Shown: positions 1 through 64,000 of the stretch, piece after piece | Numbering within the stretch: the stretch's first letter is position 1 | Layout: the number at the start of each line of letters is the position of its first letter | Assembly: GCF_003790525.1 (NCBI RefSeq) | Contig: NZ_CP033635.1 | Strand: one strand, 5' to 3' | From: Escherichia coli | GTDB lineage: Bacteria; Pseudomonadota; Gammaproteobacteria; Enterobacterales; Enterobacteriaceae | Length of the DNA: 64,000 nucleotides | The notes under the pieces: generated by a model | Told to the model about the DNA's origin: nothing | Seen by the model: the letters and a program-made list of their open reading frames with translations, nothing else | Database searches by the model: none | Program-made: the position numbers and the translations under genes

Positions 1-62
1 GTCAGCGTTGAAAACGTACCGGTAAGCGCAGCTACCGCAGTGAGTGCCAGTAACTTTTTCAC
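1..62 (-). CDS. 5' end of a secreted-protein gene (signal peptide MKKLLALTAVAALTGTFSTL...), continues beyond the window start
   Basis: Reverse-strand reading from a GTG at 62..60 gives a typical signal peptide; a GGAGAGG Shine-Dalgarno lies just upstream (revcomp of ~66-72). Product unknown. Confidence 0.35.
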   Translation of the reverse strand, partial: MKKLLALTAVAALTGTFSTL

Positions 63-377
63 AATCCACCTCTCCTGATGTTTCCTTCAGACATATGAAT
101 TTGTCCAATTTTAAGACGGATTTCTCATTGGTAAAATGAATTGTACAGATCGTATCGATCGACAAAGTCGATCGTTAAGCAGAAAAAAGATTTATCGTCA
201 GCGAAGATTTGTTTATGGAAATGACTGAAAAAACGGGTTAAAAAACAGACTGTTCTGTCCATGTGAAACGGGAAGTGACGGGATAAGACGTTATGTGAGG
301 ATTGTTACGGGAAATGCTGTTTTACGTTGTTAAAATGTAACTCCGCAATGAAACTATCCCCTGTGGAGGTCCTGTAA

Positions 378-731
378 ATGAACAAAGCACTCTCTTCCAT
401 TCTGCTCATCTTCGGTATCTGTGCATCATCACTGGCCGCTGAAAAAAACAGAACCGTCAGTTTTCCACGATGTGAAGTACAGGAAGCATCAGCTGTTGCA
501 GCCAGCGTCAAACGGGACTATCTCCAGAAACAGGTATTTCAGTGGAAAGATGATCAGGAAATTCTCGGTCAGCAGCGTCCCGTTGTCTGGGTGAATCTTC
601 GTGAGCCGGTAAATAAAGGTGATAATGTCATCACAGTGCATCTCACTGCCCGTGGAAAGAAAGCAGATATTCAGTATCGTGTGCGCGTTGACTGTAAGAA
701 CGGAAGTGCTACCTGGCAACGCCAGGGATGA
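378..731 (+). CDS. YebF-like small secreted protein (island paralog)
   Basis: 117-aa ORF with signal peptide and conserved motifs (SVKRDY, DCK) resembling E. coli YebF from memory; the neighbourhood is not the K-12 yebF locus. Confidence 0.7.
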   Translation: MNKALSSILLIFGICASSLAAEKNRTVSFPRCEVQEASAVAASVKRDYLQKQVFQWKDDQEILGQQRPVVWVNLREPVNKGDNVITVHLTARGKKADIQYRVRVDCKNGSATWQRQG

Positions 732-777
732 ACGGGTGAAGTTGAATACAGAGCCCGAACGAACGGGCTCTCCATAC

Positions 778-1350
778 TCATCGTATATAACTGAATGCGG
801 TGATGACGTGTTTCACCCCCGCCACGCGACTGGCGATATCAGCAGCAGCCTGTCCTTCCTTCTCTGTAACTCTCCCCATAAGAAAGACTTCACCATTCTC
901 CGTCAGTACCTTTACATCTGACAGTTTCACCCTGCTGCTCTTCAGTAACTGTGCCCGGATTTTTGTGGTCAGCCACGCATCAGTAGCTGTTTTATCAGCC
1001 CGAAGTGGTTTTCCCGTCCTTATTTCATTCCATACCTGCACAGTCCCCTCAACACCATCTGCAATCTGACGGGCTTTTTCACCTGCACTACGGTCTGGTG
1101 CCTGCCCTGTCAGCAGTACAGTGCCCTGGTATGCTGTGACGATGATTCGCGCATCCCCCCTGAGTTGTGAGTCCTTCGACAGCGCACGGCTGACCCTTGC
1201 TTCCAGAATTTCATCATCAATCTGCGTTCCCGCACTTCGGGGGTCCACTGACACTTTAGTACCCACAGCAGCCGTACCGACCAGCGCAGCGGCAACACAA
1301 CCCTGTAACAGCAACAGAGTCGAAAGAAAAGGCAGAAACCAGCGTTGCAT
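778..1350 (-). CDS. DolP/YraP-like BON-domain outer-membrane lipoprotein (island paralog)
   Basis: Lipobox LLLQGC followed by two BON-like repeats; strong resemblance to DolP (YraP). Start placed at the internal ATG (MQRWFLPF...) rather than the upstream ORF-track Met. Confidence 0.7.
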   Translation of the reverse strand: MQRWFLPFLSTLLLLQGCVAAALVGTAAVGTKVSVDPRSAGTQIDDEILEARVSRALSKDSQLRGDARIIVTAYQGTVLLTGQAPDRSAGEKARQIADGVEGTVQVWNEIRTGKPLRADKTATDAWLTTKIRAQLLKSSRVKLSDVKVLTENGEVFLMGRVTEKEGQAAADIASRVAGVKHVITAFSYIR

Positions 1351-1673
1351 GGCAGAATCCTCCACGGTCTGATATCCGGAATTTCGCAGTATGACGGCAG
1401 GAATCAGCCATCACAGATACCACAAGCTTCAGAGAGTAACGAAAACGTTAAAGGAAACGGAAGTGCCTGAATGTAAAGAACGGGGAACCACACAGGGTAT
1501 GGACAAACATAATAACAATAACAGGATGAAAATATTGAATAAAAAATAAAAACCGAGACATCATCATTTGCAGTAATAGCCACCTCCTTACCGAAAAGTG
1601 TGAGTTGCCGGACATTTTTTAAACGCATGATAAGGTCTGATGATACAGTCACCCTGCAACCAGGAGGTACATC

Positions 1674-1967
1674 ATGCGTATACGTGTTTTTGGTTACCGG
1701 CACTGCCCTTCAGTCCATCGCATCATGCATCACGCAACGCGAATCCCCGATGAAATGGAACCGGATGTTGTGTTTATTGATGTCGCGAAGCACAGTGTGA
1801 CGCTGCGGGATATGGCTGACCGTGCAGGCTGCCCGGTGGATAACTTCCCGTGTGTGTTTGTTGATGATGTCTATCTGGAGCCCCTCCACCAGAACCGGGC
1901 AAACCGCACTTTACATACTGCTGAATATTTATTACCGGATATGGACAATCGCTTTCATTCGGGATAA
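1674..1967 (+). CDS. hypothetical protein, possibly glutaredoxin-like fold
   Basis: 97-aa ORF with an N-terminal beta-strand plus CPxx motif (MRIRVFGYRHCPSV) reminiscent of glutaredoxin/NrdH, but without a canonical CxxC; weak call. Confidence 0.3.
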   Translation: MRIRVFGYRHCPSVHRIMHHATRIPDEMEPDVVFIDVAKHSVTLRDMADRAGCPVDNFPCVFVDDVYLEPLHQNRANRTLHTAEYLLPDMDNRFHSG

Positions 1968-2091
1968 AAAATACTGCGCGTTCCTGGTTTATTTTGCGTT
2001 GCTGTCATGACGTGTTTGCCTTCATTGCCGGGATCGCGCACTTTTTGTTATAACTCCCCGGAGGACACTGTCTGTAATCAGATGGAAACCT

Positions 2092-2526
2092 TTATCTCAG
2101 TGATGTCCTGGTTAATACAGAATACTGCCCCGGACCAAGTAACATAATGGCAATCCCCCCCATGAAATACAGCATTTCATTTTCAAGCCCCCACGCCCCT
2201 ACTTCAGTCAGTGTGAAAAACTTCCCTGTTCCGACCAGAAGCGTGGCAACAATCAGTGTCAGCGCATAAATCAGAGCAGCAGGTCTGGTAAATATCCCAA
2301 GAATGATAAGTACCGGAGCCACGATTTCACCAATATACACACCATAGGCAATAAATCCTGGCAAACCAGCATCCTGCAACATTGATATAATCCAGTTGAC
2401 ACCGTGCTCTATTTTGGCCACACCATGGAACAGCATCAATATACCAAATGTCAGTCTCAGCAACAGAAGACCTGTATCCGGGTAGTCTGTCAGTCTGGTA
2501 AAGAACATATTTATTCTTGCTGGCAT
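2092..2526 (-). CDS. DoxX-family inner membrane protein
   Basis: 144-aa hydrophobic ORF with the DoxX-like N-terminal pattern (LLLLRLTFGILMLFHG). Confidence 0.65.
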   Translation of the reverse strand: MPARINMFFTRLTDYPDTGLLLLRLTFGILMLFHGVAKIEHGVNWIISMLQDAGLPGFIAYGVYIGEIVAPVLIILGIFTRPAALIYALTLIVATLLVGTGKFFTLTEVGAWGLENEMLYFMGGIAIMLLGPGQYSVLTRTSLR

Positions 2527-3085
2527 AAAAAACCTCGTTAAACGATAACAGATAATGAAGAAACTATTATCGTTGAGTCGACACCATCAATTGACCAGAT
2601 ATTTCTGACATTCATAATCAAAAAATTTGACAAAACTGTAAACGTTCGCTTTTTATACCAACACAGAATCCACTCAGTCACACAACCTGTATGCGTCATT
2701 TCCTGCTGTTATTTAAAAAATTTCTCACGTAACAGACATTTCAAAAAAACACTAAAAAATACCAGAACAATTAAGATAATATTACGATCAAATAAGTAAA
2801 AGTCTTTTGTCTGTTATTTTTATTTTCTGTGATTACTGTCATTCTTTCACCACTTTAATTAACATCGCATAATAATCCGGGAGGTGGATAAGATATGAAA
2901 ATTAACTATCCTTTACTGGCGCTGGCGTTGAATTATTACCTGTAGAGCTCACTCCGGATGAGCAGAAAGAACCGATGGTGGCTCTTACTCCACTTTTATC
3001 CACTCCTTCACACAGCACTGTCAGTGCAGGTGCCTGAAAGATCTCGTTCCGTCACGGTAAAATGACGCTGGAAAATTCTTCACCA

Positions 3086-3285
3086 GAACTGCTCACTGTG
3101 TTAATTCGTGAACTGACCTGGGGGGAATGCGTGGTACCCTGCTGTACGGACTAATCGGAACCTGTCGGTTGAACGGTATCGATCCGGAAGCGTATCTGCG
3201 CCATATCCTGAACGTTCTACCGGAATGGCCTTCCTGCATGGTTGATGAACTCCTGCCATGGAATATGGTGCTCCCATTGGGGTAA
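3086..3285 (+). mobile_element. IS66-family transposase 3' remnant
   Basis: Translation ...GTLLYGLIGTCRLNGIDPEAYLRHILNVLPEWPSCMVDELLPWNMVLPLG* matches the conserved C-terminal end of IS66-family transposases; no intact upstream ORF. Confidence 0.6.
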
Positions 3286-3411
3286 GCGTCAATACGGCGT
3301 TCGCTTAACTTAACACTTACTTTCAAAGCCTGATATCTGTCCTACGCTTTTCCTCAATACCACATCGCCAGCAGGAAACAACCTAATGCCTGTGTTGGGG
3401 TCTGAATTACT

Positions 3412-3427
3412 AATGATAATCATTTGC
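3412..3427 (+). promoter_or_regulatory. putative Fur box upstream of sitA
   Basis: AATGATAATCATTTGC resembles the Fur consensus GATAATGATAATCATTATC; sit operons are known to be Fur-regulated. Confidence 0.5.
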
Positions 3428-3449
3428 ATTGTGTATAGCTTATGCTATA

Positions 3450-3471
3450 AAACATAGCCGTTGCTATGTTT
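3450..3471 (+). promoter_or_regulatory. putative MntR operator upstream of sitA
   Basis: Near-perfect palindrome AAACATAGC-cgtt-GCTATGTTT, as in MntR sites of mntH/sitA. Confidence 0.55.
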
Positions 3472-3503
3472 GTTCTAATTTTACTCACTATAGGTACTGA
3501 ATT

Positions 3504-4418
3504 ATGCACTCAATAAAAAAAGTAACCATGCTCCTGGGGTGCCTCGCCCTCACCTGCTCGATAGCATTTCAGGCGAGTGCAACTGAAAAATTCAAGGTCA
3601 TTACAACATTTACCATCATCGCAGATATGGCCAAAAACGTGGCTGGAGATGCTGCAGAAGTCTCATCCATAACCAGGCCCGGTGCAGAAATTCATGAGTA
3701 TCAGCCTACCCCTGGCGATATTAAACGTGCGCAGGGGGCACAACTGATTCTCGCCAACGGTATGAATCTGGAATTGTGGTTCCAGCGCTTTTACCAGCAT
3801 CTCAGTGGGGTTCCAGAAGTGATTGTCTCTTCGGGTGTGACGCCAGTAGGGATCACCGAAGGCCCCTACGAGGGAAAACCTAACCCTCATGCCTGGATGT
3901 CGCCAGATAATGCTTTGATTTACGTCGATAATATTCGTGATGCGTTGATAAAATACGATCCGGCAAATGCAAAAACATACCAACGTAATGCCGATACTTA
4001 TAAAGCCAAGATTACCCAAACCCTTGCCCCCCTGCGTAAGCAGATTGCTGAACTCCCTGAGAATAAAAGATGGATGGTCACCAGTGAAGGGGCTTTTTCT
4101 TATCTCGCACGCGATTTGGGGCTAAAAGAGCTTTATCTGTGGCCGATAAATGCCGATCAACAAGGAACACCCCAGCAGGTACGTAAAGTGGTTGATATAG
4201 TGAAGAAAAATAATATCCCAGCGGTATTTAGTGAGAGTACGGTTTCCGATAAACCAGCGCGTCAGGTTGCGCGTGAAACCGGCGCACACTACGGCGGTGT
4301 GCTCTATGTCGATTCCCTGAGCACAGAAAACGGCCCGGTACCTACGTATATCGACCTTCTGAAGGTTACTACCAGTACGCTGGTGCAGGGAATTAAAGCC
4401 GGGAAAAGGGAGAAGTAA
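3504..4418 (+). CDS. sitA: SitA, periplasmic Mn/Fe-binding protein of the SitABCD ABC transporter
   Basis: 304-aa ORF with signal peptide and metal-binding SBP cluster-9 features; matches SitA from memory. Confidence 0.85.
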   Translation: MHSIKKVTMLLGCLALTCSIAFQASATEKFKVITTFTIIADMAKNVAGDAAEVSSITRPGAEIHEYQPTPGDIKRAQGAQLILANGMNLELWFQRFYQHLSGVPEVIVSSGVTPVGITEGPYEGKPNPHAWMSPDNALIYVDNIRDALIKYDPANAKTYQRNADTYKAKITQTLAPLRKQIAELPENKRWMVTSEGAFSYLARDLGLKELYLWPINADQQGTPQQVRKVVDIVKKNNIPAVFSESTVSDKPARQVARETGAHYGGVLYVDSLSTENGPVPTYIDLLKVTTSTLVQGIKAGKREK

Positions 4419-4560
4419 TGATGCAATCTGCGGGTATTGTCGTTAATGGCGTTACTGTCACCTGGCGAAACGGGCAGAAAGCACTGCGCGATGCATCCTT
4501 CACAGTACCAGGCGGATCTATTGCCGCTCTGCTTGGGGTAAACGGTTCCGGTGAAATCGT
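4418..4560 (+). pseudogene. sitB: sitB remnant (ATPase truncated just after the Walker A region)
   Basis: ORF begins like SitB (GIVVNGVTVTWRNGQKALRDASFTVPGGSIAALLGVNGSG) then diverges into unrelated sequence; sitC and sitD are absent. Confidence 0.7.
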
Positions 4561-4900
4561 CTTGACACGTTTCTGGGCTCGTCATCAGCGGTTGTTGCGA
4601 ATGATCGCCGCCCTGCGATGGTTGATTTATTTTATTGCGCCCCGGCGTCTGCCTTGCCAGGTACCGGAGGCGGGCTCTGAAGGACTGAGTAGGGTGAGCG
4701 CGTCAGGCCGCGAAGTACTGACACGGGAGTTTGTGGCAGGCAGTGAAGTCCTGACCAGGGTAAGGGAGGCGCTGACGTGCAGGTCCTGACTGTCAGCCAG
4801 GCGCATGGTGACTGACTTTCTCAATAACCCGCTGTCAGGCGCTCAACGCCCGACAGCAGGCCATGGCCCGGTGTGCAAAGACCTGACGGCAGGTGTTGTG

Positions 4901-5221
4901 TCACCCGGAGAAGGTAAATCCCTCAAGAGGCAGCAGCTCAGCCAGTCGGTCCTCAGGCCACTCCGGCAGGCGCGTCAGTACGTCCGTCAGCCAGGCATGT
5001 GGCTCCAGACCATTACGCTTTGCTGTTTCCAGAAGACTCATTATCTGTGCCGCGCGTTTGCCGGCCATCAGCGAGCCTGCGAATAACCATGCCTTTCGCC
5101 CCAGCGTGACCGGGCGGATGGCTCGTTCGCAGATATTGTTGTCCGGTGGCACAGAGCCATCATCCAGAAAACGGCACAGCTCATCAGGTCGTTTCAGGAT
5201 ATAGCTGATAGCCTTATGCAA
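4901..5221 (-). mobile_element. IS66-family transposase C-terminal remnant
   Basis: 106-aa ORF (...ICERAIRPVTLGRKAWLFAGS...LETAKRNGLEPHAWLTDVLTRLPEW...) matches the IS66-family transposase C-terminus; the 5' part of the gene is missing. Confidence 0.7.
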
Positions 5222-5694
5222 TGGACTGTCTGGCGGACCGCCTGCTCCTGCTCTTGACGGTTTTTTGCCTTGTATATCAGGTTATAGACGAGAAGATTGT
5301 CGTCTTCGTGGTTTCCGTCAGGAAAAGAGAATGCTCAAAAGTGTATAGTAAGGCGGTCAAACGCATTCGCTGAAATAAGATGTGTCACTTCAGCTTTGCG
5401 TTAACACGACTATTTTTCATCACTCAAGCGGTAGTCCCGGTGACTCACACGTATACGAGTCACCGCTTCAGATTTGAGTATCCGAATTTAAATCAGGGAC
5501 ACAATGGAAGAAGCGAACACTTTCGCATCCTCTTCCTGCAATTCGCAGACTGTCACTCTGCGTCCAGTTCCCTCTTTCCTCAGCAGGTACCAACGCCAGG
5601 CTCCCGACAAAGGTTGACCTGAAACGACCAAATACACAGGAAACAAAATACTGTCAGACAGAACGAGGCGTGCTATACATCACGCCTCAATGCT

Positions 5695-6684
5695 TCAGTG
5701 GCTGATTTTTTTCAGCTGTTCTTCACTCAATCCCGTGATTTTCATGATGGTCTGAAGCCCCATTCCTTCAGCCAACATATTACGCGCCGTTTCCAGTTTG
5801 CCTTCCAGTTGTCCTTCGAGTCGCCCTTCGGCACGGCCTTCCATTCTGCCTTCCATTCTGCCTTCTAGCTTACCGCGCTCCATACCCTGGGCAATACCGC
5901 GCTCAAATCCCTTGACTTCCCCTTCCTGCTTCAGTTGTTCAGCCAGTGTCATTATGTTGCCCTCATGCTGTGGCAGCCGCTCCGCCAGCGTCTGCAAAAA
6001 CCTTACCGTCACATGTTCACTGCCGTTCAGCAGATAGTGGAACAGAGCCTTCGCCAGCTCTTCATTCAGTGAAGTCTGTATCAGCTGAACCAGCCTGTCC
6101 ATCTGCAGCATGATGTCGCGGCTGCGGCTGTGTTTCATCAGCAGCGTCAGTGCCCCCATTCGGCGGTGTTGCATTATCTCATCGTCATCCAGTACCGTCA
6201 CGTCCACCAGGTGGAACGGTCTGGTGTAGATTTTAGCAGCAAGTTCCGGATTTCTGAAACACTCCAGCCAGTTCATGCTGTACGGGTACGGGCTCCGCTC
6301 ACCGTGGTAGAATAACAGCGGGATCACCAGCGGCAGCTCATGGTGCTGTTCAAAGTGACGCTGCATCGCCGCCACCGCATATCTGAGCATCCTGAACGCC
6401 ATAAACGCGTTTTCCGTACTCTGGTGTTCCGCGAGGCAATAAATATACCCCTCCTCACCGCTGACGGTCTTCATGCTGAACAGCGCATCGCACGCATACT
6501 GTTTCAGATCCTGGTCCACAAAGGTACAGGGCTCCAGCCGCAGCGTCGACAGATCACACAACTGCCGGTATTCCGCCGGAAGATGCAGTTCAACAAAATC
6601 ACGGGCCACCTCTGCTGAGGCCATAAACGCCCTGAAGGCGGCATCATGCGGCGTGGGCGTATTTTTCTCTTTCCTGCTGCTCAC
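5695..6684 (-). CDS. Rpn-family recombination-promoting nuclease (YhgA-like putative transposase)
   Basis: 329-aa ORF with PDDEXK-like N-terminal region and the characteristic C-terminal EGRxEGR repeat tail of RpnA-E paralogs. Confidence 0.8.
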   Translation of the reverse strand: MSSRKEKNTPTPHDAAFRAFMASAEVARDFVELHLPAEYRQLCDLSTLRLEPCTFVDQDLKQYACDALFSMKTVSGEEGYIYCLAEHQSTENAFMAFRMLRYAVAAMQRHFEQHHELPLVIPLLFYHGERSPYPYSMNWLECFRNPELAAKIYTRPFHLVDVTVLDDDEIMQHRRMGALTLLMKHSRSRDIMLQMDRLVQLIQTSLNEELAKALFHYLLNGSEHVTVRFLQTLAERLPQHEGNIMTLAEQLKQEGEVKGFERGIAQGMERGKLEGRMEGRMEGRAEGRLEGQLEGKLETARNMLAEGMGLQTIMKITGLSEEQLKKISH

Positions 6685-6918
6685 TGTTTATCTCTTCTGA
6701 ACCAGGTAACATTAACAGAACATGTTTCAGGATATCCGCGCAGTGCGGAACATTACGGCTCACCACTGTGACGGCGGATCATCGCCACCCAGTATCCGAC
6801 AGACCCCTTACTTTGTTCGTAAACATCCTTCCTGCCCCCCTGAATCTCCAGACAACCAATATCACTTAAATAAGTGATAGTCTTAATACTAGTTTTTAGA
6901 CTAGTCATTGGAGAACAG

Positions 6919-7284
6919 ATGATTGATGTCTTAGGGCCGGAGAAACGCAGACGGCGTACCACACAGGAAAAGATCGCAATTGTTCAGCAGAGTTTTGAAC
7001 CGGGAATGACGGTCTCCCTTGTAGCCCGGCAACACGGTGTGGCAGCCAGCCAGCTATTTCTCTGGCGCAAGCAATACCAGGAGGGAAGTCTTACTGCTGT
7101 GGCCGCAGGAGAACAGGTCGTTCCTGCCTCTGAACTTGCTGCTGCCATGAAGCAGATTAAAGAACTCCAGCGCCTGCTCGGCAAAAAAACGATGGAAAAT
7201 GAACTCCTCAAAGAAGCCGTTGAATATGGACGGGCAAAAAAGTGGATAGCGCACGCGCCCTTATTGCCCGGGGATGGGGAGTAA
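6919..7284 (+). CDS. insC: IS2 transposase OrfA (InsC)
   Basis: [56 protein letters not shown]... is the IS2 OrfA sequence. Confidence 0.9.
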
Positions 7285-8147
7285 GCTTAGTCAGCCGTTG
7301 TCTCCGGGTGTCGCGTGCGCAGTTGCACGTCATTCTCAGACGAACCGATGACTGGATGGATGGCCGCCGCAGTCGTCACACTGATGATACGGATGTGCTT
7401 CTCCGTATACACCATGTTATCGGAGAGCTGCCCACGTATGGTTATCGTCGGGTATGGGCGCTGCTTCGCAGACAGGCAGAACTTGATGGTATGCCTGCGA
7501 TCAATGCCAAACGTGTTTACCGGATCATGCGCCAGAATGCGCTGTTGCTTGAGCGAAAACCTGCTGTACCGCCATCGAAACGGGCACATACAGGCAGAGT
7601 GGCTGTGAAAGAAAGTAATCAGCGATGGTGCTCTGACGGGTTCGAGTTCCGCTGTGATAACGGAGAAAAACTGCGAGTCACGTTCGCGCTGGACTGCTGT
7701 GACCGTGAGGCACTGCACTGGGCGGTCACTACGGGCGGCTTCAACAGTGAAACAGTACAGGACGTCATGCCAGGAGCGGTGGAACGCCGCTTCGGCAACG
7801 ATCTTCCGGCGTCTCCAGTAGAGTGGCTGACGGATAATGGTTCATGCTACCGGGCTAATGAAACACGGCAGTTTGCCCGGATGTTGGGGCTTGAACCGAA
7901 GAGCACGGCGGTGCGGAGTCCGGAGAGTAACGGCATAGCAGAGAGCTTCGTGAAAACGATAAAGCGTGACTACATCAGTATCATGCCTAAACCAGACGGG
8001 TTAACGGCAGCAAAGAACCTTGCAGAGGCGTTCGAGCATTATAACGAATGGCATCCGCATAGTGCACTGGGTTATCGCTCGCCACGGGAATATCTGCGGC
8101 AGCAGGCCAGTAATGGGTTAAGTGATAACAGGTGTCTGGAAATATAG
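7242..8147 (+). CDS. insD: IS2 transposase OrfB (InsD)
   Basis: 301-aa ORF with integrase-core catalytic region, overlapping orfA in the -1 frame as in IS3-family elements. Confidence 0.9.
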
Positions 8148-8199
8148 GGGCAAATCCACCTGAATCTGAGGCAGCACCTGGCACGGCTGGGACGGAAGT

Positions 8200-8441
8200 C
8201 GCTGTCGTTTTCAAAATCGGTGGAGCTGCATGACAAAGTCATCAGGCATTATCTGAACATAAAACACTATCAATAAGTTGGAGTCATTACCGTGTTCCCG
8301 ACAGACGACTCGGTGAAAAAAGTGGTGTGGCTGGCAATCCAGTCTGCGTCCCAGAAATGGACGATGCCGTTGAAGGACTGGCGAATGGCAATGAGCCGCT
8401 TTATTATCGAGTTCGGTGACCGCCTGGACGGTCACTTCTGA
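8200..8441 (+). mobile_element. IS256-family transposase 3' remnant
   Basis: Translation FPTDDSVKKVVWLAIQSASQKWTMPLKDWRMAMSRFIIEFGDRLDGHF* matches the conserved C-terminal tail of IS256-family transposases; only this tail is present, immediately right of IS2. Confidence 0.5.
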
Positions 8442-8473
8442 GAAAAGGCATTTACACAGAATCCTAAACAGGC

Positions 8474-9211
8474 TCATGTACAGCGCTGTACCGGGCAATG
8501 GGTAATACCGGTCACAACCGGTAACCCCAGAGACAATGCAACTGTTTTTAACGCAATATACTGGCCGGATGTATCACCCCGGGCAGCCTGAAAACACCTT
8601 TCCACCCGGCATTGTCCGTCAGCACTTATCACCCGCCATGTCTGTTGCAATAAATCCACCCGTTGCGAACATTCTTCATCAACCGTGGCACTGACCCGTG
8701 GATGGCAAATGCTCGTCTGGCTGAGCAGCAACAGGCATCGCATTGTTGCTCCTCCATGTTGTTCCCGCAACCAGCGTAATACCACCGGTGGTGCTGGACT
8801 GGCCGTGTGATTACGTTCAGTAATACGCTCGTGCACCTGTCGGTAAAAGGAAGTACAGAATGCATGAATCTGTTGTCCGTTGATGTTTCCTTCTGCCGAA
8901 TGGAGTGTGAAGTGGACGGCCAGCAGACGCGGCCAGTGATCCACCGCCTGCTGAATAAAACGCCGGATTTCCACCGGCTCTGAAAGTACGGTTTCGGTTA
9001 TTTGCACGATTTGATCCCCTTGAATGTTGCTGAACCGGTGTCGGTACGCAGGAAAGCACGCCGAGACCGGTACGATGCCTGTTACAGCGAAGAACGAGGA
9101 ATGACAGACGGGGGCAGCAGGTCGCCAGCACCAGGGACAGGGCTGATTTCCACAATACCAACGCTGGTATTTTGCACATTGCCAGCGTACCGGCATTACA
9201 ACACGTTTCAT
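8474..9211 (-). CDS. YagK/YfjJ-like (inovirus Gp2-like) protein, third tandem copy; possibly degenerate
   Basis: Central region (RLLAVHFTLH...NGQQIHAFCTSFYRQV...) parallels the two upstream paralogs; an internal Met at 9211 would overlap the alpA-like stop (ATGA). The N-terminal region is Cys/Trp-rich and atypical, so a frameshifted pseudogene is possible. Confidence 0.35.
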   Translation of the reverse strand: MKRVVMPVRWQCAKYQRWYCGNQPCPWCWRPAAPVCHSSFFAVTGIVPVSACFPAYRHRFSNIQGDQIVQITETVLSEPVEIRRFIQQAVDHWPRLLAVHFTLHSAEGNINGQQIHAFCTSFYRQVHERITERNHTASPAPPVVLRWLREQHGGATMRCLLLLSQTSICHPRVSATVDEECSQRVDLLQQTWRVISADGQCRVERCFQAARGDTSGQYIALKTVALSLGLPVVTGITHCPVQRCT

Positions 9212-9444
9212 GCTGCTGCCCCTCGTGATGCCTCGATTCGTTGCTGCATCCACTGCTCCACTTCACTTTTGTACCAGCGGCTGCTGCGCCCCAGTTTGAT
9301 GGGTTTAGGGAAATGGCCTTCACTGATCAGCTTGTAAAACCATTTGTCGGTCATACCAGTGAAGCTGGTGATGTAGTTCATGTCGATCAGGGGATCGTCG
9401 GCACGCAGCAATACGCTGTCGTGACCTGTCATTGAGGTCAACAT
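9208..9444 (-). CDS. AlpA-family prophage regulatory protein
   Basis: Contains ...FTGMTDKWFYKLISEGHFPKPIKLGRSSRWYKSEVEQWMQQRIEASRG, the typical AlpA-like helix-turn-helix of integrative islands. The true start is probably the internal Met at 9381. Confidence 0.7.
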   Translation of the reverse strand: MLTSMTGHDSVLLRADDPLIDMNYITSFTGMTDKWFYKLISEGHFPKPIKLGRSSRWYKSEVEQWMQQRIEASRGAAA

Positions 9445-9512
9445 GGTCAGAATGTCCTCTGTGAGATTTATGAATGTTGGGCAAATGCGGGTGAATCTGC
9501 TGAGCTGAGCTT

Positions 9513-10115
9513 TCAGAGCTGGCCTGCTACGGGATACCAGGGATTACCGGCGAGGTAACGGGCTTCCGGATCGCGCACACCACGACGATCGCGGGCGAAA
9601 TCACTGAACGCCCATATCAGCTCTTTGAGTCTCTCTTCGCAGTCCGGTGAACAACTGTCCAGCACCACATCCCGGGTTATCTGTTTCTGGTACGGTGCCG
9701 CTTCACCCGGTGAGGCGAAGCCCAGCACGTTGCTCCAGGCATCCAGAATCAGCCGATCCAGTTCAGGGCCGTCGAAATACTCCTGCCTGACGCACAGCAC
9801 CACGTGGTATTCCGGCTTTTCAGGATGACGTGTCAGGAGCCAGCAGAGGTCACGTCCGGGGGTTGCATTCATCAGGTCACTGACGGTTTCAATAAAGGCC
9901 ATACCGAACCAGGTCCTGCGGCTGCTGAAGGTATTATCGGGTTCCCACGGCAGACGAAGCAGGATACGTCGTATCCGGGAGCCGGACTGCTCACGCAGCG
10001 CACGGTCAAGAACGCCAATAACTTTGTTCTGATACGAGGGCCAGAAGGGTGCCATGCTGTCGTCGAAATAAGAGAAAGTATTCACAGGATATGCTCCGTT
10101 ATGCGCAGCCCACAA
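9513..10115 (-). CDS. YagK/YfjJ-family (inovirus Gp2-like) protein
   Basis: 200-aa ORF paralogous to 10418..11149; the only in-frame start before an upstream stop is a TTG. Confidence 0.5.
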   Translation of the reverse strand: MWAAHNGAYPVNTFSYFDDSMAPFWPSYQNKVIGVLDRALREQSGSRIRRILLRLPWEPDNTFSSRRTWFGMAFIETVSDLMNATPGRDLCWLLTRHPEKPEYHVVLCVRQEYFDGPELDRLILDAWSNVLGFASPGEAAPYQKQITRDVVLDSCSPDCEERLKELIWAFSDFARDRRGVRDPEARYLAGNPWYPVAGQL

Positions 10116-10417
10116 CGCGTCCTGCCCGGGGATGGATGGGCTGACGGGTTACAGGCTGCGGATGAGGTTGATGGAACAGGTGAAGAACCGACGCTGAGCG
10201 GGAATATCAGGGAAGAACATTCAGGGTGAATGAACTCCGTTGACTTCGGTTCACATCATTAAGCAGGGCGGTAAGGTTTTACCGACAGATTGTTTCCGGG
10301 TGCGGAAGCAGATACCGCTGCTGACTTCATGACGGGTTATCAGAATACGGGATAAGGGCATTGGCTGACTCTCTTACCGTGGCATAAGTTCAGGTACCGG
10401 ATACCGTTTTACCGACC

Positions 10418-11149
10418 TCACCTGCCATCCAGCAAACGCCCCGGCCCACGGCTGCAACCATAATTACGCTGACCGGAACCATTATGCTGCTTCGTTTTAT
10501 TTTTCACGAGATAACTGGCTCTGTTCCTGGCTTTCTGCATCGCTGCCACATCACCACGCTTGATCCAGAGAACAGCGGCTTCACCCGGCTTTTTTTCTGA
10601 AGCCTTCCTGGTATCAGAACATCCACCCGACAAAGGCGTGTCATCGGAAGAAGGGCGAGCATCAGACGATGCTGGTTTACGAAAAGGCTTCCACCTGGAA
10701 AAATGGACCAGGCCATCGCCTTGCCAGGGCTCAAGATGCAGAGCGCTGCACCATGCCTCCTGGATCATCGCCGCCAGCGAAGACGGTTCGCTGAAATCCC
10801 CGAGCGAGCACCAGGTATCTTTGTTGAGCAGCAATATCACGTGATAATGTTTCCTGTTTTCTTCCTCTCCGAACTCCCGGCACCAGAAATAACGCAGGCT
10901 GGTTGCATGCACACGCTGACTGGCACGTCGCTTATGCTGCTGGTAAGCCTGGATTTTGGCTTTCAGGGATTCGAAAAAACGAGAAATCACCGCTGAATCC
11001 GGATCGGGATCCATGATGGTGACAGGCATATACTCAGGGAAACGTAAATCCACCCGGATTAACGAGACGGCACGGTGCTGCGACAGGGCACTGTCGAGAA
11101 GGCTGTCAAAACGGGATAACCAGTAAGCATTGTGTATTGGTTGATTCAT
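10418..11149 (-). CDS. YagK/YfjJ-family (inovirus Gp2-like) protein
   Basis: 243-aa ORF with N-terminal ...AVSLIRVDLRFPEYM... motif recalled from CP4-57 YfjJ / CP4-6 YagK. Confidence 0.55.
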   Translation of the reverse strand: MNQPIHNAYWLSRFDSLLDSALSQHRAVSLIRVDLRFPEYMPVTIMDPDPDSAVISRFFESLKAKIQAYQQHKRRASQRVHATSLRYFWCREFGEEENRKHYHVILLLNKDTWCSLGDFSEPSSLAAMIQEAWCSALHLEPWQGDGLVHFSRWKPFRKPASSDARPSSDDTPLSGGCSDTRKASEKKPGEAAVLWIKRGDVAAMQKARNRASYLVKNKTKQHNGSGQRNYGCSRGPGRLLDGR

Positions 11150-11209
11150 GATGAGAGATCTCCGTTGATTTGGATTGACTTCACATCATTAATCACCGCG
11201 GTAAAACTT

Positions 11210-12720
11210 TACGGCATCATGTCATTAAGCAATGCTACAACTCTCTGATTAAGAGTGATTGAAACGGAACAAACCATCCCGGAACGAAAAGATAATCCTG
11301 CACACAGCAGCAAAACACGCAACAACAGCATGAATGGATTTAAAAACGACATGGACGACGAGAAAAGCCTGAAGGGAAAAGGATCCACAGAACATTCGAA
11401 CAAAACACCAGAAACGCAACCAGAACGCTTCCTGGCAATGCAAATCAACAACAACACCAAAACCTACAGCTTAATCACACAACTCAATCACGAATGCGAA
11501 TGACACGTTTAAAACCTGTTTACAGATAACGTCGTAACAAGATCATCCCCATCAGAATCGATTTTCTTATCTTGAGTATGTTACTTTTCAACATACCTAA
11601 ACGATTAACCACCGATAACGTAAATCTCATCTGAATCAAAACACCAAAACCAATCATCACGTTTTCGACAGAAGAAAAACACCACATCATGACAAAAAGA
11701 ATGACCTTACACGGAAAAGAAAAACGTCAGGAATCGTTAATGCATACCTCAATCTGATTGTTATCAAAACATCCAGAAAGTCGTTTAACAGAATCGTCGT
11801 AAGCACATCGAAAAGAACGTCAGATCACCTCAGGAAAGTTCGGGTTGATTTAGCGTAAAGATACTTTTCTCAGCTTAACGTCGAAACACAAACCAAAAAC
11901 CACAAACAACCAAAGCTCAGGAAAGGTTAAACGTCACATCAGTAAAATCGAATAGCAGATTGATTGCTTAAACAGGAAGGATTGTTTTACAGCAGCATTA
12001 AACTGATTTAGTTAACGTAAAATCAGAACTGACAGGTTTACTAACTTGGATGTGTATCAGTTCAAAAATGTGTACAGCAATGCGTAATGAAACACATTTA
12101 AAGGAGATTAATGGGAAAAGTGTGTAAATGCGTAAACATGCACTAATGAATCACTGAAGGAATACATACAAAACGACTTAATGAAAACATAAAAGGACCT
12201 AATGGAAAAGGTGTATATAATACCATATCCGACATTCTCAACATCTTAAGACATCCATGCAGACTGAATGTTGGTTTCAGTTTTTCACGGTAAGCATGAA
12301 TCTTTTCTGTTCAAAAGCAGAGCAGATTTACTCTGGAATTATTTTTCTTACTCCGTATTCTGTACAGCAAAAACTTGTGCTAACTTTACAGCAAACCATC
12401 ATAATCAGCGTCTGTAGTCCCATCGCTTTACCCCATGAAAGTGAATCCATATGATGCGAGAGAGATAAGTCATCGTATCCGGTAAACACTGCTAACCATA
12501 ACATAAGATCATTCAGTCAGTTTTATCTCTGAACTGACGATTATGGCATGCTCATTTATATGGCTCACAGAGGAGTGTTATTATCTGTAAGCTTTAATCA
12601 TCAAATCACATGACCATACCAAACTGGCGCTATATCAGCTCATTTGACACCCCTTCCCTTTAGATTTCTTTATGTGTTTTTTGTCGATAATTAAAATGTA
12701 ATATGAATTTAATATTTTTA
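11210..12720 (+). other. ~1.5 kb non-coding, strand-asymmetric A-rich tract
   Basis: No ORF of 60 aa or more between 11503 and 12257 in any frame; hand counts on sampled 60-nt blocks give roughly 38-45% A versus 12-23% T on the + strand. Confidence 0.6.
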
Positions 12721-12722
12721 CA

Positions 12723-13946
12723 TCATAAACACCATTTAAAACCATTATCCTGAACATCATACAACAATATATTTTTACTAAAGCATGAATTGTATATTTC
12801 TATTAATTCAGGAAAATTATCAGGATTCACCTTTAAATTCACCTGAATGTTACGCCTAATTTCACCCAGCAGTTTTTCATGCGTGAATTTTATTATTTCT
12901 TTATCATAATCTATAAATTCACACATGTTTTTTATGAATTCAAACCCTTTTCCTGTATACAGTTTGATGAATGCCACAAGAGCAAACATTTCAAGATGCA
13001 GCCATAATGCCACGTGAGTTTTTCGCAAAGTATAAAAAATTGAATTCACCTCTTTTTTACTTATTGCTCTTTTGTACTGTGAGTGTGCCAGATTCAGTAG
13101 TGGCAATTCTCTCTCGATAAATGAAAGTGAAAAAGGCGGGTAAATTGATGTCGGAAATATTTTAGGTCTTATGATATTTTCTATTTCCACCATAAATCTA
13201 TCCATAGAAAGAAAATCATTTTCTTTTTTTATTCTGGTATAGAGACCGCCTTTATTTCTTACTGCGACTTTTTTTCGTGCTACCCCCCCCAACACTTCCT
13301 CTAATTGTTTATTTATCTTCGTATCATTAAATACAACCATTCTTCTTATCATCCTGGGAAGGATGATAATATCAGAGCTTGAATCACTTGAACGGTAATT
13401 ATTATTGATCCATGCAACTTCAAGTTGAAGTATCGGAACATTAAATTCTCTGGGGTTAATAACTCTCTGATATTGTTTTTTGTATGCGTTTTTATTAAGA
13501 TATTCTCTGCTGTAGAGAAACTTATAGCAATATAATCTGACAATATCCTTTATGTAAGATTTAAATGAGTCACCTGTAACAGATATATTTTTTCTGCTCA
13601 GTAACTCCTGTGTATTGAGCCATTCCCGTGACCGGAGTACTCCCTTATGAAGACTTTTTCTTACTTGCATTGAACTGCGCAATTGATGTAATATTTTTGC
13701 GTCCTCAACAATTCTCTTTCCCGTTTGATTTCTTGCAGCATCTATTACTCTGTCAAATATCTCCCGGTCCAGACTTTTGTCATATTTACTGATTATACGA
13801 CAAATATTCCTGACCCGACGGTTCTCTTTATTTCGTTTCCATAACTGATAATGATCATCACATAACCTCAGGGCATTTGCCTCATCAAATTCTGAAACAG
13901 GATTGCTGCATTTTTTATTCCGACAGATACCTTTGTTTTTAGCCAT
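12723..13946 (-). CDS. hypothetical protein, 407 aa, very low GC, N-terminal Cys/His cluster
   Basis: Long uninterrupted ORF in a region of roughly 30% GC (hand count on sampled blocks); K/N/I-rich; N-terminus GICRNKKCSNP...LCDDHY suggests a zinc-ribbon-like motif. No family recognised. Confidence 0.6.
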   Translation of the reverse strand: MAKNKGICRNKKCSNPVSEFDEANALRLCDDHYQLWKRNKENRRVRNICRIISKYDKSLDREIFDRVIDAARNQTGKRIVEDAKILHQLRSSMQVRKSLHKGVLRSREWLNTQELLSRKNISVTGDSFKSYIKDIVRLYCYKFLYSREYLNKNAYKKQYQRVINPREFNVPILQLEVAWINNNYRSSDSSSDIIILPRMIRRMVVFNDTKINKQLEEVLGGVARKKVAVRNKGGLYTRIKKENDFLSMDRFMVEIENIIRPKIFPTSIYPPFSLSFIERELPLLNLAHSQYKRAISKKEVNSIFYTLRKTHVALWLHLEMFALVAFIKLYTGKGFEFIKNMCEFIDYDKEIIKFTHEKLLGEIRRNIQVNLKVNPDNFPELIEIYNSCFSKNILLYDVQDNGFKWCL

Positions 13947-14000
13947 ACTCTTCTTCCCGTCAATGGAAAATTTTTCACGTCCATATTACCTGACTGAGAG

Positions 14001-14021
14001 ACCGGATTAATGTGATCCGGT
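14001..14021 (+). promoter_or_regulatory. inverted repeat in the divergent intergenic region
   Basis: ACCGGAT-taatgtg-ATCCGGT perfect 7-bp arms, between the divergent 407-aa ORF and the GTPase gene. Confidence 0.3.
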
Positions 14022-14046
14022 TCAGTGAAATCAACAGGATACCGGT

Positions 14047-14931
14047 ATGTCATTCAGCCATTCTTCCCTTTCCGCACACGTAAAATCACATCTGACCTTT
14101 CTTCCTGAAGAAATACGCCAGAAAATCCTTGAATATCTTCACAGCGTCATTCAGTACGAACCCGTGATTGGCATTATGGGTAAATCCGGTGCCGGAAAAA
14201 GCAGCCTGTGCAATGCCATTTTTCAGTCCCGTGTCTGCGCCACGCATCCACTGAACGGCTGCACCCGTCAGGCTCATCGTCTTACCTTTCAGCCTGGTGA
14301 ACGCAGAATGACGCTCGTCGATCTGCCCGGCACTGGCGAAACACCACAGCATGATCAGGAATACCGGGCACTTTACCGTCAGTTACTGCCCGAACTGGAT
14401 CTGATTATCTGGATCCTGCGTGCTGATGAACGTGCGTATGCTGCCGACATCGCCATGCATCAGTTTTTACTGAATGAAGGTGCCGATCCCTCGCGTTTTC
14501 TGTTTGTTCTCAGCCATGCTGATCGCATCCACCCGGCTGAAGAATGGAACAGCCAGAGCAACACGCCATCCCGTCAGCAGGAACTCTCACTGGCAACAGT
14601 AACAGCCCGGGTGGCAACCCTGTTCCCTTCATCATTTCCGGTACTCCCCATAGCTGCCCCTGCAGGCTGGAATCTTCCGGCATTTGTGTCACTGATGATC
14701 CACGCCCTGCCACCACAGGCAACCAGCACGGTTTATTCGCATATCCGGAATGAAAAGCGCACTGCGCAGGATCAGCAACACGCACAGCAGGCTTTTGGTG
14801 ACGCCATCGGCCAGAGCTTTGACGCGGCCATTGCCCGGTTCAGCTTTCCGGCCTGGATGCTGCAGCTTCTGCGTAAAGCCCGTGATCGCATTATCCGCCT
14901 GCTGGTCACACTGTGGGATCGCCTGTTCTGA
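14047..14931 (+). CDS. YeeP/YfjP/YkfA-family GTPase (50S ribosome-binding GTPase domain)
   Basis: 294-aa ORF with P-loop GIMGKSGAGKSS and overall resemblance to K-12 prophage GTPases YfjP/YeeP. Confidence 0.85.
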   Translation: MSFSHSSLSAHVKSHLTFLPEEIRQKILEYLHSVIQYEPVIGIMGKSGAGKSSLCNAIFQSRVCATHPLNGCTRQAHRLTFQPGERRMTLVDLPGTGETPQHDQEYRALYRQLLPELDLIIWILRADERAYAADIAMHQFLLNEGADPSRFLFVLSHADRIHPAEEWNSQSNTPSRQQELSLATVTARVATLFPSSFPVLPIAAPAGWNLPAFVSLMIHALPPQATSTVYSHIRNEKRTAQDQQHAQQAFGDAIGQSFDAAIARFSFPAWMLQLLRKARDRIIRLLVTLWDRLF

Positions 14932-15116
14932 ATTTCCCCGCTTTTTGACCGGCACAGACGATGACCAGGGAACGCATTTCCGGCGGCTTTACCACAATGC
15001 TGAAGGGCTTTTGGTAAACCTCATTCATTTCATCCATCAGGCAGCGTCTTCTCCGGGAGATGCGGCTTTTTCATTGATTACGTCAGTCAGTCTTAACCAC
15101 TGATAAGGAGCAAAGT

Positions 15117-15935
15117 ATGCGATTAGCCAGTCGTTTTGGTTATGCGAACCAGATACGCCGTGACCGTCCGCTGACACATGAAGAGCTGATGCACCATGTG
15201 CCCGGGATTTTCGGGGAGGATAAGCACACCTCCCGGAGCCGGAACTATACATACATCCCCACCATCACCGTGCTGGAAAGCCTGCAACGGGAAGGCTTTC
15301 AGCCGTTCTTTGCCTGCCAGACCCGCGTGCGTGACCCGGGACGCCGGGGATACACAAAGCACATGCTGCGTCTGCGCCGTGACGGGGAGATAAACGGACA
15401 GCATGTCCCTGAAATCATCCTGCTCAACTCCCATGACGGCACCTCCAGCTACCAGATGCTGCCGGGTTACTTCCGGTTCGTGTGTCAGAACGGATGTGTC
15501 TGTGGTCAGTCTCTCGGAGAGGTGCGTGTCCCGCACCGGGGAGACGTGGTGGACAGGGTCATTGAAGGGGCTTACGAGGTGGTGGGCGTGTTTGACCGGA
15601 TAGAGGAAAAGCGTGATGCCATGCAGTCACTGATTTTACCACCACCGGCTCGTCAGGCGCTGGCACAGGCCGCCCTGACTTACCGTTATGGTGACGAACA
15701 TCAGCCCGTCACCACCGCCGACATTCTGACACCACGACGCCGGGAGGATTACGGTCAGGACCTGTGGAGTGCTTATCAGACCATCCAGGAGAATATGCTG
15801 AAAGGCGGGATTTCCGGTCGCAGTGCAAAAGGAAAACGTATCCATACCCGGGCCATTCACAGCATTGATACCGATATAAAACTCAACCGCGCATTGTGGG
15901 TGATGGCAGAAACGCTGCTGGAGAGCATGCGCTGA
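15117..15935 (+). CDS. DUF932 protein (YfjQ-like)
   Basis: 272-aa ORF closely resembling CP4-57 YfjQ (MRLASRFG...YTYIPTI...FFACQ.RVRD...). Confidence 0.85.
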   Translation: MRLASRFGYANQIRRDRPLTHEELMHHVPGIFGEDKHTSRSRNYTYIPTITVLESLQREGFQPFFACQTRVRDPGRRGYTKHMLRLRRDGEINGQHVPEIILLNSHDGTSSYQMLPGYFRFVCQNGCVCGQSLGEVRVPHRGDVVDRVIEGAYEVVGVFDRIEEKRDAMQSLILPPPARQALAQAALTYRYGDEHQPVTTADILTPRRREDYGQDLWSAYQTIQENMLKGGISGRSAKGKRIHTRAIHSIDTDIKLNRALWVMAETLLESMR

Positions 15936-16016
15936 TGCCGTTTCCCTGAGTGAGGGAATCATTCAGCTTTCGTTCCTGAAAAACACACATTTATTTGTTA
16001 TTTAAGGAGTTATCTC

Positions 16017-16457
16017 ATGAAAACCGTTTCTCAGAATACCCCCACAATTTATTCAGCTACAACACCAGAGAATAATCCGCCTCAGTTGGTTGCCAGCCTC
16101 GTCCCTGATGAACAGCGCATCAGCTTCTGGCCGCAGCATTTTGGCCTCATTCCACAGTGGGTGACCCTGGAGCCCCGTGTCTTCGGCTGGATGGACCGTC
16201 TGTGCGAAGACTACTGCGGTGGTATCTGGAATCTGTACACCCTGAACAACGGCGGCGCATTTATGGCCCCCGAACCGGATGATGATGATGACGAAACATG
16301 GGTACTGTTCAATGCCATGAACGGTAACCGCGCTGAAATGAGCCCGGAAGCCGCCGGCATTGCTGCCTGTCTGATGACGTACAGTCATCATGCCTGTCGT
16401 ACGGAGTGTTATGCCATGACGGTTCATTATTACCGTCTGCGGGATTACGCCCTGTAG
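16017..16457 (+). CDS. antirestriction protein (YfjX/KlcA/ArdB-like)
   Basis: 146-aa ORF with the conserved FWPQHFGLIPQW...GWMDRLCEDYCGGIW motif block. Confidence 0.8.
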   Translation: MKTVSQNTPTIYSATTPENNPPQLVASLVPDEQRISFWPQHFGLIPQWVTLEPRVFGWMDRLCEDYCGGIWNLYTLNNGGAFMAPEPDDDDDETWVLFNAMNGNRAEMSPEAAGIAACLMTYSHHACRTECYAMTVHYYRLRDYAL

Positions 16458-16511
16458 CATCCGGAATGCAGCGCCATTATGCGCATCATTGACTGAAAGG
16501 GGGCCGGAACA

Positions 16512-16988
16512 ATGCAACAGATTTCCTTTCTGCCCGGAGAAATGACAACCAGAGAGCGCAGCCTCATTCAGCGGGCCCTGAAAGCCCTGGACCGCCATCT
16601 TCATGAACCCGGCGTGGCCTTCACCTCCACCCGTGCGGCACGGGAATGGCTGATTCTGAACATGGCGGGACTGGAGCGGGAAGAGTTCCGGGTGCTGTAC
16701 CTGAACAACCAGAATCAGCTGATTGCCGGTGAAACCCTCTTCACCGGCACCATCAACCGCACGGAAGTCCATCCCCGGGAGGTGGTTAAACGCGCCCTGT
16801 ACCACAATGCCGCTGCCGTGGTGCTGGCACACAATCATCCGTCCGGTGAAGTCACACCCGGTAAGGCAGACCGGCTTATCACTGAACGTCTGGTACAGGC
16901 ACTGGCCCTGGTGGATATCCGGGTGCCGGACCATCTGATAATCGGTGGCAGCCGGGTGTTCTCCTTTGCCGAACACGGTCTGCTTTAA
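16512..16988 (+). CDS. RadC-like JAB-domain protein (YeeS/YfjY/YkfG-like)
   Basis: 158-aa ORF with JAMM motif HNHPSG...; typical island position after the antirestriction gene. Confidence 0.85.
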   Translation: MQQISFLPGEMTTRERSLIQRALKALDRHLHEPGVAFTSTRAAREWLILNMAGLEREEFRVLYLNNQNQLIAGETLFTGTINRTEVHPREVVKRALYHNAAAVVLAHNHPSGEVTPGKADRLITERLVQALALVDIRVPDHLIIGGSRVFSFAEHGLL

Positions 16989-17077
16989 TCCGTCACCGTC
17001 ACAACCACCTTCATATTGTCACTTCAGTTTCTCTTTCTCAGCTGTTTCTCACTTTCACATTCAGGAGGACTGTTCTC

Positions 17078-17299
17078 ATGAAAATCGTCACCCGTGGTGA
17101 AGCCATGCGCGTTCACCGTCAGTATCCGTCATCCCGTCTTTTTCCGTTCTGCACCGGTAAGTACCGCTGGCACGGCGGCACTGAGGCGTATACCGGTCGT
17201 GAAGTGCAGGATATCCCCGGCGTACTGGCCGTGTTTGCCGAACGCCGCAAGGACAGTTTTGGCCCGTATGTCCGGCTGATGAGCGTCACCCTGAACTGA
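17078..17299 (+). CDS. DUF987 protein (YeeT/YkfH-like)
   Basis: 73-aa ORF MKIVTRGEAMRVHRQ...; size and position match DUF987 genes of CP4-type islands. Confidence 0.7.
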   Translation: MKIVTRGEAMRVHRQYPSSRLFPFCTGKYRWHGGTEAYTGREVQDIPGVLAVFAERRKDSFGPYVRLMSVTLN

Positions 17300-17303
17300 G
17301 TCA

Positions 17304-17960
17304 GTGGAGATGCTGATGAGCAGCATTATCACCACCACCGTGTATACGCTGAATGAACTTTCCGCCACAGCACGGGAAAAAGCCCGCGGCTGGTACCGTC
17401 AGCATCATGCTGACAGCCGCTGGTATGAAAACGTGTATGAGGACTTCAGGGCGGTCTGTGAGATTGTCGGGATTGTCCTCCGCCAGCGTGTTATCCGGCT
17501 CAGCAGCGGCAGGTTTATGGAAGAGCCGTGCATCTGGTTCAGCGGATTCTGCAGCCAGGGGGACGGAGCCTGTTTTGAAGGGCGCTGGCACTGGCAGCCG
17601 GCAACAGCCAGGCGAGTCCGGGAATATGCCCCGCAGGACCGTGAGCTTCATCGTATCACGGATGCCCTGCAGGCGGTGCAGAAGCATAACTTCCGGCAGT
17701 TACAGGCTGAAATCCGTCACCGGGGACGCTACTGCCATCCGTACAGCATGGATATCACCGTCACCCGGGACAGCCCGACCGGACAGGCAATGACAGCCGG
17801 CGCGGAAACCGTTGTCTGTGACGCCCTGCGGGACCTGGCCTTCTGGTTATACAGTCAACTGGAAAACGAGTACGACTGGCTGACCTCAGATGACGCCGTG
17901 GATGAGGCGCTTCTCATCAACGGATACACCTTCACCGAAGCCGGTCTGCGCGCCGGCTGA
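17304..17960 (+). CDS. hypothetical protein, 218 aa, unrecognised family
   Basis: ORF starts 5 nt after the DUF987 stop and lies between DUF987 and the CbeA-like antitoxin; Cys/Trp/His-rich (CIWFSGFCSQGDGACFEGRWHW). Confidence 0.5.
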   Translation: MEMLMSSIITTTVYTLNELSATAREKARGWYRQHHADSRWYENVYEDFRAVCEIVGIVLRQRVIRLSSGRFMEEPCIWFSGFCSQGDGACFEGRWHWQPATARRVREYAPQDRELHRITDALQAVQKHNFRQLQAEIRHRGRYCHPYSMDITVTRDSPTGQAMTAGAETVVCDALRDLAFWLYSQLENEYDWLTSDDAVDEALLINGYTFTEAGLRAG

Positions 17961-18010
17961 CCCGTCATTGTTAAAACCATTCTTAACCGATTATCAGTGA
18001 GGACTTTATC

Positions 18011-18388
18011 ATGTCAGACACACTCACCGGGACAACGCATCCCGACGACAACAGCGACCGCCCCTGGTGGGGGCTGCCCTGCACCGTGACGCCCTGTTTC
18101 GGTGCCCGTCTGGTGCAGGAGGGTAACCGCCTGCATTACCTTGCAGACCGCGCCGGCATCAGAGGCCGGTTCAGCGACGCAGATGCGTACCACCCGGACC
18201 AGGCCTTTCCGCTGCTGATGAAACAGCTGGAACTCATGCTCACCAGTGGTGAACTCAGTCCCCGCCATCAGCATACCGTCACACTGTATGCGAAAGGGCT
18301 GACCTGCGAAGCCGACACCCTCGGCAGTTGTGGTTACGTGTATATCGCCATTTATCCGACACCGGCAACACCCGGAACCACCGCATAA
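18011..18388 (+). CDS. cbeA: CbeA/YeeU-family type IV antitoxin
   Basis: [52 protein letters not shown]... is near-identical to YeeU/CbeA as recalled. Confidence 0.85.
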
Positions 18389-18434
18389 CCCCGGACAGCA
18401 CTTCTTTATCACCACCTGTTACAGAGTACTTAAG

Positions 18435-18809
18435 ATGAAAACATTCCCCGACACACATGTACGGGCAACATCGCGCTGCCCGTCTCCGGTTGAAATCTGG
18501 CAGACACTGCTCACCCGGTTGCTGGACCAGCACTACGGCCTCACGCTGAATGACACACCGTTCGCCGATGAACGTGTGATTGAACAGCATATTGAGGCAG
18601 GTATTTCACTGTGTGATGCGGTGAACTTTCTCGTGGAAAAATACGCACTGGTGCGTACCGACCAGCCGGGATTCAGTGCCTGCACCCGCTCTCAGTTAAT
18701 CAACAGCATTGATATCCTCCGGGCCCGCCGGGCAACCGGCCTGATGACCCGCAGCCACTACCGAATGGTGAGCAACATCACCCTGGGTAAACACTGTGAG
18801 GTGAAATGA
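18435..18809 (+). CDS. cbtA: CbtA/YeeV-family type IV toxin
   Basis: ...[65 protein letters not shown]... matches CbtA/YeeV. Start set at the ATG at 18435 rather than the longer ORF-track start. Confidence 0.85.
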
Positions 18810-19297
18810 TGAAACTGTCCCTGACGCTGGAAGCAGACAGCGTTAACGTCCGGGCACTGAACATGGGGCGCATTGTCGCTGACGTCGATGGTGTTAATCT
18901 CGCTGAACTGATTAACGTGGTCTGCGATAACGGCTGTTCCCTTCGTGTTGTTGATGAATCTGACCGGACCTCAGCAGACTGCATGCCACCATTTACTGCC
19001 CTTACCGGCATACGCTGCAGTACCGCACATATCACGGAACAGGACAATGCCTGGCTGTACTCGCTGTCGCATCAGACGAATGACAACGGCGAATCAGAAT
19101 GGATTCATTTTACAGGCAGCGGATATCTGTTACGTACTGATGCGTGGTCGTACCCGGCTCTGCGGCTTAAACGCCTGGGGCTGTCAAAAACCTTCCGCCG
19201 TCTGGTTGTCACACTTATCCGGCGTTATGGCGTCAGTCTCATTCATCTGGATGCCGGCGCTGAATGTCTGCCGGGTTTACCCACTTTCGACTGGTAA
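18806..19297 (+). CDS. YeeW-like protein (DUF5983)
   Basis: 163-aa ORF overlapping the cbtA stop, in the position occupied by yeeW in CP4-44. Confidence 0.65.
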
Positions 19298-19316
19298 CCG
19301 GGACAAAAGACACCGT

Positions 19317-19514
19317 ATGAAATCATTAACCACAGAAACGGCACCGGATATTCTGATTGCGTGGCTGCAGGACAATATCGACTGCGGCTCCGGCATTATC
19401 TTCGACAACGATGAGGATAAAACGGATTCGGCAGCACTGCTGCCCTGTATCGAACAGGCCAGAGCGGATATCCGCACCCTGCGCCACCTGCAGCTTCAGC
19501 ACCAGAACCGGTGA
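19317..19514 (+). CDS. DUF957 small protein
   Basis: 65-aa ORF MKSLTTETAPDILIAWLQDNIDCGSGIIFDNDEDKTD..., recalled as the DUF957 family of island ends. Confidence 0.55.
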   Translation: MKSLTTETAPDILIAWLQDNIDCGSGIIFDNDEDKTDSAALLPCIEQARADIRTLRHLQLQHQNR

Positions 19515-19609
19515 GTCTCACTCATCATCTCACTCACCACGATTCATTCCCCTGACGCCAGTCCGAATACGGCTGGCGTTTTCATTTATAAACCACAAGG
19601 AAAAATGTA

Positions 19610-20458
19610 ATGTCTGATATCACAATCCCTTATCCGGAAGCGGTCAACGGACATACGGACGTTATCTGCTCCACAGATATCCGGCACGTTGTGACGGTAC
19701 GGAATGAAGCACTGCAACAAACCGAAAGGGTTATCCGGCAACTGGCAGAAATCTCAGCAATGACAGAAAGCATAGGCGGTAAAACGGCGCGGGACTGGGC
19801 CGTGAAACAGGATTTTCGCTGTGGCTGCTGGCTGATGGAAAAACCGGAAACCGCAATGAAAGCCATCACCCGGAACCTTGACCGTGAAATCTGGCGTGAC
19901 CTGATGCAACGCTCCGGGATGCTGAGTCTGATGGATGCACAGGCGCGTGATGAATGGTACCGTTCACAGGAGGACGATAATTTCCCGGAAATCAGCGAAG
20001 CGAATATCCTGAGCACGTCTGAACAACTGCACCGTAACAGGGATGAAATGGCTGAACGGGGCGTCATCAACCTCTTCAGGGGACTGAGCCGGACGCAAAA
20101 CAGCGGGTCACCCTGTAAATTCGGCAGCAAGATTATCCTCAACAACCTGGTGAAATGGGACTGGTGGGGATTTGGTCTGAACCATGGCCCGCAGGCCGGG
20201 CGGCTTGCCGACCTGGAAAGAATGTTGTATCTGTTCAGTGGTAAACCCATACCCGATTACAGGGACAATATCCTCATTCGTCTGGATGAGCACATCCGGT
20301 CCGTTCAGGGTGAAGCGTGTTATGAAGATGAGATGTTCAGCATCAGATACTTCAGGAAAGGCTCTGCGCATATCACGTTTAAACACCCGGAACTGGTGGA
20401 GAAGCTGAATGCTGTTCTGGCGAAACATTATTCGGTAAAGTTCCATTCTTCTGTATAA
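19610..20458 (+). CDS. hypothetical protein, 282 aa (possibly DUF4942-like)
   Basis: Long ORF with a good SD (AAGGAAAA); family assignment from memory is uncertain. Last gene before the core genome. Confidence 0.5.
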   Translation: MSDITIPYPEAVNGHTDVICSTDIRHVVTVRNEALQQTERVIRQLAEISAMTESIGGKTARDWAVKQDFRCGCWLMEKPETAMKAITRNLDREIWRDLMQRSGMLSLMDAQARDEWYRSQEDDNFPEISEANILSTSEQLHRNRDEMAERGVINLFRGLSRTQNSGSPCKFGSKIILNNLVKWDWWGFGLNHGPQAGRLADLERMLYLFSGKPIPDYRDNILIRLDEHIRSVQGEACYEDEMFSIRYFRKGSAHITFKHPELVEKLNAVLAKHYSVKFHSSV

Positions 20459-20661
20459 ACTTACAGATCACGGGTATTGTGTCTCGTCCTGAACAGGGCC
20501 GACAGGTATACTGCATTCGCTGAGCCATTACAGATAATGCCTCAACTGAGTTCAATCTACCTCCATGTACAACAACAATACGATGGGGGCTACATTGGGG
20601 GCTATACTTTCAAGTAAAACTGATATAACCAAGATTAAACAATAAGATAGAGAATTTTCAC

Positions 20662-20716
20662 CATTCCCCTCTGGGGAGAGGATTAGGGTGAGGGGCGCAA
20701 ACCCGCTCCGGGGCCA
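20662..20716 (+). repeat. GC-rich palindromic repeat-like element upstream of glnP
   Basis: CCATTCCCCTCTGGGGAGAGGATTAGGGTGAGGGGCGCAAACCCGCTCCGGGGCC contains nested inverted repeats resembling E. coli intergenic palindromic units. Confidence 0.3.
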
Positions 20717-20765
20717 TTAATTACCCTGAATTTGATTATTTACACCACGGTAACAGGAACAACAT

Positions 20766-21425
20766 ATGCAGTTTGACTGGAGTGCCATCTGGCCAGCCAT
20801 TCCGCTTCTGATTGAAGGTGCCAAAATGACCCTGTGGATCTCGGTCCTCGGTCTGGCTGGCGGCCTGGTGATCGGATTGCTGGCAGGTTTTGCACGCACC
20901 TTCGGTGGTTGGATAGCCAACCACGTCGCGCTGGTCTTTATTGAAGTGATCCGCGGCACACCTATCGTCGTCCAGGTGATGTTTATCTATTTCGCCCTGC
21001 CGATGGCGTTTAACGACTTACGCATCGACCCGTTTACTGCGGCGGTGGTCACCATCATGATCAACTCTGGCGCGTACATTGCGGAAATCACGCGTGGTGC
21101 GGTGCTGTCTATTCACAAAGGTTTTCGTGAAGCAGGACTGGCGCTCGGTCTTTCACGTTGGGAAACCATTCGCTACGTCATTTTACCGCTGGCACTGCGT
21201 CGTATGCTGCCGCCGCTGGGTAACCAGTGGATCATCAGCATTAAAGACACCTCGCTGTTTATTGTTATCGGTGTGGCGGAACTGACCCGTCAGGGGCAAG
21301 AAATTATTGCCGGTAACTTCCGCGCCCTTGAGATCTGGAGCGCCGTGGCGGTGTTCTATCTGATTATTACCCTGGTGCTGAGCTTTATTCTGCGTCGTCT
21401 GGAAAGAAGGATGAAAATCCTGTGA
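20766..21425 (+). CDS. glnP: glutamine ABC transporter permease GlnP
   Basis: 219-aa ORF matching K-12 GlnP ([15 protein letters not shown]...). Confidence 0.95.
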
Positions 21426-22144
21426 TTGAATTTAAAAACGTCTCCAAGCATTTTGGTCCAACCCAGGTGCTGCACAATATCGATTTGAACATTGCTCAGG
21501 GCGAAGTCGTGGTGATTATCGGGCCGTCCGGTTCCGGTAAATCGACCCTGCTGCGCTGCATCAACAAACTGGAAGAAATCACTTCCGGCGATCTGATTGT
21601 CGATGGCCTGAAGGTTAACGATCCGAAAGTTGACGAGCGCCTGATTCGCCAGGAAGCAGGTATGGTGTTCCAGCAGTTTTACCTCTTCCCGCATCTGACG
21701 GCGCTGGAAAACGTCATGTTTGGTCCGCTACGCGTGCGTGGCGCGAACAAAGAAGAGGCGGAAAAACTGGCGCGTGAGCTGCTGGCGAAAGTCGGTCTGG
21801 CAGAACGTGCACATCACTACCCTTCCGAACTTTCTGGTGGTCAACAGCAGCGTGTGGCGATCGCACGCGCGCTGGCGGTGAAGCCGAAAATGATGCTGTT
21901 TGATGAACCGACTTCCGCTCTTGACCCGGAACTGCGCCATGAAGTGCTGAAGGTTATGCAGGATCTGGCTGAAGAAGGGATGACGATGGTGATCGTGACA
22001 CACGAAATCGGTTTTGCCGAGAAAGTAGCTTCGCGCCTGATCTTTATCGACAAAGGCCGGATTGCGGAAGATGGCGATCCGCAGGTGTTGATCAAGAACC
22101 CACCGAGCCAGCGCTTGCAGGAATTTTTGCAGCACGTCTCTTAA
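21422..22144 (+). CDS. glnQ: glutamine ABC transporter ATP-binding protein GlnQ
   Basis: 240-aa ORF with GTG start overlapping the glnP stop; Walker [10 protein letters not shown] and signature LSGGQQQR. Confidence 0.95.
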
Positions 22145-22260
22145 CTTCTCAGCCTCCCTTTCCCCCGAAAGGGAGGCACACCAGATTCCTCTCATTTAAA
22201 ATCGCCCCTCCTCCAGCATCTATACTTATCTTTTTGCTCTGTTTTCTCACTGGAGGAGTC

Positions 22261-24486
22261 ATGCGGTGGATCCTGTTCATCCTCTTCTGCCTGCTGGGCG
22301 CACCTGCCCACGCGGTATCCATACCCGGCGTTACAACCACAACGACAACGGACTCAACGACTGAACCGGCCCCGGAACCGGATATCGAACAAAAAAAAGC
22401 GGCCTATGGCGCACTGGCGGATGTGCTGGATAATGACACCTCGCGTAAAGAGTTGATCGACCAGTTGCGCACCGTCGCCGCGACGCCCCCGGCAGAACCC
22501 GTACCGAAGATCGTGCCGCCGACGCTGGTTGAAGAGCAAACCGTGCTGCAAAAGGTCACCGAAGTCAGCCGCCATTATGGTGAAGCCCTTTCCGCCCGCT
22601 TCGGGCAACTTTATCGCAATATCACCGGCTCCCCGCATAAGCCGTTTAATCCACAAACCTTCAGCAATGCGTTGACCCATTTTTCAATGTTAGCGGTATT
22701 AGTGTTTGTTTTTTACTGGCTGATTCGCCTGTGCGCACTTCCGCTGTATCGCAAAATGGGCCAGTGGGCGCGGCAAAAAAATCGTGAGCGCAGTAACTGG
22801 TTGCAGCTTCCGGCGATGATTATCGGGGCGTTTATTATCGACCTGCTGTTACTGGCACTGACATTGTTTGTCGGCCAGGTATTAAGCGACAACCTGAATG
22901 CGGGCAGTCGCACCATCGCTTTCCAACAAAGTTTGTTTCTCAACGCCTTTGCCCTGATTGAATTTTTCAAAGCCGTACTACGCCTGATTTTTTGCCCAAA
23001 CGTGGCTGAACTGCGCCCGTTCACGATTCATGACGAGACCGCCCGTTACTGGAGCCGTCGCCTGAGCTGGTTAAGCAGCCTGATTGGCTATGGCCTGATT
23101 GTGGCCGTGCCGATTATCTCTAATCAGGTGAATGTACAGATAGGTGCGCTGGCGAACGTCATCATTATGCTGTGCATGACGGTCTGGGCGCTGTACCTGA
23201 TCTTTCGTAATAAAAAAGAGATTACCCAGCATTTGCTCAACTTCGCGGAGCATTCGCTGGCCTTTTTCAGCCTGTTTATCCGCGCCTTTGCGCTGGTGTG
23301 GCACTGGCTGGCAAGCGCCTATTTTATCGTGCTGTTTTTCTTTTCGTTGTTCGATCCGGGCAACAGCCTGAAATTTATGATGGGTGCAACGGTGCGCAGC
23401 CTGGCGATTATTGGTATCGCAGCATTTGTTTCCGGTATGTTTTCCCGCTGGCTGGCGAAAACCATCACCCTCTCGCCACATACTCAGCGTAACTATCCGG
23501 AGCTGCAAAAACGGTTGAATGGCTGGCTGTCGGCGGCGCTGAAAACGGCGCGTATTCTGACAGTCTGCGTGGCGGTAATGCTGCTGTTGAGCGCATGGGG
23601 ATTGTTCGATTTCTGGAACTGGCTGCAAAACGGCGCGGGGCAGAAAACCGTAGATATCCTGATCCGTATCGCACTCATTCTTTTCTTCTCGGCGGTTGGC
23701 TGGACAGTGCTCGCCAGTTTGATCGAAAACCGGCTGGCTTCGGATATTCATGGCCGCCCGCTACCCAGCGCCCGTACGCGTACCCTGCTGACGCTGTTTC
23801 GTAACGCGCTGGCGGTGATTATCAGTACCATCACCATCATGATTGTGTTGTCGGAAATCGGCGTTAATATCGCGCCATTGCTGGCAGGTGCCGGGGCATT
23901 AGGTCTGGCTATCTCGTTTGGTTCGCAAACGCTGGTGAAAGATATTATCACCGGGGTATTTATTCAGTTTGAAAACGGCATGAACACTGGAGATTTGGTG
24001 ACTATCGGGCCGTTGACCGGCACTGTGGAACGGATGTCGATTCGCTCCGTGGGCGTGCGTCAGGATACCGGGGCGTATCACATCATTCCGTGGTCTTCGA
24101 TAACTACCTTTGCTAACTTCGTCCGCGGCATTGGTTCGGTGGTGGCAAATTACGATGTTGATCGCCATGAAGATGCTGATAAAGCCAATCAGGCACTGAA
24201 AGATGCGGTAGCGGAATTAATGGAAAACGAAGAAATTCGCGGGCTGATTATTGGTGAACCGAATTTTGCCGGGATTGTCGGCTTAAGCAATACCGCGTTT
24301 ACACTGCGTGTTTCGTTCACCACGCTGCCACTCAAACAGTGGACGGTCCGCTTTGCCCTCGACAGCCAGGTGAAAAAACATTTCGACCTGGCGGGCGTTC
24401 GCGCGCCAGTGCAGACTTATCAGGTGCTGCCTGCTCCGGGCGCGACCCCGGCTGAACCGTTGCCGCCGGGGGAACCAACGCTTTAA
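22261..24486 (+). CDS. ybiO: mechanosensitive channel YbiO (MscS family)
   Basis: Matches K-12 YbiO starting [18 protein letters not shown]; start moved to the internal Met relative to the ORF track. Confidence 0.9.
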
Positions 24487-25409
24487 CGCTGGCGATTGAC
24501 AAAACGGCGGCGCTGCTCGTCGTTCATAAAGGTCCAGGCTATAAAGCGGCTCTGCTTTTGCCCCTGGGCCATCTCTTTTTTGACCACTTTCACCGCGCCC
24601 ACTTCCGTCAGAGCACGATACAACGGCGGTAAGTTTTCGCCACGAGATACCAGCGAGGTAAACCACATCACCTGCTTCGCGAAGCCTTTGCTCTCTTCAA
24701 TCATCTTTTTAATAAAAGCGACTTCACCGCCTTCACACCACAACTCCTGTTGCTGACCACCAAAATTCAGTGCATCGTCTTTGTTTAGCCCCAGGTTACG
24801 GCGTTTACGTTCACTACCTGCCCGTGCCGCAGCGGCGGAATCGTGGAATGGCGGGTTACACAAGGTCGCGTCGTATTGCTCGTTTTTATGGATGATGCCG
24901 TTAAAAATCGCCCCACTCTCTTTTTGCCGACGCAGACGAATGGCGCGGTTAAGCCCCGGATTAGCACTGATGATCGCCTGCGCACTGCTTAACGCCTGGC
25001 TGCTGGTTTCACTACCAGTAAAACGCCAGCCATATTCATGTACGCCAATCAGCGGATAAATACAGTTCGCACCAACGCCGATATCCAGAATGCTGGCATT
25101 AGCTAGAATTGATCCTGTTGCTTCTGCCAGTAAATCGGCAAGGTGATGAATATAATCCGCCCGGCCCGGTACTGGTGGGCAGAGAAAACCGTCGGGGATA
25201 TCCCAGTTCGCTACGGCGTAAAAATGGGCCAGCAACGCCTTATTGAGCGCCTTCACCGCCAGCGGATTGGCAAAGTCTACGCTTTGCTCCCCGGCGGGTG
25301 TAAGCGTGAGGAATTGCCTGAGTTCAGGATTGACCTGACAAAGCGTGGCGAGATCGTAGCGGCTGTGATGACGGTTGCGCGGATGCAACCCCGGTTTCTG
25401 GGCGGACAT
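24483..25409 (-). CDS. rlmF: 23S rRNA m6A1618 methyltransferase RlmF
   Basis: Matches RlmF from [20 protein letters not shown]...; the ORF-track upstream extension is rejected. Confidence 0.9.
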
Positions 25410-25684
25410 AGCATTCTCCTTTAAGCAGCGGCGTAAGATACCCGCATAACGCGACAGGGTAAATATCTGGCTGCGTTTATCATTTCTATAAACCTTCACA
25501 TGGCTATGTTTTATGGCAATTCATCATAAAAATCAGCATTATGCATATCATTGATTTGTCTTGTTTTGTAAAAATATATCGTTCAAAAAACAAGCACATC
25601 TCTGTCAATTTTTTGCGTCATTTTCATCGCCCAGGCGACCTACACTTATCAGGCACTACCCGTTGTATTTATGAGGATGTCATT

Positions 25685-25945
25685 ATGAAAAAGTGCCTCA
25701 CACTACTGATTGCCACCGTCCTGAGCGGAATCTCTCTCACGGCTTATGCCGCGCAACCGATGAGTAACCTGGACAGCGGTCAGCTACGGCCCGCCGGTAC
25801 CGTTTCGGCAACTGGCGCATCAAACCTAAGCGATCTGGAGGATAAACTGGCAGAAAAAGCGCGCGAACAAGGCGCGAAAGGTTATGTCATTAATTCCGCA
25901 GGCGGAAATGACCAGATGTTCGGTACTGCAATCATCTACAAATAA
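25685..25945 (+). CDS. mcbA: McbA (YbiM), DUF1471 periplasmic protein
   Basis: 86-aa signal-peptide protein MKKCLTLLIATVLSG...; K-12 synteny. Confidence 0.85.
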   Translation: MKKCLTLLIATVLSGISLTAYAAQPMSNLDSGQLRPAGTVSATGASNLSDLEDKLAEKAREQGAKGYVINSAGGNDQMFGTAIIYK

Positions 25946-26080
25946 CCCCACCAACGTAACTGCATTCGCCTCTGGATGCAGTTTTCGTCCGATTTGTAAG
26001 CAAAAAACATCAAATATGAACGCAATGTAAATAAATGTATTTCTTTTTCGCGCAATGGGTGATAGAAAATCGCGCCAAGT

Positions 26081-26107
26081 GATAATGCTTATCAAAATTA
26101 TTATCAC
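26081..26107 (+). promoter_or_regulatory. putative Fur box in the fiu promoter
   Basis: GATAATGCTTATCAAAATTATTATCAC resembles the Fur consensus; fiu is a known Fur-regulated receptor gene. Confidence 0.55.
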
Positions 26108-26209
26108 TTGCACGAACGCTATCACGAGATTAACAATGGCATCGCATCCGCAGAGATGCTTTCTCGTGGCAGTGAAAATTTCAACATATAAGAAAAAGTC
26201 ACCTGCAAA

Positions 26210-28492
26210 ATGGAAAACAATCGCAATTTCCCTGCCAGACAATTTCATTCGCTCACGTTCTTTGCCGGTCTTTGTATTGGCATCACGCCTGTGGCTCAGG
26301 CTCTCGCCGCCGAAGGGCAAATTAACGCGGATGACACGCTGGTTGTCGAAGCATCAACGCCTTCGCTTTATGCGCCACAACAATCTGCCGATCCGAAATT
26401 CTCGCGTCCGGTAGCGGATACTACCCGCACGATGACGGTGATTTCTGAACAAGTGATTAAAGATCAGGGTGCAACCAACCTTACCGACGCGCTCAAAAAC
26501 GTCCCCGGCGTGGGTGCGTTTTTTGCGGGTGAGAACGGTAACTCCACCACTGGCGACGCCATTTATATGCGTGGTGCCGATACCTCTAACAGTATTTATA
26601 TTGATGGCATTCGCGATATCGGCAGCGTCTCGCGCGACACCTTCAATACCGAGCAGGTCGAAGTGATTAAAGGGCCGTCCGGCACCGACTACGGGCGCAG
26701 CGCACCGACGGGCTCGATCAATATGATCAGCAAGCAGCCGCGCAATGATTCGGGCATTGACGCCTCCGCGAGTATTGGCAGCGCCTGGTTCCGCCGCGGC
26801 ACGCTGGACGTCAATCAGGTCATTGGTGATACCACCGCGGTGCGCCTGAATGTAATGGGCGAAAAAACGCACGATGCCGGACGCGACAAAGTCAAAAATG
26901 AGCGTTACGGCGTCGCCCCTTCTGTCGCTTTTGGCCTTGGTACAGCGAATCGTTTGTATCTTAATTATCTGCATGTCACCCAGCACAACACGCCAGACGG
27001 TGGCATTCCGACTATCGGTTTACCGGGCTATTCTGCCCCATCTGCGGGAACAGCGGCCCTGAATCATTCCGGAAAAGTTGATACGCATAACTTTTACGGC
27101 ACGGATTCCGATTACGACGATTCGACCACCGACACCGCTACCATGCGTTTTGAGCACGACATCAACGATAACACCACCATTCGCAATACTACCCGTTGGT
27201 CGCGCGTGAAGCAGGATTACCTGATGACGGCGATTATGGGTGGGGCGTCGAATATTACCCAGCCCACCAGCGATGTGAATAGCTGGACGTGGTCACGCAC
27301 GGCGAATACCAAAGATGTGAGTAACAAAATTCTCACCAACCAGACCAACCTGACCTCGACGTTCTATACCGGCGCTATCGGTCATGATGTCAGTACCGGC
27401 GTGGAATTTACCCGTGAAACGCAGACTAACTATGGCGTTAATCCGGTGACGTTACCGGCGGTAAATATTTATCATCCTGACAGCAGCATTCATCCCGGCG
27501 GCCTGACGCGCAACGGCGCAAACGCCAATGGTCAGACGGATACCTTCGCAATTTACGCCTTCGATACGCTGCAAATCACCCGTGATTTTGAGCTGAACGG
27601 CGGGATCCGTCTGGATAATTATCATACTGAATATGACAGTGCCACCGCCTGCGGCGGCAGCGGACGCGGTGCCATCACCTGCCCAGCTGGTGTGGCAAAA
27701 GGTTCTCCGGTCACCACCGTCGACACCGCCAGGTCGGGCAATCTGGTGAACTGGAAAGCCGGGGCGCTGTATCACCTGACGGAAAACGGCAATGTCTATA
27801 TTAACTATGCCGTTTCCCAGCAGCCTCCGGGCGGCAACAACTTCGCCCTTGCGCAGTCTGGCAGCGGTAACAGTGCCAACCGCACCGATTTTAAACCGCA
27901 AAAAGCCAACACCAGCGAGATTGGCACCAAATGGCAGGTTCTGGATAAACGCCTGTTGCTCACCGCCGCGCTGTTCCGTACTGATATCGAAAATGAAGTT
28001 GAGCAAAATGATGACGGAACTTACTCGCAATACGGTAAGAAACGCGTCGAAGGCTATGAGATATCCGGGGCCGGGAATATCACCCCCGCGTGGCAGGTGA
28101 TTGGCGGCTATACCCAGCAAAAAGCAACCATCAAAAACGGCAAAGATGTTGCCCAAGATGGTTCCTCATCGCTGCCCTATACGCCGGAGCACGCCTTTAC
28201 CTTATGGAGCCAATATCAGGCAACCGATGATATTTCCGTTGGTGCGGGCGCACGGTATATCGGCAGTATGCATAAAGGTTCTGACGGCGCGGTGGGAACG
28301 CCAGCGTTTACCGAAGGTTATTGGGTCGCCGACGCTAAACTGGGGTATCGGGTTAATCGCAATCTCGACTTCCAGCTAAACGTCTACAACCTGTTTGATA
28401 CCGATTACGTCGCCTCAATCAACAAGAGCGGCTACCGTTATCACCCGGGCGAGCCAAGAACCTTCTTGCTCACGGCCAATATGCATTTCTGA
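26210..28492 (+). CDS. fiu: TonB-dependent catecholate siderophore receptor Fiu
   Basis: 760-aa ORF matching Fiu; TonB box and C-terminal aromatic residue (F). Confidence 0.95.
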
Positions 28493-28533
28493 TTCAGATG
28501 TGGGGCGCAGGCCCCACTTTTTGGAGAACTTGT

Positions 28534-29211
28534 ATGATGTACCACATTCCCGGCGTGCTATCGCCACAGGACGTCGCCCGGTTTCGCGAACAACTGGAAC
28601 AAGCCGAATGGGTGGATGGACGCGTCACCACCGGCGCACAAGGTGCGCAAGTTAAGAACAATCAACAGGTAGACACCCGCAGCACGTTATACGCCGCCCT
28701 GCAAAATGAGGTGCTGAACGCGGTTAATCAACATGCTTTATTCTTTGCCGCGGCCTTGCCGCGTACCCTTTCCACGCCGCTGTTTAATCGCTATCAGAAC
28801 AATGAAACCTATGGTTTCCATGTGGATGGCGCAGTACGCAGCCATCCACAAAACGGCTGGATGCGCACTGACCTTTCTGCCACGCTGTTTTTAAGCGATC
28901 CAGAAAGCTACGACGGCGGCGAACTGGTCGTTAATGACACCTTCGGGCAACATCGGGTAAAACTCCCGGCAGGCGATCTGGTGTTGTATCCCTCCAGCAG
29001 CCTGCATTGCGTGACACCCGTAACCCGCGGCGTGCGAGTGGCATCATTTATGTGGATCCAGTCGATGATCCGCGATGATAAAAAGCGCGCCATGCTGTTT
29101 GAACTGGACAACAATATTCAGTCGCTGAAAAGCCACTACGGCGAAAGTGAAGAGATCCTGTCGCTGCTCAATCTTTATCATAATCTGCTGCGGGAATGGT
29201 CGGAGATCTGA
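28534..29211 (+). CDS. ybiX: PKHD-type Fe(II)/2-oxoglutarate hydroxylase YbiX
   Basis: Matches YbiX from [14 protein letters not shown]... Confidence 0.9.
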
Positions 29212-29284
29212 CGCTTGAACTGCCCGAGTTCGTCCCTATATTAGCTACACTTAACTGTACAAGCATTGATATGGGGAGGACGAT

Positions 29285-29551
29285 ATGGCATCCGGTTGGG
29301 CTAACGATGACGCCGTCAACGAACAGATCAACAGTACAATTGAAGATGCGATTGCTCGTGCCCGGGGTGAAATTCCGCGTGGCGAGAGCCTGTATGAATG
29401 TGAAGAGTGCGGCGCCCCCATCCCGCAGGCCCGTCGGGAAGCCATTCCTGGCGTGCGCTTATGCATTCATTGTCAGCAGGATAAAGATTTACAAAAATCA
29501 GCTTATACAGGATATAATCGCAGAGGTTCGAAAGACAGCCAGTTACGTTAA
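29285..29551 (+). CDS. ybiI: DksA/TraR-type zinc-finger protein YbiI
   Basis: 88-aa ORF with C4 zinc finger CEECGAPIP...CIHCQ. Confidence 0.9.
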   Translation: MASGWANDDAVNEQINSTIEDAIARARGEIPRGESLYECEECGAPIPQARREAIPGVRLCIHCQQDKDLQKSAYTGYNRRGSKDSQLR

Positions 29552-29815
29552 CTACAACTGGCGGGATGTATAGCGAGTATAATTTGTGTTTTGCGTGGCA
29601 TTCCGTGCCTTTAACGCTGTCGTGACTGCCACGCTGCATAAAACAAGTCCATAAGTTCAACAAATAAATGGATTATCAGTATGTTAGATATCAATCAATT
29701 TATTTGAACAAGGCGGTCAATTCTCTTCGATTTTATCTCTCGTAAAAAAACGTGATACTCATCACATCGACGAAACAACGTCACTTATACAAAAATCACC
29801 TGCGAGAGATTAATT

Positions 29816-30076
29816 ATGAAAACTATCAATACTGTTGTTGCTGCTATGGCTCTTTCAACTCTGTCATTTGGCGTGTTCGCGGCGGAACCGGTAACGACAT
29901 CCCAGGCACAGAACATGAATAAAATCGGCGTGGTTTCTGCCGATGGCGCATCCACCCTCGATGCCCTGGAAGCGAAACTGGCTGAGAAAGCCGCGGCGGC
30001 CGGTGCCAGTGGATACAGCATCACTTCTGCCACCAACAACAATAAATTAAGCGGTACTGCGGTAATTTATAAGTAA
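29816..30076 (+). CDS. ybiJ: YbiJ, DUF1471 periplasmic protein
   Basis: 86-aa signal-peptide protein ending ...GTAVIYK; K-12 synteny. Confidence 0.9.
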   Translation: MKTINTVVAAMALSTLSFGVFAAEPVTTSQAQNMNKIGVVSADGASTLDALEAKLAEKAAAAGASGYSITSATNNNKLSGTAVIYK

Positions 30077-30187
30077 TTCGTATGCTAGATCAGGCGTTTA
30101 CGCTACATTCAGCACAAGTATTTCCCTGTCTGTTTGCCGACAGACGCATATGCTCTAACCCTCATTGATCCTATGTTACCCTTGTTT

Positions 30188-30214
30188 GCCCGTCCGCCAC
30201 TGGACGGGCTTTTT

Positions 30215-30217
<3 letters not shown>
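30188..30217 (+). terminator. rho-independent terminator after ybiJ
   Basis: GCCCGTCC-gccactg-GACGGGC hairpin followed by a T-run. Confidence 0.6.
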
Positions 30218-31434
<1,217 letters not shown>

Positions 31435-31440
31435 AAAGAA

Positions 31441-32403
<963 letters not shown>

Positions 32404-32430
32404 TTACGACTCCTTACCTGACTCACATCA

Positions 32431-34581
32431 TTAACGCCGCCGACGGCGTGGGGATTTCGTTTTTTCTTTCTTTTTAACTATACCTTCAGGGACTTCCGGT
32501 TGCTCTATCGGAAATACCGGTAATGCATCCAGTAGCCGCTTGCCGTAGTTTTTGGTGAGCAAGCGTTTATCGTAAATCACCACTTCGCCCCAGCAACCGT
32601 GGCTTCGAATCAGTCGCCCAACCTGCTGAATCAGGTTAAACGAGGCGCTCGGCAGGCTTTGCACCTCAAACGGATAGCGGTTGAGGCTTTTCAGCCATTC
32701 CCCTTCGGTGATCACCACGGGGCTGTCGATGGGCGGAAAAGCGATTTTGTGGATATGCACCTGGCTGAGCAGATCGCCTTTCAGATCAAGCCCTTCGGCA
32801 AATGACTGTAAGCCCACCAGCACGCTGCGCTCACCGTTGGCGACGCGTTTGCGGTGCAGTTCAACTAAACGGTAACGCGGCTGATCGCCCTGCACCAGCA
32901 ACATCAGACGTAAATCCGTCACATAGTCGAGAAAGCGCTGCATCGCCCGTCCGCTGGCAAACAGTACCAACATACCGAGATGTTTTTTGCTCTCCACCTG
33001 CTTACGGAAAAAGGCCGCCATTTCGGCAATATGCTGCTCTTCGTTGTCGAGGGAAGGCTCAACGCGCATCCGGGGAATAACAATTTTGCCCTGTTCGCAG
33101 TGGTTAAAGGGGGAATCCAGCGCCACAAAACGGTCGCCCGCTTTCTCTTTCAGCCCACTCATCTCCTGCAAACGCGAAAAACTGTTCAGCGAACGCAAGG
33201 TTGCGGAGGTAACAATAATGTGCGGAATACTGCGCCACAGCAGCCTTTCCAGTTGGTCGCTAACACGAATACCCACACAGTGAAACCAGAGATGCAGCTG
33301 CCCTTCGCGCTCTTCCCGCGTCGCCCATTTGGTCACCGGCGCACCGGAAGATTGCGCCAGAGACGCCAGCCGCCAGAGTTTGCTTTGCGCCTCGAACATC
33401 CCCAACGCGCGGTTCATCTGCAAAATCAACCGATGCAGGCGTACAATGTCATGGCTGCCGGTTTTCTCACTTAAATCGTTAAGAAATAACTCCGCCAGGC
33501 CACGCAGCATCTCGGTGAGTTTTGCCAGCCGCTGGCAGATCTCCAGTACTTCATCAGGCAGTTCGCCCATCGCAAAACGGTGCTCTGCCTCCTGCCCGGC
33601 AGGCATGTAGAGGTTGAGAATGTTGTTTAACGAGGCGATAAGCTCATACAACTCTTCACAATGGGCATTCAAACGTTCAGGGATCGCCAGCGGCGGGATG
33701 GTCTTCGGGCGAAACTGCTCCATGCAGGTAGCGACCAGTTTCGTGAACAAGTCCAGCTGTAGCCGATACCACGGTGCGGTGATTTCTGCACTCATCTCCA
33801 GCGCATCCCGCGCCACATCCGGCAGGTGATGACCTTCGTCCAGCACCAGCAGTAAATTTTTCGGGTCAGGCAATACGGCTTCGCTTTCCATCGCCGCCAT
33901 CACCAGCGCATGGTTTGCCACCACCACTTCCGCTTCCTGAATCTCCCGACGAGCGACAAAAAACGGGCATTCGCGATAGTAATAACAGTTGCGGTTAAGG
34001 CAACTGGCCTTGTCGGTGCTCAAACGACGCCAGAGATCGTCATCTATAGCGATATCAGTATGATCACGCAGACCATCCCATTTATAAGTGTCGAGATCGC
34101 CCTTCAGCTTCGCACAACGTTTTTGTTCTTCCTGATTGTTCGGCGTCAGTTCGTCGTCAAGAAACGCCAGCAAATCCTGTTGCGTGGGTTCAGTGCTGGC
34201 GAGCGCCGTCAGATTACGCGGACAAACGTAGCGCCCACGCCCAAAAGCGGCAGTGAATTTAAGATCGGGAATGATCTTTTTCAGCAGCGGTAAATCTTTA
34301 CTGTAGATCTGATCCTGCAATGCCACGTTGGCGGTACTCACCACCAGCGTTTTTTGCTCTTCGCGGGCAATGGCGATGCCAGGGATCAAATAGGAGAGCG
34401 TTTTCCCAACGCCAGTGGGGGCTTCAATCGCCAGATGCCGCCCTTCTTCTCCGGCCAGCGTTTTGGCGACGTCCGCAATCATCTGCCGCTGCGGCGCACG
34501 GGGAATAAAGTCGGGGATCTGTTCCTGAAGCGCCTTATACCAGGCGGCAATTTGCGCTTTAAGCGCGGCGGTTAATGCCAT
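32431..34581 (-). CDS. dinG: ATP-dependent DNA helicase DinG
   Basis: 716-aa ORF matching DinG; Fe-S helicase motifs. Confidence 0.95.
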   Translation of the reverse strand: MALTAALKAQIAAWYKALQEQIPDFIPRAPQRQMIADVAKTLAGEEGRHLAIEAPTGVGKTLSYLIPGIAIAREEQKTLVVSTANVALQDQIYSKDLPLLKKIIPDLKFTAAFGRGRYVCPRNLTALASTEPTQQDLLAFLDDELTPNNQEEQKRCAKLKGDLDTYKWDGLRDHTDIAIDDDLWRRLSTDKASCLNRNCYYYRECPFFVARREIQEAEVVVANHALVMAAMESEAVLPDPKNLLLVLDEGHHLPDVARDALEMSAEITAPWYRLQLDLFTKLVATCMEQFRPKTIPPLAIPERLNAHCEELYELIASLNNILNLYMPAGQEAEHRFAMGELPDEVLEICQRLAKLTEMLRGLAELFLNDLSEKTGSHDIVRLHRLILQMNRALGMFEAQSKLWRLASLAQSSGAPVTKWATREEREGQLHLWFHCVGIRVSDQLERLLWRSIPHIIVTSATLRSLNSFSRLQEMSGLKEKAGDRFVALDSPFNHCEQGKIVIPRMRVEPSLDNEEQHIAEMAAFFRKQVESKKHLGMLVLFASGRAMQRFLDYVTDLRLMLLVQGDQPRYRLVELHRKRVANGERSVLVGLQSFAEGLDLKGDLLSQVHIHKIAFPPIDSPVVITEGEWLKSLNRYPFEVQSLPSASFNLIQQVGRLIRSHGCWGEVVIYDKRLLTKNYGKRLLDALPVFPIEQPEVPEGIVKKKEKTKSPRRRRR

Positions 34582-34593
34582 GAGAAAACCTGA

Positions 34594-34613
34594 AATACTG
34601 TATAAACAGCCAA
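34594..34613 (-). promoter_or_regulatory. LexA box of dinG
   Basis: Minus-strand sequence TATTGGCTGTTTATACAGTATTT (CTGT-N8-ACAG) just upstream of the dinG start. Confidence 0.8.
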
Positions 34614-34751
34614 TATTGTGGCATTTTTCGGTTTTCAGGGGTAATGGTTTTTCTGTTTCTGGAAAGCGGCTCGCAATAACGTTTTCTGGCTGTGGGGTTT
34701 TCTCGCAACAGAAGAAACATCATTGCGTAGTAAAAGACAATGCACGCAGGC

Positions 34752-35033
34752 TTATTGCGCTGGTGGCCATTGCAGGGCGGTATGTAAAACACGCAGTACC
34801 GAGAGCGTATCGCCCTCCACTTGGTAGATCAGCACATAATGCGGCCTGACAACGGCTTCATGTGTACCAGCGACTCGTCCGGCCCGGTACATCTCCGGGC
34901 GTTCACAGGCCTGTTCCGCAATGGCTTCAAATTGATTATCAAGGGCTATTGCCGCTAGCGGATTATCTTTACTGATGTATTCCATGATTTGCTCCCTGTC
35001 AGACAGGGACATTGGCTTCCATTCCAGACGCAT
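34752..35033 (-). CDS. RelE/ParE-family type II toxin
   Basis: 93-aa ORF with the ParE-like pattern (...RPHYVLIYQVEGDTLSVLRVLHTA...). Confidence 0.7.
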   Translation of the reverse strand: MRLEWKPMSLSDREQIMEYISKDNPLAAIALDNQFEAIAEQACERPEMYRAGRVAGTHEAVVRPHYVLIYQVEGDTLSVLRVLHTALQWPPAQ

Positions 35034-35473
35034 TAATCCCCCTTCAGCAAGGCTTTTTTACGGGCAGCAAATAGACTTTTGGCCTCTTCATGAGAGAGCG
35101 CCGGGCGTGGATCGTCAATGGCGGCCTGTACCTGTTCACGAAACCAGGCGTCATACGCGGCAGCTTCATGAGCTCGTTTTAATGCCTCTGCCCTGTCTGG
35201 TCGGGTCGTTTTCTTCTGACCGTCCGGGTCGTAATGAGAGGCGTCGACTTCAAACCGGGCAATACCAACATCTTTCAGGTAGTTGACAACCGTTTCCAGC
35301 CGTTTAAACAAGCGAATTTGCCGACTGCGTTGTGCTGCAAGAGGCCGTTCAGTGTGGCCGTATTTCACGGTCAACGACCAGCCTCCCTGGGTGCCAATAA
35401 CGTGTGCTGCATCCACTACGCCAGATTCAACCAGTTTATGTAAGGTTGAGTGATCGATCGTTTCTGGTGCCAT
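35033..35473 (-). CDS. putative cognate antitoxin (146 aa, family uncertain)
   Basis: Immediately upstream of the ParE-like ORF, overlapping by 1 nt; the C-terminal region is helical and charged as in ParD/RHH-type antitoxins, while the N-terminal half is unrecognised. Confidence 0.5.
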   Translation of the reverse strand: MAPETIDHSTLHKLVESGVVDAAHVIGTQGGWSLTVKYGHTERPLAAQRSRQIRLFKRLETVVNYLKDVGIARFEVDASHYDPDGQKKTTRPDRAEALKRAHEAAAYDAWFREQVQAAIDDPRPALSHEEAKSLFAARKKALLKGD

Positions 35474-35629
35474 AATGCGCTAACCTCTTTGTATACGGCA
35501 TGCAATTTATAATTAAAGATAGCGCAATTAATAATAAATTGCAGCACCTTAATCGTAAATTGCCCAGGATAAAATTGCGGTAGAAAGAGATTTGTTGCGA
35601 ATATGCCGGGCATCGCCCGGCATAAAAGA

Positions 35630-36994
35630 TTACTGCGCAGCGGCAGGTTTACGCGGACGGCGACGGCGTTGTTGTTCGCCTGCCGGTTTGGCATCACCAA
35701 GACGACGAGATGTTTTTTCTGCGGGCTTCGCGCTAGCTGATTTCGCACCACCTTCTCCACGGCGTGGTTGCTGTTGACCGCGACCACCACCTTGCCCACG
35801 ACCGCCGCCGCCACGTTGCTGGCGACCGTTCTGGATCGGTTCGGCTTTGATTGACGGGTCCGGCTCATAACCCGGAATCGCAATGCGCGGGATCTCTTTT
35901 TTCAGCAGTTTTTCGATATCACGCAGCAGTTTGTGTTCATCAACACACACCAGCGACAACGCTTCACCGGTAGCAGCCGCACGACCGGTACGCCCGATAC
36001 GGTGGACATAATCTTCCGGTACGTTTGGCAGTTCATAGTTGACCACGTGCGGCAGCTCTTCAATATCCAGGCCGCGCGCAGCGATGTCAGTTGCCACCAG
36101 TACACGAATATCGCCCGATTTAAAATCAGCCAGCGCACGGGTACGCGCACCTTGCGATTTATTGCCGTGGATCGCCGCACTGCGGATGCCATCTTTATTA
36201 AGCTGTTCAGCCAGATGGTTAGCGCCATGTTTGGTACGGGTAAACACCAGCACCTGCTGCCAGTTCCCTTTCCCAATCATATGCGACAGCAATTCGCGTT
36301 TGCGTTTCTTATCGACAAAGTGAACGTGCTGGGTCACCTGATCAGACGCAGTATTGCGGCGTGCCACTTCGATTTCCAGCGGGTTGTGCAACAGTTTTTC
36401 CGCCAGGGCTTTAATATCGTCAGAGAAGGTCGCGGAGAACAACAGGTTCTGGCGCTTCGCTGGCAGTTTTGTTAACACGCGACGGATATCGTGGATAAAG
36501 CCCATGTCGAGCATGCGGTCAGCTTCATCAAGGACGAGGATTTCAACCTGATCCAGCTTCACTGCATTTTGATGTTCCAGGTCCAGCAGACGTCCCGGCG
36601 TTGCCACCAGCACATCAACGCCGCCGCGCAACTTCATCATTTGTGGGTTAATGCTGACACCGCCAAACACCACCAGCGAACGAATGTTCAGGTATTTGCT
36701 GTAATCACGGACGTTTTCGCCAATCTGCGCCGCCAGTTCACGGGTCGGGGTAAGAATGAGCGCACGTACCGGACGACGCCCTTTGGCGTGCGGCTGGCGA
36801 GTGATCAGGTGTTGCAACAGCGGCAGCGTAAAGCCCGCTGTTTTGCCGGTGCCGGTCTGGGCGCTGGCCATCAGGTCGCGGCCTTCCAACACCGCAGGGA
36901 TCGCCTGCTGCTGAATAGGGGTGGGTTCACGGTAACCCTGCTCGGCAACGGCGCGCAGGATATCAGGGCTTAAACCCAAAGAATCGAAAGACAT
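35630..36994 (-). CDS. rhlE: ATP-dependent RNA helicase RhlE
   Basis: 454-aa DEAD-box ORF ([15 protein letters not shown]) with a basic C-terminal tail; matches RhlE. Confidence 0.95.
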
Positions 36995-37222
36995 AACTAC
37001 TCCGAACCGCCCCGACCGTTACCGGTGTAGTTTTCAGGGAGATACTGAAAAGGAAAATGACAAAAACCACAATGTCATGAGGGAGCGGAGTGTAGCAGTT
37101 TTTGTGACGCAGCGCATAAATTATCCCTGCGACTGGCGTAGCTAAAATTCTTAGCCATACTGGACAACTCCCCTATGGAGTCATAATCTTAATCAATCAT
37201 TTGATTAAGAATGGACTGTGCG

Positions 37223-40613
<3,391 letters not shown>

Positions 40614-40621
<8 letters not shown>

Positions 40622-41747
40622 TCCGATCCTGTCCTGGCGTCGCGTGCGGGCACTGTGCGTCAAAGAGACGCGGCAGATCGTTCGCGATCCGAGTAGCTGG
40701 CTGATTGCGGTAGTGATCCCACTGCTACTGCTGTTTATTTTTGGATACGGCATTAACCTCGACTCCAGCAAGCTGCGGGTCGGGATATTGCTGGAACAGC
40801 GTAGCGAAGCGGCGCTGGATTTCACCCACACCATGACCGGTTCGCCCTACATCGACGCCACCATCAGCGATAACCGTCAGGAACTGATCGCCAAAATGCA
40901 GGCGGGGAAAATTCGCGGTCTGGTGGTTATTCCCGTGGATTTCGCCGAACAGATGGAGCGCGCCAGCGCCACCGCACCGATTCAGGTGATCACCGACGGC
41001 AGTGAGCCGAATACCGCTAACTTTGTGCAGGGGTATGTCGAAGGGATCTGGCAGATCTGGCAAATGCAGCGAGCGGAGGATAACGGGCAGACTTTTGAAC
41101 CGCTTATTGATGTACAAACCCGCTACTGGTTTAACCCGGCGGCGATTAGCCAGCACTTTATTATCCCCGGTGCGGTGACCATTATCATGACGGTCATCGG
41201 CGCGATTCTCACCTCGCTGGTGGTGGCGCGAGAATGGGAACGCGGCACCATGGAGGCTCTGCTCTCTACGGAGATTACCCGCACGGAACTGCTACTGTGT
41301 AAGCTGATCCCTTATTATTTTCTCGGGATGCTGGCGATGCTGCTGTGTATGCTGGTGTCAGTGTTTATTCTCGGCGTGCCGTATCGTGGGTCACTGCTGA
41401 TTCTGTTTTTTATCTCCAGCCTGTTTTTACTCAGTACCCTGGGGATGGGGCTGCTGATTTCCACGATTACCCGCAACCAGTTCAATGCCGCTCAGGTCGC
41501 TCTGAACGCGGCTTTTCTGCCGTCGATTATGCTTTCCGGCTTTATATTTCAGATAGACAGTATGCCCGCGGTGATCCGCGCGGTGACGTACATTATTCCC
41601 GCACGTTATTTCGTCAGCACCCTGCAAAGCCTGTTCCTCGCCGGGAATATTCCGGTGGTACTGGTGGTGAACGTGCTGTTTTTGATCGCTTCGGCGGTGA
41701 TGTTTATCGGCCTGACGTGGCTGAAAACCAAACGTCGGCTGGATTAG
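40614..41747 (+). CDS. ybhS: ABC-2 family permease YbhS
   Basis: Matches YbhS from [16 protein letters not shown]... Confidence 0.9.
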
Positions 41748-41757
41748 GGAGAAGAGC

Positions 41758-42864
41758 ATGTTTCATCGCTTATGGACGTTAATCCGCAAAGAGTTGCAGT
41801 CGCTGCTGCGCGAACCGCAAACCCGCGCAATTCTGATTTTACCCGTGCTGATTCAGGTGATCCTGTTCCCGTTCGCCGCCACGCTGGAAGTGACCAACGC
41901 CACCATCGCCATCTACGATGAAGATAACGGCGAGCATTCGGTGGAACTTACTCAACGTTTTGCCCGCGCCAGCGCCTTTACCCATGTGCTGCTGCTGAAA
42001 AGCCCGCAGGAGATCCGCCCGACCATCGACACACAAAAGGCGTTACTCCTGGTGCGTTTCCCGGCTGACTTCTCGCGCAAACTGGATACCTTCCAGACCG
42101 CGCCGTTACAGTTGATCCTAGACGGGCGTAACTCCAACAGTGCGCAAATTGCCGCCAACTACCTGCAACAGATCGTCAAAAATTATCAGCAGGAGCTGCT
42201 GGAAGGAAAACCGAAACCCAACAACAGCGAGCTGGTGGTACGCAACTGGTATAACCCGAATCTCGACTACAAATGGTTTGTGGTGCCGTCGCTGATCGCC
42301 ATGATCACCACTATCGGCGTAATGATCGTCACGTCACTTTCCGTCGCCCGCGAACGTGAACAAGGTACGCTCGATCAGTTACTGGTTTCGCCGCTCACCA
42401 CCTGGCAGATATTTATCGGCAAAGCCGTACCTGCGTTAATTGTCGCCACGTTTCAGGCCACCATTGTGCTGGCGATTGGTATCTGGGCGTATCAAATCCC
42501 CTTCGCCGGATCGCTGGCGCTGTTCTACTTTACGATGGTGATTTACGGTTTATCGCTGGTGGGATTCGGTCTGTTGATTTCATCACTCTGTTCAACACAA
42601 CAACAGGCGTTTATCGGCGTGTTTGTCTTTATGATGCCCGCCATTCTTCTTTCCGGTTACGTTTCGCCGGTGGAAAACATGCCAGTATGGCTGCAAAACC
42701 TGACGTGGATTAACCCTATTCGCCACTTTACGGACATTACCAAGCAGATTTATTTGAAGGATGCGAGTCTGGATATTGTGTGGAATAGTTTGTGGCCGCT
42801 ACTGGTGATAACGGCCACGACAGGGTCAGCGGCGTACGCGATGTTTAGACGCAAGGTGATGTAA
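41758..42864 (+). CDS. ybhR: ABC-2 family permease YbhR
   Basis: 368-aa ORF matching YbhR. Confidence 0.9.
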
Positions 42865-43236
42865 TTTTTTATCTTTCGCCAGCAAAGACACTACCGCCGG
42901 GCCAGCAAGGATTGCCAGCCCTGCAATTGCCAGCAAAAAGTTGTTTTCCAGTACACGGGACAACAGCCACAGCACAATCAGCGCTGCGCCAAAATACCAG
43001 GTCGTGGTCAGCTCTTCCAGCACGTCTGCCACCTCACGCCAGCGTTGCTCGGGGTGGCGCTGAAACACCAGCATCATCACTACCGTGACACAATACAGTG
43101 CGCATAATCCCACGCCGACGTGAACCAGAGTCTTACTCATCCAGCCCACCACCAGCAGCGCCACTACCAGTAAATGCAACATAATCTGCCAGCAACTTAG
43201 GCCAGTTGCGACACGAACACGTTGTTGCCACTTCAT
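42826..43236 (-). CDS. ybhQ: inner membrane protein YbhQ
   Basis: 136-aa hydrophobic ORF; K-12 synteny. Confidence 0.85.
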
Positions 43237-43368
43237 GGCTTCTCTCCTGAAGAATTTATCTCTACTTATTCAGAGTACCGAACTTTACGGAAAATTCCGT
43301 AAGACCGCACCTTTTTGTGACGCCGACTACACTATTTCAATGAGATAAGAGGCAAAGACAGGAAAATT

Positions 43369-44130
43369 ATGCCCGATCAAACACAACAATTTTCGTTCAA
43401 GGTGCTCACCATCAATATTCACAAAGGCTTTACCGCGTTTAACCGACGCTTCATTTTGCCGGAACTTCGCGACGCCGTGCGTACCGTCAGTGCCGATATT
43501 GTTTGCCTGCAGGAAGTGATGGGCGCGCACGAAGTTCATCCGCTGCATGTGGAAAACTGGCCCGATACCTCGCACTACGAGTTTCTCGCCGACACCATGT
43601 GGAGCGATTTCGCCTACGGTCGCAATGCCGTATACCCGGAAGGACATCACGGTAATGCGGTTCTTTCACGTTATCCCATTGAACATTATGAGAATCGTGA
43701 TGTTTCGGTCGATGGTGCGGAAAAGCGCGGCGTGCTCTACTGCCGCATTGTGCCGCCGATGACCGGGAAAGCGATTCATGTGATGTGCGTACATCTGGGC
43801 CTGCGTGAGGCGCACCGTCAGGCGCAGCTTGCGATGCTCGCCGAATGGGTGAATGAGCTGCCGGACGGCGAACCGGTATTGGTGGCGGGTGATTTCAACG
43901 ACTGGCGGCAAAAAGCTAATCATCCGTTAAAAGTGCAGGCCGGGCTGGATGAGATATTTACCCGCGCCCACGGACGCCCGGCGCGCACGTTTCCGGTGCA
44001 ATTTCCTCTACTACGACTGGACAGGATCTACGTCAAAAATGCCAGCGCCAGCGCGCCAACCGCGTTGCCGCTGCGGACATGGCGACACCTTTCTGATCAT
44101 GCCCCTTTAAGTGCGGAGATTCATTTATGA
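43369..44130 (+). CDS. ybhP: endonuclease/exonuclease/phosphatase family protein YbhP
   Basis: 253-aa ORF matching YbhP. Confidence 0.9.
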
Positions 44131-45368
44131 AATGTAGCTGGCGCGAAGGCAATAAGATCCAGTTGCTGGAAAACGGCGAGCAATATTATCCCGCGGTGTT
44201 TAAGGCGATTGGCGAGGCGCAAGAACGCATCATTCTTGAAACGTTTATCTGGTTTGAGGATGACGTCGGCAAACAGCTGCATGCGGCGCTACTGGCAGCA
44301 GCGCAACGCGGGGTGAAAGCGGAAGTCTTGCTGGATGGCTACGGTTCGCCGGATCTCAGCGATGAGTTTGTCAATGAACTGACGGCAGCTGGCGTGGTAT
44401 TTCGCTACTACGATCCCCGCCCGCGCCTTTTTGGTATGCGCACCAATGTGTTTCGCCGGATGCATCGCAAAATTGTGGTGATCGACGCGCTTATCGCCTT
44501 TATTGGCGGGCTGAATTACTCCGCCGAGCATATGTCCAGCTACGGTCCAGAGGCCAAACAGGATTACGCGGTACGCCTTGAAGGGCCGATTGTTGAAGAT
44601 ATCCTCCAGTTTGAACAGGAAAATCTGCCAGGACAGAGCGCGGCCCGACGCTGGTGGCGACGTCATCACAAAGCGGAAGAAAATCGCCAGCCGGGAGAAG
44701 CGCAGGTATTGCTGGTCTGGCGCGATAACGAAGAACATCGCGATGATATCGAACGTCACTATCTGAAAATGCTCACTCAGGCGCGGCGAGAAGTGATTAT
44801 CGCCAACGCCTACTTCTTCCCCGGCTATCGATTTTTACACGCCTTGCGTAAAGCGGCACGGCGCGGGGTGCGGATCAAACTGATCATTCAGGGCGAACCG
44901 GATATGCCGATTGTCAGAGTCGGTGCGCGTTTGCTGTATAACTATCTGGTTAAAGGCGGCGTTCAGGTGTTTGAGTACCGCCGCCGTCCGCTACATGGCA
45001 AAGTGGCATTGATGGACGATCACTGGGCGACGGTAGGATCCAGTAATCTCGATCCGCTCAGTTTGTCACTGAATCTCGAAGCAAATGTCATCATCCACGA
45101 TCGTCATTTTAACCAGACGCTGCGTGATAATCTGAACGGCATTATCGCCGCAGATTGTCAGCAGGTGGATGAGACCATGCTGCCGAAACGCACCTGGTGG
45201 AATCTGACCAAAAGCGTGCTGGCCTTCCACTTTTTACGCCACTTCCCGGCGCTGGTCGGCTGGCTTCCGGCACACACGCCACGTCTGGCGCAGGTTGATC
45301 CCCCCGCACAACCGACAATGGAAACGCAGGATCGGGTAGAAACTGAAAACACGGGGGTAAAACCCTGA
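44127..45368 (+). CDS. clsB: cardiolipin synthase B (ClsB/YbhO)
   Basis: 413-aa ORF with two HKD motifs ([17 protein letters not shown]). Confidence 0.9.
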
Positions 45369-46324
45369 TGAGTAAATCACACCCGCGCTGGCGCTTAGCA
45401 AAGAAACTCCTCACCTGGCTGTTTTTTATCGCGGTGATTGTGTTACTGGTGGTCTACGCCAAAAAAGTGGACTGGGAAGAGGTCTGGAAGGTCATCCGCG
45501 ACTACAATCGCGTTGCGCTGCTTAGTGCGGTCGGGCTGGTGGTCGTCAGTTATCTGATTTACGGTTGCTACGACCTGCTCGCCCGTTTCTACTGCGGTCA
45601 CAAACTGGCGAAGCGCCAGGTGATGCTGGTGTCGTTTATCTGCTACGCCTTCAACCTGACACTCAGTACCTGGGTCGGCGGCATTGGTATGCGCTATCGT
45701 TTGTACTCCCGGCTAGGGTTACCGGGCAGCACTATTACGCGGATTTTCTCGCTCAGTATTACCACCAACTGGCTGGGCTATATTTTGCTGGCAGGGATTA
45801 TCTTTACCGCAGGCGTGGTGGAGCTGCCGGACCACTGGTATGTCGATCAAACCACGCTGCGCATTCTCGGCATTGGCTTACTGATGATTATCGCGGTTTA
45901 TTTGTGGTTTTGCGCTTTCGCGAAGCACCGCCATATGACCATCAAAGGACAAAAACTGGTGCTGCCTTCATGGAAATTCGCCCTCGCCCAAATGCTGATT
46001 TCCAGTGTTAACTGGATGGTAATGGGGGCGATTATCTGGCTGTTACTTGGTCAAAGCGTGAACTATTTCTTTGTACTGGGCGTGTTACTGGTTAGTAGTA
46101 TTGCTGGCGTCATCGTGCATATTCCAGCGGGGATTGGTGTGCTGGAAGCGGTGTTTATCGCGCTACTGGCTGGGGAGCATACATCCAAGGGCACAATTAT
46201 CGCCGCCCTACTCGCTTACCGTGTGCTGTATTACTTTATCCCGCTGCTGCTGGCGCTGGTTTGCTATCTGGTACTGGAAAGCCAGGCGAAGAAGCTGCGG
46301 GCGAAAAATGAAGCGGCGATGTGA
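45368..46324 (+). CDS. ybhN: inner membrane protein YbhN
   Basis: 318-aa hydrophobic ORF overlapping the clsB stop; K-12 synteny. Confidence 0.9.
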   Translation: MSKSHPRWRLAKKLLTWLFFIAVIVLLVVYAKKVDWEEVWKVIRDYNRVALLSAVGLVVVSYLIYGCYDLLARFYCGHKLAKRQVMLVSFICYAFNLTLSTWVGGIGMRYRLYSRLGLPGSTITRIFSLSITTNWLGYILLAGIIFTAGVVELPDHWYVDQTTLRILGIGLLMIIAVYLWFCAFAKHRHMTIKGQKLVLPSWKFALAQMLISSVNWMVMGAIIWLLLGQSVNYFFVLGVLLVSSIAGVIVHIPAGIGVLEAVFIALLAGEHTSKGTIIAALLAYRVLYYFIPLLLALVCYLVLESQAKKLRAKNEAAM

Positions 46325-46359
46325 AGTATAGTTAAGTTCTTTAGTATGTGCATTTACGG

Positions 46360-47073
46360 CTAATGAAAAAACCGCGTATGCCTTTGCCAGACAAGCGTTA
46401 TAGCTATAGCGGCAAGAATCCCAAAGAAGCCGATAAAATAGTAATAGAGTGTTAATGCACCTATAAAAGCACAACGAACCGGACTCCATAATTCTTCACT
46501 ATGGCATTTTCCTGCCAGTTCAAGGAGCTTATTTCGTCCATGCGAGATAATGCCTGACCATAAGACAATCATTAAGCAACTTATTACCCAAATGGGTCGT
46601 TCACTCATTAATGTGGCATTCACGATGATTACCAGGGCCAACCCTGTCAACGTCATCATAATGGTAAAACGGTGAGAGCCAGGATCAACATTGAATAATA
46701 AACCAGCCAGCATACTGATAAAAAACATCGCGCCCGCTGTGCTGAATACGACGATAATGGCAGATACAGGCGCTAAACTCGCAACGACAATCGCCACCAA
46801 AGAGATTAAAAACAAATATATTACGCCCGCGATGGCGGTATTTATCTTGTTGATATCTTTACTTAAGCCATACATAGAAAGTAATAATAATCCTATAGCA
46901 ATATACATTTCCGGTGAATCATATTTTGTTGCCGTAATTTCGAGATACTTAGCGCCCCAGGCCAGCCCTGCGGTTGCCACCAAACCCAAAGCGGTAATGA
47001 GCCATATGCCGTTTAATATCCTGGCTTCGTGCTGAAAATCTAATTTATTGCTATTTTGCGAGTATGATTCCAT
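46360..47073 (-). CDS. ybhM: BAX inhibitor-1 family membrane protein YbhM
   Basis: Matches YbhM from MESYSQNSNKLDF...; the ORF-track N-terminal extension is rejected. Confidence 0.85.
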   Translation of the reverse strand: MESYSQNSNKLDFQHEARILNGIWLITALGLVATAGLAWGAKYLEITATKYDSPEMYIAIGLLLLSMYGLSKDINKINTAIAGVIYLFLISLVAIVVASLAPVSAIIVVFSTAGAMFFISMLAGLLFNVDPGSHRFTIMMTLTGLALVIIVNATLMSERPIWVISCLMIVLWSGIISHGRNKLLELAGKCHSEELWSPVRCAFIGALTLYYYFIGFFGILAAIAITLVWQRHTRFFH

Positions 47074-47279
47074 TCTTTTAGTTGTCCTCAGAAAAAACAT
47101 TAATATTCACCATCAATAAATTTAAAACCACGCATACAAAATACTTTTGCATTTATGGATACAGAAAACACTTCCGCTCGGCCATAAGGCATATTTTATA
47201 CCTGGTACTTGTTAAGTGTCGTTTTTAGTAAGAAAAAAAATCCCGACACATGGCCGGGATATTGATGGTGAAAAAAGAA

Positions 47280-47984
47280 TTAACGGCGGTTGCCGAAGAT
47301 CCGCAGCAACATCAGGAACAGGTTGATGAAGTCCAGATACAAGGTCAACGCGCCAAGAATGGAATATTTGCGCAGGTTCGACGTGTCGCGGGTATCAATC
47401 TGCTCACCCATATTTTTCAGTTTCTGGGTGTCATACGCCGTCAATCCGACAAAGACAATCACGCCGATGTATGTGACTGCCCACATCAACGCTTCGCTTT
47501 TCAGCCAGAAGTTGACCAGCGATGCCAGCACAATGCCGATCAACGCCATAAACAGCATATTGCCGAAACCACTTAGATCGCGCTTCGTGGTGTAACCGTA
47601 CAGGCTCATTGCGCCGAACATCCCGGCAGTAACGACGAAAGTACTGGCGATAGAAGCAGCGGTATAGACAATGAAAATACTGGAAAGCGTCAGGCCAGTC
47701 AGCGCGGAATAAAGCATAAAGAGCATCGTCGTTACACCTGCGCTCAGCTTTTGAATCATCGCTGATAACACAATAACCAGAGCTAATTGTGCTATTACCA
47801 GACCAATTAAAAAGATGCGGTTGGTGAATAATAGCTCCATAACGGCCGCGGAATTAGCCGCATACCAGGCAACAAACGCAGTAAGCAGCAAGCCTACTGT
47901 CATCCAGCCATAGACCTGTGCCATATAGGTTTGCAGGCCAGTTCGGGTTTGTACGATTGAATCAGAACGTGGGAATCTGTCCAT
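47280..47984 (-). CDS. ybhL: BAX inhibitor-1 family membrane protein YbhL
   Basis: Matches YbhL from MDRFPRSDSIVQTRTGLQTYMAQ...; start at the ATG at 47984. Confidence 0.85.
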   Translation of the reverse strand: MDRFPRSDSIVQTRTGLQTYMAQVYGWMTVGLLLTAFVAWYAANSAAVMELLFTNRIFLIGLVIAQLALVIVLSAMIQKLSAGVTTMLFMLYSALTGLTLSSIFIVYTAASIASTFVVTAGMFGAMSLYGYTTKRDLSGFGNMLFMALIGIVLASLVNFWLKSEALMWAVTYIGVIVFVGLTAYDTQKLKNMGEQIDTRDTSNLRKYSILGALTLYLDFINLFLMLLRIFGNRR

Positions 47985-48120
47985 GACGATCTCCTGAAGA
48001 TATAAGGAATATCTTAAGGATACTGCAAAATGATGAGGCTGTGCATCGACGCAGCGTAAACGCATATACTGAGCGGTGAAATTGCCGGACGCAGCGGTGC
48101 CTTATCCGGCTAACAAAAAA

Positions 48121-48573
48121 CTACCAGCGTTTTGCCGCCTGCTGATCGCTCTCCCGAGCTTCGACCCAGCGGTCGCCTTCCGGCGTGGCTTCGCGCTTCC
48201 AGAACGGTGCGCGGGTTTTGAGATAATCCATAATAAACTGCCCGGCTTCAAACGCACTGCTGCGATGCGCACTGGTGACACCGACAAAAACGATTTCATC
48301 GCCCGGCCATAATTCCCCGATGCGGTGAATCACCGTGACGCGCCCCAGCGGCCAGCGGTTACGCGCTTCATCGACAATTTCTGCCAGTGCTTTTTCAGTC
48401 ATCCCCGGATAGTGTTCGAGGGTTAATGCTTTGACGCTGTCGCCAAGGTTATGGTTGCGCACCTTACCGGTAAAGGTGACTACCGCACCGTCTTCATCAC
48501 GCTCCGCCAGCCACGGATACTCTTCTCCTACGCTGAACGGCTGCGGGCCGATAACAATTTTGGTTTCTGCCAT
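48121..48573 (-). CDS. moaE: molybdopterin synthase catalytic subunit MoaE
   Basis: 150-aa ORF matching MoaE. Confidence 0.95.
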   Translation of the reverse strand: MAETKIVIGPQPFSVGEEYPWLAERDEDGAVVTFTGKVRNHNLGDSVKALTLEHYPGMTEKALAEIVDEARNRWPLGRVTVIHRIGELWPGDEIVFVGVTSAHRSSAFEAGQFIMDYLKTRAPFWKREATPEGDRWVEARESDQQAAKRW

Positions 48574-48574
48574 C

Positions 48575-48820
48575 TTAACCTCCGGTTACCGGCGGGAAGA
48601 AAGCCACTTCGTCGCCGTCAGTCAGCGGATGGTCAAAACTCACCAGCGTCTGGTTGACAGCAGCCAGCAATTTGCCATCTTCCAGCGCCAGCGCCCAGCG
48701 ATCGCTCTGCGCAGCCAGATGTTGGCGTAACGCTTCAACGGTTGGGAAATCCGCAGCTACTTCGGTTGCATCTGTTCCCACCAACTCGCGCACCTGGGCG
48801 AAAAAAAGAACTTTAATCAT
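48575..48820 (-). CDS. moaD: molybdopterin synthase sulfur-carrier subunit MoaD
   Basis: 81 aa from [13 protein letters not shown]... to the C-terminal GG. Confidence 0.95.
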
Positions 48821-49298
48821 CCGCTTCCACCTTAAAGTCACCCGACTTGCCGCCGCTCTTCGCCAGCAAACGTACCGGACCAATCACCATATCTTTTTGC
48901 ACCGCTTTGCACATGTCATAAATGGTCAGCGCCGCCACGGAGGCCGCGGTTAATGCTTCCATTTCGACACCGGTTTTCCCGGTCAGGCGGCATAAGGTTT
49001 CTATACGTACCCGATTGTGCTCCGGCTCAGCCTGTAAATTGACTTCAACTTTGCTGAGCATCAGCGGGTGACACAGCGGGATCAGATCCCAGGTGCGTTT
49101 TGCCGCCTGAATACCGGCAATACGCGCAGTGGCAAATACGTCGCCTTTGTGGTGGCGACCATCAATAATCATCGCCAGCGTCTCGCTGCGCATGGTGACA
49201 AAGGCTTCGGCGCGCGCTTCACGCACGGTTTCCGCTTTGGCGGAGACATCCACCATGTGCGCTTCGCCAGCGGCGTTGATATGGGTCAGTTGCGACAT
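48813..49298 (-). CDS. moaC: cyclic pyranopterin monophosphate synthase MoaC
   Basis: 161-aa ORF matching MoaC. Confidence 0.95.
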
Positions 49299-49300
49299 AC

Positions 49301-49813
49301 TTATTTCTTCAAATGTGGATGGAAATTACACGGACGCGTACGGGCATCCAGCTGCGGCGCAATGATATTTTCCCATGCGGTACGGCACGCTTTGGTCGAA
49401 CCCGGCATGGCGAAAATCAGCGTTTTGTTAGCGACGCCCGCTACCGCACGAGATTGCAACGTGGAAGTGCCAATCTCTTCGAACGACAACATCCGGAACA
49501 CTTCACCAAAACCTTCAACTTCACGGTCGAACAACGGCAGCAGCGCTTCGGGAGCCTGATCTCCTTCCGTCAGGCCAGTACCACCCGTAATCAACACCAC
49601 TTGTACATCGTCGCTGGCGATCCACGCAGATACCTGAGCGCGAATAGCGTAGCGGTTTTCTTTCACAATGGCTTTATCGACAACGTGATGGCCCGCTTCT
49701 TGCGCCGAGTCGCGCAGATAGTGACCGGAGGTATCGTCTTCTTCACCGCGACGATTAGAAACCGTAAGAATAGCAATACGGGTCGGGATAAATTCAGTGC
49801 TTACCTGACTCAT
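49301..49813 (-). CDS. moaB: molybdenum cofactor biosynthesis protein MoaB
   Basis: 170-aa ORF matching MoaB. Confidence 0.95.
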
Positions 49814-49834
49814 CTGATCTCTCCTTTTGACGTT

Positions 49835-50824
49835 TTAGCCACCAATGTACGATAAGTTTTGCGTAATACCGGTGTTGTTTTGATGCAGGAAATGGGTCTG
49901 TTTTTTCTCCCGCAGCGCCGCTGAAATACGCGCTTCCAGCGCCTGTTGCTGGGTATCGTCTTCCAGCAGATCGCGCAGGTTAACGCCGCCTTCACCAAAC
50001 AGGCAGAGATGGAGTTTACCAATGGAGGAAACGCGCAGGCGGTTGCAAGTGGCGCAGAAGTCTTTTTCATACGGCATGATAAGGCCAATCTCTCCGGCGT
50101 AATCCGGATGACAAAAGACTTGCGCGGGACCGTCGCTGCGTTGACGTAATTGGTGGATCCAGCCGCGACGCAGTAGCTCGTCACGCAGAACCTGACCAGA
50201 GATGTGATGCTTACGGAAGAGCTCGCTGCCCTCGCCCGTTTCCATCAATTCGATGAAACGCAGCTGGATAGGGCGATGCTGGATCCAGTTCAGAAAGGTG
50301 TCGAGCTGATGATGATTAACATCACGCATCAGCACGGTATTGACTTTGACCTTCTCAAAACCGGCCTCAAATGCAGCATCGATTCCTGCCATGACCTGGT
50401 TGAATTTATCCTGCCCGGTAATGGCATGAAACTGGCGGGCGTCCAGACTATCAACGCTGACGTTGATGCCAGTAAGTCCAGCATCGCGCCAGTTCGCCAC
50501 ATCGCGTTCCAGACGGTAACCATTGGTGGTGACAGCAATCTGGCGGATAGCGTCGTTTTCTCGCACAGCGGCGATGATATCGGTAAAGTCGCGGCGTAAA
50601 GACGGCTCACCGCCCGTCAGACGGACTTTTTCGGTGCCCAGACTGGCGAAGGCGCGCGTAACCCGGCGAATTTCATCGACGGTAAGAAAGCCTTTATTGG
50701 TGACGCCGCTCGGTTTGTAGCCATCCGGCAGGCAGTAGGTGCAACGAAAGTTACACACATCGGTAATCGACAGGCGCAAGTAGTAAAACTTACGCGCAAA
50801 TGCATCAGTCAGTTGTGAAGCCAT
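49835..50824 (-). CDS. moaA: GTP 3',8-cyclase MoaA (radical SAM)
   Basis: Matches MoaA from [31 protein letters not shown]...; the ORF-track upstream extension reads through the leader and is rejected. Confidence 0.95.
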
Positions 50825-50827
50825 GTA

Positions 50828-50965
50828 CACCTTTCCAGATACGGGAGGCGAAGTCATTTCTTCCTTCGCCCTGGTGGCAATCTTTACGAGCATTGTCACG
50901 GCCAAAGCACCGTATCAGTTGACCCAGGTGCAGAGGCTAGAGTGTTTAGTGGTTAAGCCGATACT
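50828..50965 (-). ncRNA. Moco (molybdenum cofactor) riboswitch in the moaA leader
   Basis: Position directly upstream of moaA, where the E. coli Moco RNA motif is known to lie; the minus-strand leader is GC-rich with paired segments (e.g. GGCGAAGGAAG...CTTCGCC). Boundaries approximate. Confidence 0.55.
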
Positions 50966-51160
50966 AGCGTGTAAATGAGATTTTTACCATCCACACTTTC
51001 GCTATGTAATCATGTATATAGCGTCATGATCGTGCTATTTCGCTACAGAATAAGGGAAAATGGCGGTTTTACTTTGATATACATCATCAGGAAGGCATAG
51101 CGTACATCGTCCTTTAGAGGTAGAAGAAAATAGTTTGTATCCTCAATATTGGCAGGTTAA

Positions 51161-52129
<969 letters not shown>

Positions 52130-52166
52130 CACGAAGCCGGAAGAATATTCCGGCTTCGTCATCTTG

Positions 52167-54188
52167 TCACGACGCGGCAATAAACAGCTCACGCAGCTGA
52201 TGCAACTGGTCACGAATTTGCGCCGCTTCTTCGAACTCCAGATTCTGCGCGTGTTGCATCATCAACCCTTCCAGTTCATGGATCTTCTGCTGCAACGCTT
52301 TAGGCGACATATCCATCGGCACATTATCTGGCTCAACAATCGGGCGCGATTTTCCTCTGCCCTTCGCTTTGGTTTTGGCAATGTTCTGCCCCAGCGCCAG
52401 GATATCGACCACTTTCTTGTTCAAGCCTTGCGGCGTAATGCCGTGTTCCTCGTTGTACTTCTGCTGTTTCTCGCGGCGACGTTCGGTTTCGCCAATCGCT
52501 TTCGCCATTGATGGGGTGATCTTATCGCCGTAGAGAATCGCTTTACCGTTAACGTTACGTGCCGCACGACCAATGGTCTGGATCAACGAACGTTCGGAAC
52601 GCAGGAAGCCTTCTTTGTCAGCGTCGAGGATCGCCACCAGCGACACTTCCGGCATATCCAGACCTTCGCGCAGTAAGTTGATCCCTACCAATACGTCGAA
52701 CTCACCCAGACGCAAGTCGCGGATAATCTCCATACGTTCGACGGTGTCGATATCTGAGTGAAGATAACGCACGCGCTCACCGTGTTCTTCGAGATATTCA
52801 GTGAGATCTTCCGCCATCCGCTTGGTCAGAGTTGTAACCAGTACGCGTTCGTTAATTGCCGCTCGCTGACGAATCTCCGATAGAAGATCATCGACCTGTG
52901 TCGCTACCGGACGCACTTCAATAATCGGGTCAAGTAAGCCTGTTGGACGCACCACCTGATCCACCACATCGCCGCCGGATTTTTCCAGCTCGTAATTACC
53001 CGGCGTCGCCGAAACATAGATGGTTTGCGGCGCTAATGCTTCGAACTCTTCAAATTTCAGCGGACGGTTATCCAGCGCTGATGGCAGGCGGAAGCCGTAC
53101 TCCACCAGCGTCTCTTTACGCGCCCGGTCACCGCGATACATGCCGCCAATTTGCGGAATGGTAACGTGAGATTCATCGACGACCAGCAGCCCATCGGCAG
53201 GCAGGTAATCAAACAGCGTCGGCGGTGGCTCACCCGGTCCACGACCGGAGAGGAAGCGCGAGTAGTTTTCAATCCCCGAACAGTAGCCCAGCTCGTTCAT
53301 CATCTCCAGATCAAACTGGGTACGCTGGGTCAGCCGCTGCTCTTCCAGCAGTTTGTTGTTTTCCAACAGCACCTTGCGTCTGGCAGCCAGTTCTTCTTTA
53401 ATTTCTTCCATCGCCTGCACAATGCGCTCGCGCGGTGTGACGTAGTGCGTTTTCGGGTAGATGGTAAAACGTGGAATAGTGGAAACAATCTGCCCGGTGA
53501 GCGGATCAAATAACGACAATCGTTCCACTTCCTCGTCAAACAGTTCCACGCGAAGTGCAATGTCATCCGATTCTGCCGGGAAGATGTCAATCACCTCCCC
53601 ACGAACGCGGAAAGTACCGCGCTGGAAGGCTTGATCATTACGAGCGTATTGCAGCTCCGCCAGTCGACGCAGGATCGCGCGCTGATCGATAATCATACCG
53701 ACCGTAAGATGGAGCATCATCTTGAGATATAAATCAGGATCGCCCAGACCATAAATCGCGGAAACCGATGCCACCACAACCACATCACGCCGCTCCAGCA
53801 TCGCTTTGGTGGCGGACAAACGCATCTGCTCGATATGTTCGTTTACCGAGGCATCTTTCTCAATGAAGGTGTCGGAACTCGGTACATAGGCTTCCGGCTG
53901 ATAATAGTCGTAGTAGGAGACGAAATACTCCACCGCGTTTTCCGGGAAGAATTCTTTCATTTCGCCATACAACTGGGCCGCCAGCGTTTTGTTGGGCGCA
54001 AGTACCATGGTAGGGCGCTGAAGGTCAGCAATGACATTGGCAATGGTGAAGGTTTTCCCGGAGCCAGTCACGCCAAGTAACGTCTGGTGCGCCAGGCCAT
54101 CTTCCAGCCCCTCTTCGAGACGTCGAATCGCCTCTGGCTGATCGCCAGAAGGTTTAAAAGCGGAATTCAGTTTGAACGGTTTACTCAT
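52167..54188 (-). CDS. uvrB: excinuclease ABC subunit B UvrB
   Basis: 673-aa ORF matching UvrB. Confidence 0.97.
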
Positions 54189-54261
54189 GAGTCGCTACCT
54201 GAAGGAGTTGGGCGGGCAGGTATGTAATTTTACTCGTCGTACTTAATTATGCCAACAAATT

Positions 54262-54280
54262 ATACTGGATAAAAAAACAG
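54262..54280 (-). promoter_or_regulatory. LexA box of uvrB
   Basis: Minus-strand CTGTTTTTTTATCCAGTA (CTGT-N8-CCAG), the classic uvrB SOS box. Confidence 0.8.
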
Positions 54281-54766
54281 TTTCTCACCATAATATTTCT
54301 GTTACAGCGTAAACTCCGCTGTCAATCATGAGCAAAATTTACTCTGTGGCGAGATAAAACTCCGGCCTTACCGGGTTATCCCCAAAGCAACGGCTTTTTT
54401 AACATTTGTCAAGATGATTGATGACAGTTTTATGGCAAGAGATGCCTGTTCAGTGACTGCCATTGCAATTATCTAACCTGTTAAAAAATAAAAAATATTT
54501 CTTTGAGCCGTCTTTAACGCCAATTCGCGTGCAAGCCGCGTATTCTCTCGCTTGCCTCGTGTTTTCTAACTCTAATACACATGGTTATCCACAGGAATAG
54601 TGGATAACTGTCTGCAGCCCCTATCCCCCGCCGCCTGGGCAATTCCCACATTCACCGCATGATGCGGAGGTAAAATTTTTTTCGTGATTTTTTTAGAATT
54701 TAATTGGTTAAATTGCAGTCAATCGAAGACGCGATCTCGCTCGCAATTTAACCAAGTACAGGATGA

Positions 54767-55444
54767 CTACATTAAGGCAAGATTGATGTACTTTCCGGTT
54801 GCCGCATTTTCTGGATTTTCTGCAAGCCAGGGAATTTCGCCCAGCAGCGGAGCGGGAATCATGCGGGTGAGCGTGGTCATATATTCAGCGTGACGTTTTC
54901 CCGGAGGCGTGACATCATTCGCCACCCAACCCGCCAGAGTCAGTCCGGCGTGTTGTATTGCCTGTGCCGTCAACATCGCGTGATTAATACAGCCGAGTTT
55001 CACACCAACTACCAGTATCACCGGCAGTTGTTCCTGTGTTACCCAATCCGCAAAAGTGAAAGTGTCAGAAAGCGGCGTAAACCAGCCGCCAGCACCTTCC
55101 ACTAACACCCAGTCAGCCTGTTGTTCAAGCGCGCGTAATCCGGCGCTCATTACCAATGATTCTATCGGCCTGCCCTCTTGTGCGCTGATGATGTGCGGCG
55201 AAGTGGGTTCTGCGAAGGTGTAAGGATTTACCGTTGCGTAATCCAGCTGCAGGCTGCTGTTGCGCTGTAACGCCAGCGCGTCGCTATTACGTAAGCCTTC
55301 CGGGATCTTTTCGCTGCCAGAGGCGACCGGTTTATAACCTGCCGTCCGGTAGCCTACTGCCTTTGCGGCTTGTAAAAGTGCACAACTGGCGACGGTTTTC
55401 CCCACTTCGGTATCCGTTCCGGTGACAAAATAACGTTTACTCAC
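54767..55444 (-). CDS. bioD: dethiobiotin synthetase BioD
   Basis: Matches BioD ([17 protein letters not shown]...); start assigned to a GTG (ORF track begins 6 nt upstream at a TTG). Confidence 0.9.
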
Positions 55445-56192
55445 GAGCAATCACTCCCAAAAAAAGATGATACGTCAGAGGATATCGCCCCTGTTTTTGT
55501 GGCCAGGCCAGTTGCAATCGCTGCAACTGCGAACGCGTTAATATCCGCGGGTCGCGCCCTTCATGAAGATGCGTGGCACCGATGCCTTTCAGCGAACGCA
55601 TGGCACTGAGCGCATCATCAAACCACAGCGTGATGGGCTGAATATGATGTTGATAATGCAGGCCGTTCAGCGACTGTTCGATTTCATCTGGCGGTAAAAA
55701 GCGATTAGCATGCGGGCGCTCGTCCACCGCCTGCCACGCCTGATGTAATTCAGGGAGCGATCCCTGCACCAGCGTGGTAAACGCGACCACGCCTCCGGGG
55801 CGCACCACCCTGTATAGCTCGCGGAGTGCCGTGGATAAATTACCGCACCACTGTACCGCGAGATTGCTCCATGCAAGATCGAAGGTTGCAGTCGCTAACG
55901 GCAGGGATTCGATATCTCCCGCCAGATAATGGTCTGCGGCATCCTTCTGGCGTGCCTGAACAAGCATTGGCGGAGAGAGATCTAACGCCGTCACCTGCGC
56001 GTGACGTTCCCGCCAGTGGCGGCTCATCCAGCCAGGTCCACAACCCGCATCCAGTACGTGGGTGTATTTACGCTGTGGGAGCATTGCCAGTAAGACGTCA
56101 GCACTCTGGCGCTGTAGATCCGCATGTTGCTCATAGTGCGCGGCTGCCCGACCAAATGCCGCTGCAATGGCTTGTTTATTAACCGTTGTCAT
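55437..56192 (-). CDS. bioC: malonyl-ACP O-methyltransferase BioC
   Basis: Matches BioC from M(T/A)[15 protein letters not shown]...; SAM-binding motif LDAGCGPG. Confidence 0.9.
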
Positions 56193-57333
56193 GCAGCACC
56201 TCCAGCAGACGGTCGATATCCTGCATTTCATGCGCGGCGGTTAGTGTTAAGCGCAGTCGCGCAGTACCAGCAGGTACGGTTGGCGGGCGAATCGCCGTGA
56301 CCCAGCAACCTTGCTGGCGCAGTTTTTCTGCCAGTTGTAACGCACGGCTGTTATCACCGACGATCAATGGCTGGATGGCGCTCCATGAATCAGCAAGCGT
56401 AAACGGCAAATCCTGCACTCCGGCACGAAAACGCGTAATGAGTGCCGCCAGTTTTTCGCGCCGTGCATCACCCTCATCACTGCGAATGACCGCCAGCGAC
56501 GCACGTAATGCCTGCGCCTGAGCGGGCGGCATACTGGTGCTGTAGATAAGATGGCGGGCGAATTGCAGCAGATAATCCGCCACCGTATTGGAGCAAAGCA
56601 CCGCTGCCCCGCTGACGCCAAATCCTTTGCCAAAAGTCACCACCAGCAATTCTGGTTTTACCTTTTGCAGCCAGCAGCTGCCACGCCCCTGCTCCCCGAT
56701 AACGCCCGTGCCGTGGGCGTCATCGACCATCAACCAGCCATCGTGCTGTTGCGTTACCTGCTGGATTTCCTCCAGTGGCGCACTATCGCCGTCCATGCTG
56801 AACACGCCTTCTGTCACTACCAGTTGCTGCCCCGGACAGGGGGAAGCAAGCAGTCGCGCCAGATGAGTGACATCGTTATGAGCAAAACGGCGAAGCGGCG
56901 ACGGGCTTAAACTTGCAGCCTCCAGCAATGAGGCATGGCTAAGCCGGTCGGCAACAATACGGTCCTCTTTCGCCATCATCGCGGTAATAACTGCCTGGTT
57001 AGCGGCAAAACCAGAGATAAACAGCAGTGCCCGCGAATAGCCCAGCCACTCGGCCAGTTCTTCTTCCAGCGCCTGATGCGCCACGCTATAACCGCTGACG
57101 TGACCGGAGCCGCCGCTACCGACGCCAAATTGCTCCGCACTCAGCTTCCAGGCACGGATAATTTGCGGATGATGGCTTAAACCTAAATAATCGTTACTGG
57201 AAAAGTTCAGATAATGGCGATCGTCCGCCACCAGCCAGCGTCCGGCTCCTTGCGCCACTGGATAACGGCGACGCAGGGCATCGGCAGCACGCCGCGCATC
57301 GAGCGCCGCGTTGATTTTCTCCTGCCAGCTCAT
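56179..57333 (-). CDS. bioF: 8-amino-7-oxononanoate synthase BioF
   Basis: 384-aa ORF matching BioF. Confidence 0.95.
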
Positions 57334-58370
57334 AGTGCTGCCGCGTTGTAATATTCGTCAGTGTCCGGGGTCATCAGCGCCTGCTCCAGACGCTGCTGTT
57401 GTTCGTTATCGCCCGCCAGCACGGCAGTTTGCTGCGGATTTAGCCCCAGTTTGCGGAACAGTTGCAGGTCTTTATCTTCTTCCGGATTCGGCGTGGTCAG
57501 CAGTTTGCAACCGTAGAAAATCGAGTTTGCGCCAGCCATAAAGCACATCGCCTGAGTCTGTTCGTTCATCTGCTCGCGTCCGGCAGAAAGGCGTACGTAA
57601 GAGGTCGGCATCATGATCCGCGCAACTGCAATGGTGCGAATAAAATCAAAGGCATCGACATCATCGTTATCAGCAAGCGGCGTGCCTTTCACCTTCACCA
57701 GCATGTTGATTGGTACGCTTTCCGGCGGCGTTGGCAGGTTTGCCAGTTGCAGCAATAATCCGGCGCGATCTTTTACTGTTTCGCCTAAGCCCACAATGCC
57801 GCCCGAGCAGACTTTGATCCCGGCGTCGCGCACTTTTTCCAGCGTATCGAGGCGTTCCTGATAGGTACGCGTGGTGATGATATTGCCGTAAAACTCCGGC
57901 GAGGTGTCGAGGTTGTGGTTGTAGTAATCCAGCCCGGCGTTCGCAAGGCGCTGCGCCTGAGATTCACTCAACGTACCCAGCGTCATACACGCCTCCAGCC
58001 CCATCGCTTTTACTCCCTGCACCATTTGTTCCAGGTAGGGCATATCGCGTTCGTGGGGATTCTTCCACGCCGCGCCCATGCAGAAGCGCGTCGATCCTGC
58101 CGCTTTCGCTTTGCGCGCCGACTCCAGCACCTGTTCAACTTCCATCAACCGCTCGGCTTCCAGCCCGGTTTTGTAGCGCGAGCTTTGCGGGCAGTATTTG
58201 CAATCTTCCGGACAAGCTCCGGTCTTAATCGACAGCAAAGTGCTGACCTGCACCTGACGTGGATCGAAATGCTGACGATGCACCTGCTGCGCTTCAAACA
58301 GCAGATCCAGCAACGGTTTTTCAAATAATTCTGTGACTTGCGACAATGTCCAGCGTGGGCGGTGAGCCAT
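57330..58370 (-). CDS. bioB: biotin synthase BioB
   Basis: 346-aa radical-SAM ORF (CPEDCKYC) matching BioB. Confidence 0.97.
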
Positions 58371-58410
58371 AGGGCTTCTCCAAAACGTGTTTTTTGTTGT
58401 TAATTCGGTG

Positions 58411-58450
58411 TAGACTCGTAAACCTAAATCTTTTCAATTTGGTTTACAAG
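58411..58450 (+). promoter_or_regulatory. bio operator (BirA binding site) between divergent bioB and bioA
   Basis: 40-bp imperfect palindrome GTAGACTCGTAAACCTAAATCTTTTCAATTTGGTTTACAAG, matching the known bioO. Confidence 0.85.
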
Positions 58451-58456
58451 TCGATT

Positions 58457-59746
58457 ATGACAACGGACGATCTTGCCTTTGACCAACGCCATATCTGGCA
58501 CCCATACACATCCATGACCTCCCCGCTACCGGTTTATCCGGTGGCGAGCGCCGAGGGTTGCGAGCTAATTTTGTCTGACGGCAGACGCCTTGTTGACGGT
58601 ATGTCGTCCTGGTGGGCGGCGATCCACGGTTACAATCACCCGCAGCTTAATGCGGCGATGAAATCGCAAATTGATGCTATGTCGCATGTGATGTTTGGCG
58701 GTATCACCCATGCGCCCGCCATTGAGCTGTGCCGCAAATTGGTGGCAATGACGCCGCAACCGCTGGAGTGCGTTTTTCTCGCGGACTCCGGCTCCGTAGC
58801 GGTAGAAGTGGCGATGAAAATGGCGTTGCAGTACTGGCAGGCCAAAGGCGAAGCGCGCCAGCGTTTTCTGACCTTCCGCAATGGTTATCATGGCGATACC
58901 TTTGGCGCGATGTCGGTGTGCGATCCGGACAACTCAATGCACAGCCTGTGGAAAGGCTATCTGCCAGAAAACTTGTTTGCTCCCGCCCCGCAAAGCCGCC
59001 TGGATGGTGAATGGGATGAACGCGATATGGTGGGCTTTGCCCGCCTGATGGCGGCGCATCGTCATGAAATCGCCGCAGTGATCATTGAACCGATTGTCCA
59101 GGGCGCAGGCGGGATGCGCATCTACCATCCGGAATGGTTAAAACGAATCCGCAAAATGTGCGATCGCGAAGGTATCTTGCTGATTGCCGACGAGATCGCC
59201 ACCGGATTTGGTCGTACCGGCAAACTGTTTGCCTGTGAACATGCAGAAATCGCGCCGGATATTTTGTGTCTCGGTAAAGCCTTAACCGGCGGCACAATGA
59301 CCCTTTCCGCCACGCTCACCACGCGCGAGGTTGCGGAAACCATCAGTAACGGCGAAGCCGGCTGCTTTATGCATGGGCCAACTTTTATGGGCAATCCGCT
59401 GGCCTGCGCAGCAGCAAACGCCAGCCTGGCGATTCTCGAATCTGGCGACTGGCAGCATCAGGTGGCGGCTATTGAAGGGCAGCTACGCGAGCAACTTGCC
59501 CCCACCTGTGACGCCGAAATGGTTGCCGATGTGCGCGTACTGGGGGCAATCGGCGTGGTCGAAACCACTCGTCCGGTGAATATGGCAGCGCTGCAAAAAT
59601 TCTTTGTCGAACAGGGTGTCTGGATCCGGCCTTTTGGCAAACTGATTTACCTGATGCCGCCCTATATTATTCTCCCGCAACAGTTGCAGCGTCTGACCGC
59701 AGCGGTTAATCGTGCGGTGCAGGATGAAACATTTTTTTGCCAATAA
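58457..59746 (+). CDS. bioA: adenosylmethionine-8-amino-7-oxononanoate aminotransferase BioA
   Basis: Matches BioA from [20 protein letters not shown]... Confidence 0.95.
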
Positions 59747-59804
59747 CGGGAAGTTAGCGTGAGGGTTTCTGGCTACACTTTCTGCAAACAAGAAAGGAGG
59801 GCTC

Positions 59805-60281
59805 ATGAAACTCATCAGTAATGATTTACGCGATGGCGATAAGTTGCCACATCGTCATGTCTTTAACGGCATGGGTTACGATGGCGATAATATTTCACCG
59901 CATCTGGCGTGGGATGATGTTCCTGTGGGAACGAAAAGTTTTGTTGTCACCTGCTACGACCCGGATGCGCCAACCGGCTCCGGCTGGTGGCACTGGGTAG
60001 TTGTTAATTTACCCGCTGATACCCGTGTATTACCGCAAGGGTTTGGCTCTGGTCTGGTAGCAATGCCAGACGGCGTTTTGCAGACGCGTACCGACTTTGG
60101 TAAAACCGGGTACGATGGTGCAGCGCCGCCGAAAGGCGAAACCCATCGCTACATTTTTACCGTTCACGCGCTGGATGTAGAACGTATTGATGTCGATGAA
60201 GGTGCCAGCGGCGCGATGGTCGGGTTTAACGTTCATTTCCACTCTCTGGCGAGTGCCTCGATTACTGCGATGTTTAGTTAA
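59805..60281 (+). CDS. ybhB: PEBP-family protein YbhB
   Basis: 158-aa ORF matching YbhB. Confidence 0.9.
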   Translation: MKLISNDLRDGDKLPHRHVFNGMGYDGDNISPHLAWDDVPVGTKSFVVTCYDPDAPTGSGWWHWVVVNLPADTRVLPQGFGSGLVAMPDGVLQTRTDFGKTGYDGAAPPKGETHRYIFTVHALDVERIDVDEGASGAMVGFNVHFHSLASASITAMFS

Positions 60282-60432
60282 TCACTCTGCCAGATGGCGC
60301 AATGCCATCTGGTATCACTTAAAGGTATTAAAAACAACTTTTTGTCTTTTTACCTTCCCGTTTCGCTCAAGTTAGTATAAAAAAGCAGGCTTCAACGGAT
60401 TCATTTTTCTATTTCATAGCCCGGAGCAACCT

Positions 60433-61716
60433 GTGAACACATTTTCAGTTTCCCGTCTGGCGCTGGCATTGGCTTTTGGCGTGACGCTGACCGCCTGTAG
60501 CTCAACACCGCCCGATCAACGTCCTTCTGATCAAACCGCGCCAGGTACCTCTTCTCGCCCGATTCTGTCGGCAAAAGAAGCGCAGAATTTCGATGCTCAA
60601 CACTATTTTGCATCCCTGACACCAGGTGCTGCAGCGTGGAATCCTTCCCCGATTACCCTGCCTGCACAACCTGACTTTGTTGTCGGCCCGGCGGGTACTC
60701 AAGGTGTAACGCATACCACGATTCAGGCGGCGGTAGATGCGGCAATTATCAAGCGTACCAACAAGCGCCAGTATATTGCCGTGATGCCTGGTGAGTATCA
60801 GGGAACGGTGTATGTCCCTGCCGCTCCGGGTGGAATTACTCTGTACGGTACAGGTGAAAAACCGATTGATGTGAAGATTGGGCTTTCCCTTGATGGTGGC
60901 ATGAGCCCTGCCGACTGGCGTCACGACGTCAACCCGCGCGGCAAATATATGCCAGGTAAACCGGCGTGGTATATGTACGATAGCTGCCAGAGTAAACGCA
61001 GCGACAGTATCGGTGTTCTCTGCTCTGCGGTCTTCTGGTCACAAAACAATGGCCTGCAACTGCAAAACCTGACCATCGAAAACACGCTGGGCGATAGCGT
61101 AGATGCGGGTAACCATCCGGCGGTGGCACTGCGTACTGATGGCGACAAAGTGCAGATCAATAACGTCAACATTCTCGGTCGTCAGAACACCTTCTTTGTC
61201 ACCAACAGCGGTGTGCAGAACCGTCTGGAAACCAACCGTCAGCCGCGTACGCTGGTGACCAACAGCTATATTGAAGGGGATGTGGATATCGTTTCTGGTC
61301 GCGGCGCAGTGGTGTTCGATAACACCGAATTCCGCGTGGTGAACTCCCGTACCCAGCAAGAAGCGTATGTGTTTGCACCGGCTACGCTGTCCAACATTTA
61401 CTACGGTTTCCTCGCCGTAAACAGCCGTTTCAATGCTTCCGGTGATGGCGTGGCGCAACTGGGCCGCTCGCTGGATGTTGATGCCAATACCAACGGTCAG
61501 GTAGTGATCCGTGATAGCGCCATCAACGAAGGTTTTAACACGGCGAAACCGTGGGCCGATGCGGTGATTTCCAATCGTCCGTTTGCGGGTAATACTGGCA
61601 ACGTTGATGATAACGACGAAGTACAGCGCAATCTGAATGACACTAACTACAACCGCATGTGGGAATACAATAACCGCGGCGTGGGTAGCAAAGTGGTTGC
61701 AGAGGCGAAGAAGTAA
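60433..61716 (+). CDS. ybhC: YbhC, outer-membrane lipoprotein (pectinesterase-like fold)
   Basis: 427-aa ORF with lipoprotein signal (LTACSS); matches YbhC. Confidence 0.9.
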   Translation: MNTFSVSRLALALAFGVTLTACSSTPPDQRPSDQTAPGTSSRPILSAKEAQNFDAQHYFASLTPGAAAWNPSPITLPAQPDFVVGPAGTQGVTHTTIQAAVDAAIIKRTNKRQYIAVMPGEYQGTVYVPAAPGGITLYGTGEKPIDVKIGLSLDGGMSPADWRHDVNPRGKYMPGKPAWYMYDSCQSKRSDSIGVLCSAVFWSQNNGLQLQNLTIENTLGDSVDAGNHPAVALRTDGDKVQINNVNILGRQNTFFVTNSGVQNRLETNRQPRTLVTNSYIEGDVDIVSGRGAVVFDNTEFRVVNSRTQQEAYVFAPATLSNIYYGFLAVNSRFNASGDGVAQLGRSLDVDANTNGQVVIRDSAINEGFNTAKPWADAVISNRPFAGNTGNVDDNDEVQRNLNDTNYNRMWEYNNRGVGSKVVAEAKK

Positions 61717-61750
61717 AAAAAGAAAACCCGATAGTCTGAACCATCGGGTT
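61712..61750 (-). terminator. rho-independent terminator after ybhJ
   Basis: On the minus strand, AACCCGATGG-ttcagact-ATCGGGTT hairpin followed by a T-rich run. Confidence 0.55.
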
Positions 61751-61760
61751 AATGAAACTG

Positions 61761-61788
61761 GGCGCTATATTTCATAGCGCCTTTTTTT
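61761..61788 (+). terminator. rho-independent terminator after ybhC
   Basis: GGCGCTAT-atttc-ATAGCGCC hairpin followed by TTTTTTT. Confidence 0.65.
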
Positions 61789-64000
61789 ACATCTGACGGT
61801 TTTTATTGAAGTTAATCAAACTACCCGCCTTGATAATCTCGCGCTCTTCGGCCGTCAGGCTTTCCATGTAAAGCGTAATTTCCGTTACCGGCGCATCTTC
61901 ATGGATCACATAACCTTTAAACGTCGTACCCGGATTATCCAGTGCCGCTTTAATGCCAGGGATGTAAATGTAATCCCCCACTTCAAAGGTTGGCGCTTCC
62001 GCCATCTGCAGCGGTAACATCCCCCAGTTGATGACGTTAGAACGATAGCGTTTAGTCGCGTACTCCTCGGCAATATTCGCCAGACCGCCAATCACACGCT
62101 GACAACTCGCCGCCTGTTCACGCGCAGAACCATCGCCTGGTTTCACCGCATAGACCATACTGCCAATTTCAGTTTGCAGCGGATCAATATGCTCCTGACC
62201 AGCAATCTGCTTAATGCGCGCAAACACCTCTGTCAGCTCGCTGACATTTCCCGCCAGACGCTGATTTTCCAGCTCGGCAGTCGCTTTACTTCTGCCAACA
62301 TAACCTGGATCGCGGCGTGACAGAGTAAACTCCGCCAGACCAATCGGATTTGAACGATATGAAGAGGTTTCACCGGAAGGAATCAGTTCGTCGGTGGTGG
62401 TCACTTCGTCGAGGATCTTCGAGCACACTTTGAGGACGATATTGTCAGTCAGCGCACCCAATTCTGGCCAGTCTTTAATGTTCGGTCCGTAAATCAGCGG
62501 TTGCTGGGTCGCCCCTTTCACAAAGCCCTGATAAACACGGTTTTTATACGGCGTTACATCGAAGGCGTACTCCGGCACGTTGTCCCAGCAATCCAGCTCG
62601 CTGGCAGAGGTTAAATAGCCACCGTTTGCCGCAGTCGCAGCGATAGAACGAGCGTCCATCAACGCCACCGCTGACATCTGCCCATTAGCTGGCTTAGAGC
62701 CTTCGCGGTTCGGGAAGTTACGCGTGGTGTGGCGAATACTCAAACCGTTATTGATTGGTGTATCGCCCGCGCCAAAGCATGGGCCGCAGAACGCGGTTCT
62801 GATGATTGCGCCTGCGCCAATCAAATCTGCTACCACACCTTTTTTGGCGAGATCCATAAACACGGGCTGTGATGACGGGTAAACCGCTAACGAGAAGGTG
62901 TCATTGCCACAGGATTGACCGCGCAGTGCATTCGCCGCCGCGATGACGTTTTCGTAGTTACCGCCAGAACAGCCCGCGATAATCCCCTGCTGCACTTTCA
63001 GGCGACCGTTTTCGACTTTATCCAGCAGCGAGAGTTTGGCTTTACCGTGCGCCACGCGCTCGGACTCAATTTCAATCTCACGCAGAATGTCGGTCAGGTT
63101 CTGGTTCAGCGTGTCGATTTCATACACGTTGCTCGGGTGAAACGGCAGCGCAATCATTGGTTTGATGGCGCTTAAATCAACGCTGATGCAGCCATCGTAG
63201 TACGCCATCGGTTGAGGGTTAAGCTGGCAGTAATCCTGGCCGCGACCGTGCAGCGCCAGCCAGTTATGGACTTCTTCATCGGTTTGCCAGACAGAACTTA
63301 AACAGGTCGTTTCAGTGGTCATCACGTCAACGCTGTTACGGAAATCGGTAGAGAGCGCAGCAACACCGGGACCTACGAATTCCATCACTTTGTTTTTGAC
63401 GTAGCCGTTTTTGAACACGGCACCGATGATAGCCAGCGCAACATCCTGTGGCCCCACATACGGCGCAGGTTTTCCGGTCAAATGCACCGCAACAACTCCC
63501 GGATAGTCGATATCCCAGGTGTCATTAAGCAGCTGTTTTACCAACTCACCGCCACCCTCACCGACTGCCATTGTCCCTAATGCACCGTAACGGGTATGGC
63601 TGTCTGACCCGAGAATCATTTTGCCGCCGCCCGCCATCATTTCACGCATATATTGATGGATGACCGCAATATGCGGTGGCACAAAAATACCGCCATAACG
63701 TTGCGCTGCCGATAAGCCAAAAATATGGTCATCGCCATTAATAGTACCGCCGACGGCGCAGAGTGAGTTATGGCAGTTGGTCAGCACATACGGCAGCGGG
63801 AAACGTTCCATACCGGACGCTTTAGCGGTCTGTACAATACCAACAAAGGTAATATCGTGAGAGGCTAATGAATCAAACTTAATTTTAAGTTTATCCATAT
63901 TACCAGACGTATTATGAGAAGAGAGAATAGACCAGGCAATAGTGCCTTTTTTGGCTTCTTCTTTTTTAATTTCACCGGTGAAATGTTCTTCGGCAATTAT
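61787..64000 (-). CDS. ybhJ: YbhJ, aconitase-family protein; 5' end beyond the window
   Basis: The ORF continues in frame to the window edge (revcomp of 63899-64000 reads ...[42 protein letters not shown]...). Confidence 0.9.

What the first reader, a model, noticed from the sequence alone, without database searches (positions are those of the whole stretch)
19610..20458. 282-aa terminal island ORF of uncertain family next to the core junction
The last island gene before glnP is a well-formed ORF with a good SD. My DUF4942 assignment is tentative. Genes at island termini are frequently cargo such as methyltransferases or defence-associated proteins.
Basis: inference. Interest (0 to 1): 0.35.

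Follow-up and report, generated by a model that had tools for sequence, protein, structure and literature searches.

The report
YdiA-type DUF4942 island backbone gene

Summary
The 282-aa ORF at 19610-20458 (+) is real. The tentative DUF4942 call is correct: PF13708, E=4e-59, 199.9 bits against a cut-off of 25. It is the last gene of the island, 206 nt before the island/core junction at about 20664/20665.

It is backbone, not cargo. It closes a conserved co-oriented module: GTPase, DUF932, antirestriction, RadC, DUF987, CbeA/CbtA, DUF5983, DUF957, DUF4942. 64% of complete E. coli genomes carry a copy.

The methylase label comes from rare relatives that fuse DUF4942 to a small C-terminal N6-adenine methyltransferase. 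This protein has no such domain and no such motifs. It has no defence-system hit and no solved structural relative.

The most likely role is an early establishment or anti-restriction accessory that engages DNA. This is inferred, not shown.

This rare allele (22 genomes) has replaced the family's signature SW[D/N]YKTN motif, and 7 of 16 sister copies are pseudogenes, so it may be decaying.

Verdict: ordinary and already catalogued. Interest is low.

The parts
19610..20458 (+). [not shown]
19868..20431 (+). Pfam PF13708 DUF4942 domain (residues 87-274). In the model it comprises a helical part plus a C-terminal alpha/beta part.
   Evidence: model pLDDT 88.8
19610..19867 (+). N-terminal ~86 residues not covered by Pfam but conserved across the family (S21, R31; long helix 24-54)
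20087..20107 (+). Codons 160-166. The family signature S-W-(D/N)-Y-K-T-N is replaced by S-R-T-Q-N-S-G. The DNA is compatible with a short, frame-restored frameshift patch.
19597..19601 (+). Shine-Dalgarno AAGGA, 8 nt upstream of the ATG
   Evidence: read directly
19554..19580 (+). G+C-rich hairpin followed by a T run, between the DUF957 gene and this ORF (terminator-like). The stem is kept in other alleles: T.G becomes C-G or T-A.
14047..19514 (+). Co-oriented upstream backbone module: GTPase 14047-14931, DUF932 15117-15935, Antirestrict 16017-16457, RadC 16512-16988, DUF987 17078-17299, unknown 218-aa ORF 17304-17960, CbeA 18011-18388, CbtA (within 18330-18809), DUF5983 18806-19297, DUF957-annotated small ORF 19317-19514
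   Evidence: annotation of the near-identical genome
20459..20664 (+). Non-coding right terminus of the island. It contains a tandem TAC(G/A)(A/T)TGGGGGC motif at 20579-20602. It is found in only 90 of 5426 E. coli genomes and in no plasmid.
20665..20695 (.). Start of core DNA: the palindrome TCCCCTCTGGGGAGAGG plus ATTAGGGTGAGGGG of the glnH-glnP intergenic repeat. The island abuts its left arm.

Best explanation

Shown: it is the terminal gene of a conserved island backbone module, all on one strand. The module's families (DUF932, KlcA-type antirestriction, RadC/JAB, DUF5983, DUF4942) are the same ones that conjugative plasmids place in their leading region, the DNA that enters a recipient first. 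In plasmids the DUF4942 gene reads towards oriT and is often the ORF nearest to it.

Inferred: the protein acts early, when the element arrives in a new host, as an establishment or counter-restriction accessory.

Most likely mechanism (inferred): DUF4942 is a conserved, non-catalytic substrate-engaging module. In rare relatives it sits N-terminal to a minimal N6-adenine methyltransferase domain that has no target-recognition domain of its own. Those fusions occupy the same leading-region slot. There, DUF4942 presumably brings the methylase to incoming DNA. On its own it would bind the same partner without methylating it, either incoming DNA or a host factor acting on that DNA. Binding would use the conserved polar cluster (D91, W95, D201, R204, H254, N267 and the SW[D/N]YKTN loop).

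In this window the allele belongs to a rare lineage in which that loop has been overwritten and whose sister copies are often broken. Its activity may therefore be altered or lost.
For: Identity:
- Pfam PF13708 at E=4e-59.
- 1913 and 2822 homologues in the two large protein searches.
- RefSeq annotates it as a DUF4942 domain-containing protein in the near-identical genome.

Backbone status:
- The module is confirmed in the window.
- The same order recurs at other loci and in other islands.
- 3464 of 5426 complete E. coli genomes carry a copy, with a median of 2.

Leading-region link:
- tblastn hits at least 5000 plasmids, 4542 of the 5000 kept being conjugative.
- In IncI/K/Z, IncL/M, IncFII(K), Xylella and Cereibacter plasmids the gene is co-oriented with ssb, psiB, ardA, antirestriction, RadC/JAB or DUF932. 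It points to nikA/mobA/mobC-relaxase, 0.65-6.5 kb away.

Fusion evidence:
- Relatives of 460-543 aa have DUF4942 followed by a small domain with LEPSAGxG and NPPF motifs and MTS/N6_Mtase hits.
- One such fusion lies beside DUF932 in a plasmid leading region.
- phrog_6263 'DNA methyltransferase' matches at E=2e-16.

Conservation and selection:
- Strict conservation argues for a fixed partner rather than a variable sequence-specific recognition domain.
- dN/dS is 0.17-0.22 within the allele lineage, so there is or recently was purifying selection.
Against: - No experiment on any DUF4942 protein was found.
- The role is inferred from position and fusion partners only.
- The protein is neither strongly basic nor strongly acidic (pI 6.3), so neither DNA binding nor DNA mimicry is evident from composition.
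- Not all leading-region genes are induced on plasmid entry (PMC12672017).
- No oriT or relaxase was identified in this island, and the island terminus has no plasmid match.
- This allele lacks the signature motif and carries F137S, P275S and L278F at near-invariant positions.
- 7 of the 16 listed sister copies are split.
Confidence: 0.55

Rival explanations
1. This copy is a decaying relic. The gene is still open but no longer does anything useful, because the family's key motif was destroyed by a frame-restored frameshift and selection is relaxing.
For: - The window protein is the only one of 108 aligned sequences with R161, Q163, N164 and G166 in the SW[D/N]YKTN motif. It also has S137, S275 and F278 at positions conserved in more than 90% of sequences.
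- The patch shares CAAAAC with canonical alleles in a different frame.
- Sister copies carry a frameshift or an in-frame stop; 7 of 16 listed are split.
- dN/dS is about twice that of canonical alleles, 0.21 against 0.11.
- The allele lineage is in only 22 of 5426 genomes.
Against: - dN/dS of 0.17-0.22 within the lineage is still well below 1.
- The four strictly invariant residues (W95, D201, H254, N267) are kept.
- The ORF, its SD and the upstream hairpin are intact.
- The model folds confidently apart from the altered loop.
Confidence: 0.3
2. It is a DNA methyltransferase or restriction methylase, as some database names say, modifying island or host DNA.
For: - Some sources name homologues 'restriction methylase'.
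- phrog_6263 'DNA methyltransferase' matches.
- Phage genes containing the domain are annotated as methylases.
Against: - The match to methylases covers only their non-catalytic N-terminal part (profile positions 79-281 of 548).
- The catalytic domain, with LEPSAGxG and NPPF, lies C-terminal to DUF4942 in the fusions.
- The window protein ends 8 residues after the DUF4942 domain. It has no PP dipeptide and no MTase Pfam hit.
- Nothing MTase-like is encoded downstream.
Confidence: 0.02
3. It is a defence or abortive-infection cargo gene carried at the island tip.
For: Island ends often carry defence genes (general knowledge). A toxin-antitoxin pair lies just upstream.
Against: - No PADLOC hit.
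- Its position in a backbone module is invariant whatever the cargo.
- The family is concentrated in conjugative plasmids in T-strand orientation next to oriT, among anti-restriction genes. That is the signature of counter-defence, not defence.
Confidence: 0.05
4. It is a DNA-processing accessory of the element itself, for example a relaxosome/oriT factor or an excision-integration factor. This would explain why it always sits at the element end or next to oriT.
For: - It is adjacent to oriT/nikA in IncI-type plasmids.
- It is the last gene before the island end.
- In a 41-kb circular island-like record, the DUF4942 gene reads across about 465 bp into the integrase gene.
Against: - In IncL/M, IncFII(K), Xylella and Cereibacter plasmids it is 3.7-6.5 kb from the relaxase genes, with other leading genes in between.
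- It accompanies unrelated relaxases, integrases and att sites.
- It also occurs fused to methylases in phages, which have no oriT.
Confidence: 0.08

Closest known systems
[not shown]
   Same: Same Pfam domain and same ~270-290 aa stand-alone architecture with the N-terminal extension. The gene is co-oriented with antirestriction, RadC/JAB, DUF932 and DUF5983 genes and sits at the end of the block.
   Different: Only 32-36% identical to the plasmid proteins. It is chromosomal, in an island with no recognised oriT or relaxase. The signature motif is replaced in this allele.
L0010 (LEE-flanking element of O157:H7), orf56 of the Shigella SRL island, Aec79, 'restriction methylase' of SpLE1
   Same: Orthologous island backbone gene, ~65-80% identical, following YeeW(DUF5983)-DUF957.
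   Different: Those islands are typically at tRNA genes and may have further genes after it (L0011, L0012). Here it is the last gene, and the island abuts a short palindrome in the glnH-glnP spacer.
DUF4942-N6-adenine methyltransferase fusion proteins of phages and plasmids (phrog_6263; phiPSA1 gp22; Aeromonas phage 4_D05 gp31; Cereibacter p3)
   Same: The N-terminal ~280 residues are homologous over the whole length of the window protein.
   Different: They carry an extra 180-270 aa catalytic domain with LEPSAGxG and NPPF motifs, which the window protein lacks entirely.
KlcA/ArdB-type antirestriction proteins (PF03230)
   Same: Encoded in the same module and the same plasmid regions, on the same strand. 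This is the functional class I think it most likely works alongside.
   Different: No sequence or fold similarity was detected. No anti-restriction activity has been shown for DUF4942.

Membership tests
DUF4942 (Pfam PF13708) | Score above Pfam's gathering cut-off over the full domain | tested here: met
   199.9 bits against a cut-off of 25; profile positions 1-188 of 190, residues 87-274
DUF4942 (Pfam PF13708) | Strictly invariant residues of a 108-sequence diverse alignment (W95, D201, H254, N267) | tested here: met
   All four present
DUF4942 (Pfam PF13708) | Signature loop S-W-(D/N)-Y-K-T-N (each position conserved in 83-94% of sequences) | tested here: not met
   The window has S-R-T-Q-N-S-G. 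R161, Q163, N164 and G166 are each unique among the 108 aligned sequences; S165 occurs in 16 of them. The replacement is shared by the whole rare allele lineage.
YdiA-type stand-alone architecture | ~260-290 aa: a conserved ~85-aa N-terminal helix region plus DUF4942, and nothing else | tested here: met
   282 aa; S21 and R31 conserved; most of the 150 best representatives are 250-300 aa
Plasmid leading-region gene set | Co-orientation with antirestriction, RadC/JAB, DUF932 and DUF5983 genes, at the distal end of the block | tested here: met
   Window module compared with plasmids and published positions
Plasmid leading-region gene set | An oriT and relaxase next to the block, and early expression from the transferred strand | tested here: inconclusive
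   No relaxase lies in the island part of the window as annotated in the near-identical genome. The terminus has no plasmid match. No sigma-70-like promoter was found. Expression cannot be tested here.
N6-adenine DNA methyltransferase (gamma-type, as in the fused relatives) | SAM-binding motif I (e.g. LEPxxGxG) and catalytic motif IV (D/N/S)PP(Y/F/W) | tested here: not met
   Neither motif is in the 282-aa sequence (no 'PP' anywhere). No MTase Pfam family hit. No remnant downstream.
Known anti-phage defence systems (PADLOC-DB) | Match to any defence-protein model | tested here: not met
   0 families at E up to 1
Known antirestriction families (ArdA, KlcA/ArdB) | Sequence or fold similarity | tested here: not met
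   No Pfam hit to those families. No PDB fold match. Samuel et al. also list no hit to anti-restriction sets.

The most novel reading that the evidence does not exclude
DUF4942 is a new-fold establishment or anti-restriction effector. It is the DNA- or host-factor-engaging half of a family of orphan methylases that usually works alone. The right arm of these E. coli islands (DUF932 to DUF4942) would then be a functional leading region, with the gene nearest the island end entering a new host first. That would imply these 'pathogenicity islands' are still mobilised by conjugation.
Probability: 0.25. Interest if true: 0.6.

Novelty: already known. Interest (0 to 1): 0.25.

Why it matters
For this window it matters little. 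The gene is a catalogued, widespread backbone gene, and this copy may be decaying.

The family is more interesting than the copy:
- It is present in about two thirds of E. coli genomes.
- It is present in thousands of conjugative resistance plasmids, at or near the first position to enter a recipient.
- It has no solved structural relative and no tested function.

If it proves to be an establishment or counter-defence factor, it would be a candidate target for blocking plasmid spread. It would also argue that the conserved right arm of E. coli islands is a conjugation-type leading region.

Tried and rejected
- NCBIfam: no model matched.
- PADLOC: no defence model matched.
- PDB by sequence, with the single protein and with a 108-sequence profile: only chance hits, zinc fingers at E of 0.3 or worse and augmin at E 0.97.
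- First structure model from a shallow alignment was poor (pLDDT 58). The second, from a diverse alignment, was good (88.8).
- The AlphaFold-database library was not available.
- A Pfam scan of all 108 family members at E up to 1 found no recurrent second domain.
- A weak PHROG hit to a Gp5.5-like H-NS inhibitor (E=0.066) was disregarded.
- A search for a methylase remnant downstream of the ORF found nothing.
- The promoter scan found no sigma-70-like site.
- The island terminus has no similarity to any plasmid, so there is no evidence for a plasmid-type oriT.
- I considered a sequence-specific target-recognition domain and think it unlikely, because the domain is too uniformly conserved.
- I tried to find the island's cognate left end. 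In three genomes the other flank was proL, ompC or a leuX-region remnant, so the chromosomes are rearranged and the question stayed open.

Full report
**Observation**

The ORF exists as described: ATG at 19610, TAA ending at 20458, + strand, 282 aa. An AAGGA Shine-Dalgarno sequence lies 8 nt upstream of the ATG. A 10-bp G+C-rich hairpin followed by a T run (19554-19580) separates it from the preceding small gene. Other alleles keep the stem, changing a T.G pair to C-G or T-A. No sigma-70-like promoter was found nearby.

**Identity**

Pfam gives DUF4942 (PF13708) at E=4e-59, 199.9 bits against a cut-off of 25, over residues 87-274. NCBIfam and PADLOC return nothing. PHROGs returns an unknown-function family, and at E=2e-16 a 548-position 'DNA methyltransferase' family of which only positions 79-281 are matched.

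The window belongs to E. coli. An identical ORF occurs in strain CM2, and near-identical DNA in two other genomes, where RefSeq calls it a 'DUF4942 domain-containing protein'.

**Island context**

The island part of the window carries a run of genes, all on the + strand:
- GTPase
- DUF932
- Antirestrict (KlcA type)
- RadC
- DUF987
- an unknown 218-aa protein
- CbeA antitoxin and CbtA toxin
- DUF5983
- a small ORF annotated DUF957 in the near-identical genome
- this gene

The same order, ending in DUF4942, recurs in islands with different cargo and at different chromosomal sites. The Shigella SRL island has the same arrangement (PMC6980539). ORF-level homologues are present in 3464 of 5426 complete E. 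coli genomes, with a median of 2 copies and up to 8. The gene is therefore backbone, not cargo.

Homology to the core chromosome starts at about 20665, in the glnH-glnP spacer. That is 206 nt after the stop codon and 101 nt before the glnP ATG.

**The wider family**

An exhaustive profile search found 2822 clusters at E of 1e-3 or better. Most are stand-alone proteins of 250-300 aa that align over nearly the whole query, including the ~85-residue N-terminal region that Pfam does not cover.

tblastn against plasmids reached the 5000-record limit, and 4542 of those 5000 are conjugative. I opened seven plasmids: IncK2/Z, IncI-gamma/K1 (two), IncL/M pOXA-48-like, IncFII(K), Xylella pXF51 and Cereibacter p3. 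In each, the gene lies in the leading region. It is on the same strand as ssb, psiB, ardA, antirestriction, RadC/JAB or DUF932 genes, and it reads towards nikA/mobA/mobC-relaxase. In IncI-type plasmids it is only about 0.65 kb from nikA.

**Why it is called a methylase, and why it is not one**

About 3% of the best 150 representatives are 460-468 aa. In these, DUF4942 is followed by a ~180-aa domain with LEPSAGxG and NPPF motifs. That domain has weak MTS/Methyltransf_11 hits and a weak M.TaqI match.

Phage versions are 531-543 aa with the same domain order, and only 48 phage records have any hit. In the Cereibacter plasmid a 487-aa fusion sits beside DUF932 in the leading region, the same slot as the stand-alone forms.

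The window protein stops 8 residues after the DUF4942 domain and contains neither motif. Nothing methylase-like is encoded downstream.

**Structure**

With a diverse 108-sequence alignment, AlphaFold2 gave a confident model (pLDDT 88.8, pTM 0.82). It has a long N-terminal helix, a helical bundle, and a C-terminal beta-beta-beta-alpha / alpha-beta-beta-beta-alpha domain.

It has no meaningful solved relative:
- The best Foldseek E against the PDB is 0.12.
- Sequence profiles find nothing in the PDB.

In the viral structure set the only significant matches are other DUF4942 proteins. The best is a 531-aa viral protein labelled 'Type I restriction enzyme' (E=8e-8), and the next three are uncharacterised proteins of 247-308 aa.

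**Mechanism (inferred)**

The fused catalytic domain is too small to hold a recognition domain, so DUF4942 most plausibly engages the substrate for it. DUF4942 is uniformly and strongly conserved: W95, D201, H254 and N267 are invariant, and D91, R204 and the SW[D/N]YKTN loop are above 83%. That is unlike sequence-specific recognition domains, so I favour a fixed partner. The partner would be incoming DNA in a non-sequence-specific way, or a conserved host factor.

The stand-alone majority would then act without methylation, as an early establishment or counter-restriction accessory. This fits its company and position, but nobody has tested it. The protein's pI of 6.3 gives no help.

**This particular allele**

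Only 22 genomes carry an allele at least 90% identical; the common alleles are about 80-83% identical. The whole rare lineage has SRT(Q/H)NS(G/R) where the family has SW(D/N)YKTN. The window protein alone among the 108 aligned sequences has S137, S275 and F278 at near-invariant positions.

At the DNA level, 14 of 21 bases in the patch differ. The shared CAAAAC hexamer is read in another frame in canonical alleles, whose +2 frame gives ..ELQN... This is compatible with a short frameshift that was later restored, but it does not prove one.

Sister copies are broken by a frameshift in strain 23CRST013, or by an in-frame TAA in GF60 and in strain 135. Of the 16 closest records, 7 are annotated as two pieces.

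Against this, dN/dS within the lineage is 0.17-0.22, compared with 0.11 between two canonical alleles and 0.23-0.29 between lineages. Selection has therefore not simply vanished. I put about 0.3 on this copy being functionally dead.

**Comparison and verdict**

The gene is a member of a known, named, published but uncharacterised family. It meets the family's HMM, architecture, invariant-residue and context tests, and fails only the signature-loop test. It fails every test for being a methyltransferase or a known defence protein.

It is already known, and ordinary for an E. coli island. The residual interest belongs to the family, not to this locus.

**Side observations at the junction**

The 206-nt island terminus occurs in only 90 genomes and in no plasmid. 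Wherever I looked it abuts a short G/C palindrome:
- TCCCCTCTGGGGAGAGG of a repeat in the glnH-glnP spacer.
- An almost identical repeat upstream of fabI.
- CTCCCCG(C/G)CGGGGAG at the ulaD/ulaE boundary, in both orientations.

The opposite flanks in three genomes are proL, ompC and a leuX-region remnant, so large rearrangements are involved and I could not decide between targeted insertion and recombination.

A 41-kb circular record deposited as a non-mobilisable plasmid looks like an excised island. Its DUF4942 gene reads across about 465 bp into a tyrosine integrase gene. It also carries a coupling-protein-like gene and an ssb gene.

Noticed in passing
window 20459-20700; L005 3645-3760; L006/L007 3648-3830; L022 2627-2870: The island's 206-nt right terminus always abuts a short G/C palindrome. 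At the glnH-glnP spacer and upstream of fabI this is TCCCCTCTGGGGAGAGG (a repeated intergenic element). At the ulaD/ulaE boundary it is CTCCCCG(C/G)CGGGGAG, in both orientations. This suggests palindrome-targeted insertion or recombination at these repeats. The terminus is in only 90 of 5426 genomes.
   Followed up: partly
L016 38578-40105; L023 1-603; L024 47000-50000: In genomes with the island-glnP or island-ulaD junction, the other side of the island region is not glnH or ulaE. It is tRNA-Pro (proL) plus an integrase next to yejM, or ompC, or idnO/yjgR fragments plus integrases. This implies large inversions or deletions with breakpoints in the islands. For glnP against proL/ompC, the breakpoints are roughly symmetric about the terminus, judged from my memory of K-12 map positions, not from a tool result.
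   Followed up: partly
L025 / L026 (CP088535.1, 41,067 bp circular): A record deposited as a non-mobilisable plasmid looks like an excised circular island. It carries the DUF932-to-DUF4942 module. The DUF4942 stop is about 465 bp, across the record origin, from a co-oriented tyrosine integrase gene. It also has a 'TraM recognition domain' (coupling-protein-like) gene and an ssb gene.
   Followed up: partly
window 19554-19580: Terminator-like hairpin between the DUF957 gene and the DUF4942 gene (centroid -17.6 kcal/mol; whole 98-nt stretch z=-2.35). The stem is preserved in other alleles by changes from T.G to C-G or T-A. The DUF4942 gene may therefore be transcriptionally insulated from the operon upstream.
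   Followed up: partly
window 17304-17960: A 218-aa ORF inside the module has no Pfam hit. It is annotated either 'hypothetical' or 'antitoxin of toxin-antitoxin stability system' in other genomes, and is frameshifted in several of them.
   Followed up: no
window 18806-19297: The DUF5983 (YeeW/Aec77-type) gene two genes upstream also belongs to a published leading-region family (family 72, median position 2 from oriT). The pair DUF5983 then DUF4942 keeps the same order relative to the element end as in plasmids.
   Followed up: partly
window about 34750-35475 (from L001 35453-36174): In the near-identical genome a RelE/StbE-type toxin gene and an adjacent hypothetical gene are annotated between dinG and rhlE in the core region. 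hcxB is annotated as frameshifted (L001 30917-32001). Taken from annotation only.
   Followed up: no
L015 1261-5571: A distant stand-alone DUF4942 gene (P0128) lies just upstream of TnsA-like and Mu-transposase-C-like genes. This suggests the family also rides on Tn7-like transposons.
   Followed up: no
window 1-14000 (L001 700-14700): The island part upstream is a mosaic of IS fragments (ISL3, IS1, IS256), a frameshifted YadA-like adhesin, a frameshifted ProQ/FinO gene and an inovirus Gp2-family gene. Further left, outside the window, the same strain carries tellurite-resistance genes and an S6 (SPATE) protease.
   Followed up: no

Follow-up and report, generated by a model that had tools for sequence, protein, structure and literature searches.

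We find that the interval 20459-20765 of the window (by which we mean the entire 64,000-nucleotide stretch of E. coli DNA analyzed here) is very probably the attR of a genomic island placed by a P4-type tyrosine integrase into hairpin 1 of a BoxC repeat, in the spacer between glnH and glnP. In the mechanism that we propose, a P4-type (heterobivalent) tyrosine integrase would insert the island into this spacer, with the first hairpin of a resident BoxC/PIT/TMECO-like repeat serving as attB; strand exchange would take place within TCCCCTCTGGGGAG (20665-20678), leaving the core duplicated at both island ends, and the 9-mers and the conserved block of the arms would act as arm-type integrase sites and accessory-factor sites, on which the excision complex would be assembled.

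The island-core boundary and the resident palindrome

In a BLAST comparison with K-12 and with 5426 complete E. coli genomes, core homology begins at position 20665 of the window, 37 bp past the glnH stop, and the boundary between island and core is 20664/20665. Since core homology starts there, the true breakpoint is inside the interval in which the initial annotation had placed it. Contiguity of the whole interval with the normal glnH-glnP spacer had been set beforehand as the observation that would speak against this placement; in the K-12 alignment only 20665-20765 aligns, as the distal 101 bp of the normal 138-bp spacer. The 206 bp on the island side (20459-20664) are missing from K-12 and from the 5402 genomes whose site is empty, and are found in only 90 of the 5426 genomes, beside differing core genes. 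Overall glnH-glnP is uninterrupted in 5402 of 5421 genomes, and the site is occupied in approximately 0.35%. A sharp boundary between strain-specific and conserved DNA is thus present at attR. The features around it are the following.

19610-20458, plus strand: DUF4942 gene, the last gene of the island, reading toward glnP (ORF of 282 aa; Pfam DUF4942, 4e-59)
20459-20664, plus strand: non-coding right arm (P arm of attR), the region of the open frame in the initial annotation (absent from K-12, no homologue, no coding signature)
20520-20576, plus strand: conserved arm block ..CAACTGAGTTCAAT..ACCTCCATGTACAACAAC, near-invariant across arms that are otherwise 80-90% identical
20584-20592 and 20596-20604, plus strand: two tandem TGGGGGCTA 9-mers, candidate arm-type integrase sites
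20605-20655, plus strand: AT-rich spacer between arm sites and core (23.5% GC), fixed in length and variable in sequence among arms
20656-20664, plus strand: TTTCACCAT, the island-side flank of the core, which takes the place of the left half of BoxC block 1
20665-20678, plus strand: 14-bp core TCCCCTCTGGGGAG, the putative crossover region, stem-loop-stem of BoxC hairpin 1 and direct repeat at attL
20674-20694, plus strand: BoxC/TMECO blocks 2 and 3, GGGAGAGGA TTA GGGTGAGGG, recognized by pattern match; resident core DNA
20683-20729, plus strand: second nested hairpin of the native glnH-glnP spacer, with fold and sequence the same as in K-12
20766-21425, plus strand: glnP, the first core gene (ORF; 98% identical to K-12; annotated glnP in all matches)

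Downstream of the interval glnP is followed by glnQ and ybiO. The island is inserted between glnPQ and glnH with the promoters of the operon, and it cuts glnPQ off from them. No gene is broken by the insertion: it fell between genes, and an intact glnH is retained in strain 23CRST013, in which the junction is 100% identical to that of the window. In that genome glnH lies approximately 40 kb upstream, at the far end of the island, and a tyrosine integrase gene follows it directly. Transcription of glnPQ may then occur by read-through from the island. A consensus scan of 20200-20900 recognized no promoter or terminator site on either strand, and thus provides no support for a promoter at the island end or for a terminator separating DUF4942 from glnP; a scan of 18000-23000 against Rfam at a permissive threshold returned nothing in the interval, its sole match being at chance level and elsewhere.

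The island amounts to at least 20.6 kb, and to approximately 40 kb in the genome with the identical junction. Upstream of the interval is a CP4-like tail consisting of antirestriction, RadC, a YeeU/CbtA toxin-antitoxin pair, DUF5983, DUF957 and DUF4942, and DUF4942 is the terminal gene in all the related islands; it is intact in the window and frameshifted in 23CRST013. Further upstream, an AlpA-family gene (9208-9444, minus strand; Pfam Phage_AlpA, 2e-10) is a candidate excisionase or directionality factor, whose role in excision is suggested by its family. Among the features of the island part of the window (noted at 3504-4418 and 7242-8147) are also a gene for a SitA-like (ZnuA-family) binding protein, a transposase gene of an rve-type IS and, at 5695-6684, an Rpn/YhgA-like gene. 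The window island is of mosaic structure, and no complete genome matches it over its full length (the best match has 87% coverage at 95.9% identity), its right 12 kb being a 98.5% match to CM2; likewise, no complete genome was found with the whole 20.6 kb island part. Separately, between dinG and rhlE (34752-35473, minus strand), the window holds another toxin-antitoxin pair of 93 aa and 146 aa, which in a sibling genome are annotated as RelE/ParE-family and PaaA2-family, respectively.

The palindrome described at 20662-20716 in the initial annotation is real, at about those coordinates, and consists of hairpin 1 (approximately 20661-20681) followed by the second, nested hairpin (approximately 20683-20729). 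Its predicted fold has an energy of −30.6 kcal/mol (z = −1.5) in the window versus −37.6 kcal/mol (z = −2.1) in intact K-12, both computed as ordinary hairpin folding. The sequences TCCCCNNNGGGGAG and GGGNGAGGNNNNGGGNGAGGG occur once each in the 64 kb window, versus 0.01 and 0.00 expected, and TCCCCTCTGGGGAG also occurs once, versus 0.01 expected. The annotation had further suggested that the palindrome is a repeat unit, which is supported: with slight degeneracy it matches the BoxC/PIT/TMECO family, whose consensus is CCCTCNCCC-N3-6-GGGNGAGGG-N3-GGGNGAGGG and of which MG1655 contains 23 strict copies (Holder et al. 2015, PMC4666352). The gln copy is not among the 23 listed because of a single mismatch to the strict consensus (GGGAGAGGA); in two empty gln sites (L001, L017) the three-block motif is matched once any base is allowed at the final position of block 2. 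An assignment to REP/BIME was considered and dropped, as the sequence fits the BoxC consensus. BoxC is both intergenic, as here between glnH and glnP, and multi-copy, with copies verified at frlR/yhfS and zntA/tusA.

What does not hold is the idea that the palindrome was brought by the island. From 20665 onward the interval is the K-12 spacer, and the palindrome, which we read as a slightly degenerate BoxC/PIT/TMECO repeat, is resident DNA of essentially all E. coli; because glnH-glnP is contiguous in all but a few genomes, it is the target of the insertion rather than its cargo. In the window blocks 2 and 3 are intact, and hairpin 1 is weakened because half of block 1 has been swapped for island DNA.

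The non-coding right arm

The stop-free frame reported upstream of glnP also exists. It extends over 53 codons from 20459 to 20617 (52 residues in translation, ending in ...QQQYDGGYIGGYTFK before the stop) and is the frame of the DUF4942 gene running on beyond the stop codon of that gene at 20456-20458. It had been called start-less, which is not the case, as the frame contains a TTG at 20477 and an ATG at 20537; no Shine-Dalgarno-like sequence precedes either of them. When the segment was shuffled, 31% of the shuffles had at least one of the six frames open, and 5.8% had this particular frame open. The check by protein similarity that had been recommended yielded no homologue of the translation among 5.8 billion proteins, and there was no Pfam match. 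We have also counted the variable sites per codon position across six related right arms, which are 80-100% identical and belong to islands that occupy different loci: the counts are 8/8/8 for 20537-20614 and 11/10/9 for 20459-20536, with no bias toward any position. Of the five related arms, four leave the frame open, and in one (G1/2) an internal stop interrupts it.

These observations bear on two ways of reading the segment as coding. In the first, 20459-20617 is the 3' stump of a disrupted gene, a possibility raised in the initial annotation, and the palindrome is a repeat unit arriving alongside, a reading that we find hardly credible: the existence of a 53-codon frame that is open in most of the related arms fits it, but both protein-family similarity and a coding substitution pattern were tested as marks of a gene remnant and neither was found, an arm with an internal stop and the frequency of open frames in shuffles point the same way, the segment is island DNA that sits beside different core genes, and the insertion itself went into an intergenic target, next to an intact glnH and a palindrome that is core DNA. 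It is also highly unlikely that the arm codes for a small protein, of 26 aa from the ATG at 20537 or of 46 aa from the TTG at 20477. The in-frame starts, the openness of the frame in five of six arms and a fairly conserved sequence at the peptide level are what such a protein would lead one to expect; there is, however, no Shine-Dalgarno sequence, no excess of variation at the third position and no homologue called anywhere, the G1/2 arm has its stop, and the tandem 9-mers, where conservation is highest, are found again in the opposite arm outside any such frame. We conclude that 20459-20664 is a non-coding arm of attR and not a gene stump. As to the suggestion that frame and palindrome together mark the breakpoint, the junction is indeed in the interval and the palindrome is a repeat unit, but the frame is no stump and the palindrome was there before the island.

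As a non-coding arm, the segment shows a clear internal organization. The "GGYIGGY" tail of the open frame is simply the translation of the two tandem TGGGGGCTA 9-mers, which are the only copies of this motif in the window (0.36 expected). The pair is kept in all six right arms, save for one T-to-C change in one GABEEC132 copy, and is invariant in five of five left arms, in the same orientation, approximately 17-19 nt upstream of the int ATG; right and left arms have a module of approximately 55 bp in common. Because the integrase has an Arm-DNA-bind_3 domain and the motif is conserved in both arms, we read the 9-mers as candidate arm-type integrase sites, to which the integrase would bind. 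The block at 20520-20576, which has a similar counterpart in the attL arm (GTCAATC..TTCCATGAACATCAAG), probably holds binding sites for the integrase or for accessory proteins. The matches to the IHF consensus that can be seen by eye in the AT-rich spacer are too imperfect to support a claim of IHF sites. The flank TTTCACCAT is identical in the window, GF60, strain 135, PK-F-10122, HCM-27C-1, GPEC1040 and the second 23CRST013 island. In general, it can be seen from the alignments of right and left arms that the TGGGGGCTA pair and the TCCCC-N3-GGGGAG junction are constant (bar the GABEEC132 base), while the flanks vary.

Two further observations concern arms that have been altered. In GABEEC132 (locus L007, 684-2935) an ISEc10 element of the IS21 family interrupts the right arm at a point between the conserved block and DUF4942, and separates the arm sites from the body of the island. 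In many genomes a fragment of approximately 65 nt, 85% identical to the int-side arm, is found, without an integrase, by a 3-hydroxybenzoate/gentisate cluster (L009; L010, 2501-2567); it is probably the decayed end of a related island.

Attachment sites and related islands

The left end of the window island is beyond the window, and its integrase and attL were taken from sibling genomes; because of this, and of the mosaic nature of an island without full-length match, both are inferred from the siblings. The attachment sites read as follows (a slash marks the junctions).

attL, in 23CRST013: ..GGCAGTTCCCTCTCCCCTCTGGGGAG/GATCTATTGATATC.. (also written ..CCCTCTCCCCTCTGGGGAG/GATCTATTG)
attR, in the window: ..TTTCACCAT/TCCCCTCTGGGGAG/AGGATTAGGGTGAGGGG..
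attB, in JNE120442, the closest empty site: ..GGCAGTTCCCTCTCCCCTCTGGGGAGAGGATTAGGGTGAGGGG.. (also written CCCTCTCCCCTCTGGGGAGAGGATTAGGG)

The left part of attL joined to the right part of attR reconstitutes the JNE120442 empty site exactly, with the 14-bp core common to both ends; the direct repeat of the core at attL was confirmed in the siblings 23CRST013, GABEEC132 and strain 135. The 23CRST013 integrase matches the Pfam families Phage_integrase (4.6e-20), Phage_int_M (9e-29) and Arm-DNA-bind_3 (2e-28), and HGFRH and RGTY motifs are visible in its sequence; judged by these predicted domains, it is an enzyme of P4-type heterobivalent architecture. Its identity to any phage integrase in a phage collection is at most 43%. 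A search of metagenome contigs for the predicted attP junction (TTTCACCATTCCCCTCTGGGGAGGATCTATTG) gave 0 matches, which amounts to absence of evidence only. In a collection with one genome per species the attR pattern also gave 0 matches, and the attL pattern 6, all in unrelated phyla and clearly due to chance; this collection provides no evidence of the family outside E. coli.

Near-identical versions of the right arm, which as mentioned above occurs in 90 genomes, come with the same DUF4942 proteins and abut the same position of BoxC-type copies at several loci. Besides the window, they are these.

ycjD-fabI (TMECO 9): strain 135 and PK-F-10122; the two ends in strain 135 recreate TMECO 9 exactly
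ygfF, beside the TMECO 10/11 pair: TUM9803
zntA-tusA (TMECO 16): HCM-27C-1
frlR-yhfS (TMECO 15): GPEC1040
glnH-glnP again: GF60
tkt, against ..GGGGAGAGGGTTAGGGTTAGGGG: second island of 23CRST013 (L032, 1380-1640), with a right arm identical to that of the window

The junction is therefore found at six BoxC-type loci. All the BoxC junctions read TTTCACCAT/TCCCC-NNN-GGGGAG/AGGG.., in a single orientation relative to BoxC. The integrase of strain 135 is identical to the gln one at 391 of 397 residues (98%), and over 223 nt the int-side arm shows 100% identity. A single genome, that of 23CRST013, carries at least two islands of this family (gln and tkt). For the islands of TUM9803 and Br_112_kylling no left end was found within 50 kb, both islands being longer. 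The presence of related islands at five or more other BoxC-type sites, in other E. coli strains, suggests that BoxC repeats may serve as landing pads for mobile islands.

With a query consisting of arm plus BoxC, the arm was found in 31 genomes, in 24 of which the match extends into BoxC blocks 2 and 3, and in 7 of which it ends with the hairpin. These shorter matches come from islands in ulaE, a gene that more diverged islands, with integrases 82-84% identical, occupy as well. The ulaE insertions are at codons 14-18, where the coding sequence reads CTCCCCGCCGGGGAG and forms a look-alike hairpin, and they occur in both orientations (L004, L008, L011, L012, L014, L015). The common requirement thus appears, from the comparison of these targets, to be the hairpin CTCCCC-N3-GGGGAG. 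In PK8276 (L004, 3167-3300) the annotated ulaE starts in the island arm, and the predicted hybrid N-terminus IVQLNQQNEKISPLPAGECW... replaces the first 15 or so native residues.

The loops of these hairpins carry some information on the exchange itself. In the case of ulaE a single base, the central one, distinguishes the attP and attB loops (GCC versus GGC). PKF4 has the loop of the island at attL and the chromosomal loop at attR, as expected if the exchange was conservative and one base of the overlap was mismatched. With the BoxC loop TCT, an island in reverse orientation would face three mismatches, and the islands at BoxC are seen in one orientation only. The single orientation at BoxC and the ulaE pattern fit an overlap of approximately CC-NNN-GG; we infer the cleavage positions, with an overlap that would be 7 bp long, of the form CC-NNN-GG and flanked by inverted core sites. 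In GABEEC132 the loop is GCC both at attL (L013, approximately 1990-2010) and at attR (L007, approximately 3140-3160), and the empty gln sites that we have seen have TAT or TCT. A GCC loop at both ends is not predicted by simple conservative exchange with a TAT or TCT attB, which predicts one loop from each parent; a double GCC of this type would need an unseen GCC variant of attB or repair of a heteroduplex, and we cannot explain it otherwise.

An island could also come to lie at BoxC without site-specific integration, if BoxC, as a putatively triplex-forming and fragile sequence, were a hotspot of breakage, or if short repeats had supported homologous or illegitimate recombination. Variability is in fact raised near TMECO repeats and structure-induced instability has been proposed for them (Holder et al., PMC4666352), and dispersed BoxC copies could support rearrangements between islands. 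This origin is nevertheless very unlikely, because all loci agree in the junction nucleotide, in the 14-bp duplication and in the termini of the island, because there is an integrase gene at the opposite end, and because the ulaE site, which is not a BoxC, has only the hairpin TCCCC-N3-GGGGAG in common with the others. Moreover, 14 bp are too short for RecA-dependent exchange, which counts against recombination. Integration by the P4-type integrase remains the reading that we adopt.

Relation to known systems

With regard to annotation the outcome is an ordinary one: the boundary is fixed, a spurious "gene stump" is removed, and glnPQ is recognized as severed from its promoters. A broader proposition is that BoxC/PIT/TMECO repeats, at approximately 23 copies per E. 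coli genome, are dispersed attachment sites for one family of P4-type integrases that would recognize the hairpin CTCCCC-N3-GGGGAG; we consider the case for and against it evenly balanced. If it is true, the same island could land at many positions, and a near-symmetric loop such as that of ulaE would allow both orientations; the proposition would also explain the strain-to-strain variability beside BoxC, and would provide a natural multi-site integrase system. To our knowledge, BoxC/PIT/TMECO has been without a known function for 30 years, and an orphan repeat family would in this way be tied to the biology of mobile elements, with a concrete cause offered for the variability nearby.

The palindrome of the window appears to be a copy, with one mismatch at the gln site, of the family described by Holder et al. 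(PMC4666352), and the fabI, frlR and tusA targets are TMECO 9, 15 and 16 of their Table 1. These authors observed higher variability beside TMECO repeats, for which they proposed structure-induced instability, and saw no integrases or transposases near them, whereas here integrase-bearing islands adjoin the repeats in a minority of strains.

The two gene loci are known from islands that carry papGII. According to the accessible text of Biggel et al. (2020, PMC7686366), the six integration sites of papGII PAIs include "gln: glnP-glnH" and "ula: ulaE-ulaD", every site having an integrase specific for it, and the corresponding text of Royer et al. (2021, PMC8097792) mentions insertion between glnH and glnP. 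The arms of GABEEC132 and SCU-387 type belong to this papGII gln/ula group. Our islands thus share with those of the two papers (PMC7686366, PMC8097792) the glnH-glnP and ulaD-ulaE loci and integrases specific for the insertion site; as far as the accessible portions of the papers extend, they differ in that the sites are given there at the level of genes, with no description of the att core, the arm repeats, the BoxC target or the other BoxC copies. A literature search for any link of BoxC to an integrase or attB, or of fabI/ycjD to islands, returned nothing relevant, although such a search cannot prove novelty. The gln and ula loci are already published as island sites, and the BoxC hairpin was not found described as a target in the literature searched; we regard its use as a multi-copy integrase target as modestly novel. 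The result is of some consequence for the tracking of virulence islands, as papGII islands use gln and ula, and typing based on these sites would miss copies elsewhere.

In E. coli, tRNA genes are the expected sites of integrase-borne islands. P4-type islands (CP4-57 at ssrA, PAI I-IV of strain 536, the Yersinia HPI) have in common with those described here the integrase domains, an AlpA-family gene, a short direct repeat at the ends, and the same cargo backbone of GTPase, DUF932, antirestriction, RadC, YeeU/CbtA, DUF5983, DUF957 and DUF4942. They target tRNA or tmRNA genes, whereas here the target is, instead of a tRNA gene's 3' end, the first stem-loop of the dispersed intergenic BoxC, with many potential attB sites per genome, and the core is only 14 bp long and is itself an inverted repeat. 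A single family using the hairpin of a dispersed repeat would have many alternative sites, of which six BoxC-type loci and ulaE have been seen. A more distant likeness is to Int and attP of phage lambda, where there are also an arm-binding N-terminal and a catalytic domain, arm motifs on both sides of a core with inverted sites, and a short overlap; the sequences are unrelated, and arm-site binding, IHF sites and the length of the overlap are at most putative here. Finally, IS1397, ISKpn1 and IS621 target REP/BIME palindromes, and are small IS elements with transposases of DDE or IS110 type. Like these, the islands at BoxC are mobile elements that use dispersed extragenic palindromes; unlike these, they are moved by a tyrosine integrase and are 40-100 kb in size.

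Follow-up and report, generated by a model that had tools for sequence, protein, structure and literature searches.

A predicted ParE/PaaA2-class toxin-antitoxin module with an enlarged antitoxin between dinG and rhlE in Escherichia coli

The dinG-rhlE interval and its occupants

We analyzed a stretch of E. coli DNA of 64,000 nucleotides (64 kb, hereafter the window), and found a pair of minus-strand ORFs between dinG and rhlE, encoding proteins of 93 and 146 amino acids (Table 1). An earlier note on this DNA had reported two overlapping minus-strand ORFs in the interval, and the overlap was found to be a single base. Specifically, both ORFs start with ATG, and the stop codon of the antitoxin gene and the start codon of the toxin gene meet at a TAATG junction (GAT TAATG CGT). 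Both ORFs are carried as CDS in RefSeq. Because they also match known families and show low dN/dS (see below), they are not chance ORFs.

In the K-12 derivative C600, the interval is filled by ybiA, located on the opposite strand. We aligned the two intervals with MAFFT and BLAST, and found that a 707-bp segment of K-12 is replaced here by 922 bp, with the breakpoints at window positions 34680 and 35603. The left breakpoint lies upstream of the LexA box of dinG (34598-34609), and the box remains within the conserved flank. The right breakpoint coincides with the terminator hairpin of rhlE (35602-35624). No YbiA-like sequence was found anywhere in the 64-kb window, and K-12 does not carry the gene pair at this locus.

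Table 1. Features of the dinG-rhlE interval, in window coordinates
Feature	Position	Strand	Basis
dinG	32431..34581	-	one flank of the pair
922-bp cassette in place of the K-12 ybiA segment	34681..35602	.	MAFFT and BLAST against C600
parE-type toxin gene, 93 aa	34752..35033	-	ORF, PF05016, TIGR02385, ParE2 profile match, dN/dS
antitoxin gene, 146 aa	35033..35473	-	ORF, PF21217, match to solved PaaA2
antitoxin residues 94-146, predicted PaaA2-like toxin-neutralising region, two modelled helices	35036..35194	-	PF21217, NF050103, 3zbe/5cw7, AF2
antitoxin residues 84-93, variable linker	35195..35224	-	no alignment consensus; pLDDT <50 at 86-90
antitoxin residues 1-83, ParC-like domain (PF28031), putative operator-binding domain	35225..35473	-	
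extra half-site GCAATTT (plus-strand reading), 22 bp from the half-site at 35524	35502..35508	.	repeat families D2, I1, I2
candidate promoter: -35 CTGCAA (35539-35544), 17-nt spacer, -10 TATCTT (35516-35521)	35516..35544	-	
19-bp palindrome GCAATTTATTATTAATTGC (minus-strand reading), putative operator	35524..35542	.	inverted repeat I9
two further AAATTGC half-sites, 35557-35563 and 35572-35578	35557..35578	.	direct repeat D4, spacings 21 and 15 bp
rhlE	35630..36994	-	other flank of the pair

The cassette holds no third gene and no paaR. No integrase, IS, or flanking repeats were seen at the cassette, no prophage genes near the pair, and no par genes (parA, parB) near the chromosomal dinG-rhlE locus. 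The GC content of the cassette (0.46-0.55) is near the flank values and not distinctive, and a scan of the intergenic regions for RNA elements returned only a meaningless miRNA match far under threshold. A phage origin was dropped, since only PHROGs of unknown function were matched and prophage genes are absent nearby. A role in anti-phage defence was also dropped, because PADLOC gave no match for either protein.

We found the cassette in 324 of 5,426 complete E. coli genomes, always on the chromosome, in a single copy and at the same site. Its alleles fall into two main groups, with at least 99% identity to the window in 66 genomes and 95-99% in 258. E. whittamii carries the cassette at the same site beside rhlE, with 98% protein identity. 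The K-12-type ybiA is present in 3,432/5,426 complete E. coli genomes. In strain 114, the type III effector gene espX2, which is present in 542 genomes, fills the same interval, and in other strains, LF82 among them, the site is occupied by a short gene of the 'NADAR family'. Thus, the dinG-rhlE interval has at least four alternative occupants (ybiA, espX2, the short NADAR gene, and the ParE/PaaA2 module), and is documented here as a multi-occupant site for E. coli genomics. The distribution of ybiA and the presence of several alternative occupants indicate that ybiA is not strictly a core gene. The proposal that a small islet replaces a core gene at this site therefore holds for the replacement, as K-12 has ybiA there without the pair, but not for the core status of ybiA.

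Furthermore, we compared the window strain with K-12 and found a uniform divergence of 2-3% across 28 kb that does not peak at the junctions; a recent import bringing diverged flanks was rejected on this basis. In strain GF43, the cassette occurs together with a DinG protein identical to K-12 DinG. This combination indicates that the cassette has been transferred between backgrounds, presumably by homologous recombination in the flanking regions.

Family assignment of the toxin and the two-part antitoxin

The 93-aa protein matched the Pfam family ParE_toxin (PF05016) at E 1.2e-13, with residues 3-86 aligned to positions 1-86 of the 89-position model. It also scored 38.3 bits against TIGR02385 RelE_StbE, above the cut-off of 27.9, and several RefSeq records label the toxin 'mRNA interferase toxin, RelE/StbE family'. 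These two observations would fit a ribosome-dependent RelE/StbE-type mRNA interferase, not a ParE-type toxin that acts on DNA topology. To distinguish the two classes, a profile was built from 40 aligned orthologous toxins and searched against the PDB sequences. The best match was ParE2 of E. coli O157 (5cw7_B), at full length with E 2e-19 and 73 bits, followed by ParE3 of M. opportunistum, ParE1 of P. aeruginosa and Caulobacter, and ParE1 of M. tuberculosis (to E 8e-3). RelE, YoeB, and HigB were not among the PDB matches of this profile; the significant solved relatives are all ParE toxins, and the only other toxin class seen was YafQ, at E 0.93.

A search with the single 93-aa sequence gave a weak match to ParE2 (E 1.2e-6), and the C-terminal ends of the two proteins are alike (HTALQWP and HARRQFP, respectively). 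The partner antitoxin is of the PaaA2 type, which also speaks against the mRNA interferase, and we regard that reading as very unlikely. The data thus support a toxin of the ParE/RelE superfamily and of the ParE class, in conflict with the TIGR02385 RelE_StbE score. The description of this protein in the earlier note as ParE/RelE-like can be narrowed accordingly to the ParE class by family profile. The ParE2 toxin is nucleoid-associated and SOS-inducing, and a topoisomerase action is suspected (PMC8630535). By analogy, our best guess is that the target of the 93-aa toxin would be related to DNA topology.

The 146-aa protein consists of two parts joined by a short linker. Its tail matched the Pfam family PaaA2 (PF21217) at E 4.2e-10 over residues 104-130, and the solved PaaA2 (PDB 3zbe/5cw7) at E 1.9e-4 over residues 82-139. 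The 'stability determinant' motif of PaaA2 (W-x-R-x-x-V ... D-P-R-P) is present as WFREQV...DDPRPA, aligned to the solved PaaA2. A further match, to the RelB-family antitoxin model NF050103, reached 47.1 bits, under the cut-off of 50, and covered only residues 102-131. The AF2 model of the full-length antitoxin was poor (pLDDT 66), but its helices at residues 94-120 and 128-145 are in keeping with a PaaA2-like tail.

The N-terminal half is a real, separate domain and is listed in the newest Pfam as 'ParC-like' (PF28031). The output of the Pfam copy that we scanned does not contain this match, but it is precomputed for a 99%-identical protein (P0001) and for most homologues, and so the domain of the window antitoxin very likely belongs to PF28031. 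We also found that residues 6-83 align to positions 2-78 of the 80-position model NF041544, 'ParC family partition-associated protein', at 32.7 bits, far under the equivalog cut-off of 95. Since this match is weak, confined to the N-terminal half, and to a family of unknown function, the reading of the 146-aa protein as an antitoxin stands. The suspicion that the enlarged antitoxin carries an extra domain was likewise borne out.

Recent RefSeq names for the pair are 'antitoxin PaaA2 family protein' and 'RelE/ParE family toxin', and the architecture is already annotated in RefSeq and Pfam, where both domains are listed. We found no paper and no experimental work on the fused ParC-like-PaaA2 architecture or on the ParC-like domain in the literature.

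Searches of the antitoxin in Pfam and NCBIfam gave no match to ribbon-helix-helix or any other known DNA-binding family. For the fold searches, only a model of the N-domain was used, built from a 106-sequence alignment of distant relatives (pLDDT 92, pTM 0.80). The modelled order is a helix (8-17), three strands (22-29, 31-38, 41-46), a helix (59-69), and a strand (75-77). Arg54 of the N-domain is nearly invariant. Foldseek returned nothing from the PDB at E <= 1e-3, and all AFDB50 matches belonged to the family of the N-domain itself, most of them labelled 'uncharacterized'. The sequence profile of the N-domain also found no solved relative except PaaA2, which was reached via the tail. As modelled, the alpha/beta fold resembles eL38, and corresponds to none of the folds by which antitoxins are known to bind DNA (ribbon-helix-helix, helix-turn-helix, AbrB, Phd/YefM).

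Stand-alone ParC-like relatives are about 80-90 aa long and are encoded on small and conjugative plasmids. The N-domain of the window antitoxin differs from NF041544 ParC in its score, in the absence of parA and parB neighbours, and in being joined to an antitoxin tail. ParC of IncP-9 (NAH7) was considered as a namesake of the N-domain and found to be unrelated (BLASTP E 1.4, no NF041544 match). The parC gene of IncP-9 (NAH7) is dispensable (PMC12421886); as the two proteins are unrelated, this result is not applicable to the module studied here. For ParC of Myxococcus pMF1, reported to be a small, acidic protein that partners ParA, we found no link by sequence.

Conservation of the gene pair and its upstream palindrome

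The architecture of the 146-aa protein is common. A database search gave 895 proteins at E <= 1e-3, nearly all of 143-160 aa. We scanned one genome per species, and obtained 80 loci from gamma-, beta-, and alpha-proteobacteria. A ParE homologue is located directly downstream of the antitoxin homologue in 77/80 of these loci, and in two of the other three the stored DNA ends there. In a Serratia plasmid copy the toxin gene had not been called; the toxin is present, and its start again overlaps the antitoxin gene.

The region upstream of the antitoxin gene is rich in GCAATT(T/A) and (T/A)AATTGC half-sites, with spacings of 22, 12, 21, and 15 bp. One palindrome, of the form GCAATT-N7-AATTGC, covers the -35 element and the spacer of the candidate promoter. 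The layout of this promoter agrees with the family consensus (TTGCAA, 16-17 nt, TAnnAT), and a consensus scanner gave an alternative candidate, TTTACG-17-TATTAT, at 35559-35531. In the 64-kb window, GCAAT-N9-ATTGC occurs once against 0.24 expected, which alone is not significant. Thus, the argument for the palindrome is based on the comparison across loci.

To this end, 80 upstream regions were compared, 79 from related loci and the window's own. TTGCAA is present in 75% of the upstream regions and in 6% of control segments, and ATTGC words are also strongly enriched. The pattern GCAA-N11-TTGC was found in 51/80 upstream regions, and in 66/80 when one mismatch was allowed, 58-76 nt before the start codon; these counts are not independent, as the loci are partly kin (about 25 are from Pseudomonas). 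The other spacings of GCAA and TTGC (N6-N10 and N12) were never found in the 80 upstream regions. GCAA-N11-TTGC occurs 65 times in the 384 kb of locus DNA, and 50 of these copies sit in the short upstream regions. The remaining 14/80 fused loci do not have the pattern even at one mismatch.

The consensus derived from 44 distinct sequences, cTTGCAAtctactATtgaTTGCgta..aT, reads as a -35-like TTGCAA, a spacer closing with the second half-site, and then a TAnnAT -10 element. In many copies the inverted repeat is a perfect 6+6, with the sequence GCAATC-N7-GATTGC or GCAATT-N7-AATTGC, the latter being the form in the window. Since one half of the palindrome coincides with the -35 hexamer, the palindrome could owe part of its conservation to the promoter.

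We also found GCAA-N11-TTGC 46-73 nt before ParC-like genes that stand alone, without a PaaA2 tail. One group of these is on small plasmids of Aeromonas, E. coli, Shigella, and Raoultella (L087, L088, L101), and a separate case is on an unrelated metagenomic contig (L092). The motif is absent from two of the four independent stand-alone contexts (L090, L093). In more distant ParC-like genes of Xanthomonas, this position is taken by another perfect palindrome, with TCAAACAT-type half-sites. Because the palindrome precedes ParC-like genes without the tail, and because O157 PaaA2 has no DNA-binding domain, we infer that the ParC-like domain is probably the operator-binding module that recognizes the 19-bp palindrome.

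An alternative is that the ParE/PaaA2 pair is real, but the ParC-like domain does not bind DNA and has a different role, for example in oligomerisation, in protease targeting, or in contacting a plasmid-partition or host factor. The palindrome would then be a mere promoter element or be bound by some other regulator. This fits with the nearest solved folds to the N-domain model, which are not DNA-binding proteins, and with its only named relative, a 'partition-associated' family without a known function. The position of the first half-site on the -35 hexamer and the stand-alone genes without the motif point in the same direction, as does the joining of the ParC-like domain elsewhere to other, longer C-terminal regions.

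However, the second half-site, TTGC, lies at an invariant distance of 11 nt and is not a sigma-70 element, and the two halves make a true inverted repeat, often of 6+6 bp. The palindrome also accompanies the N-domain in architectures that lack both PaaA2 and ParE. No other regulator gene is conserved beside the pair across the differing genomic contexts inspected, and the cassette itself holds nothing else. Autoregulation through the antitoxin is the norm for type II modules (PMC8630535). On balance, we consider a ParC-like domain without DNA-binding function to be rather unlikely, and operator binding by this domain to be the better explanation of the palindrome.

Selection on the module and comparison with known systems

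Among the Escherichia alleles of the cassette, DNA divergence reaches about 3.5%, and up to about 0.24 at synonymous sites, with 0-3 residue differences in the antitoxin and 2-4 in the toxin. Between alleles, dN/dS is 0.03-0.08 in the antitoxin gene and 0.07-0.16 in the toxin gene, and every allele inspected has both ORFs intact. These low values indicate that both genes are maintained by selection.

We also found that residue 58 of the toxin is His in all Escherichia alleles, while 36/40 family members have Arg at this position (G-T-R-E motif). This substitution suggests that the toxin could be attenuated, and attenuation is frequent among chromosomal toxin-antitoxin modules. The cassette could then be a domesticated or decaying remnant, in which the toxin is weakened (e.g. 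by R58H) and the addiction or stress role has been lost. Purifying selection on both genes argues against such decay. In addition, alleles about 3.5% apart, as well as E. whittamii, have kept the ORFs, their overlap, and the putative operator intact, and His58 is also present in two non-Escherichia sequences of the 40-toxin alignment. A remnant therefore appears improbable to us, and a maintained module is favoured.

The closest solved relative of the toxin belongs to paaR2-paaA2-parE2 of the E. coli O157:H7 prophage CP-933P (PDB 3zbe, 5cw7, 5cze, 5czf). As in that system, the antitoxin tail matches the toxin-binding helices of PaaA2, and the antitoxin gene is immediately upstream of the toxin gene. 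However, O157 PaaA2 is short (solved chains of 52 and 71 residues), whereas the antitoxin here has 146 aa and a ParC-like domain. The O157 system also has a separate CI-like repressor, PaaR2, and lies in a prophage immunity region, unlike the locus studied here, which has neither paaR nor a prophage. O157 PaaA2 has no DNA-binding domain and depends on PaaR2 for the control of the operon (PMC8630535). The module thus departs from the described PaaA2 systems, with their three genes including PaaR and an antitoxin without a DNA-binding domain, by its additional N-terminal domain of 83 residues.

The classical parDE systems (RK2, Caulobacter ParDE1 (3kxe), M. opportunistum ParDE3 (5ceg), and V. 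cholerae ParDE2) are two-gene operons with a ParE-fold toxin, as found here. Their antitoxins are also composed of two parts, an N-terminal DNA-binding part and a C-terminal toxin-binding part, and a similar division, with autoregulation at the operator, is probable for the 146-aa antitoxin. In contrast, ParD antitoxins bind DNA with a ribbon-helix-helix domain, for which the antitoxin here has no match, and its modelled alpha/beta fold is different. Judged by sequence, the module is kin to PaaA2-ParE2, and its working mode would be like that of classical parDE.

Taken together, we consider it probable that the cassette encodes a functional type II module of the ParE/PaaA2 class that is fixed in the chromosome, and in which the N-domain of the antitoxin represses the module's own promoter. 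The two-helix PaaA2-like region (about residues 94-146) would wrap and neutralise the ParE toxin. The ParC-like domain (residues 1-83), probably as a dimer, would most likely bind the GCAATT-N7-AATTGC palindrome. Because the palindrome overlaps the -35 element and the spacer, a bound repressor would occlude the promoter and repress the operon. With the regulation built into the antitoxin, two genes may suffice, as opposed to the separate PaaR2 in the O157 system. O157 PaaA2 is degraded by ClpAP and ClpXP (PMC8630535), and a similar loss of the antitoxin would free the toxin.

In other respects, the module is an ordinary chromosomal type II toxin-antitoxin pair already named by RefSeq. The authors of the O157 PaaA2-ParE2 study raised the question of whether PaaA2 formerly had a DNA-binding domain that has since decayed (PMC8630535). 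The two-domain relative described here is a concrete candidate for this 'missing' domain of PaaA2-type antitoxins, with a predicted operator. A wider reading is that the ParC-like domain represents an unrecognised class of DNA-binding domain reading GCAATy-N7-rATTGC, that the fused antitoxin is complete and of the ancestral type, with O157 PaaA2 derived from it, and that other plasmid modules, including ParC-like-HigB-HigA gene triplets, are regulated likewise. We judge this wider reading, taken as a whole, to be evenly balanced between right and wrong. Operator binding by the ParC-like domain, if true, would provide the first function for the ParC-like family, whose members are frequent on plasmids from Xanthomonas, Rhizobium, Aeromonas, and enterobacteria.

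Alternative occupants of the dinG-rhlE interval and possible read-through into dinG

We found that the dinG-rhlE interval of E. coli is a polymorphic site with at least four alternative occupants. The K-12-type ybiA gene is present in 3,432 of 5,426 E. coli genomes, and espX2, encoding a type III effector, was found in 542/5,426; its location within the interval was confirmed in strain 114. In LF82 and similar strains, the interval holds a short gene annotated as 'NADAR family'. The toxin-antitoxin pair occupies it in 324 of the 5,426 genomes. Between ybiA and rhlE, the K-12 segment that the cassette replaces also carries REP-like palindromic repeats, which the window's cassette lacks (compared region, 35474-35602).

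The toxin gene and dinG share a strand, with the toxin gene upstream and its end 170 bp from dinG. The only terminator-like hairpin that follows the toxin gene is weak, so that transcription from the cassette could run on into LexA-controlled dinG.

Coordinates of the features described in this part
Feature	Locus	Position
dinG-rhlE interval	Window; also K-12 locus (L002) and comparison locus L089	34681-35602 (window)
Toxin gene end to dinG	Window	34582-34751
Weak terminator-like hairpin	Window	34760-34744
Toxin codon 58	Window	34860-34862
High-divergence region	Window	46500-48000
REP-like repeats	K-12 locus (L002)	2290-2490
Stretch containing the operator and -10 duplication	E. coli GF43 (L103)	1083-1232
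ParC-like, Gp49/HigB-type and HTH (HigA-type) set	Metagenomic contig (L092)	332-1317
ParC-like, Gp49/HigB-type and HTH (HigA-type) set	Member of small-plasmid group (L101)	1501-2457
ParC-like locus	Xanthomonas plasmid (L098)	1489-1953
ParC-like locus	Xanthomonas plasmid (L100)	1423-2528
Locus with ParC-like match	Ahniella plasmid (L099)	1522-2598
Possibly shortened toxin	Pantoea (L009)	2941-3216
Possibly shortened toxin	Oxalobacteraceae (L039)	2949-3218

Variants of the toxin and the operator

Position 58 of the toxin falls in a G-T-R-E motif and is Arg in 36 of 40 family members, but all Escherichia toxin alleles carry His there, possibly an attenuating change. In two loci, from Pantoea and Oxalobacteraceae, the toxin frame ends just short of the near-invariant C-terminal Trp89, and these toxins may be shortened forms.

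A 21-bp tandem duplication (TTATTAATTGCGCTATCTTTAA) lies within the operator and -10 region of the E. coli GF43 allele. The GF43 dinG product is identical to K-12 DinG, indicating that this cassette lies in a K-12-like background.

The ParC-like domain in other contexts

Three-gene sets were found with a stand-alone ParC-like gene (81-83 aa) ahead of a Gp49/HigB-type toxin gene and an HTH (HigA-type) gene. On the metagenomic contig, the ParC-like and toxin genes overlap, and the GCAA-N11-TTGC palindrome is located upstream.

Xanthomonas plasmids encode 154-aa proteins that join a distant ParC-like N-domain to a basic Ala/Lys/Pro-rich tail; a different palindrome, TCAAACAT..ATGTTTGA, is located upstream of their genes, and in pXap41 the next gene encodes an M48 metalloprotease. 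On the Ahniella plasmid, the ParC-like match is N-terminal in a hypothetical protein annotated with 358 aa; the match starts a few codons before the start given in the annotation. Thus, the ParC-like domain has fusion partners other than PaaA2.

Divergence from K-12 elsewhere in the window

Two 500-bp bins, 46500-46999 and 47500-47999, differ from K-12 by 7.2-7.6%, compared with a background divergence of 2-3%. By collinear alignment, the two bins lie around K-12 ybhM and ybhL, and they may represent an old recombination tract.
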